DNA of 32,000 bases from Planctopirus limnophila DSM 3776. GTDB lineage: Bacteria; Planctomycetota; Planctomycetia; Planctomycetales; Planctomycetaceae. The stretch covers positions 1,200,001-1,232,000 of the forward strand of contig NC_014148.1 in the NCBI RefSeq assembly GCF_000092105.1. The letters are read 5' to 3'. The notes beneath the pieces are model-generated. The model ran no database searches, had not been told where the DNA came from, and worked only from the letters and a program-made list of their open reading frames with translations. Positions 1-32,000 of the stretch are shown here, piece after piece (within the stretch, counting starts at the first letter, position 1; the number at the start of each line of letters is the position of its first letter). The position numbers and the translations under genes are program-made.

Positions 1-168
1 GAGATAAGCCTGCAGGCTCTGGCCTTGTAAGAGAACTTTGACGAGAGGATAGGAGAGCATCAGCCCGGCTGACCAGAAAATGGCCACCAGCAGGGCTGCG
101 ATTGATGAGCCAATCAGATATCCCCGGACACGCCAGAGATAAGGGGCTAGTTGGTTCAGGCTCTCCAT
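1..168 (-). CDS. N-terminal fragment of a membrane protein, possibly an MsbA-type ABC exporter (continues past the left edge)
   Basis: Reverse-strand ATG at 168-166 opens a stop-free frame to position 1 (56 codons: MESLNQLAPYLWRVRGYLIGSSIAALLVAIFWSAGLMLSYPLVKVLLQGQSLQAYL). A basic stretch followed by a TM helix resembles ABC-exporter N-termini. The fragment is truncated, so it is absent from the ORF track. Confidence 0.35.
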   Translation of the reverse strand, partial: MESLNQLAPYLWRVRGYLIGSSIAALLVAIFWSAGLMLSYPLVKVLLQGQSLQAYL

Positions 169-413
169 AGATCCCGCACATCCCTGTGCCAAGGGCCGAC
201 GATTGTCTGTGGGCCCAGGTCAAATGTTCGAAAAGTCTTTCCTGATTTTTGGCTGGGAGCTTTTCTTACGAAAAGTCGCACGCTGTAAGACTTTCGCAGA
301 AGTGGCGAAGGTGGGCAAGAAGAGTTCTCCAGCCGTTCAATGCCACGGAAAACAACGAATCTGGGAATTGGCAGGTGTTTGTGCTGACTTATGCGTTTTC
401 CAGAAAATTGCTG

Positions 414-452
414 AGAGTTGCTGGTTGTGAAAACATGCTTGCCCAGAGCTGC
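414..452 (+). repeat. H1 repeat (CATGCTTGC hairpin family), truncated copy
   Basis: GTTGCTGGTTGTGAAAACATGCTTGCCCAGAGCTGC. The 3' arm is lost. Confidence 0.7.
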
Positions 453-654
453 TGTCTATTGCACACATCTTTTCCCGAACGCTTTTTGACGTGTGGCTGG
501 GGTCAAACGTCCTCGTTTGCCCCCAGTTCATAGGTCTCTGATCGTTTTTGACGAACAGCATGGAAAGTCATGAATCTATGTTTCGGATGCGTTTGCGCTA
601 GGGAACCTTGTTGACCAGGGGGCGGATGAAGACATCCGACCCCTGCCACCCGAC

Positions 655-705
655 GCGCGTTGCTGGATGGGAAGACATGCTTGCTCAGAGCTGCAAGCAT
701 GGCAC
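655..705 (+). repeat. H1 repeat
   Basis: GCGCGTTGCTGG...CATGCTTGC(676-684)-tcagagct-GCAAGCATG(693-701)GCAC. Confidence 0.8.
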
Positions 706-740
706 ACTGAGCATGGCACACAGCAGGTTATTGAGCAAAA

Positions 741-2222
741 TTATTTCGTCACTGGAGTGGCGTCTTCCATCTTGGAGCCTCTCCAGAGGGGCTCGATATT
801 GGATTGATTCCACTTTTCCCAGGAAGTTTTCAGACGGGCGACAATTTCGGGATGAGTTTCTGCCAGGTTGTTTTTTTCGCTGATGTCTGTGGAGAGGTCG
901 TAAAGTTCCCAGCCACTATTTTTTGATGCGGGAAAATCTCGCCAATCCACGAGCTTCCAGTTTCCTGCGCGGACGGCTTTTTGGGGGCCAAATCTCCAGA
1001 AGAGCGATTCGTGAGGAGCTCCCGAACGCTGGCCGAGCCAATAGGGCATGAGATTCACCCCATCGATTCCTTGAGGAAGTGGCTGTGGTTTTGCGGGATT
1101 ATTGGCAGCCAACTGGCAAACCGTGGGGAGAAGATCGAGAGAAATGATGGGCTGCTCGTAGATTGTGCGGGCGGGAAGTTGCCCGGGCCATGAGACAAAG
1201 AAGGGGACGCGGATGCCGCCTTCGAGAGTTTGCCCTTTATCTCCGCGCAGGGGATGGTTGAGCCCGGAGTTGTACGCGAGTATGGGTGCGCGTCCCGACC
1301 CGCCATTATCACTGAGAAATATAATGAGTGTCTTTTCGCGGAGCCCATGCTGACTCAGGTGCTGCGTAATCCGGCCGATGGAATCGTCGAGGCCGGCCAG
1401 TAAGGAGAGGTAGCCGCGGCGAGCTGGGAGTTTTACAGACTCTGGGATTCTCTTCTGGAGATGCGGGGCGATTTCGAGTGGTGTGTGGACGGCATTGTAC
1501 GAAAGATACAAGAACCAGGGTTTGTTGGGCGGGCCACTCATCCAGCGAAGAGCTTCGTTGGTGAAGAGATCTGTCGCGTAGCCTTCCTGTGGTTCGACTT
1601 CGCGGCCCCGGTAGATCATGTCGTGAGAGTGAGCAGTTCCAAACCTGGCTTTGACTTCTTTATGTAAGAGGTAGTTGTGGCCACCGACGAGGAAGCCGAA
1701 AAACTCATCGAACCCCCGGCTTTGCGGATGATGATCTTTGCTGAAACCTTGGTGCCATTTGCCGATCAGGGCCGTGCGATAGCCTTCTGTTTGTAATAAA
1801 TTGGCGATCGTCACTTCTTCGAGCGGCAAGCCGAGTTTCGCTTCTTCGCCTACGTGGGGATTGAACTCGTGTCCAAACCGAGTCTGGTACTTCCCGGTGA
1901 GAAAGCCGGCGCGAGAGGGGCTGCAATAGGGTGCCGAGACGTATGCGTTGGTGCAGCGAATGCCACTGGCGGCTAATTGATCCAGGTGAGGTGTGGGGAT
2001 TTCGCAGCCACCCTGAACCCCCAGGTCAGCGTATCCCAGGTCATCTGCCATAATGACCAGAATGTTGGGACGACCGGATTTGCTGGTTTGATTCACATCC
2101 TCGGCAGCCAAGAGGGCTTGTGAACAGAATGCCACAAGAGCCAACCAAAGTGCGATAGCCGGGTGACTTCCTAATGACATGAGCATCTTCCTAAGGGTGC
2201 GAACCGGTGACGACTCCGTCAT
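741..2222 (-). CDS. Secreted formylglycine-dependent sulfatase (arylsulfatase family)
   Basis: 493-aa ORF with a signal-like N-terminus (AIALWLALVAFCSQALLA), a DDLGY metal site, the CxPxR motif (YCSPSRAGFLTGKY), GKWH and a DNGG block. The start could be an internal Met at 2186 or 2180. Confidence 0.9.
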   Translation of the reverse strand: MTESSPVRTLRKMLMSLGSHPAIALWLALVAFCSQALLAAEDVNQTSKSGRPNILVIMADDLGYADLGVQGGCEIPTPHLDQLAASGIRCTNAYVSAPYCSPSRAGFLTGKYQTRFGHEFNPHVGEEAKLGLPLEEVTIANLLQTEGYRTALIGKWHQGFSKDHHPQSRGFDEFFGFLVGGHNYLLHKEVKARFGTAHSHDMIYRGREVEPQEGYATDLFTNEALRWMSGPPNKPWFLYLSYNAVHTPLEIAPHLQKRIPESVKLPARRGYLSLLAGLDDSIGRITQHLSQHGLREKTLIIFLSDNGGSGRAPILAYNSGLNHPLRGDKGQTLEGGIRVPFFVSWPGQLPARTIYEQPIISLDLLPTVCQLAANNPAKPQPLPQGIDGVNLMPYWLGQRSGAPHESLFWRFGPQKAVRAGNWKLVDWRDFPASKNSGWELYDLSTDISEKNNLAETHPEIVARLKTSWEKWNQSNIEPLWRGSKMEDATPVTK

Positions 2223-2693
2223 ATCAACACGATCTCATGTGATCAATCCTTTGGTTTGCCGATTCCAAACATTCTGGAGGACTGGGAGATTCAGCATCTT
2301 GGGAAGCCTGGCCAGTATGCGCAGATGGGGTGATGGATTTTCCGATCCTGACGATTACCAGTGACAGGTTGTCTTTTCGTGGGAGAAGCGGCTGGGAATG
2401 CCGATCTTTGGAGCGGTGAGGGAAATCAGGCTCCGATTCGAATGCCGCAAGATAGGTAGGTCAGGGATTTTGCTTTTGCTGGCAGGCAGTTTTTCGGCAG
2501 TTTTTGCCGTTACCGGGCAAAAACATTCCAGAAATGCCGAATCGGGACTTTTGCGAAAAAAAAATCCAACTTTTGTCTCAAGCCTCGTGAGGGGGCCGTC
2601 GATGTAGACGATGAGACAAGTTGTCTTCTGGCACCTGCGAACAAATGCCGGGGGATAGCTTCACGCCGTTCTGACAGGAACAAGGATCGAGCG

Positions 2694-4073
2694 ATGAAAA
2701 TTGCGTCCATGATGGTCGCTCTGGGAGGCCTGCTGGCCTTCGGACTGGCAGATGTTGCCGAAGCAAAATACTGCGGTGCCGCAAGGTATCGCTGCTGTCC
2801 TACTGAGGCATGTGCCCCGGCTGGCGATTACTGCGCCGCCAAGGCCTGCCCCACGACGTGCTACCAGACCGTTCAGGAAACGGTTTGGGATACGAAGCAG
2901 TACCAGTGCTGCCGCACGGTGTACGATCAGGTGACTTGCCAAGTGCCAGTGACCTGCACCCGTACCATTCGCGAGACCTGCTATCGTGAAGAGTGTTACA
3001 CCGTGTGCAAGCCTGTTTATCAGACTTGCTATCGGGAAGTGACCTGCACGATCAAGAAGCCGGTTTACCAGACGTGCTATCGCGACGTGACCTGCACCAT
3101 CAAGAAGCCGGTTTACCAGACCTGCTATCGCGACGTCTGCTACACCAAGTGCCGTCCTGTGTTCCAGACCTGCTATCGCGATGTGACCTGCACAGTCAAG
3201 AAGCCTGTCTGCGAAACGCATTATCGTCAGGTCTGCTGCACAACTTATCGGACAGAGACCGAGACCTGCTACCGAGACGTCTGCTACACCGTCTGCAAGC
3301 CTGTCACAACATACAAGACTGTGGAAGAGTGCACTGGCGAATGGGTGACTGAAACTTATCAGATCCCTGGCAAAATGGTGCAGAAGTGCGTGCAAGATCC
3401 CGGGACATGGGAATGGGATCCTTGTGCCTGCAAGTGTGTTTATCGTCCTGGTTGTGCCCGGATGGTTTGCGAGCAGTGCCCACCAACAACCTGCTGCAAG
3501 CGAACATGGGTTCCCCGTAAGGTTTGCAAGCAAGTTCCCTGCACGACGTATGTCCGTGAGACACAAACCTGCAAGCAGCCATATACTGTTTGCCGACGAG
3601 TACCTGTGCAGTCTGTGAAGCAAGTTCCTTACACCTGCGTTCGCTGGGAAAAAGAATGCGTGACGAAGCGCGTTCCTTACACGACCTGCTCGATGGTTCG
3701 TGAAACATGCACGAAGCGGGTGCCATACACGACCTGCTCGTGGACAACTGAGTGCATCACCAAGCGAGTTCCTTACACAACCTGCTCGTGGACAACGGAA
3801 TGCATCACCAAGCGGGTGCCTTACACGACCTGCTCGATGACACGTGAAGTGAAAACCCGTCAGGTGCCTTACACGACCTGCCGTCAGGTCTGTGAGACCA
3901 AGATGGTGACAAAGACCAGTTGCGTGCCACGTAAAGTGGTCGAAACCAAGACGGTCTGCGTGCCACGAACTGTTTGCCGCCGGGTGCCTGTCACGGCCTG
4001 TGCCGCTGTTGATCCGAGCTGTGCAGTTCCTGCAGCTACGGCTCAGGCTCCCTGCAGCACATGCACCAAGTAG
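2694..4073 (+). CDS. Secreted Cys-rich repeat protein, planctomycete YTV-type
   Basis: 459 aa with signal peptide MKIASMMVALGGLLAFGLADVAEA and AGGA 10 nt upstream of the ATG. I count 61 Cys. There are two arrays of 16-residue repeats (CYRDVTCTIKKPVYQT and TKRVPYTTCSWTTECI) with recurring (V)PYT(T/V)C motifs. A strong terminator follows. Confidence 0.85.
   Translation: MKIASMMVALGGLLAFGLADVAEAKYCGAARYRCCPTEACAPAGDYCAAKACPTTCYQTVQETVWDTKQYQCCRTVYDQVTCQVPVTCTRTIRETCYREECYTVCKPVYQTCYREVTCTIKKPVYQTCYRDVTCTIKKPVYQTCYRDVCYTKCRPVFQTCYRDVTCTVKKPVCETHYRQVCCTTYRTETETCYRDVCYTVCKPVTTYKTVEECTGEWVTETYQIPGKMVQKCVQDPGTWEWDPCACKCVYRPGCARMVCEQCPPTTCCKRTWVPRKVCKQVPCTTYVRETQTCKQPYTVCRRVPVQSVKQVPYTCVRWEKECVTKRVPYTTCSMVRETCTKRVPYTTCSWTTECITKRVPYTTCSWTTECITKRVPYTTCSMTREVKTRQVPYTTCRQVCETKMVTKTSCVPRKVVETKTVCVPRTVCRRVPVTACAAVDPSCAVPAATAQAPCSTCTK
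2979..3218 (+). repeat. In-frame tandem repeat array 1 in the YTV gene (5 x 48 nt)
   Basis: Units start at 2979, 3027, 3075, 3123 and 3171, each with TGCTATCG. The units at 3027 and 3075 are nearly identical at the nucleotide level. Confidence 0.85.
3615..3902 (+). repeat. In-frame tandem repeat array 2 in the YTV gene (6 x 48 nt)
   Basis: Units start at 3615 (degenerate), 3663, 3711, 3759, 3807 and 3855 and encode T(K/R)(R/Q)VPYTTC plus 8 residues. The units at 3711 and 3759 encode identical peptides. Confidence 0.85.
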
Positions 4074-4091
4074 GTCTTTCCTTACAGATTT

Positions 4092-4139
4092 CAATCAGCC
4101 AGGTGTTGCCTCAAGGCCTCCCTGGCTGATTGTTTTTCT
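4092..4139 (+). terminator. Rho-independent terminator of the YTV gene
   Basis: A 12-bp perfect stem, CAATCAGCCAGG (4092-4103) paired with CCTGGCTGATTG (4121-4132), is followed by TTTTTC. Confidence 0.8.
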
Positions 4140-4476
4140 GGAATCGTGGCGTGAGCATCGAGTTGATCTTACGGGGAAAGCCAACCTGCAAACCTCTAAA
4201 AACGCTAATTTTGGAGAGAGGTGCAGTTATCCATAGCCGGAAAGTTTCGTGAGAGGATTTGTGGTGATTCCTGCTGATTCTTGAGAGTTTCTTTGTTGTT
4301 CCCTTGGCAAACTCTGGGGATCAAACAATCAAAGAACCGAGTTTAGGTTGACAAATAAGTTGACAGTCGGTGAACCTAAGCATTCTTGGAAACTTTGTGT
4401 ACTTGTTGAGGCGAGTATCCAGAGCCACCTAATGGAGTTCACCTGAGAAGCGTTGCAAGCGAAGGGAGTCTCATCC

Positions 4477-6219
4477 GTGTTGCAGATTCAACTGGGTAAG
4501 TGGTCTACGAAGTGCTTTTCTGCTCTGGCACTTGGTGCCAGTCTTCTGGCAGCCACGATGGTGACTCGGGCTGATGAACCACGCATTACTTTCGTGCAAC
4601 CGGGTGCTGACCGACTTCGGGAAGATCTGAAGTATCTGGTGAATCTGGCCCCCACGCCGGCACTCAAAAAGGAATGGGAAAACCTCGACGCCACGCTGGA
4701 AAGCTTTCTGGCGGGTGTGGATGGCAAAACGCCCATTCGCGTTGATGTGATTCTGGGCGATAAGGAACTGATTTATCAGCTGAACTTCCCGACCACCAAG
4801 CTCGAAGGCCGGGATGGCTTTTTGGACAACGTGGCTTCGTTTGGCTACACGGTCAAAAAGAATGCTGCCGGTCATTATGATCTGACAGAGCAGGGGGCTT
4901 CGAAGCGCAAGTATTTTCTGCGGGCCAATGGCAAGTATGCCATGCTCAGCCAGCGGCTACAGGACATTCCTGCGAATGCACCGGATCCCGGGAAGCTGGC
5001 ACAGAATCTCCTCAGTGGGTCACAGGATATTGTGGCTGACCTGAAGAATGATCCCGCCACCATCACCCAGCGACAAGCCGACTTCACCAAGCTTCGCGTA
5101 GAACTCGAAGCGGCTGTTAAATTCAAACGCGACGAGGCCAAAGAAGTTTTTGAGCTGCGCAAGCTGGGGACAAACCACCAGTTGTCCGAACTCGAACGGT
5201 TTATCGTTCAGTCTGAGCATCTGCAGGCGACGTGGACCACAGATATTGAGGCGGGGAAAGGTTCAGGGACATTGCTCCTGACGGCTCTTCCGGGGACTGA
5301 GCTTGAAAAGAGCATTGCCTTACTCGGAACCAAACCAAGTGCCTTTTCGGCGATCAAGCTGCATGATCAGCCCGTGATCTCGGGTAAGACCTGCTTTGAA
5401 CTCGACGACATGCGGCAGAAGCATTTGATCGAGTTTTATCCGGTGATGAATGCCGCTATTGGCGTGAATATCGAGAACCGTCCGAATCTCACGGCGGAAG
5501 GGAAAGCGGCTGCCAACGAATTTTCCAAGACACTCTTTGCGCTTCTGATAGACGGTGTCTCGTTAGGTGTAGTCGATTCGTATGTCGACCTGCATGCTGT
5601 CGAGGGGAATGTGCATAACATGACGTGTGGAATTCTGGCGAAGGAGACTTCGACGGTTCCCGCTCTGTTAGCACTTATGCCCAAGATTCGAGACGACTGG
5701 AAATACGAAGCCAATGTGGCAGAACATAATGGCGTGAAGATCCACAAGCTGACCTTCCCCGCTCGTCGCCTGGAAGGGTTTCAGTCGATCTTCGGGAAAG
5801 ATCAAAGCGATCTTTACATTGGCGTCGGGAAGGAGATCGTCTGGGGTGCGGCTGGCAAAGGTGGCTTGGACGAACTGAAAGCTGCCATCGACCAGCAAGC
5901 CAGTGGTGAGAAGACAGTCAGCCCGGTGGTACTCTCCGGTACGGTCAAGTTTGGGCCGACGGTGCAGCTCCTGGAAATCTTCCGTGGGAACACTCCTGTC
6001 TCGAAGACCGGGAAATCCAAGGCAGAACTGGACCGCATCAAGAAGATTGAGAACCTGCGTAAGATGGCTGTCGATGCCTTCGCCAGTGGCGACGACCTGC
6101 TGACCTTCAGCCTCGAGCGTAAAGATAAAGAAGTCGTGGGCCAACTCAATGTTAACCAGGGAATTCTGCGATATGTGGGCTCGGTGATTGCGAACTTCTC
6201 GAAGGAAGCTTTGCGATAA
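4477..6219 (+). CDS. Secreted hypothetical protein (~580 aa), distant paralog of the 16797-18719 product
   Basis: The ORF is open from TTG at 4453. An in-frame GTG at 4477 has AAGGGAG 8 nt upstream and yields a signal peptide (KCFSALALGASLLAATMVTRA). I recognise no catalytic motif. A strong terminator follows. Confidence 0.8.
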   Translation: MLQIQLGKWSTKCFSALALGASLLAATMVTRADEPRITFVQPGADRLREDLKYLVNLAPTPALKKEWENLDATLESFLAGVDGKTPIRVDVILGDKELIYQLNFPTTKLEGRDGFLDNVASFGYTVKKNAAGHYDLTEQGASKRKYFLRANGKYAMLSQRLQDIPANAPDPGKLAQNLLSGSQDIVADLKNDPATITQRQADFTKLRVELEAAVKFKRDEAKEVFELRKLGTNHQLSELERFIVQSEHLQATWTTDIEAGKGSGTLLLTALPGTELEKSIALLGTKPSAFSAIKLHDQPVISGKTCFELDDMRQKHLIEFYPVMNAAIGVNIENRPNLTAEGKAAANEFSKTLFALLIDGVSLGVVDSYVDLHAVEGNVHNMTCGILAKETSTVPALLALMPKIRDDWKYEANVAEHNGVKIHKLTFPARRLEGFQSIFGKDQSDLYIGVGKEIVWGAAGKGGLDELKAAIDQQASGEKTVSPVVLSGTVKFGPTVQLLEIFRGNTPVSKTGKSKAELDRIKKIENLRKMAVDAFASGDDLLTFSLERKDKEVVGQLNVNQGILRYVGSVIANFSKEALR

Positions 6220-6255
6220 GCTGGTGACATGAGCGACATGATGCGGTGAAAAGAT

Positions 6256-6293
6256 AGCCCCCGGCATTGGTCAAATGCCGGGGGCTTTTTTTT
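6256..6293 (+). terminator. Rho-independent terminator
   Basis: AGCCCCCGGCAT (6256-6267) pairs with ATGCCGGGGGCT (6274-6285), followed by a T8-9 tract. Confidence 0.85.
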
Positions 6294-6335
6294 GAACTTG
6301 TGATCCTCAACGAATGCGTTGTCCAGGAATCACAA

Positions 6336-6386
6336 GCGCGTCGTTGTTTACGGAGGCATGCTTGCCCAGAGCTGCAAGCATGGCAC
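6336..6386 (+). repeat. H1 repeat
   Basis: The hairpin is CATGCTTGC (6357-6365) paired with GCAAGCATG (6374-6382), with the same flanks. Confidence 0.8.
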
Positions 6387-6423
6387 TTAGCGGACCCTAC
6401 TCGCTGCAAACATTGCACAAATC

Positions 6424-6579
6424 AAACGACGGGAACAAGCCTCATTACCGATTGGAGACAAAGAAGGTTATTGCCGGTGGTGTGCGGAAGATGGTCCGCA
6501 CAGCGGACCCTACGAGTTGATTCATTAATGCGTGATCTTTATTCATCATGCTGCGGATGAAAGTGGTTCGGGCCGGGCT
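6424..6579 (+). repeat. Direct repeat DR-L flanking the F1 cassette island
   Basis: It aligns with 7891-8031 over ~140 nt, with about a dozen substitutions and one ~15-nt indel by hand alignment. It contains a REP-a core. Confidence 0.8.
6491..6513 (-). repeat. REP-a (GTAGGGTCCGC-tgt-GCGGACCAT)
   Basis: This copy is in inverted orientation, inside DR-L. Confidence 0.8.
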
Positions 6580-6581
6580 CT

Positions 6582-6775
6582 CAGGGTGGCGCAGGTTGCT
6601 CGTCTGCGAACTACCTGTGTGACGGGGGCAAAAGAGGTTTTGCTGCCGGAAGAAATGTCATATGAGTCTCTGAGGAATTCAGGTGGAAACTTGACGGAGT
6701 TGCATGTCTGCAAATGCCGTCTTGTGCCGAAGCCACCCCGGTAGAAATCGGAATTTCAACCGGGGGCACAAAGAC
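6582..6775 (+). repeat. F1 composite structured repeat, copy A (3' closing arm diverged)
   Basis: It has the CAGGGTGGCGCAGGT head, the 5' hairpin, the conserved core and the 3' hairpin CCCCGGTAGAAATCGGAATTTCAACCGGGG at 6736-6765. Confidence 0.85.
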
Positions 6776-6831
6776 TCCATGTGAAAATCTGACACCACCC
6801 AAAAACAAAACACCCGCAACTCCAGAGAATG

Positions 6832-7083
6832 CTACCATTCCACTACGACAGGACTTCCTTTATCAGTCAACCACTTAACGACCTCCTCAACTGCAGATTG
6901 TCTGTCGGCATCAGTAAACGGCTCACAATCATGTGGAGGCTCCCACTGGGTTGTCCCACGCGGCAACACTATAGTGTCATACTTCAACAGTGCTTTATCT
7001 GTAAAGTAGATGTCGGTGTAAACGAGCGTGACGCGGTGACCTATTTTTACCTCGAAATGACTGGGGGTTACATCGATTATCAT
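6832..7083 (-). CDS. Small cytoplasmic hypothetical protein (83 aa), cassette ORF between F1 copies A and B
   Basis: ATG at 7083 with GGAG 6 nt upstream and TAG stop at 6832-6834. The product is MIIDVTPSHFEVKIGHRVTLVYTDIYF...WEPPHDCEPFTDADRQSAVEEVVKWL. I recognise no family; an immunity-protein-like feel is only an impression. Confidence 0.55.
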   Translation of the reverse strand: MIIDVTPSHFEVKIGHRVTLVYTDIYFTDKALLKYDTIVLPRGTTQWEPPHDCEPFTDADRQSAVEEVVKWLTDKGSPVVVEW

Positions 7084-7134
7084 AGTTCACTCCAAACGCA
7101 TTGCCAGGCAAAACTTTGCTGTCACACTTGTCAT

Positions 7135-7311
7135 GCAGGGTGGCACAGGTTACTCGTCCGCAAGCTACCTGTGTGCTCGAGGCGAAAGAGGTTTGGCTGC
7201 TGTAAGCACTGCAATATGAGTCTCTGAAGATCACAGATGGGACTTTGCCAGTGCCCTCTTGTGGCTTGGCTACTCCGGTAGAAATCGGAATTTCAACCGG
7301 GGCCACACTGC
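7135..7311 (+). repeat. F1 composite structured repeat, copy B
   Basis: GCAGGGTGGC (7135-7144) pairs with GCCACACTGC (7302-7311). Both hairpins and the core are present. Confidence 0.85.
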
Positions 7312-7562
7312 CTGTAGAGAGAATCGAGAAGTTGCCAGACAGGTCGTCGAAAGTCATCTCCTGTCAACGCTTTGCCATACCATTTCTGAAGGCGATCATT
7401 GAAGTCTTCGTCCCTCCCGCTGAATATGTCGTAAAGGCAGGCATCGTCTGAAACAAAGTAAGGCCGATCCTCGTTATCGAACATGCGATCAAGGAACTCT
7501 GAAAGCTGGCTCTCTCTCTCCTTCAACTTATCGTCTTCCGCGAAATCGAATTCTTGGCTCAT
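7293..7562 (-). CDS. Small acidic hypothetical protein (89 aa), cassette ORF between F1 copies B and C
   Basis: ATG at 7562 with GGAG 7 nt upstream (residue 93 of the 181-aa track ORF). The product is MSQEFDFAEDDKLKERESQLSEFLDRMFDNEDRPYFVSDDACLYDIF.... The last 19 nt and the stop codon lie inside F1 copy B. Confidence 0.55.
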   Translation of the reverse strand: MSQEFDFAEDDKLKERESQLSEFLDRMFDNEDRPYFVSDDACLYDIFSGRDEDFNDRLQKWYGKALTGDDFRRPVWQLLDSLYRQCGPG

Positions 7563-7590
7563 GGGGTTGCTCCAATCGGCACGAATCCAC

Positions 7591-7769
7591 CGCAGGGTGG
7601 CACAGGTTGCTCGTCTGTGAGTTATCTGTGTGCCGGAGGCAGAAGAGGTTTTGCTGTCGCAAGCATTACAGTATGAGTCCCTGAAGATCTCGGATGCAAC
7701 TCTGCCAGGGCTCTCCTGTGGCTTCACGACCCCGGTAGAAATCGGAATTTCAACGGGGTCCACCCTGCG
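7591..7769 (+). repeat. F1 composite structured repeat, copy C
   Basis: CGCAGGGTGG pairs with CCACCCTGCG as the closing stem. The 5' hairpin carries three wobble-compatible transitions. Confidence 0.85.
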
Positions 7770-7799
7770 TATTATGCACAACGATGCCTTGTGAGGGTA

Positions 7800-7853
7800 G
7801 TTTCTTGTGCCTGTCGTCACACAGACGTGCAAAGCCACATTTGGGCCACCCTG
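7800..7853 (-). repeat. X repeat, truncated inverted copy
   Basis: The reverse complement reads CAGGGTGGCCCAAATGTGGCTTTGCACGTCTGTGTGACGACAGGCACAAGAAAC. Confidence 0.75.
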
Positions 7854-7890
7854 TCAGGAACTTTTTGATTGCAGCCCGGAGAGCCTGGGT

Positions 7891-8031
7891 AAACGACGGG
7901 AACGAGCCTCATTACCAATTGGAGACAAAGAAAGTGATCGGTGGTGGTGTGCGGAAGATGGTCCGCACAGCGGACCCTACTCGCTGATCTTCACTGATCA
8001 TGCTGCGGATGAAAGCTGTTCGGTCTGGGCT
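7891..8031 (+). repeat. Direct repeat DR-R, overlapping the 3' end of lpxB
   Basis: This is the partner of DR-L. Positions 7998-8031 are the lpxB stop codon and last ~10 codons. Confidence 0.8.
7958..7980 (-). repeat. REP-a
   Basis: This copy is in inverted orientation, inside DR-R. Confidence 0.8.
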
Positions 8032-9173
8032 TGATCTGTGGTGAGCCGGAGAATCAGATCGGCAGTGCGAGTCAAAGCTCCGGCGTTTACAACATCTCGC
8101 CTCAGGGCATCGAGTTCTTCCAGCTTCAGGGTCATCTGCTGAGGATCGGCCAGCCAGGGAGAAATCGCATCAGCCATCTGCCGGCCGGCTTCCGGCGCCT
8201 CTCCCACAAAGAGCAGTTCCGGGAAGATGCGGCGATTGGCCATCAGGTTCGGGAGTGAAAAGTGCGGAATGTGAATGATCTGGCGGCCAATCCAGTGTGT
8301 CAGCTTACTGCAGGAGTAGAACGTGGCGTACGGAGTGCGGCGGGCCAGAAGTTCGAGCGCGACTGAACCAGAGACAACCAGGGCACAATCCGCAATATCG
8401 ATGATCTCGGGAGTGCGGCCCACGAAAAAGTTCATGCGCAATCCCCCGCCTGTGCGCACAAATTCTTCACTACACCACTGGCGCTGCTTCTCTTTGTAAT
8501 TGGCAACGTAAAAAGTGAGATCGTCGAAACGCTCGTGGAGCATGCGGGCCGCTTCGAGCATGCGGGGCCAGTTATGGGTGACTTCATGACCACGCGAGCC
8601 GGGGAGCAAGGCGACGACGCGACCGGCTTGTGGTTTCCATTCTCTTACAAAAGATTGATCCAGTGGATGATGGACAATCTCATCGAAGAAGGGGTGTCCC
8701 ACATTGGTGACGGGAACATTTCGCTGGGCGTACCATTCGGTCTCGAACTGTAAACCTGAAATCACATGATCGACGGTGCGTTTGAGTTTGTGAATTCGCC
8801 AACCACCCCAGGCCCACATCTGGGGAGGCATGAAGTAGTAGACGGGAATCCCTAACGATTTGGCTGCTTTGGCAATGTGCCAGTTGAAGCCGGGAAAATC
8901 GATGAGCACGACGGCATCCGGGCGGTGCTGCTTCAGATGAGCACGTGCCTGGCGGAAGACTTTGTAGAAGGTGGTCAGGAGTGGGAGGACCCGGAAGATC
9001 CCCATCACCGCCAGATTGGTGAGAGGGTAGATTACTTCACATCCAGCGACTTCCATGGCTGGGCCGCCCAGTCCGCTGACTTTCAGGCCTGGATGACGAT
9101 GCTGGAGCGCGCGAATGAGGTGAGCGGCATGCTGATCGCCACTGGGTTCGCCCACGGAAAAGAAAATATGCAT
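7998..9173 (-). CDS. lpxB: Lipid-A-disaccharide synthase
   Basis: 391 aa with an N-terminal FFSVGEPSGDQHAAHLIRAL motif, VVLIDFPGFN, PPQMWAWGGWR and LLPGSR blocks typical of LpxB (GT19). The last ~10 codons lie in direct repeat DR-R. Confidence 0.9.
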   Translation of the reverse strand: MHIFFSVGEPSGDQHAAHLIRALQHRHPGLKVSGLGGPAMEVAGCEVIYPLTNLAVMGIFRVLPLLTTFYKVFRQARAHLKQHRPDAVVLIDFPGFNWHIAKAAKSLGIPVYYFMPPQMWAWGGWRIHKLKRTVDHVISGLQFETEWYAQRNVPVTNVGHPFFDEIVHHPLDQSFVREWKPQAGRVVALLPGSRGHEVTHNWPRMLEAARMLHERFDDLTFYVANYKEKQRQWCSEEFVRTGGGLRMNFFVGRTPEIIDIADCALVVSGSVALELLARRTPYATFYSCSKLTHWIGRQIIHIPHFSLPNLMANRRIFPELLFVGEAPEAGRQMADAISPWLADPQQMTLKLEELDALRRDVVNAGALTRTADLILRLTTDQAQTEQLSSAA

Positions 9174-9369
9174 GATGATCGTCCCTGACTGCCCGGTCGT
9201 CGTTCACCAGTGGTTAAGGCCATCGCTGGCATCACTTACGAAGCCTGGTAAACAATCTCGCCATCCATTTGAGATCTGTGTTGAGACAGATCGTCCGATG
9301 GATGGCGTTTGCGGTCAAGGCGAGGTTTTGCTGGCCGATGAAATTGAGCCTGCGCTATCAGGACTGTCT

Positions 9370-9609
9370 TCAGGCGGCTTCGCGTTCGGCGACGGCTGCT
9401 GAGCGATTTTGAAGCAGTGGAACGACCTGTCCCAGGAGACGCTTCATTTCGGCGACGACACCCATTTCCAGCTCGTCGGTGGAAATCCCTTCACAGGCTT
9501 GTACGCAGGCGTAAATCCGGCGGACAAGTTCGCGATTTCCTTCCGTATCGACGCCATGCAGCTCGCCGTCGGTTGAAAGAACGAACATCGGAGCAGATGT
9601 CTGTTCCAT
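9370..9609 (-). CDS. Small hypothetical protein (79 aa) upstream of lpxB
   Basis: ATG at 9609 with GAAGG 7 nt upstream. The product is MEQTSAPMFVLSTDGELHGVDTEGNRELVRRIYACVQACEGISTDELE.... The longer track ORF (to 9930) runs through a repeat hairpin. Confidence 0.5.
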   Translation of the reverse strand: MEQTSAPMFVLSTDGELHGVDTEGNRELVRRIYACVQACEGISTDELEMGVVAEMKRLLGQVVPLLQNRSAAVAEREAA

Positions 9610-9866
9610 CGTCTTACCTTCTGTTGGGGGCCAATTTTCCATCATTCGCGACCACGGCCTCAAGTGACTCAGTGGCGACAGATGGAGATGTTTTCGGTGG
9701 AGATCGACAGCCAGACGGCAATTCCGCCATATGAAATGTGGGACTTTAACGAATAGGACGACTTTCAGGTAAAACCTGCGATGGTTGATCGGCTCATTCT
9801 GCAGGAGGGCGGAGCGACTCTCAGGATTGTGGAATTTCGTGGTGGGATACTTCCCAGAAAGTGACA

Positions 9867-9917
9867 GCGCGTTGTGGGTTGCGAAAACATGCTTGCCCAG
9901 GGCTGCAAGCATGGCAC
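9867..9917 (+). repeat. H1 repeat
   Basis: The hairpin is CATGCTTGC (9888-9896) paired with GCAAGCATG (9905-9913), with the same flanks. Confidence 0.8.
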
Positions 9918-10057
9918 TCATATCGCTCATATTTTATGGAAAGCGTGTGAGATGTTTTTTCAGCTGGAAACGACGAGCAATCTGATCAACAATGTTTGAT
10001 TGGTGAGACAGAACTTCTCGATTGGCCCTGTGGATTGCCATTGTGACTCAGGAGAAC

Positions 10058-10933
10058 ATGCACTGGTTGCAGGAAGGGCAGGGGCGGCTGCCTGTCTGTC
10101 TCTGGTCGTTTACCACTGATGCGCCACTCGCGGATTTGAAGCTGGCTCGGGAGACGGGCGAAGTTGTGGCCAGCGATCATTCGGGTGGGATTTATCTGAT
10201 CGATATTGAAGGGCGGGTGCGCGCACTGACCCGTTTAGGGCAAGTCGCCCGCGAAGTCGGCTTTGCTGATAATGGGGCCACGATTGCTGCGGTCTCCGGG
10301 CCGAGTTCGCTTTCTCTCATGAATCGAAAGCTCTCGTTCCAGTGGACGAGGCAACTCCCTGACAGCATTCTCGCCACTGCACTTGCCCCTTATGGTGAAC
10401 ATGTTGCCGTTTCGCTGACCGATGGCATGAATGCGATTTATACACTGGGGAATAAGAAACAGGCGACTTTTCAAACGCCCAGACCGCTCAAACATCTGGC
10501 GTTTCTGGGAACTGAAGCGGCATTGATTGGTGCGGCTGAGTATGGACTGATTTCCAAAATCCGCCTGGATGGACAGATTCTGTGGTCCGAATCGCTCTGG
10601 TCGACAGTGGGTGGATTGGCAGTCACCGGGAATGGCGAATCGATTCTGCTGGCAGGTTACATGCACGGGCTGCAGATGTTCGGCAATGATGGTTCTTCGG
10701 CGGGAACTTTGATGCTCGACGGCACAGCGAGCCATGTGGGCCAGAGTTTTCATCAACATCGCATTTACTCAGCCACGCTGGAGCAACATCTGGCCTGCCT
10801 GAGCAAAGCGGGAGACCTGGTTTATCTCTTAGGATTGCCGGAACCACTGCATCGTCTGCAGGTGACAGCAATGGGGGATGCGGTGATTGTGGGATTTCCC
10901 TCCGGGCGCATTATGAAACTCGCGATGCTGTAA
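10058..10933 (+). CDS. Beta-propeller repeat protein (PQQ/WD40-like), no signal peptide
   Basis: It contains repeated ~40-aa units with G-x-hydrophobic-strand patterns (DHSGGIYLIDIEGRV, ADNGATIAAVSG, GLISKIRLDGQILW, GNGESILLAG). ATG at 10058 is preceded by AGGAG with short spacing. The ORF is also open from TTG at 10022. Confidence 0.65.
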   Translation: MHWLQEGQGRLPVCLWSFTTDAPLADLKLARETGEVVASDHSGGIYLIDIEGRVRALTRLGQVAREVGFADNGATIAAVSGPSSLSLMNRKLSFQWTRQLPDSILATALAPYGEHVAVSLTDGMNAIYTLGNKKQATFQTPRPLKHLAFLGTEAALIGAAEYGLISKIRLDGQILWSESLWSTVGGLAVTGNGESILLAGYMHGLQMFGNDGSSAGTLMLDGTASHVGQSFHQHRIYSATLEQHLACLSKAGDLVYLLGLPEPLHRLQVTAMGDAVIVGFPSGRIMKLAML

Positions 10934-10966
10934 TCGATCGGTGGTTTGTCAGAACGGAGCCAGGCT

Positions 10967-12310
10967 ATGCAGACATCCTCAACACGAATGTTATCCCGTC
11001 GGCATCTTTTGCGGGGAGCGGGAGCTATGCTGGCGCTGCCACTTCTGGACGCCATGCTCCCTCGAACGTGGGGAGCGCCTTCGCAGTTCAAACCGTGGAA
11101 TCGCTCGCATGGACCACAGCCGCGGATGATCTGCTGCTATATTCCGAATGGTGTGAATATCCTCGAATGGGTGCCCGAAACAACGGGGAAAGAGTACCAG
11201 TTATCAAAGACTCTGCAGGTGCTGGAGCCTCATCGGGCTGATTTCACTGTCCTGTCGGGACTGGGGCATCCGGCTTCGCAAGGTGGGCATAGTGGAGCCG
11301 ATACGTGGCTGACGGGGGCCAATCTGCAAGCGGTGCCGGGTGCCGATTATACGAATAGCGTGTCGATGGATCAGATCGTGGCAGATCTTCATGGGAAGCA
11401 CACGCGCTACGGGTCTTTGCAGCTCAGTGATCAATCGGGAACGGGGAGTGCAGGGCATAGCCATACACTTTCTTTTGATGTTAATGGGACGCCACTTCCT
11501 GCCGAGAACTCGCCGCAACGATTATTCGAGCGACTGTTTGTTCCCGAAAGTGCGGCTGATAAAACGGCGACGCTTCGTCGTCTGGCCGAGAAGAAATCGA
11601 TTCTTGACAGCGTGCGTGAGGATGCGAAGCGGCTGGAAAAAACACTCGGCAAGCGTGATCGACAAAAACTCGATGAGTATTTCACGAGTATCCGCACGAC
11701 GGAAGAGCAGCTCAGCCGGATGGAAGCGTGGATTGATCGGCCCAAGCCGGAAGTTCCACCCACGAATCTGCAACTGGCGAGTCAACCGGGCAATGCCCAT
11801 GATCGCCCGATGTGGATTGATGTGATGCTGGAACTGGCTTATCTGGCCTTTCTGACAGATACGACGCGCGTCATCACGTTCGAATGGTCGCGCGAAGCGG
11901 GTGGATTTGGCGGTGGCGGTGAGAATCATCACGAGTATTCCCATCATGGTGGGGATGCCGGGATGCTGGCCAAGCTGGGGCAAATTGACCGCTTTCATTT
12001 GTCGAAGCTCGACCGCTTTATGAATCTGCTCAAATCGACGACTGAGGCGGACAGCCACATGCTGGACCAGACGATCATTGTTTACGGCAGTGGGATGAAT
12101 TCCGGCAAAGGGGGCGAGCACTCACCGAAGAACCTGCCTCTGCTGGTGGCTGGTGGCAAGAAGCTGGGCCTGAAGCATGGACAGCATCTGGCGTTTGATT
12201 CCGATAAGCATCCTCCGTTGTCGAACGTGCTGCTTTCGCTGGCTCAGAAGATGGGTGTGGAATCGGACCGCTTTTCGGACGCCACGGGTACGCTGACGGG
12301 ACTCGTTTGA
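10967..12310 (+). CDS. DUF1552-family protein with Tat-like signal
   Basis: ATG at 10967 with GGAG 7 nt upstream. The N-terminus MQTSSTRMLSRRHLLRGAGAMLALPLLDAMLP and a size of ~447 aa are typical of planctomycete DUF1552. An ENHHEYSHHGG block is present. Confidence 0.8.
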   Translation: MQTSSTRMLSRRHLLRGAGAMLALPLLDAMLPRTWGAPSQFKPWNRSHGPQPRMICCYIPNGVNILEWVPETTGKEYQLSKTLQVLEPHRADFTVLSGLGHPASQGGHSGADTWLTGANLQAVPGADYTNSVSMDQIVADLHGKHTRYGSLQLSDQSGTGSAGHSHTLSFDVNGTPLPAENSPQRLFERLFVPESAADKTATLRRLAEKKSILDSVREDAKRLEKTLGKRDRQKLDEYFTSIRTTEEQLSRMEAWIDRPKPEVPPTNLQLASQPGNAHDRPMWIDVMLELAYLAFLTDTTRVITFEWSREAGGFGGGGENHHEYSHHGGDAGMLAKLGQIDRFHLSKLDRFMNLLKSTTEADSHMLDQTIIVYGSGMNSGKGGEHSPKNLPLLVAGGKKLGLKHGQHLAFDSDKHPPLSNVLLSLAQKMGVESDRFSDATGTLTGLV

Positions 12311-12342
12311 AGCCAGGGGCATCCTTCCAGAGAGCAAAACAG

Positions 12343-12407
12343 CCGGTTGATAAGCACGATGCTCACCAACCGGTTGCAAGAACTCTGGCAATCAAGACTC
12401 GATTGCC
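12343..12407. terminator. Two hairpins in a convergent intergenic gap (candidate bidirectional terminators)
   Basis: CCGGTTG (12343-12349) pairs with CAACCGG (12367-12373), and GGCAATC (12387-12393) pairs with GATTGCC (12401-12407). There is no clear U-tract. Confidence 0.3.
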
Positions 12408-12419
12408 GGGATTATCGAT

Positions 12420-13394
12420 TTAGTATTCGCCGACTGTTTCGCGACCACCTCGTGAACCGAGAGCGCGGTAGGTGGTGATGTCGATGTTTTCGGAGATGAA
12501 CTTTACTGAACCATCGGCCATGGCAAAGAACGCACCACCTGTGTGCCAGCTGCCAAAACCGATCTGAGCAGCTTCACCACGGACAGTCAGGTCGAGAGCT
12601 GCGTTGATTTTGACGGCAGCCGAGCCTGTACATTCGGAAAACTCTGATCCACTCGTGTTGCCGGGAGCCCAACCACCTGATTGGGGGATGGAGATGATCC
12701 AGTGATCAAAAGCAACACCATTCCGGCCGGCTGAGGGATTGGTGTAGAACTCACCGATCATAATGGTGTTCGATGTTCCATCGATGACATCGCGGATGCG
12801 CACAGAACTGACTCCAAAGAACATCCCGTCCGGGGCGGAAGCATTTTCGTGAGAGACCGCACCGGTGGGTGCACCGACAGTGGTTAATTCTGAATCCTGA
12901 TCGGCGTAGACGTTGCTGCCCGAGCAGACTCCGTAGCTTAAAACCCCGCGACCTGGGATCGATTCGCTATCGATATTGCTGGCGACAGCCATACTGGGGC
13001 AGCGGAAGATGGGGATATTGGCACCAGAAGTGGCCATGTTTGCGACACAATTACTGTTATTCCAGTTACCGGGATCACCTTCGGCTCGAATGATCGTGTT
13101 GAATAGAGCTGTCTGTTCAATCTGAGGGAGGATCTGATTGGTCCAACTGCCTTCCAGAGTATCCCAGGCAAAAACAAACGTATTCGAGTTGTCGTGATAG
13201 TTATGCATCGCCAGAGCGAGGTTTTTCAGATTATTGCGGCAAGCTGTCCTGCGAGCGGCTTCTCGTGCCTGTTGCACAGCGGGTAGCAAGAGGGCAATGA
13301 GGATCGCGATAATCGCAATGACGACGAGCAACTCGATGAGTGTAAAGCCATTTCTGGCAGGATGGGCGGCAGGTTCCGACTTACGAATGACCAT
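12420..13394 (-). CDS. DUF1559 (H-X9-DG) protein with prepilin-type N-terminal cleavage/methylation domain
   Basis: ATG at 13394 with AGGA 6 nt upstream. It has the leader plus GFTLIELLVVIAIIAILIALLLPAVQQAREAARRTACRNNLKNLALAMHNYHD, and a C-terminal SWHTGGAFFAMADGSVKFISENID (H-x9-DG). Confidence 0.9.
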   Translation of the reverse strand: MVIRKSEPAAHPARNGFTLIELLVVIAIIAILIALLLPAVQQAREAARRTACRNNLKNLALAMHNYHDNSNTFVFAWDTLEGSWTNQILPQIEQTALFNTIIRAEGDPGNWNNSNCVANMATSGANIPIFRCPSMAVASNIDSESIPGRGVLSYGVCSGSNVYADQDSELTTVGAPTGAVSHENASAPDGMFFGVSSVRIRDVIDGTSNTIMIGEFYTNPSAGRNGVAFDHWIISIPQSGGWAPGNTSGSEFSECTGSAAVKINAALDLTVRGEAAQIGFGSWHTGGAFFAMADGSVKFISENIDITTYRALGSRGGRETVGEY

Positions 13395-13463
13395 TTCGTT
13401 CCTAATAGAATTTGAGAAGATTACGAGCAGAGCGCGCTTTTCAGGAATACTCAGTGGGGAGAA

Positions 13464-13943
13464 TTAATACTGCCCCTGCGGAGTTGAATAGAGTTCGAAG
13501 TTGATTTCGTTAGTACCTGCCACGACATCCGCGGTTAATGTGGTTTTGTTGTGGTAGATGGGGAGTAGCTTCTCGACTGGTTCTGGTGCACCTTCAACGA
13601 CAGGAGAAGGTGTGTACCCGGAGATTTCGGGTGGACTGAAGACGGTGCGAATCACGACAGATTTCTTACCGATGGCCGCCCCCTTCTGCTTCTGGTCGAA
13701 AATCAGTTCATATCGACCGTCGCTATCGGTAATGCCCCAGGAGCTGCTATAGCCCGCTTCGGAGAATGTGACCATGGCGTTCGGGAGCGGTGTGCCATCG
13801 AGAGTGACCCGGCCTGTGACTGGTGCCCACTCAAACATCTGATAATTACCGGAAACATCGTTCGAGCAGCCTGCTGCGAAACTCAGGATATATAAATACA
13901 GGGAGCCGGGAACGAGCAGGGATCTGAAGAATCTCGCGTGCAT
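13464..13943 (-). CDS. Lipoprotein with carboxypeptidase-regulatory-like domain (usual DUF1559 companion)
   Basis: ATG at 13943 (residue 77 of the track ORF). It has the lipobox LSFAAGC and VTGRVTLDGTPLPNAMVTF...GITDSDGRYEL. The upstream part of the track ORF is an off-frame reading of the neighbouring gene's 3' end. Confidence 0.7.
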   Translation of the reverse strand: MHARFFRSLLVPGSLYLYILSFAAGCSNDVSGNYQMFEWAPVTGRVTLDGTPLPNAMVTFSEAGYSSSWGITDSDGRYELIFDQKQKGAAIGKKSVVIRTVFSPPEISGYTPSPVVEGAPEPVEKLLPIYHNKTTLTADVVAGTNEINFELYSTPQGQY

Positions 13944-14019
13944 CAATTGAACCTTGATGTTGATGTGTGAAGTCTGGCCAGATAGCGAACACCGGGACGA
14001 AAAAGATGATTGTCTAGTA

Positions 14020-14976
14020 CTAGTATTCGCCAACAGTTTCGCGGCCCGCTCGGGAGCCGAGGGCTCGGTATGTTGTGAGGTCGATGTTTTCGGAGATGAA
14101 TTTGACAGAGCCATCGGCCATCGCGAAGAAGGCTCCGCCCGTGTGGTAGCTGCCAAAGCCGGCTTCGGCAAATTGACCGGGGACTGTCAGATCGAGCCAG
14201 CCGTTGATCTTGGAGCCAGTTCCACCGATACATTCGCTGAATTCCGTGCCGCCTGTGGTGCTCGATGGTGCCCAGTTGCCGGATTGAGGGACACAGATGA
14301 TCCAGTGATCGAACGCCTGGCCATCTCGACCGTTCATGTTGGTGTAAAACTCCCCCAGCATGACGGTGTTGGAGGTGCCGTCGATGACGTCGCGAATACG
14401 GACGGAACTGCAACCCCAGAAGATCCCGTCGAGATCATTATCTGAGAGGGCCTTGGCACCGGCCGGGACGGGGAGTGAGGCCAGTTCGCTGGCGTTGTCT
14501 GTGAAGACATTACCGCCGCCGCAGACTCCGTAGCTGGCGACGCCGCGATTGGGGATACTCTCATTGGTCAACTGGGGTGACATGGCGGTGCTGGGACAGA
14601 ACATGACGGGAATTGAGGCTCCGCCGGCCGCGTTATTGGCAGGGCTGCTGGTGTTCCAGTTCCCCGGGTTTCCTTCGGCGCGGATGATTGTGCTGAACAG
14701 CGGAGCCTGGTCGATTTGTGGCAGAATCTGGCTCGACCAGCTCCCTTCGAGCGAGTCGAAGGCAAAGACGAAGGTTCCATGCTGGTCATGGTAGTTGTGC
14801 ATGGCCAGGGCCAGGTTTTTCATGTTGTTCCGGCAAGCCGTCCGACGGGCTGCTTCTCGTGCCTGCTGAACAGCGGGCAAAAGGAGGGCAATGAGAATCG
14901 CAATAATGGCGATCACCACCAGCAGCTCGATGAGTGTGAAGCCTGCTGAACGGTTTTTTTGTGGATTGCTGGTCAA
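14020..14976 (-). CDS. DUF1559 (H-X9-DG) protein with prepilin-type leader, tandem paralog of 12420-13394
   Basis: TTG at 14976 with GGAG 8 nt upstream gives the leader MTSNPQKNRSAG|FTLIELLVV. The ORF is open to 15015. N- and C-terminal ~50 and ~40 residues are almost identical to the paralog at protein level. Confidence 0.9.
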   Translation of the reverse strand: MTSNPQKNRSAGFTLIELLVVIAIIAILIALLLPAVQQAREAARRTACRNNMKNLALAMHNYHDQHGTFVFAFDSLEGSWSSQILPQIDQAPLFSTIIRAEGNPGNWNTSSPANNAAGGASIPVMFCPSTAMSPQLTNESIPNRGVASYGVCGGGNVFTDNASELASLPVPAGAKALSDNDLDGIFWGCSSVRIRDVIDGTSNTVMLGEFYTNMNGRDGQAFDHWIICVPQSGNWAPSSTTGGTEFSECIGGTGSKINGWLDLTVPGQFAEAGFGSYHTGGAFFAMADGSVKFISENIDLTTYRALGSRAGRETVGEY

Positions 14977-15516
14977 CTGAGGCACTCCTGAGAATTTGAA
15001 TTTCAGAACAAACAAAGAGTGCCGCTAAGAATAAACACTGATATAAAATTTGTATTAATGCTCCATAAAGTTTCCTGAATATACACTTTTGTGAATCAAT
15101 CAACGTGTGGGTGGCTCATCAATCGATTGTCAGATGCAGGGCGGGGACTTCGAGTCGTGAGCTGATTCGGTGAAGGAAGACTGCGTGTTGACATTCAGGA
15201 AACACGCCAGTCGGGTGCCGAATTGAGGGGGCCAACTCATCACACTGAGCTTGGGCCGAGTACAGTGTCCGATTGGCGACAGATCCCTTTTGCAGATTGA
15301 GCCTGTCTCTGGTGAACTCGCGCGGTGTATGCTCAAAGGAGCTTTGTGCACCCCGCGTGACGCTCTGGCTTTTCCAAACATTGATCGAGGAAACGTTCGA
15401 TGGTCGTAAAAACTCCGGCTCGCAAATTGCGAACAAAGGAAAGCCAACTGTCTTTGGCAATCTTCCCGTCAGGGAGTCAAGATGCGGCCCGCAGTGCGGG
15501 CATAATCTCCGGGGAG

Positions 15517-16038
15517 ATGATTCCTTATACGATCACTCCGACCGAGCTCGGATTATTGATGGTCGCCGGTAGTTCTCGTGGACTTTTGTATGTCGCGATG
15601 AGCGGTGATGCGGAGAGTCTGGCTGAGGACTTTTCCCGCAGATTCGAAAAGAAAGGCCTGCAACTGGGTGTTCGCCTAACTGACTCCTCAGCCAGCAAAC
15701 TCTTCCACTGGACTCAGCAGATTCTCGAATACCTCGCTGGAAAGTTGCGAGATTGGAGCCTCCCGATCGATATGCAGGGAACGCCATTTCAGCAGGAGGT
15801 GTGGGAGGCTTTAAGGCAGATTCCTTATGGGGAAACTCGCACCTATGCTCAACTGGCGAGGAACATTGGCAAGCCGGCGGCTGTCCGTGCTGTCGCCAAT
15901 GCCTGCGGGGCCAATCCTCTGGCCATCGTCATCCCCTGCCATCGAGTGATTGGCAGTGATGGTCAACTGACTGGCTTCCGCTGGGGAATCGAGCGTAAGG
16001 CAGCACTGCTCCAACTCGAACGGGTGCTGGCTGATTGA
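15517..16038 (+). CDS. ogt: Methylated-DNA--protein-cysteine methyltransferase
   Basis: It has the active site IVIPCHRVIGSDG, an upstream FQQEVWEALRQIPYGETRTYAQLA helix-turn-helix region and an N-terminal MIPYTITPTELGLL typical of Ogt. The ORF also has an ATG at 15400 (+39 aa of atypical sequence). Confidence 0.85.
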   Translation: MIPYTITPTELGLLMVAGSSRGLLYVAMSGDAESLAEDFSRRFEKKGLQLGVRLTDSSASKLFHWTQQILEYLAGKLRDWSLPIDMQGTPFQQEVWEALRQIPYGETRTYAQLARNIGKPAAVRAVANACGANPLAIVIPCHRVIGSDGQLTGFRWGIERKAALLQLERVLAD

Positions 16039-16216
16039 TTCCGCTTGTCTGGTGAATCGCCTGTCTGGTGAATACGAGAAAGGGTACGCCTTAAAGAAGC
16101 ATGAGGAAACTGATCGCTCGCTGGCTCTCCGAGTGACTTTTGGGGAGTCGGCGATGGTTATGTATGAGCGCAGCGGTTTGTTGCCTGGCTATTCTATCAG
16201 AGGGATGCTGAGCTAA

Positions 16217-16242
16217 CACGCAGGACACGAAGAGCACGAAGG
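16217..16242 (-). repeat. T9 motif: TTCGTG repeated at 9-nt spacing
   Basis: The reverse complement reads CCTTCGTGCTCTTCGTGTCCTGCGTG. Confidence 0.7.
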
Positions 16243-16297
16243 TTAAGAGAGGTTGTTGTGAACCTGGGGAATGAAGTATTGGACGCCGGTCGTTTTT

Positions 16298-16329
16298 GAG
16301 AGGAGCACTGCTGGCGAGCCAGCAGTGGC
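16298..16329 (+). repeat. H6 repeat (GGAGCACTGCTGGC-gag-CCAGCAGTGCTCC hairpin family)
   Basis: GAGAGGAGCACTGCTGGCGAGCCAGCAGTGGC. Confidence 0.75.
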
Positions 16330-16395
16330 ACACGTTCGGCTTCAGCGGTCTTGCGGCCTCGCTTTCACATGAAGGCACGTGGGAGAGTAGATGCT

Positions 16396-16425
16396 GGTGG
16401 GTTGCGCGGACTTAACCCACCCTAC
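16396..16425 (-). repeat. REP-b (GTAGGGTGGGTT-loop-AACCCACC)
   Basis: The reverse complement reads GTAGGGTGGGTTAAGTCCGCGCAACCCACC. Confidence 0.8.
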
Positions 16426-16446
16426 ACGACTACACGACTACACGAC
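16423..16446 (+). repeat. Perfect 3 x 8-nt tandem repeat TACACGAC
   Basis: The units are at 16423-16430, 16431-16438 and 16439-16446, immediately after a REP-b copy. Confidence 0.85.
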
Positions 16447-16573
16447 TGGTAGATTGGCGCTCTGGCGTAAACGTTTATATCAAGACGCATCGGTTGGGAA
16501 GACCCTCACCTGGTTCTCTCCCGGAAGACGGGGCGATGGTTCCAGAGGGGCCTGCCGCAGAAAGAGAATCTGA

Positions 16574-16595
16574 GGTCACCACGAAGGTCACGAAG
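16574..16595 (-). repeat. T9 motif (two units)
   Basis: The reverse complement reads CTTCGTGACCTTCGTGGTGACC. Confidence 0.6.
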
Positions 16596-16668
16596 TTTGG
16601 GGGAGAGACGAGTGGGAGGTTGTTACGCGTGGGGGGGCAGCAAAAAAGTGTGATGTCGGGTGGATAGT

Positions 16669-16703
16669 GGGAGGAGCACTACTGGCGAGTCAGCAGTGCT
16701 CCC
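16669..16703 (+). repeat. H6 repeat
   Basis: GGGAGGAGCACTACTGGCGAGTCAGCAGTGCTCCC. Confidence 0.8.
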
Positions 16704-16751
16704 GGAAAAATGAGTTGGCTGGATATGAGTTGGACGTATATAAGTCAGGAA

Positions 16752-16773
16752 GGCAGGCGGGAGCCTGCCCTAG
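16752..16773 (-). repeat. REP-d core, inverted (head CTAGGG)
   Basis: The plus strand reads GGCAGGCGGGAGCCTGCCCTAG. Confidence 0.7.
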
Positions 16774-16796
16774 ATGACTACCCTACTCTGAGTTGC

Positions 16797-18719
16797 TTAG
16801 AGTTCGTTGCCGAGTTGACTGCGAGCGATGAGGCGGCCGAAGAGTTTAACGAGGCCGTCATCGAATTCGAGCTGGAGTTTCAGGGCATCGCCGCTGGGTT
16901 TCATGCGGAAGCGAACTTGATGCCCGGTTCCTTTGAAGGCAATGGCCGATTCTTCCTTGAAAGTTTCCACGGCTCGTCCTCGACGATCAATCAAATCGAC
17001 CCACCGGGAAATTTCGGCAGTCACCAGGATGGGAGCACGTTCTGGTCGTGTGGTATCGTCGGCTGGTTTCGCAGCCTCATCGATCGTTTTTCGCAAGGCG
17101 GCAATCGCTTGACCTTTGCTGGCCGCTGCAAACCAGATGGCTTCTGGAGTGGCGAGGAAAGCGAGTTCTCCACCGTCTTCGCCATAGAGGCGTCGATTGG
17201 CACCATTGGGATCGAGAGTGGCTCGATGCACCGGAAAATCGTTGATGCGGGCGACATCGAGTTCGAGTTTCTGCAAGCGATCATTTTCGGGCTGGCGGTC
17301 TTTGATCAATTGCACCAGTTTTTGAAGTGCGAGGGGAAACTCTTCGCCGCCGGGGAGACGAAAACCACCAACGACCTCGTACTGCGACTGTTCCGCGCCA
17401 ATCATCTGGACGAAAACATCGACCAGGCCCGCCTGGGTCGATCTCTGGAGAGCACCGAAGAGGGGCTGAAAGGCATCGATATCTGTGGGAGCGCCGGGTT
17501 TACCGGCAGCGATCGACTTTTCGATTTCCTTTTTGAGGACTTGTTCGGCTGTTGTCCAGACCTGCTGAAGCAGTGTCTGCTGCTCGGGCTCCAGAATGGT
17601 CGAGACACCGACCGTTAGGGTCGTTTCCCGATCCAGCAGGGCTCCGAATTGACTGTGCCGACCGGGAAAGGCACTGAAGGCTTTGACGAGTTTACTGTCG
17701 GGGGTTCCGACGACTTCGAGTTCTATGGTGGCGACCATTGTCTCGCGATTGAGCCTGGCACCGATGGTGACTTCTTCGGTGTCGGAAACCATTCGCTCAA
17801 ACTGCTTGATCACGGATTCGCCGCCGGCACGCCTGAGGCGGTAACCCTCTGCGGGCTCGTTATCTCTTTGCTGGAGATCTGCTCGTAAAGTCGTCTTGGC
17901 GAATTCGAGAAAGACACTTTTCAAACCTACGGGAATGTTCTTGAGCAAGCCACTGAAACTGGCATCGTAACGGGCAGCAAAGGGTTCGGTGAGTGGGCCT
18001 GGATCGGGGAAGTTCCGATCCGCATGCTCTGCCTCGCCGACCATAATGAGGTAGTTGCCGCGAGTGACAGCGTGAATGGTCGTGCTTTCACCGAAGACGA
18101 CTTTCCAGCGATCTGCCGAGCCTTCGACTTTTTGAAATGTTCCGGGAGTGGGAGACATGCTGCACATCCAGCCCAGGAACTCATCCACATTGGTGACGGG
18201 GATAAATGTGGCAGCCCACATGGGTTCGGTGAGGATGTCTCCGAGGTACATCATCATCCCCAGGGGGCGTGTTCTGTCGACGCCCTTGAGTTCTTTGAGA
18301 TCGTTCTTGAGCCACATTTCCATGGCGGGGATCATGTCAGGACGTTCACACTTCTCGAATAACGTCCGGCCATGCTTTTCGAGAGTTTCGACATTAGCGA
18401 TTTGGGAAAGCAGCAATGGCTGATCGACACGTGCGGGCTTTTGTGGTGCCTCTTGCGAAAAACCGGCGGCTGGAAACGTGCTGAAGATGAGAATCAAACC
18501 CAGCAGCAAGCGATGGATTTGAAGTGGGCCCCGGGAAATCTGGCAGGGATTCGAAAAGCGACTGATGGATTGAACGGACGCTTGGAGCGAGGCAATCGAT
18601 TGCATGAGCCACCCTGGTGAATCGAGTCGAGGAGATGATGAAGTGCTGCTGAGCCATTGCTGATGAGAACGACCACCGACAAATGAAGCCGTTTGAGCAG
18701 ACTCGTGAAGAGTACCCAT
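16797..18719 (-). CDS. Secreted hypothetical protein (~600-640 aa), distant paralog of the 4477-6219 product
   Basis: 640-aa ORF. The hydrophobic signal-like segment (LLLGLILIFSTFPAAGFS) begins ~70 residues in, so the internal ATG at 18605 is a plausible true start. The C-terminal third aligns by eye with the 588-aa protein. Confidence 0.8.
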   Translation of the reverse strand: MGTLHESAQTASFVGGRSHQQWLSSTSSSPRLDSPGWLMQSIASLQASVQSISRFSNPCQISRGPLQIHRLLLGLILIFSTFPAAGFSQEAPQKPARVDQPLLLSQIANVETLEKHGRTLFEKCERPDMIPAMEMWLKNDLKELKGVDRTRPLGMMMYLGDILTEPMWAATFIPVTNVDEFLGWMCSMSPTPGTFQKVEGSADRWKVVFGESTTIHAVTRGNYLIMVGEAEHADRNFPDPGPLTEPFAARYDASFSGLLKNIPVGLKSVFLEFAKTTLRADLQQRDNEPAEGYRLRRAGGESVIKQFERMVSDTEEVTIGARLNRETMVATIELEVVGTPDSKLVKAFSAFPGRHSQFGALLDRETTLTVGVSTILEPEQQTLLQQVWTTAEQVLKKEIEKSIAAGKPGAPTDIDAFQPLFGALQRSTQAGLVDVFVQMIGAEQSQYEVVGGFRLPGGEEFPLALQKLVQLIKDRQPENDRLQKLELDVARINDFPVHRATLDPNGANRRLYGEDGGELAFLATPEAIWFAAASKGQAIAALRKTIDEAAKPADDTTRPERAPILVTAEISRWVDLIDRRGRAVETFKEESAIAFKGTGHQVRFRMKPSGDALKLQLEFDDGLVKLFGRLIARSQLGNEL

Positions 18720-18880
18720 GTGGGAGTCGGCAGGTTTCAGATGGTCTACTCGTAATTGGCGGCAGAATCCAGCAGGAAAACACTTCAGGCCAGGCGTCAG
18801 GGGTTGGAGAGTCCCGAGGTTCTCAATCAGACCCGAGAAAGTGTGATTCAGCGGGTGGAAATGTGTAGATCGCCCCGTAT

Positions 18881-20641
18881 TTACAAATGCTCGGCACCTT
18901 GGTCGGTGTGAATTCTGGCGGAGTGTTCAACCGAGAGAAAATGCGGAGCAGCCACGCTGACTTTGGAAAGGCCTGAGAGAGCCAGGATTTTCTCGCTGAA
19001 ATCGAGATCTGGCACCAGGCAGGGATGCTTGTATTGTTCGAGAGAGCCACCTTTGCGCTGGAGTCGATCCTGGCGAAAGGCTTGCCACGTTCCCTGGGGC
19101 ACTGTAATCACTTCGACAGGCCCCAGCCTGTGAGATTCACGTTTGTCTCGATACTCGCAATTCGAGTTGATCAATTGGCAATCGATGGCCTTTGCCAGCC
19201 GGGAAGCAGAGACACCTTCGGCAAAACTTTCTGTATGCAACCTGTAGTGAGGGGGGGCTCCCCAAACAGGAGCGACAGTAAAACAACCGACTTCACAATG
19301 AAGCTCTCGAGACGCATGATGAACGGCGTTTACGACCTGGGATTCGGAGAGCTTTTCACCAGTGAGATTAGAGATATGGGCTCCTTTGTGGAGAAACTCC
19401 AGCATGGGAGTCTGATGGTAAAACCCCGTGCATCTCACGACATCACGGATATCGTAACGATAAAGGCCAGACGTCGTTGTGAGGAGTATGTAGTAATCCT
19501 GCCCCAGTTCGAGTTCATGAGCACCCAGAACGACAGGATTCGAGCGACCATACTCAGCTTCCGGAATGAATTCAAAATAGTGAGTTCCGATATCCAGTAC
19601 GCCAGAACTCGTTTCGTCTTCCAGAGGAATTGTCATGCGGCCTTCGCTGGCAGAAAGCCCGTGATCTCTTACAGGGACATTGCCATAAAGTTTTCGCATC
19701 GAAGGGAGATAATGCTTGACTGCGCCACCCGTCCACACAGCCAGAGCTTGCAGGTGCGGCCAGAAATCGCCGGGAGTTAACTGCCCCGTCTGCTGAACGA
19801 GATTTTCGAGCCACAACGCTCTCGATTTATTGGGGCGAAAGTGGCCCTTGGTAAAGGTTGTCCGAAATTCTGCCGGGATCGACTGTGCATAATGGATTGT
19901 GCCGTCGTGGATATCTCGGATGAGAGTCTCTTTGTGTTCGTTGGCCAGTTGTGCCCATCGAATTAATGTGCTCGGATTGGCAGTTGTAATCAATCCCACA
20001 TGTTCGTTGGCCATCGCACATCGAAGGCTGATATAGCTCTTGGCCTCTGTGTCTCGAACTTTGGCAACTTCGGGTGGAATCGTATACATCGAGCGCACAA
20101 TGCGGCTCTGCATGCTCGTGACCAGGCCGCTGATGTTGCCGCAAGGTGTCCCGCCGGATGTGTGAAACTGTTCGTAGTCGCTGGTGAGCTGCACGATGTC
20201 GAGCCGATTGGCTTTTTCGTGGTCGTTAAAGAAACGAAGCCCCCAGATATTCCACCCACGCCGGTAATCATCAAGAAATGGTTTTGTGATGGGAATATAC
20301 TTCGATTCAGCGGTTGTTCCGCTGCTCAATGCGAACATCAGGAGTGGATTATTCGCCCCTAGCAGTGCAGAGGTCGCTCCCCGTTGGACCTGCTCAATGT
20401 AAGGCCTGACGAGTTCAAAATCTGAGACCGGGATCTGGAGCCGGTAATCATCTGGCGAAAGCGAAGCCTTTAATCCGTGCTTGCGAGAGAACTCACTGGT
20501 CGCATTGAGTGCCAGAATTCTCGACAACGTCTCACGCTGAGTCCGATAGCACTGCTCACAACGAGAAAGATATTCGTCGGCAACGTGGCTCAAACGACGC
20601 CGGACGAGCTTGCCTCCAAGGTAACGCAACATCCTCAGCAT
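18881..20641 (-). CDS. GH3-family (auxin-responsive-promoter family) adenylate-forming enzyme
   Basis: It has ALSSGTTAESKYIPIT (the SSGTT-x-K adenylation motif), a C-terminal YKHP block and ~585 aa. The ORF is open to TTG at 20704. I prefer ATG at 20641 (GGGAA 7 nt upstream). Confidence 0.8.
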   Translation of the reverse strand: MLRMLRYLGGKLVRRRLSHVADEYLSRCEQCYRTQRETLSRILALNATSEFSRKHGLKASLSPDDYRLQIPVSDFELVRPYIEQVQRGATSALLGANNPLLMFALSSGTTAESKYIPITKPFLDDYRRGWNIWGLRFFNDHEKANRLDIVQLTSDYEQFHTSGGTPCGNISGLVTSMQSRIVRSMYTIPPEVAKVRDTEAKSYISLRCAMANEHVGLITTANPSTLIRWAQLANEHKETLIRDIHDGTIHYAQSIPAEFRTTFTKGHFRPNKSRALWLENLVQQTGQLTPGDFWPHLQALAVWTGGAVKHYLPSMRKLYGNVPVRDHGLSASEGRMTIPLEDETSSGVLDIGTHYFEFIPEAEYGRSNPVVLGAHELELGQDYYILLTTTSGLYRYDIRDVVRCTGFYHQTPMLEFLHKGAHISNLTGEKLSESQVVNAVHHASRELHCEVGCFTVAPVWGAPPHYRLHTESFAEGVSASRLAKAIDCQLINSNCEYRDKRESHRLGPVEVITVPQGTWQAFRQDRLQRKGGSLEQYKHPCLVPDLDFSEKILALSGLSKVSVAAPHFLSVEHSARIHTDQGAEHL

Positions 20642-20870
20642 ACAAAAATTCCCAGAGTTTCCGGCCGTCGTGATTTCGCCCGTATCTGTGGAGAAAACAG
20701 GCAATCAGTGCACTACTCAGGGTTATCGGTGCGAAAGGAGGGAGAGTTGAGAGGCCACTACCGGTTGGGGGGATTCTGCCGCAAAGTCCGCCCCCGCAAG
20801 CGATCTCCAATAGCGAATTCATACCGGTGATCAAGCTCGATTCCATCCCGCAGAATCAAGCCCTGCAAAC

Positions 20871-20905
20871 GAAAAAGGCCTCGCCAACAAAAGTGACGAG
20901 GCCTT
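20871..20905 (-). terminator. Rho-independent terminator after the small basic protein gene
   Basis: On the minus strand, AAGGCCTCG (20905-20897) pairs with CGAGGCCTT (20883-20875), followed by TTTCGTTTG. Confidence 0.65.
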
Positions 20906-20959
20906 AAAATGATACAGCGTAATGACTTAGAGAAGAGTAGGAACAAGAAAAAGCATGCA

Positions 20960-21193
20960 CTACTTCTTCTTAGCTGCCTTCTTCTTATCATCCTTCTTAT
21001 CTTCTGCAGCCTTCTTCTTCTTCTTCTTGCCAATCACCATTTTCACGATACGAAGCTTCGGAAGTCCAAACGGGCTATCCTGTGTGCCCAGCTTGTCTTC
21101 TCCAATCATCTGCAGAATTCGCTCACTTCGCGACAGAACATTGCGGGAACGTGCGAGACGGCCCTTACGCTTCAAACTTTTATCGATCGACAC
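20960..21193 (-). CDS. Small basic protein with poly-Lys tail (77 aa)
   Basis: GTG at 21193 with GGAG 7 nt upstream. The product (M)[34 protein letters not shown]...[36 protein letters not shown] resembles the 'small basic protein' family annotated in Planctomycetota/Verrucomicrobiota. This is from memory and needs an HMM check. Confidence 0.6.
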
Positions 21194-21701
21194 GACCCAA
21201 CTCCAGATCTCGTCAGTAGTTCCGGCAATAAACCAGAGCATGTACGCATCCGCTGCACGCTCCTCATCCCTTAAGTCTAATCGCCATCTCGTTGTTTCGC
21301 AACCGTTGCACTCTCTTCTCCACCCGAGGCCCACGAGGCCAGTCGCCAGACTTTTCACGCTCCATACGCACTCAGAATCTTCACTTTCCTTCACTCTCAA
21401 GGAAACTCCACTCGTGGATTACCGAACTTCCAGCTCGGCGCCTGCCATAGTTTTGCCCCTGAAGCAAAGCTATCTGTTATATCACCAATCAAAAGAGTGA
21501 CAAAACTTCCGCATGACCTGCTGGCACAACGGCTTCGCATATCATCAATCACCTGAACACTCCCATCACAACCCGATCCCCAAAAATCCCGGCCGATCAA
21601 CCCCTCACCATTCAGTCCCGCCAGTATCCTCCGCTACAATCCTTTCGCGACTCTCCCCCCCAACAACTTCAACCCCTCGTTCCGCCGAAAGTCCGCCAAT
21701 C

Positions 21702-23783
21702 ATGAGTTCCTCCAGAGGTGCCTGGGCTTCACGCATCGGTCTCGTGCTGGCCATGGCAGGAAATGCCGTCGGGCTCGGCAACTTCCTCAGATTCCCAGGC
21801 CTCTGCACAAAGTATGGCGGTGCCTTCCTCATCCCCTACTTCATCGCTCTCCTCCTCCTCGGAATCCCACTCATGTGGGTCGAATGGTCCATCGGTCGCT
21901 ACGGCGGACAATTCGGACACTCCACCGCACCGGGCGTCTTCGATAAACTCTGGCGCAACCGCTTCTCAAAATATCTAGGTGCTCTCGGCGTAGCACTCCC
22001 TTTACTCATTACCATCTACTATTGCTATATAGAGTCCTGGTGCCTCGCCTATACCTGGTACTCGGTCACCAGACCATTCGCCCCGCAGGAAGGCGACACC
22101 CAAAAGATCCTCTATTCGCCCGTCTCTCCACAACTCGTTACAGAAGTCGCCGCCTGGAAGTCATCCCGTGCTCTCGCACTCCCCATCTCTCGCACTGAGT
22201 GGGAACAAAAAGGCCAGAATCTCAAATCCGCCAACCCTCGCCGCTTCGAAAAACTCAACCCACCAGCCATCTTCTCCAACCTTGATACCAACCGCGACGA
22301 CTCCCTCACCACCGATGAATTGACCCTGCAATCCTCCAACAACTCAAACCTCATGCGCGATCTCATCTCGCAGGATCGCGAGGCCCAGCTCGCCAAAGAA
22401 CCCATCACCAAAGCCGAATGGCTCGCCGCAACGGAGTTTATCCTTCAGCACAATCCCGAGATGGCTCGCCTTCTCAAACTTCCCAGCGATGCCGCTTTTA
22501 CAGCCATCGATCTCAATAAAAATAACGCTCTCGATCCCCCCGAACGCCTCGCCATCGAAAAACCCCTCGCCAATGCCCGCACACAACTCTTCCTCGATGA
22601 ATACCTCGGCAGCCGCTCCTATGAAGACCCCGCTATCGAAGCCACCTACTTCCGCACTCTCTGGCCCGCCGTCTTCTTCTGGATCGTCACCGTAGCGATC
22701 AACTGTCTCGTCCTGGGGACTGATATCAATGCCGGCATCGAACGTCTCGCAAAAATCGCCATGCCCGCTCTCATTATCTTTGCTATCATCCTCGCTGCCC
22801 GCGTCCTCACGTTCCAGTCCCCATCCACAGCCGAGCATGGCTACACCGTCTGGGATGGCATGAACTTCATCTGGGAGCCCCGCTTCGATCAACTCGCCAA
22901 TCCCGAAATGTGGCTCGCTGCCGCCGGACAGATTTTCTTTACGCTCTCCGTAGGCACAGGCAGCATCCTTTGCTATGCCAGCTATTTAAAGCGGAATGAC
23001 GATTGTGCTCTCACTGGCCTCGCAACAGCTTCCACCAACGAGTTCTGCGAAATTGTCCTCGGCGGCTCAATCGCTATCCCCATGGCCGTCGCCGTCTTCG
23101 GCCTCTTCGGTGCTCAAGCCATTGCCAGTGGCGGCTCATTTAATATCGGCTTCGTCGCCATGCCTCTCATCTTCGAACAGATGCCCCTCGGCCGTCTCTT
23201 CGGCCCCGTCTGGTTTGCTCTCCTCTTCTTTGCAGGCATCACATCCTCCGTCGCCCTTGCCTCTCCCATGATGGCCTTCCTTCAGGATGAATTCGGCATC
23301 TCCCGCAAATCGGCCGCAGGCATCCTCTTTGGCATCCTCATTGGCTTCGGCATCCCCGTCGTCGTCTTTCCAGGCTCCGCCTACCTCGATCAGTTGGATT
23401 TCTGGGCCGGAACATTAGGCCTCTTTATCTTCGCTCTCATTGAACTGATCATCTTTGGCTGGATCTTCGGCGGTAAAGAAATGTGGGCCGAAATGACTCG
23501 CGGTGCGCAAATCCCCATGCCCAGATTCGTCTACTACCTCGTCCGCTACGTCGCTCCGATCTATATGTTCGTGATTCTCGGCCTCTGGATCTCGCAGGAA
23601 TGGCAAACCCTCACTTCCGTCGAATCTTTCCTGCCCGAACAACGCGGCTACATCTGGATGGCCCGCGCCTCAGTCGTCACCGTCATCGGCCTCGTCGCCC
23701 TCCTGGTAGGCCTCGCCTGGGCCACAAAATCTGACCGACAAGTCCGTCAATCCCCGCCCCAACAAAACGAGCCGGAAGCGTAA
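21702..23783 (+). CDS. Sodium-dependent transporter, NSS/SNF (SLC6-like) family, with a large EL2 insertion
   Basis: ATG at 21702 gives MSSSRGAWASRIGLVLAMAGNAVGLGNFLRFP, the NSS TM1 signature. I count about 11-12 TM segments. A non-TM insertion of ~190 aa lies between TM3 and TM4. The track ORF's extra 63 N-terminal residues are P/S/H-rich leader. Confidence 0.9.
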   Translation: MSSSRGAWASRIGLVLAMAGNAVGLGNFLRFPGLCTKYGGAFLIPYFIALLLLGIPLMWVEWSIGRYGGQFGHSTAPGVFDKLWRNRFSKYLGALGVALPLLITIYYCYIESWCLAYTWYSVTRPFAPQEGDTQKILYSPVSPQLVTEVAAWKSSRALALPISRTEWEQKGQNLKSANPRRFEKLNPPAIFSNLDTNRDDSLTTDELTLQSSNNSNLMRDLISQDREAQLAKEPITKAEWLAATEFILQHNPEMARLLKLPSDAAFTAIDLNKNNALDPPERLAIEKPLANARTQLFLDEYLGSRSYEDPAIEATYFRTLWPAVFFWIVTVAINCLVLGTDINAGIERLAKIAMPALIIFAIILAARVLTFQSPSTAEHGYTVWDGMNFIWEPRFDQLANPEMWLAAAGQIFFTLSVGTGSILCYASYLKRNDDCALTGLATASTNEFCEIVLGGSIAIPMAVAVFGLFGAQAIASGGSFNIGFVAMPLIFEQMPLGRLFGPVWFALLFFAGITSSVALASPMMAFLQDEFGISRKSAAGILFGILIGFGIPVVVFPGSAYLDQLDFWAGTLGLFIFALIELIIFGWIFGGKEMWAEMTRGAQIPMPRFVYYLVRYVAPIYMFVILGLWISQEWQTLTSVESFLPEQRGYIWMARASVVTVIGLVALLVGLAWATKSDRQVRQSPPQQNEPEA
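22284..22319 (+). other. EF-hand-like Ca-binding loop 1 inside the NSS EL2 insertion
   Basis: DTNRDDSLTTDE fits D-x-N-x-D-x-x-L-T-x-x-E (ligand positions 1, 3, 5, 9 and 12, with a hydrophobic residue at 8). Confidence 0.4.
22509..22544 (+). other. EF-hand-like Ca-binding loop 2 inside the NSS EL2 insertion
   Basis: DLNKNNALDPPE fits D-x-N-x-N-x-x-L-D-x-x-E. Confidence 0.4.
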
Positions 23784-23790
23784 GCGACGG
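23761..23790 (+). repeat. R4 module (AACAACGAGCCGGAAGCGTAAGCGACGG) overlapping the NSS transporter stop codon
   Basis: The module supplies the codons ...EPEA plus TAA (23781-23783). Confidence 0.8.
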
Positions 23791-23807
23791 AATTATTGTT
23801 TAACCCC

Positions 23808-23830
23808 GTAGGGTCCGCTATGCGGACCAT
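23808..23830 (+). repeat. REP-a
   Basis: GTAGGGTCCGCTATGCGGACCAT. Confidence 0.8.
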
Positions 23831-23864
23831 AACCCGGTGCTATGTTGTATATATCTTGTCAATC

Positions 23865-23974
23865 GTAGGGCAGGCCCCCGCCTGCCTTCCTACTACCCAA
23901 CGCGACATCGCGAGCAAAAAAACAACGAGCCGGAAGCGTAAGCGACGGGCATTCATCATTTACTTCCATAAAGC
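23865..23974 (+). repeat. U composite unit, copy 1 (REP-d + CCCAAC spacer + AACAACGAGCCGGAAGCGTAAGCGACGGGCA + TACTTCCATAAAGC)
   Basis: It aligns along its length with 24300-24406 and 29690-29795. Confidence 0.8.
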
Positions 23975-23976
23975 AT

Positions 23977-24008
23977 GTAGGGTGGGTTAAGGCTCTGCGC
24001 AACCTACC
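23977..24008 (+). repeat. REP-b
   Basis: GTAGGGTGGGTTAAGGCTCTGCGCAACCTACC. Confidence 0.8.
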
Positions 24009-24017
24009 AAGTGTTAT

Positions 24018-24049
24018 GTAGGGTGGATGAAGTTCTGACGCAATGCACC
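24018..24049 (+). repeat. REP-c (GTAGGGTGCAT-loop-ATGCACC)
   Basis: GTAGGGTGGATGAAGTTCTGACGCAATGCACC. Confidence 0.75.
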
Positions 24050-24197
24050 ATCTTCCTGCTGCGACATTCCCCCGTCGGCTGGGCTAAGCCCCGCGCAACC
24101 CACTATCGTCAACCCTCGCCCGGTCCTCCGGGAGAGGGTAGCCGCAGGCCGGGTGAGGGCCGCCTTTCTATGTGTTCACGTAGTGCATGCAGTGCAC

Positions 24198-24229
24198 GTA
24201 GGGTGGGTTAAGGCTCTGCTTAACCCGCC
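24198..24229 (+). repeat. REP-b
   Basis: GTAGGGTGGGTTAAGGCTCTGCTTAACCCGCC. Confidence 0.8.
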
Positions 24230-24238
24230 AGGTCCTAT

Positions 24239-24270
24239 GTAGGGTGCATGAGGTTCCGACGCAATGCACC
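24239..24270 (+). repeat. REP-c
   Basis: GTAGGGTGCATGAGGTTCCGACGCAATGCACC. Confidence 0.8.
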
Positions 24271-24299
24271 ATCATATTACTACATATTCCACAATTTAA

Positions 24300-24406
24300 A
24301 TAGGCCACACCCCGCCTGCCATCCCACTCCCCAACATGACGTCGCCAAAACAACAACGAGCCGGAAGCGTAAGCGACGGGCATTCATCATGTACTTCCAT
24401 AAAGCG
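24300..24406 (+). repeat. U composite unit, copy 2
   Basis: The module order is the same as in copy 1, and the head is degenerate (ATAGGCCACACCCCGCCTGCC). Confidence 0.8.
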
Positions 24407-24418
24407 CACGGTAGCCCT

Positions 24419-24499
24419 GTAGGGCAGGCTCCCGCCTGCCGATTGCGAATACTACACTCTTTGGGCTCAATCCAGAAAGACAGGTACCCACGAGCCCGC
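24419..24499 (+). repeat. REP-d with 3' extension (GTAGGGCAGGC-tccc-GCCTGCC + ...GGACTCRATCCAGAAAGACAGGYACCCACGAGCCCGC)
   Basis: The same ~80-nt unit occurs at 29796-29877 and, without the head, inside X1 and X2. Confidence 0.8.
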
Positions 24500-24523
24500 C
24501 CAACATCACTGAGTCTTCTCCGA

Positions 24524-24546
24524 CCTTCGTGCTTTTCGTGTCCTTC
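24524..24546 (+). repeat. T9 motif abutting the 5' end of F1 copy D
   Basis: CCTTCGTGCTTTTCGTGTCCTTC. Confidence 0.7.
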
Positions 24547-24752
24547 GCAGGGTGGCACAGGTTGCTCGTCCGCGAGCTACCTGTGTGCCGGAGGAAAAGG
24601 AGGCATTGTTGGAAAAAGCCCTCTTCAGTTAGTTTATGACAGTTTTTTATATTCAACTGAATCAGGCGAGGCGTTCATCCTTTTGGGTTTTCACCACCCC
24701 GGTAGAATCGGAATTTCAACCGGAGCCACTCTGCCAACCTGTGCCACCCTGC
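24547..24752 (+). repeat. F1 composite structured repeat, copy D (core replaced; perfect 16-nt terminal inverted repeat)
   Basis: GCAGGGTGGCACAGGT (24547-24562) matches ACCTGTGCCACCCTGC (24737-24752). The 5' and 3' hairpins are retained, and the middle (~24597-24700) is unrelated AT-rich sequence. Confidence 0.8.
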
Positions 24753-24776
24753 GCACACCATCCGTTCAGATGAACA

Positions 24777-25235
24777 TCACCTACCGTCAACCTCCAATGG
24801 AGTTCCGTTCGCCACAATCTCAATCCTATTCTTACACTCCTCGAATAAAGGAAATGAAGCAGATGTTAATCGCGTTCGAGACACATATAAATAGCGAATC
24901 TTCTCACTACGAACAATCGCCTTGAACGATTCATCACCAAAAACGCTATCAGATAACTCAAGAAAGTCCACATTTGGAAAGTGCTTAAGAAGATCCTCTA
25001 GTCCGTCATCAACACCAGTTGCAAATGGTATCTGCAAGGCTTTCACGGAGGCAAACACGCCATTCACGTCAATATCCCTCATGTCTATGTTCCTCTTTTT
25101 GAAAGACGTCAAATACACGGCCTTGAGACTTGGGAGGCGAGGCTCGCTGAAAACCTGCTCAAACCACCAATAGGGTATTGAAATTGCCGCTGGCTTCTGC
25201 TTTTCAATGGCTTTCAAGTCAGAGAATGTCGGCAC
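24777..25235 (-). CDS. Leucine-rich-repeat-like protein (152 aa), probably the C-terminal part of a split lipoprotein gene
   Basis: LRR-like periodicity is visible (LKAVYLTSF, IDVNGVFASVKALQIPF, FPNVDFLELSDSVFGDESFKAI, IRYLYVSRTRLTSASF). The only start is GTG at 25235, which lies 19 nt inside the upstream ORF. Confidence 0.55.
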   Translation of the reverse strand: MPTFSDLKAIEKQKPAAISIPYWWFEQVFSEPRLPSLKAVYLTSFKKRNIDMRDIDVNGVFASVKALQIPFATGVDDGLEDLLKHFPNVDFLELSDSVFGDESFKAIVRSEKIRYLYVSRTRLTSASFPLFEECKNRIEIVANGTPLEVDGR

Positions 25236-25450
25236 CGGTGGAAAAAAAGTCGCTCACCATACGGCGACGGAAGGGGCATGGCTCCAGCAGGTGGATCAAA
25301 GCCTTCACGATAAACAGTTAATAGTTCGCCAGCGGCTTCAGGTTGGCTATTGTAGCTGCTCGAAGGTCCCTTTGGGCCGCAGCCTGCCACCAATATCAGA
25401 TATGCTGCCAAAGCTGGCATCCCGAGCAACACAGAACAACGCACGATCAT
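25214..25450 (-). CDS. Lipoprotein signal-peptide ORF (78 aa), probably the N-terminal part of the split gene
   Basis: ATG at 25450 and lipobox LILVAGC. The frame ends 8 codons after a T7 run. The -1 frame continues into the LRR ORF. Confidence 0.5.
   Translation of the reverse strand: MIVRCSVLLGMPALAAYLILVAGCGPKGPSSSYNSQPEAAGELLTVYREGFDPPAGAMPLPSPYGERLFFHRCRHSLT
25241..25249 (-). other. T7 homopolymer / T_TTT_TTC slippery heptamer at the junction of the two overlapping ORFs
   Basis: The minus strand reads CGA CTT TTT TTC CAC in the upstream frame. One extra T or a -1 slip gives ...LFF PPVPTFSDLK..., in frame with the LRR ORF. Confidence 0.6.
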
Positions 25451-25483
25451 GATTAACCCACCTATGTTTTAAAGCACTTCAGG

Positions 25484-25643
25484 GCAGGGTGGCCCAGACG
25501 TGGCTTTGCACGTCTGGGTTACGATAGGAACAAGAAACACCGAATAAACGCAATGAGTCCTGACCCTTTCGATATTCCTCAATCTCGCACGGCAGGCTCC
25601 CGCCTGCTGGCTGAGTATGCCACACTCGCTGGACTCATTCCAG
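25484..25643 (+). repeat. X composite repeat, copy 1 (GCAGGGTGG head + CCCAGACGTG hairpin + spacer + REP-d unit)
   Basis: It is nearly identical to 28602-28760 by hand alignment. The hairpin is CCCAGACGTG-gctttg-CACGTCTGGG. Confidence 0.85.
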
Positions 25644-25657
25644 AAAGACAGGTACCC

Positions 25658-25855
25658 CCGCAGGGTGGCACAGGTTGCTCGTCTGCGAGCTACCTGTGTG
25701 CCGGAGGCAGGGGAGGTTTGATTGCTGCAAGCATGGCAATACGAGTCTTTGAGGATCATTAACGGAATTCGAGCAGATTTGCGGTTCTGCCAATGCCCTA
25801 TTGCGGCTTCACCACCCCGGTAGAAATCAGAATGTCAACCGGAGCCACCCTGCGG
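25658..25855 (+). repeat. F1 composite structured repeat, copy E
   Basis: It has a perfect 12-bp closing stem, CCGCAGGGTGGC paired with GCCACCCTGCGG. The 3' hairpin has two substitutions. Confidence 0.85.
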
Positions 25856-25978
25856 CAACATCCCCAGATCGGCCACAAACCACACCAGAGTATAGACCAG
25901 CGTCACAATCAAAAGCTGGGTGATCTGTGGAGACCATTGCCTGAGGAGGAAAGGGATCGAATGCTCTGTCCTACTCAT
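25835..25978 (-). CDS. Possible 47-aa single-TM micro-protein
   Basis: MSRTEHSIPFLLRQWSPQITQLLIVTLVYTLVWFVADLGMLPQGGSG. It lies 58 nt downstream of the 742-aa gene, has only a weak RBS, and terminates inside the 3' hairpin of F1 copy E. It is below the ORF-track cutoff. Confidence 0.2.
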   Translation of the reverse strand: MSRTEHSIPFLLRQWSPQITQLLIVTLVYTLVWFVADLGMLPQGGSG

Positions 25979-26036
25979 CAGCCACTACCTGATTCTGATT
26001 GATGCAACCGTTATCGAGGAGTTGTACGCGGATCGG

Positions 26037-28265
26037 TCACCATCCGTTGTTGTGCTCGATCAGAAAACGCAATTCGTGGGCCATGAGCGTTGCTGAAAAT
26101 CGTTGGACCGATCCATCCGCGAGGAGTGCCAGAAAACCTCGATCGCCGACTTTGCCCAGGCCTTGTGCCGGGTTGGGCTTCTCGTAGGTCAAGCCGCCGG
26201 GTTTGGTCCAGATTGTCGCCTGATCGGCTCCCGCCTGGACGACGAGAATCGTATGCATGGTGCTGTCGCGGAGAGCCTTCAGCGGGAGTCCTTCGTCGCC
26301 GCCGAGCGGTGTCCCTTCTCCCATGAAGACTTGAAAAGGTGTCTTCGTCGGGTCGGCGACAAGATCCGAATGGAAAACTTCGGGCATCTGTTGCACGAGC
26401 TTCAAGTTGTGCTCGCTGTCCCAGGGCTCATCAAGATGAAACTCGTTGTATAAATCGGCTCGGCCCAGAAAGGGGAGCAAATGGACCCGCCAGCTCAAGC
26501 CTCCTTTGTCGCCGACTTCCGGTCCCTGCGAGTTTGAGGGGAATCGATGGTGGATGTCGTGATATCGATGCAGGGCCAGGCCAATCTGCTTCAAAGAGTT
26601 TCGTTCGCTCTTGGCAAACAATTCGCGGCCCAGTTTCTCGAACAGAGGTTGGGCGAGATCAGGGAGCGTTTTGATGTTCGCGGGTGCGAGCACCGTCAAG
26701 ACGATGTGTGCCCCTTCCTGCCTGACGACGACACCTTTCAGGCTGTTGACGACAAAATCGACCAATGGAGCCCCCGCGGCGGATTCGATCAGGCCCGGGA
26801 CGACCGCCCTGGCGATGTTCAACTGCTTCCGCAGTTCCTCAGTGGCCACTGCCGATGCTTCTGGTTGACGGGTCAGCAGTTCCACTCGCGCCAATGAACT
26901 CCCCGCAGTCCCTCGGCTCAGAGTGGCATCAATCACGATAGACTCGAATTTCCGGAGCTGATCCGCCTGCGGAAAGAATGTGGCCATTTTTACCCAAAGA
27001 GCATCCTGCGACTTGATATCGACCGCGATGGAGAGATCATCGGTGCCACTGAGTCGATCGACCAGCGCATGCGGTGTCATCGTGGTGGCTGTGCCGGTTC
27101 TCAGGCGGGATTGCAGCGTTTCGTAGTTTCCCATGACGACCGTGGTCGGCGTGGGTGCCCACAGGCCGACGCCATCTTTCAGGTAAACTGTCTCGCCATT
27201 GATGGTGGTCCACTCATTCGCGGATCGCTCCATGTGATGGGCGGCGACCGGTTCCTTGAGAGTCGCGACGAAGGTGGGGAGAGGTTGTAAGGGATTTGAT
27301 GGAGCGTAGACCCCTCGGAAGTCAAGCCATTCACCGCCGCGTGCCGTCATGAAGGCGACCAGATCCTGATCGCGGATGTTGGGCGAGGCCTTCAGGATTC
27401 TCCCCGACAACATCACGATGGGCCGACCTTCGGAGGGAATCCCGCCGAGGGACTGACGCACATGATCAAGGTCGATGGGCAAGCCGCCGGGCTTTGTCCA
27501 TTCGGTGGCCAGCGATTGATCGGCCACCACAATCATGATTGTGCTATCATGACCATCCCTGTCGTCACGTAACGAGGGGCCTCGCGCCATACCATTCTGG
27601 AAGGCGAGTTTCTCACCCACCGGCAGGTGCATGGAGGTCTTACCTGGTTCGGTGACGCCCGCTGTGGCGAAGACCTTGGGCATCCTGGGGATTAACGTTT
27701 TGTTGTGCGGACTATCCCAGGGTTCATCGAAGTGAAATTGTTTGTAGAGTTCCAACTCGTCGAGCAGGGGGAGCAAATGGACCCGCCAGCTCAAGCCGGT
27801 GGCTTTTCCCTCAGCGTCACCATCCGGCCTTGGTAGCAGAGAATTCCAGCCGCTGGCGTGGTTATGCATAGCGAGATCGACCTTTAAAAGACCCCACAAC
27901 GGATCGCGCGTCCTGTCGGGCTTTTTCACTTCGCCGCCAAGCTTGGCCAGTTGTGCCCATTGGTCGACGACGGGTTGATCGACGGCAATCAGCAAGCGTT
28001 CGATATAGGCGGGATTTTGAAGGAATGGCCAATTCATGAGTGGCGATTCAGCCAGCAGCCCCGCACCTTCGGCTTGTCGATACAGGGGCGACTCCACGAC
28101 GTTCCGCAGCCGGACCGAAGCCACAGCCACACTGTTGTTCGGAAGATACTTCTGCTCAGGAAACATCTCGCTGGCAGCGGCGATGTGCGACAAGCCCACG
28201 AAAAGGCCATCAGCCATCGGGAAACTGCCACACAGTGCGGCCATGATCCAAAACGTGCGACGCAT
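26037..28265 (-). CDS. Secreted protein with two tandem DUF1559-like modules and no prepilin leader
   Basis: ATG at 28265 with AAGGGTG 5-6 nt upstream and signal peptide MRRTFWIMAALCGSFPMA. The module hallmarks are duplicated: LSWRVHLLPLLDELELYKQFHFDEPWDSPHNK vs LSWRVHLLPFLGRADLYNEFHLDEPWDSEHNL, and TEWTKPGG vs TIWTKPGG. The C-terminus carries LLADGSVQRFS. Confidence 0.85.
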   Translation of the reverse strand: MRRTFWIMAALCGSFPMADGLFVGLSHIAAASEMFPEQKYLPNNSVAVASVRLRNVVESPLYRQAEGAGLLAESPLMNWPFLQNPAYIERLLIAVDQPVVDQWAQLAKLGGEVKKPDRTRDPLWGLLKVDLAMHNHASGWNSLLPRPDGDAEGKATGLSWRVHLLPLLDELELYKQFHFDEPWDSPHNKTLIPRMPKVFATAGVTEPGKTSMHLPVGEKLAFQNGMARGPSLRDDRDGHDSTIMIVVADQSLATEWTKPGGLPIDLDHVRQSLGGIPSEGRPIVMLSGRILKASPNIRDQDLVAFMTARGGEWLDFRGVYAPSNPLQPLPTFVATLKEPVAAHHMERSANEWTTINGETVYLKDGVGLWAPTPTTVVMGNYETLQSRLRTGTATTMTPHALVDRLSGTDDLSIAVDIKSQDALWVKMATFFPQADQLRKFESIVIDATLSRGTAGSSLARVELLTRQPEASAVATEELRKQLNIARAVVPGLIESAAGAPLVDFVVNSLKGVVVRQEGAHIVLTVLAPANIKTLPDLAQPLFEKLGRELFAKSERNSLKQIGLALHRYHDIHHRFPSNSQGPEVGDKGGLSWRVHLLPFLGRADLYNEFHLDEPWDSEHNLKLVQQMPEVFHSDLVADPTKTPFQVFMGEGTPLGGDEGLPLKALRDSTMHTILVVQAGADQATIWTKPGGLTYEKPNPAQGLGKVGDRGFLALLADGSVQRFSATLMAHELRFLIEHNNGW

Positions 28266-28476
28266 GATTCACCCTTCATTCTCGAACACAGACGTGCCGC
28301 TGGCACAGGGGAAGAATTCCCGAAGAGAGGTTCGCGACGGGGCGCACGCCGCTCGTATTAATCTCACCATTTACCAATCCACCGGCAAGAAGAATTCCGT
28401 TCAGTATCCCGTGATTTTCAAAGAATGATGCCCGCAACATCGCCTCCCCCAAAACAACGAGCCGGACGAGCATTCC

Positions 28477-28499
28477 GTAGGGTCCGCTGTGCGGACCAT
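28477..28499 (+). repeat. REP-a
   Basis: GTAGGGTCCGCTGTGCGGACCAT. Confidence 0.8.
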
Positions 28500-28533
28500 A
28501 TTCCGCCCGCCACCACCCGCGACACCTTCAAAA

Positions 28534-28555
28534 GTAGGGTGCATGCCAATGCACC
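28534..28555 (+). repeat. REP-c, short-loop variant
   Basis: GTAGGGTGCATGCCAATGCACC. Confidence 0.75.
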
Positions 28556-28601
28556 AATTCGGGCTGCCACTATGAGACCAGTGCCTTCCGAAGACTTCAC
28601 G

Positions 28602-28760
28602 GCAGGGTGGCCCAGACGTGGCTTTGCACGTCTGGGTGACGATAGGAACAAGAAACACCGAATAAACGCAATGAGTCCTGACCCCGTCGATATTCCTTAG
28701 TCTCGCAGGCCAGGCTCCCGCCTGCCGGCTGAATATGCCATACTCTTTGGACTCAATCCA
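28602..28760 (+). repeat. X composite repeat, copy 2
   Basis: This is a direct repeat of 25484-25643. Together the two bracket F1-E, the 47-codon ORF and the 742-aa gene. Confidence 0.85.
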
Positions 28761-28791
28761 ACGATCTGATTGGAGGCTGTTGGGCATGAAG

Positions 28792-28810
28792 GACAGGCGC
28801 GAGCCTGCCC
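28792..28810 (-). repeat. REP-d-like core, inverted variant
   Basis: GACAGGCGCGAGCCTGCCC. Confidence 0.5.
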
Positions 28811-28936
28811 GACTTTACTGGAATCATCGATCATCGCATCCGGGGGGGGGCGATCTGGACTGGTTTCACCACTCCCTCCGACCTACATCATTTTTTTGAA
28901 TTGATCTCGCTCCCGATCGCGAGATCCATAATGAGA

Positions 28937-28967
28937 GTGCCCGTCGCTGACGCTTCTCGCTTTGTTG
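28937..28967 (-). repeat. R4 module, inverted diverged copy
   Basis: The plus strand reads GTGCCCGTCGCTGACGCTTCTCGCTTTGTTG. Confidence 0.6.
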
Positions 28968-29195
28968 GGCCAGGCCGGGAGAGTATTTAATGGCGAAGCC
29001 AATCGAAGAGCCTATCAGACGCTGAATACTCTATTGACGTGAACTGGCAGTACAGGTATTACCCCGGCGGTATGGAGTTGTAAAAACGTTGCAGCCCGTC
29101 AAATGATGCGTGTTTGACGGCGTTTTGGACGGGGCTTCTTGGGCGTTTACCCCTGCTGATTGGAAGTACCTTGCGGTTGAGGAGTCGGCGAAACC

Positions 29196-29678
29196 ATGTT
29201 CACCCGGCTGTTGGGGATGACCGCACTGGCGATCGCAGTGATCAGTTTCTCGGGTTGCAGCCTGCTGATTGCAAATTCCGGCATCGTGCTTCGTGATCTT
29301 GATACGCGGCAGATGGTGCATGACCGTCTCGGTCAACCGGACAATGTTTCCGTCGTCGATCTGGTCGATCCCCGCAGTGAAAAGATCCGCCAGTTTGAAG
29401 TCGAGCAGTATCATGTTCATGCCAAGTTTAATACAGCCATGCCCATGGGATCTTCGTCAGGATTGATTTTCTTCATTGAGCCAATCATGACATGCATTGC
29501 ACTTTACGATGCTGCGAAAGAAGTAGCCGTTGGCCACTCCCTGGAATTCGTTTATGACGAGCACGGGAACACGATCGGCCATCAATATCCTCAACCATTC
29601 GACGGTTCCGGGCGGTCAAGTTCCAGTGAGAGCAATGTGCTGAACTGGAAGCGGGCGGACGAAGCTAGCCAACCTTAG
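29196..29678 (+). CDS. Lipoprotein, hypothetical (160 aa)
   Basis: ATG at 29196 with GAGGAG ~11-13 nt upstream, signal plus lipobox ALAIAVISFSGC, and a Ser-rich C-terminus. Confidence 0.7.
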   Translation: MFTRLLGMTALAIAVISFSGCSLLIANSGIVLRDLDTRQMVHDRLGQPDNVSVVDLVDPRSEKIRQFEVEQYHVHAKFNTAMPMGSSSGLIFFIEPIMTCIALYDAAKEVAVGHSLEFVYDEHGNTIGHQYPQPFDGSGRSSSSESNVLNWKRADEASQP

Positions 29679-29689
29679 CAGCCTCACAC

Positions 29690-29795
29690 GGCAGGCCCCC
29701 ACCTGCCATCCCACTCCCCAAACGGACATCGCCAACCCAAAAACAACGAGCCGGAAGCGTAAGCGACGGGCATTTAGCATTTACTTCGGTAGAGC
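29690..29795 (+). repeat. U composite unit, copy 3
   Basis: The module order is the same. It starts 12 nt after the lipoprotein stop codon. Confidence 0.8.
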
Positions 29796-29877
29796 GTAGG
29801 GCAGGCTCCCGCCTGCCGACTGGGTATGCCACACTTTTTGGACTCGATCCAGAAAGACAGGCACCCACGAGCCCGCT
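29796..29877 (+). repeat. REP-d with 3' extension
   Basis: Its 3' end reaches the first base (29877) of the stop codon (29877-29879) of the convergent 501-aa gene. Confidence 0.8.
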
Positions 29878-31382
29878 CAGCCCTTCGGTAGTTCCAGCGG
29901 ACGTCCCAGCAGATGCCGCAGACAGCACTCCAGATCGGTAAATCGAAACTGATAGCCCGTCGAAAGCAGTCTGACGGGTTGCACATGGCTGCTCGCAAAG
30001 AGCAGGTCGTGTGCCATTTCCCCCAAGGCCATTCGGGCGGCGAACTCTGGTAATGGCACGCAGGCATACCGTTTCATCACTCGGGCCAGCACTTGTGTGA
30101 ATTCCCGATTTGTCACCGCCTGGGGAGCTGTCGCATTCACGGGCCCTGCTAAACTCGGAGTCGCGATCGAGTGCAAAATCGCCCCGCACAAATCATCCAC
30201 CGAAATCCAGCTCCAATACTGCGAGCCATTCCCAGCGACACCGCCGGCACCCCACCAGAACGGTGTCAGCAACTTCTGCAAAGCCCCTCCTCGTGGTGTC
30301 AGGACAATCCCAATCCGCAGATTGACCACGCGAATCCCCGCCTTCCGCGCAGGCTCGCACGCCTCTTCCCAGGCTTCGCTCACTTCGGGGAGAAATCCCT
30401 GCCCCGCGGCCGATTCTTCGGTCAACACCTCGTCACCGCGATCGCCATAAAAGCCAATGGCAGAAGCACACACCAGGACGGCGGGTGGCTCCTTAAGCGC
30501 TGCCAGTCTTTCGCACAACTTCCGCGTTCCCACCACCCGGCTGTCACGAATTCGCTGCTTGAACGCCGGTGTCCAGTGTCCTCCGGCTATGTTCTCACCC
30601 GCCAGATGCACGACTGCTTCGACGCCATCGAGCGAACCCTCCTGCACCTCACCCGATTCCGAGTTCCAGATCACATCGGGTAATCCGGTCGCATACACCT
30701 GGGGAGTTGGCTTTCTCAATAGCCGTGCGACGCGATGCCCCTGCGTTGTCAACATGGGGATCAGCGTCGAAGCGACTAAGCCTGTAGCCCCCGATACCAG
30801 CACCTTCCGGCTGGAAAAACCCGACTCATGCAGTTGCTTCCACTGAGTCAGATCCATCAGCGTCGTGCGATGGCGATAGCCGAACATTGTGGCCAGCTTC
30901 TGCTCGACAAACGATCCTCCCAGCCACGCCCCCAATGATCCTCCCGGCAATCGATAACTGATCTCATCCGTCAATTGAGATTCATTGACGCCCAGATTCG
31001 CAAAGCGATGGCGATGCTCGAAGTGAGCAAACGGCCCCCGCACCTGGATGTCGCGAAACTCCTGCCCCCAGACACAGTGGCTATGCCTGGCAACCCATGT
31101 CTGCCGCATCCCAGCTGCAGGAACCGACAGCACCACCTCACCCGCGTTGTCGATGCCACCGGTTCGCGAGATCACACGGATCTCTTCCCAGGGCGGCGTC
31201 AATCTCTCGAGTGCACCCGGAGCCGCATGCCACTCAAACGCTCTCTCGGCACTCACCGGCAGCACCACCGAGCGTTGGAACGATTGAAGATGGACAGGCA
31301 GAGTGGCCTCTGTGGTCAATGTTTGCTCGATCGCTGTCGCTGCATGACTGGCCAAGATGTCTCTCCCACTGCAGTTATTCAC
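29877..31382 (-). CDS. SRPBCC-domain / TIGR01777 (YfcH-like, DUF1731) epimerase-family fusion protein
   Basis: The N-terminal ~150 aa are START/SRPBCC-like (SAERAFEWHAAPGALERLTPPWE). They are followed by the Rossmann motif VLVSGATGLVAS, HLAGENI, and a C-terminal DUF1731-like LLFASSHVQPVRLLSTGYQF. The start is GTG at 31382 and uncertain. The stop abuts a REP-d unit. Confidence 0.85.
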   Translation of the reverse strand: MNNCSGRDILASHAATAIEQTLTTEATLPVHLQSFQRSVVLPVSAERAFEWHAAPGALERLTPPWEEIRVISRTGGIDNAGEVVLSVPAAGMRQTWVARHSHCVWGQEFRDIQVRGPFAHFEHRHRFANLGVNESQLTDEISYRLPGGSLGAWLGGSFVEQKLATMFGYRHRTTLMDLTQWKQLHESGFSSRKVLVSGATGLVASTLIPMLTTQGHRVARLLRKPTPQVYATGLPDVIWNSESGEVQEGSLDGVEAVVHLAGENIAGGHWTPAFKQRIRDSRVVGTRKLCERLAALKEPPAVLVCASAIGFYGDRGDEVLTEESAAGQGFLPEVSEAWEEACEPARKAGIRVVNLRIGIVLTPRGGALQKLLTPFWWGAGGVAGNGSQYWSWISVDDLCGAILHSIATPSLAGPVNATAPQAVTNREFTQVLARVMKRYACVPLPEFAARMALGEMAHDLLFASSHVQPVRLLSTGYQFRFTDLECCLRHLLGRPLELPKG

Positions 31383-31556
31383 TCACCAGGGGCACCTCTG
31401 GATTTAAATCAGTTCATGATCGGTTCATGATCAGGTCGGATCGTGAACGCTGCCCAATTCAAGTCCAAAGGAGGGGTGGCCCTCATGAATCGTCACACAT
31501 GAATCATATCACACACCGCCCCCACGACCCATCAGCACCACTTTTCCGGCAATCCC

Positions 31557-31579
31557 GTAGGGTCCGCTGTGCGGACCAT
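31557..31579 (+). repeat. REP-a
   Basis: GTAGGGTCCGCTGTGCGGACCAT. Confidence 0.8.
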
Positions 31580-31666
31580 ATTCCGCTCGGCTACCACTTT
31601 CTTGCCTGCCACCTTCTCGGGTGCCACTCCCTCGGGTCTAACTTTCGCGGGTGCCACTGCCGGCTT

Positions 31667-31684
31667 GCCAGCAGTGCTCCTCCC
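31667..31684 (-). repeat. H6 half copy
   Basis: GCCAGCAGTGCTCCTCCC. Confidence 0.6.
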
Positions 31685-31727
31685 ACCAACGAACAAGCAT
31701 ATCCCACGTCCACCCCGCATCTGCCAC

Positions 31728-31756
31728 CAACGAGCCGGAAGCGTAAGCGACGGGCA
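31728..31756 (+). repeat. R4 module
   Basis: CAACGAGCCGGAAGCGTAAGCGACGGGCA. Confidence 0.8.
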
Positions 31757-31812
31757 CTCGAGAGAGATCAATGGATCAAAGCCACGAAGCGTTCTAACAC
31801 GACGAAAGTCAA

Positions 31813-31842
31813 GTAGGGTGGGTTAAGTCTTCGCAACCCACC
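31813..31842 (+). repeat. REP-b
   Basis: GTAGGGTGGGTTAAGTCTTCGCAACCCACC. Confidence 0.8.
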
Positions 31843-31856
31843 AGCCCAGCAGCCCG

Positions 31857-31888
31857 GTAGGGTGGGTTAAGGCTTTGCGCAACCCACC
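31857..31888 (+). repeat. REP-b
   Basis: GTAGGGTGGGTTAAGGCTTTGCGCAACCCACC. It is in tandem with the previous copy. Confidence 0.8.
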
Positions 31889-31897
31889 AGCACCCTT

Positions 31898-31915
31898 GCC
31901 AGCAGTGCTCCTCCC
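31898..31915 (-). repeat. H6 half copy
   Basis: GCCAGCAGTGCTCCTCCC. Confidence 0.6.
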
Positions 31916-31935
31916 ACCCCGCACTCGACTCCCAG

Positions 31936-31962
31936 CCTTCGTGCTCTTCGTGAACTTCGTGG
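31936..31962 (+). repeat. T9 motif 18 nt upstream of the X-type head at the window edge
   Basis: CCTTCGTGCTCTTCGTGAACTTCGTGG. Confidence 0.7.
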
Positions 31963-31979
31963 TAGAATCACATTTCTTA

Positions 31980-32000
31980 CAGGGTGGCCAAAGGCGTATC
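31980..32000 (+). repeat. X/F1-type head (CAGGGTGGCC...) cut by the window edge
   Basis: CAGGGTGGCCAAAGGCGTATC. Only the head is visible. Confidence 0.4.

Follow-up and report, generated by a model that had tools for sequence, protein, structure and literature searches.

A structured repeat, possibly of the BIME/REPIN kind, bounds small orphan immunity and toxin cassettes in Planctopirus

What a repeat with two hairpins does between small genes, and whether it is a mobile element, a recombination site or an RNA module, is the question raised by a hot spot in the genome of Planctopirus limnophila DSM 3776. Our analysis of a 32,000-nt stretch of this genome (hereafter the window) revealed five copies of the repeat, here called F1, of 180-197 nt each and all on the + strand. 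Repeat searches and nhmmer, with E-values of 1e-46 to 1e-58, established as real copies A, B and C, from which the original prediction had started, as well as the further copies D and E. The explanation that we favour, with evenly divided confidence, is that F1 is a lineage-specific BIME/REPIN-like repeat bounding orphan immunity and toxin cassettes, and that its resemblance to rAID-1 clusters and to integrons is one of layout only. The copies are as follows.

6580..6775, + strand: F1 copy A, with a type I centre and a 17-nt insertion; 3' arm of the inverted repeat lost
7135..7312, + strand: F1 copy B, type II; gives the 89-aa gene its final 6 codons and stop codon
7591..7769, + strand: F1 copy C, type II; positional orthologue of P. 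ephydatiae L015 10037-10214 and of a MAG copy in L006
24546..24735, + strand: F1 copy D, with a divergent AT-rich centre
24736..24753, - strand: inverted fragment of the F1 5' end, 18 nt, abutting copy D (AACCTGTGCCACCCTGCG)
25659..25854, + strand: F1 copy E, with a perfect 11-bp terminal inverted repeat; placed 182 nt past the stop codon of a DUF1559 gene

Anatomy, distribution and position of F1

F1 is built of a 5' hairpin, a conserved core, a variable centre and a 3' hairpin of 13 bp with one A-A mismatch, enclosed by a terminal inverted repeat (CGCAGGGTGGC...GCCACCCTGCG). The original prediction had described this anatomy correctly, including the one mismatch in the terminal complementarity of copy B and the absence of the 3' arm from copy A. 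Two REP-like stem-loops that differ from each other stand in it as an inverted pair, on either side of a fast-evolving spacer of ~90 nt; the ends of the element are conserved and its centre is variable. Both stem-loops are headed by GCAGGGTGGC, which gives the whole element its 11-bp terminal inverted repeat, and the two inverted units are predicted to combine into a larger fold with an 11-bp terminal stem and two hairpins. A protein-coding F1 was rejected because of a 17-nt indel in the variable centre and of stop codons in most frames.

Beyond the five copies of the window, 14 further full or partial copies were found across nine Planctopirus-like contigs. Pattern scans of genome contigs, from a collection evidently containing neither P. 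limnophila nor P. ephydatiae, and of metagenome contigs revealed only 8 genuine additional loci, and four copies in one MAG; scans of viral contigs and of plasmids gave 0 copies. F1, a lineage-specific repeat, was found only in Planctopirus-like planctomycetes. Its subtypes are common to several genomes and are not homogenised within one array, the nearest relatives of copy A being copies in contigs L003 and L005. An origin of copies A, B and C by tandem duplication was rejected, because copy A belongs to a different subfamily that occurs in other genomes too. Partial copies keep single modules (the 5' hairpin by itself in L007, 3' modules by themselves in L005, L011 and L015), and the module directly after the stop codon is always kept. 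The flanks of 13 full copies were read, and none showed a target-site duplication.

The repeat holds a strict orientation towards genes and lies just behind their stop codons. The gene at the F1 3' end lies on the opposite strand in 16 of the 17 cases with a gene available on that side, at a distance of -20 to 292 nt between F1 and its stop codon, and at many stop codons the hairpin begins somewhere between 20 nt within the ORF and ~60 nt beyond it. Single copies stand also behind ordinary genes (DUF1559, DUF1990 and lpxB). Local GC skew was inconsistent with respect to F1 orientation across loci, and replication-strand bias, considered as a cause, was dropped.

Cassette genes and their replacement between species

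Copies A, B and C bound two small genes inside a variable locus with conserved flanks.

4453..6219, + strand: gene of a 588-aa secreted protein, conserved left flank of the variable locus
6832..7083, - strand: cassette gene 1, a complete Imm74 immunity protein of 83 aa (Pfam PF15603, E 1.1e-30, model positions 1-80 of 80)
7293..7562, - strand: cassette gene 2 (Plim_0941), a conserved acidic protein of 89 aa with no Pfam match
7998..9173, - strand: lpxB, conserved right flank of the variable locus

Both minus-strand ORFs carry GGAG 6-7 nt ahead of the ATG and start 51 nt (83-aa ORF) and 28 nt (89-aa ORF) from the 5' edge of an F1 copy, as had been predicted. The 89-aa ORF terminates 20 nt inside copy B and takes its stop codon from F1. 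For n co-oriented compact cassettes there are n+1 F1 elements, each cassette being followed by one F1; the cassette 5' leaders measure 14-51 nt, and the stops range from a position 20 nt within the following F1 (the 89-aa ORF in copy B) to one 56 nt short of it. The spacers that carry F1 in the array are 209-285 nt long, and the G+C content of the cassettes (48-51% vs 52-60% in the flanks) shows a small dip.

The main new fact of our analysis is that the cassettes belong to polymorphic-toxin/immunity biology. A toxin or immunity gene recognised by Pfam is present at only about 3 of 9 independent F1 loci, which counts against the reading favoured here, and most cassette proteins are without Pfam or NCBIfam matches. 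Plim_0941 is probably an immunity protein as well. Its homologues in other assemblies number 13 at 52-73% identity, besides the identical Plim_0941, and their neighbours are RHS-repeat genes in one case, an ankyrin protein in another and housekeeping genes in a third. The AlphaFold model of the 89-aa protein (pLDDT 56) was too poor for a fold search.

The syntenic locus of P. ephydatiae, which was reached via Spb1_17160, the one match to translated F1, aligns with the window over positions 2856-6226 at 94.5% and 7586-17847 at 93.3% identity. A protein search with F1 reading frames joined end to end gave no match. In the interval between these flanks F1 alone is common to both species, and between the F1 copies of P. 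ephydatiae stand other small ORFs and a weakly HNH-like 3' gene fragment, which is followed by a 130-aa ORF. Cassette content has been replaced between species whose flanks are 93-94.5% identical. The proposal of a cassette-like array is borne out by this replacement, by the ORFs between the copies, which are real genes (one of them Imm74), and by the lack of a recombinase nearby. In the orthologous F1 copy the differences cluster in the generally variable centre, and the search for a breakpoint was uninformative. On a related contig, F1 lies beside an orphan toxin fragment with a Hint C-terminal motif (weak support from PDB 2lwy), followed by a HEAT-repeat gene, and on another a solo F1 hairpin lies beside a SUKH-3 immunity gene. 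The junctions of F1 cut into genes, as seen from the HNH-like fragment, the Hint fragment and a 33-nt remnant of lpxB.

Such gene content is familiar from polyimmunity loci (Zhang et al. 2012, PMC3482391), in which tandem co-oriented unrelated immunity genes vary between close relatives and orphan toxin 3' fragments are each followed by an immunity gene. Imm74 itself has been described as the partner of Tox-ARC and in heterogeneous polyimmunity loci varying between strains, and extended loci of this kind have not been reported from planctomycetes (Zhang 2012, PMC3482391). In the loci described there, genes follow one another closely and no conserved structured element separates them, whereas the genes of the present array are set apart by the long spacers carrying F1, and one of its two genes falls in a recognised Imm family.

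Explanations for F1

F1 has its head in common with other repeats of the window, and three features lie next to its copies.

6424..6579, + strand: diverged duplicate of 7891-8046 (90% over 98 nt; 82% over 156 nt), abutting the 5' edge of copy A
7800..7865, - strand: F2 repeat, an inverted copy next to copy C, with GCAGGGTGGC head and hairpin CCCAGACGTG..CACGTCTGGG
25476..25642, + strand: F2-containing repeat immediately 5' of copy E; second copy at 28594-28760, 92%

The window contains 15 occurrences of the head motif GYAGGGTGG, where 0.5 would be expected; the motif is common to both ends of F1, to F2 and to a GTAGGGTGGGTTAAG REP family. The F1 head also opens the F2 repeats of the same genome and is very similar to that of the GTAGGG-headed REPs with which the intergenic regions of the window are filled; the GTAGGGTGG heads of other window repeats are related to it, but it has GCAG in place of the canonical GTAG. 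Modules are found joined into mosaics: in L011 an F2 is fused to an F1 at nt 22. The segment 7891-8046, duplicated beside copy A, comprises an intergenic REP region together with the last 11 codons and the stop of lpxB. Much of this recalls the REP, BIME and REPIN elements that go with RAYT (Y1/HUH) transposases (Di Nocera 2013, PMC3733652; Bertels and Rainey 2011, PMC3116915), which are stem-loops with a conserved unpaired head, combine as inverted pairs into a larger structure, form mosaics with other repeat modules, lie outside genes and downstream of ORFs, cause no target-site duplication and occur as several families per genome. The position of F1 agrees with the published pattern of REPs, which lie behind ORFs where the neighbouring genes are unidirectional or convergent, and a planctomycete has been reported to have REPs together with many tyrosine transposases (PMC3733652). 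Of the readings proposed at the outset, the REP/RAYT-type composite fits best (inverted REP-like units, shared head, position downstream of stops, no target-site duplication), and the lack of target-site duplications speaks against a gene-trapping MITE.

Against the REP-like reading count the GCAG head, the two arms, which are different hairpins ~90 nt apart in an element of 180-197 nt, unlike typical REPINs, and the copy number, which appears modest and clustered, not in the hundreds. A strict orientation towards genes, and the close fit of a single element to each cassette, would be expected of attC sites sooner than of REPs. Between the 588-aa gene and lpxB lies a hot spot at which small, compact orphan cassettes of polymorphic-toxin systems are bounded by direct F1 copies. 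On the BIME/REPIN-like reading, these directly repeated copies could serve as portable homology or as hairpin sites by which cassettes are looped out, inserted or swapped. The agent of exchange might be general recombination or an enzyme whose gene lies elsewhere, for instance a HUH transposase resembling RAYT; the array copies share 77-81% identity, which makes them a poor substrate for homologous recombination. In E. coli, REPs protect or delimit cistrons, and by analogy the hairpin that follows each stop in the sense transcript may do the same here.

A competing explanation sees in F1 the attC analogue of a dedicated non-integron cassette system, a recombinase encoded elsewhere moving one ORF together with one F1. 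Integron arrays and CALINs (Cury et al. 2016, PMC4889954) likewise hold n+1 structured imperfect palindromes and compact co-oriented cassettes, their sites have conserved ends, a variable centre and possibly a stop codon inside the element, and a CALIN has no adjacent integrase either. The short leaders, the F1 subtypes shared among genomes without homogenisation in the array, the retention of the module right after the stop codon in partial copies and the replacement of cassettes between sister species would all suit such a system. F1 also folds slightly better on the bottom strand relative to the genes, as attC does, but this preference is small and the z-scores are equal. The rAID-1 clusters of Bacteroidales (recombinase-associated acquired interbacterial defence; Ross et al., bioRxiv 10.1101/471110) offer a precedent, for they are arrays of co-oriented orphan polymorphic-toxin immunity genes with repetitive, integron-like intergenic sequences and a content that varies between related genomes. 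However, rAID-1 clusters by definition begin, at their 5' end, with a gene for a XerD-like recombinase, whereas lpxB lies upstream of the F1 array. They also have two or more co-oriented genes homologous to immunity genes and a skewed, low G+C; in the F1 array one gene is Imm74 and the other a probable immunity gene lacking a family match, and its G+C shows the small dip mentioned above. The array is moreover tiny (2-3 cassettes), has toxin fragments in its relatives and belongs to a different phylum, and F1, unlike the rAID-1 repeats, is 180 nt long with two hairpins and occurs also singly behind ordinary genes. The expectation that the window holds no recombinase proved right: of 26 scanned ORFs of the window, 25 of which reach 113 aa or more, none showed an integrase, transposase or RAYT domain, and neither a tyrosine nor a serine recombinase was found in the window, in the annotation of the 20-kb locus of P. 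ephydatiae (L015) or in the ORFs scanned at other loci. A regex search for the attC cores R'' (RYYYAAC) and R' (GTTRRRY) at the ends of 9 copies +-30 nt on both strands gave none, the single internal match falling in the variable centre of copy D; F1 is also multi-branched and not a single bulged hairpin. Since both the cores and an adjacent intI are absent, a canonical integron attC is excluded. A non-canonical attC-like site, as proposed originally, here with an enzyme encoded elsewhere, is doubtful, gene-cutting junctions being unexpected for clean site-specific cassettes and lone copies standing behind DUF1559, DUF1990 and lpxB. We rate as unlikely a planctomycete counterpart of rAID-1 or CALIN clusters, and give the same low rank to a previously unrecognised cassette-capture system of Planctomycetes, integron-like with another site architecture and an enzyme encoded elsewhere in the genome, that would stockpile immunity genes and orphan toxin ends.

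Three further explanations were weighed. The repeat may act only as RNA, as a 3'-UTR or intercistronic module for stability, termination or processing of the REP/BIME type, kept in place by a need of expression. The fixed orientation to the upstream gene, the hairpin near many stops and the very stable fold of the gene-sense strand (-63 to -94 kcal/mol; z -4.26 for copy E) are consistent with it, and REPs, reported mostly downstream of ORFs, are plausible RNA elements (PMC3733652). We nevertheless think it rather improbable: no U-tract terminator was found inside F1, and such a module leaves unexplained why cassettes differ exactly between F1 copies and why F1 abuts truncated gene fragments. 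The claim that wobble-compatible transitions conserve the fold turned out to be weak, as the two hairpins show no compensatory double changes, only 5 of 635 cells are changed on both sides, and G-U-type and A-C-type changes in the hairpins are equal in number (10 vs 10). For a structured RNA, proposed at the outset, there is no positive support, with negligible covariation, an equally good fold on either strand (copy E, z-score ~ -4.2 on both) and no Rfam match: the whole window gave 0 matches at gathering score, and an E-value search of 6400-8000, which spans copies A-C, gave matches at chance level only (E ~8). An independent small-RNA gene on the + strand, antisense or guide-like with the variable centre conferring specificity, is still far less probable. 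In 11 of 13 copies the + strand folds better by 4-10 kcal/mol, A-to-G changes in the central stem are tolerated where a G-U pair on that strand survives them, and the length of F1 resembles that of known guide RNAs; but the G-U excess sits in stems whose prediction was itself made from the + strand, promoter-like or terminator-like sites bracketing F1 were not found, no gene of a partner protein lies nearby, and partial copies are common. Hardly more credible is an ordinary MITE, derived from an insertion sequence with a DDE transposase and landed by chance between small genes, for which the 11-bp terminal inverted repeat, the size of 180-197 nt and the dispersed subfamilies would speak, but which agrees neither with the lack of target-site duplications at the 13 full copies nor with the non-random orientation and the modular mosaics with other repeats; nor was a parent IS seen.

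Orphan immunity genes in arrays presumably shield bacteria from toxins of neighbouring cells. To our knowledge, how immunity genes are collected is known in outline only, and only for Bacteroidales (rAID-1) and integrons. The F1 locus is a compact example from another phylum, in which one and the same structured repeat flanks every cassette and no recombinase is encoded locally. Since P. limnophila can be grown in culture and planctomycetes are accessible to genetic tools, the exchange of cassettes by a repeat of the REP kind, as in the BIME/REPIN-like reading favoured here, could be tested directly. Were F1 merely a passive REP-like spacer, it would add modestly to the known bacterial repeats, and the locus would still be the first described of the polyimmunity type in a planctomycete.

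The D/E pair

Copies D and E sit in a DUF1559 operon, and their connection with toxins may be nil. Two ORFs lie between them.

24777..25235, - strand: ORF of 152 aa with weak leucine-rich-repeat similarity (PDB LRR proteins, E 0.03-0.3) and no Pfam match
25214..25450, - strand: ORF of 78 aa, a predicted lipoprotein with a signal peptide and the lipobox LVAGC, as read from the sequence

Immunity cassettes and their F1 repeats

The locus between the gene of a 588-aa secreted protein and lpxB is a small array of orphan-immunity cassettes at a variable hot spot of the Planctopirus chromosome, and every cassette lies between copies of F1, a hairpin-rich composite repeat that is REP-like and specific to the lineage. 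The observation is genuine, and more specific than the original prediction could tell. Five F1 copies are present in the window, all on the + strand:

6580-6775, + strand, F1 copy A
6832-7083, - strand, first cassette gene
7135-7312, + strand, F1 copy B
7293-7562, - strand, second cassette gene
7591-7769, + strand, F1 copy C
24546-24735, + strand, F1 copy D
25659-25854, + strand, F1 copy E

A full-length F1 starts with CGCAGGGTGGC and ends with GCCACCCTGCG. Next to the 5' hairpin (GGCACAGGT-GCTCG/CGAGC-ACCTGTG-GCC) stands a conserved core, then a centre of variable sequence that includes a 17-nt indel, and the 3' hairpin comprises 13 bp (CCCCGGTAGAAAT/ATTTCAACCGGGG) with a single A-A mismatch. 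Each end consists of a head, GCAGGGTGGC, with a hairpin behind it, and the ends point toward one another. The terminal repeat carries one mismatch in copy B and lacks its 3' arm in copy A; these features, the copies and both hairpins had been described beforehand and were confirmed by coordinates and sequence. An inverted 18-nt F1 5' end (AACCTGTGCCACCCTGCG, 24736-24753) abuts copy D, directly after it.

The two minus-strand cassette ORFs agree with their earlier description in GGAG sites and in spacing from the repeats. The first encodes a complete Imm74 domain (Pfam PF15603, E 1.1e-30, model positions 1-80 of 80), to which Zhang et al. (PMC3482391) assign ADP-ribosyl-cyclase toxins as partners and which they record both from heterogeneous polyimmunity loci and from planctomycetes. 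For the second, the encoded protein is the same as Planctopirus limnophila DSM 3776 Plim_0941 and has 13 homologues (52-73% identity), of which one adjoins RHS-repeat genes, one belongs to a co-oriented gene series that includes an ankyrin-repeat protein and a third is surrounded by housekeeping genes; no F1 was found at these three loci. Since the homologues terminate right after the motif LLDSLY and the last six codons (RQCGPG) and stop of the window gene are F1-B sequence, the boundary of the cassette is no more than a few codons away from the native stop. In the interval from E to D, which follows a DUF1559 gene, a 78-aa lipoprotein ORF and a 152-aa LRR-like ORF (24777-25450, - strand) overlap by 22 nt in different frames and could be one frameshifted gene; because of this position, the E/D pair may be unrelated to toxin immunity.

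The same chromosomal site in P. ephydatiae and other F1 loci

The 20-kb syntenic locus of P. ephydatiae, reached via one spurious ORF matching translated F1, aligns with window positions 2856-6226 at 94.5% and 7586-17847 at 93.3% identity. Between the 588-aa gene and lpxB, F1 copies are the sole sequence common to both species. The order in P. limnophila is A, Imm74, B, Plim_0941, C. In P. ephydatiae the interval starts with a glycosyltransferase/methyltransferase cluster of 4.7 kb that has a different repeat, X, on either side. After it come a partial F1, an HNH-like 3' fragment (weak, E 0.05) preceding a 130-aa ORF, and a full F1; a 148-aa ORF and one more F1 complete the interval. The cassette difference between relatives at F1 boundaries that the original prediction proposed to look for was thus found. 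The lpxB-adjacent F1 is a positional orthologue in P. limnophila, P. ephydatiae and a MAG (L006), and copy A has a positional counterpart in MAG locus L003. Subfamilies defined by the centre span genomes, uniting A with the L003 and L005 copies, B and C with those of L006 and P. ephydatiae, and L001 with L010. Exact breakpoints are not placeable, as the differences within orthologous F1 concentrate in the generally variable, and hence uninformative, centre. The X-flanked cluster is missing from the window. Repeat X (230-350 bp; L015, the P. ephydatiae locus, 3484-3735 and 8455-8763; L005 6544-6813) holds an open frame, ...DLASSGFGLHDEITQNQGQSR...GYGNWTETNTSGWSESVS, and is fused to the F1 3' module at two places.

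Apart from three chance matches, a scan with a 22-nt pattern taken from the 5' hairpin recovered F1 from Planctopirus-like assemblies only, in which one MAG accounted for four contigs, a second MAG for one and metagenomes for another four; the scanned viral contigs and plasmids gave no matches. Partial copies were added by a later profile search. At L005, two opposite-strand genes are enclosed by one complete F1 copy and one 3' partial copy. The first is the 3' fragment of an orphan toxin, which begins with the last part of a Hint domain (VYNLEVHGEHVYHAGELGLLVHN; supported by weak similarity to a bacterial intein-like domain at its C-terminus), and the second encodes a HEAT-repeat protein, a class of immunity proteins in planctomycetes (Zhang et al., PMC3482391). 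At L011, at least eight co-oriented small ORFs alternate with modules derived from F1 and from a second family, F2. At L007, a SUKH-3 immunity gene lies beside a solo F1 5' hairpin. An ORF of L007 (5785-6225, +), without Pfam or NCBIfam match, resembles by eye the N-terminal part of a planctomycete integrase and ends 77 nt ahead of this hairpin, and an IS4/IS5-type transposase fragment (6937-7671, +) follows the SUKH-3 gene.

Where gene sequence is present on the 3' side of F1, that gene is on the opposite strand in 16 of 17 cases, with its stop codon -20 to 292 nt from F1, frequently <60 nt; partial copies always keep the module after the stop codon. In compact cassettes the next gene starts 14-51 nt past the F1 5' end. 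In three cases the 5' end is fused directly to a truncated gene 3' end:

HNH-like fragment
Hint fragment
6547-6579, 33-nt lpxB remnant

The remnant belongs to 6424-6579, which abuts F1-A and is a diverged direct duplicate (82-90% identity) of 7891-8046. The latter segment, which goes with the intact lpxB, takes in the final 11 codons and the stop of that gene together with the REP region downstream of it. Such a duplication is the pattern that would be expected if the array had entered via a single crossover there.

Structure and kinship of F1

Either strand of copy E gives a fold far more stable than its shuffled versions (z -4.15 and -4.26). The + strand is more stable by 4-10 kcal/mol in 11 of 13 F1 copies and in the alignment fold (-53 vs -41 to -43 kcal/mol), and it owes this advantage to G-U pairing within central stems whose prediction was itself made on the + strand. 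The original prediction regarded the fold as conserved through wobble-compatible transitions, a view that found little support: the two hairpins, able to pair on either strand, show equal numbers of G-U-type and A-C-type changes (10 vs 10) and zero compensatory changes, and both-side changes occupy 5 of 635 cells of the whole structure. As judged from sequence, the structure follows from inverted repeats that are conserved, and the comparison lends no support to selection on an RNA fold. Sites resembling promoters or terminators do not bracket F1.

F1 is a REP/BIME/REPIN-type mosaic in its make-up. Its head opens F2 (CAGGGTGGCCCAGACGTG..CACGTCTGGG), which adjoins copies C and E, and is one base apart from the GTAGGGTGG heads of a REP-like window family; GYAGGGTGG occurs 15 times against 0.5 expected.

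25476-25642, + strand, F2
28594-28760, + strand, F2
7800-7865, - strand, F2
L011, about 5190-5244, F2

F1 modules also occur solo or recombined: the 5' hairpin is solo at L007, and the 3' module is solo or fused to X at L005, L011 and L015. At L011 a truncated F1 5' end gives way to F2 immediately past its nt 22, a junction that points to nested insertion or else to recombination at the heads.

By structure, F1 comes nearest to the REP/BIME/REPIN class, from which it differs in its GCAG head, two dissimilar arms, length and strict orientation; a planctomycete with GTAG-tagged REPs and many tyrosine transposases has been reported (PMC3733652). The closest functional analogue is rAID-1 of Bacteroidales, with immunity-gene arrays and repetitive integron-like intergenic sequences (bioRxiv 10.1101/471110), although its defining XerD-like recombinase is absent at the Planctopirus locus. 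The likeliest reading, to which we give roughly even chances, is that F1 is a REP/BIME-type element; cassettes would be exchanged through its directly repeated copies, and the hairpins may also act on transcripts. A MITE is unlikely, since target-site duplications are absent from every full F1 copy. Canonical attC was excluded by the lack of R''/R' core sites and of intI, and a dedicated attC-like system with its enzyme encoded elsewhere, one of the two main rivals, appears improbable. In line with the original statement that the window lacks such genes, a domain scan of 26 window ORFs found no recombinase, transposase or RAYT domain. The other main rival, a purely RNA-level role, compatible with exchange through REP/BIME-type copies, is likewise doubtful.

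Other repeats and genes of the window

Mosaic clusters of several REP-like families pack the intergenic regions (23760-24540, 16200-16700, 28400-28800, 29675-29880, 31550-31990, 390-700, 6320-6520 and 9850-9906). Many of these repeats start with GTAGGG and continue with a palindrome, e.g., GTAGGGTCCGC-TGTG-CGGACC, GTAGGGTGGGTTAAGG..CAACCCACC and GTAGGGCAGGC-TCCC-GCCTGCC; CATGCTTGCCCAGAGCTGCAAGCATG is a further one.

Two paralogous DUF1559/N-methyl (pseudopilin-like) genes (12420-13394 and 14020-15015, - strand), sharing about 69-81% identity over parts of their length, have a CarboxypepD_reg-like ORF between them, a gene content typical of planctomycetes. A 459-aa ORF with Pfam YTV domains (2694-4073, + strand) contains 48-nt (16-codon) tandem repeats of 61-87% identity in two stretches, 2974-3289 and 3614-3881.
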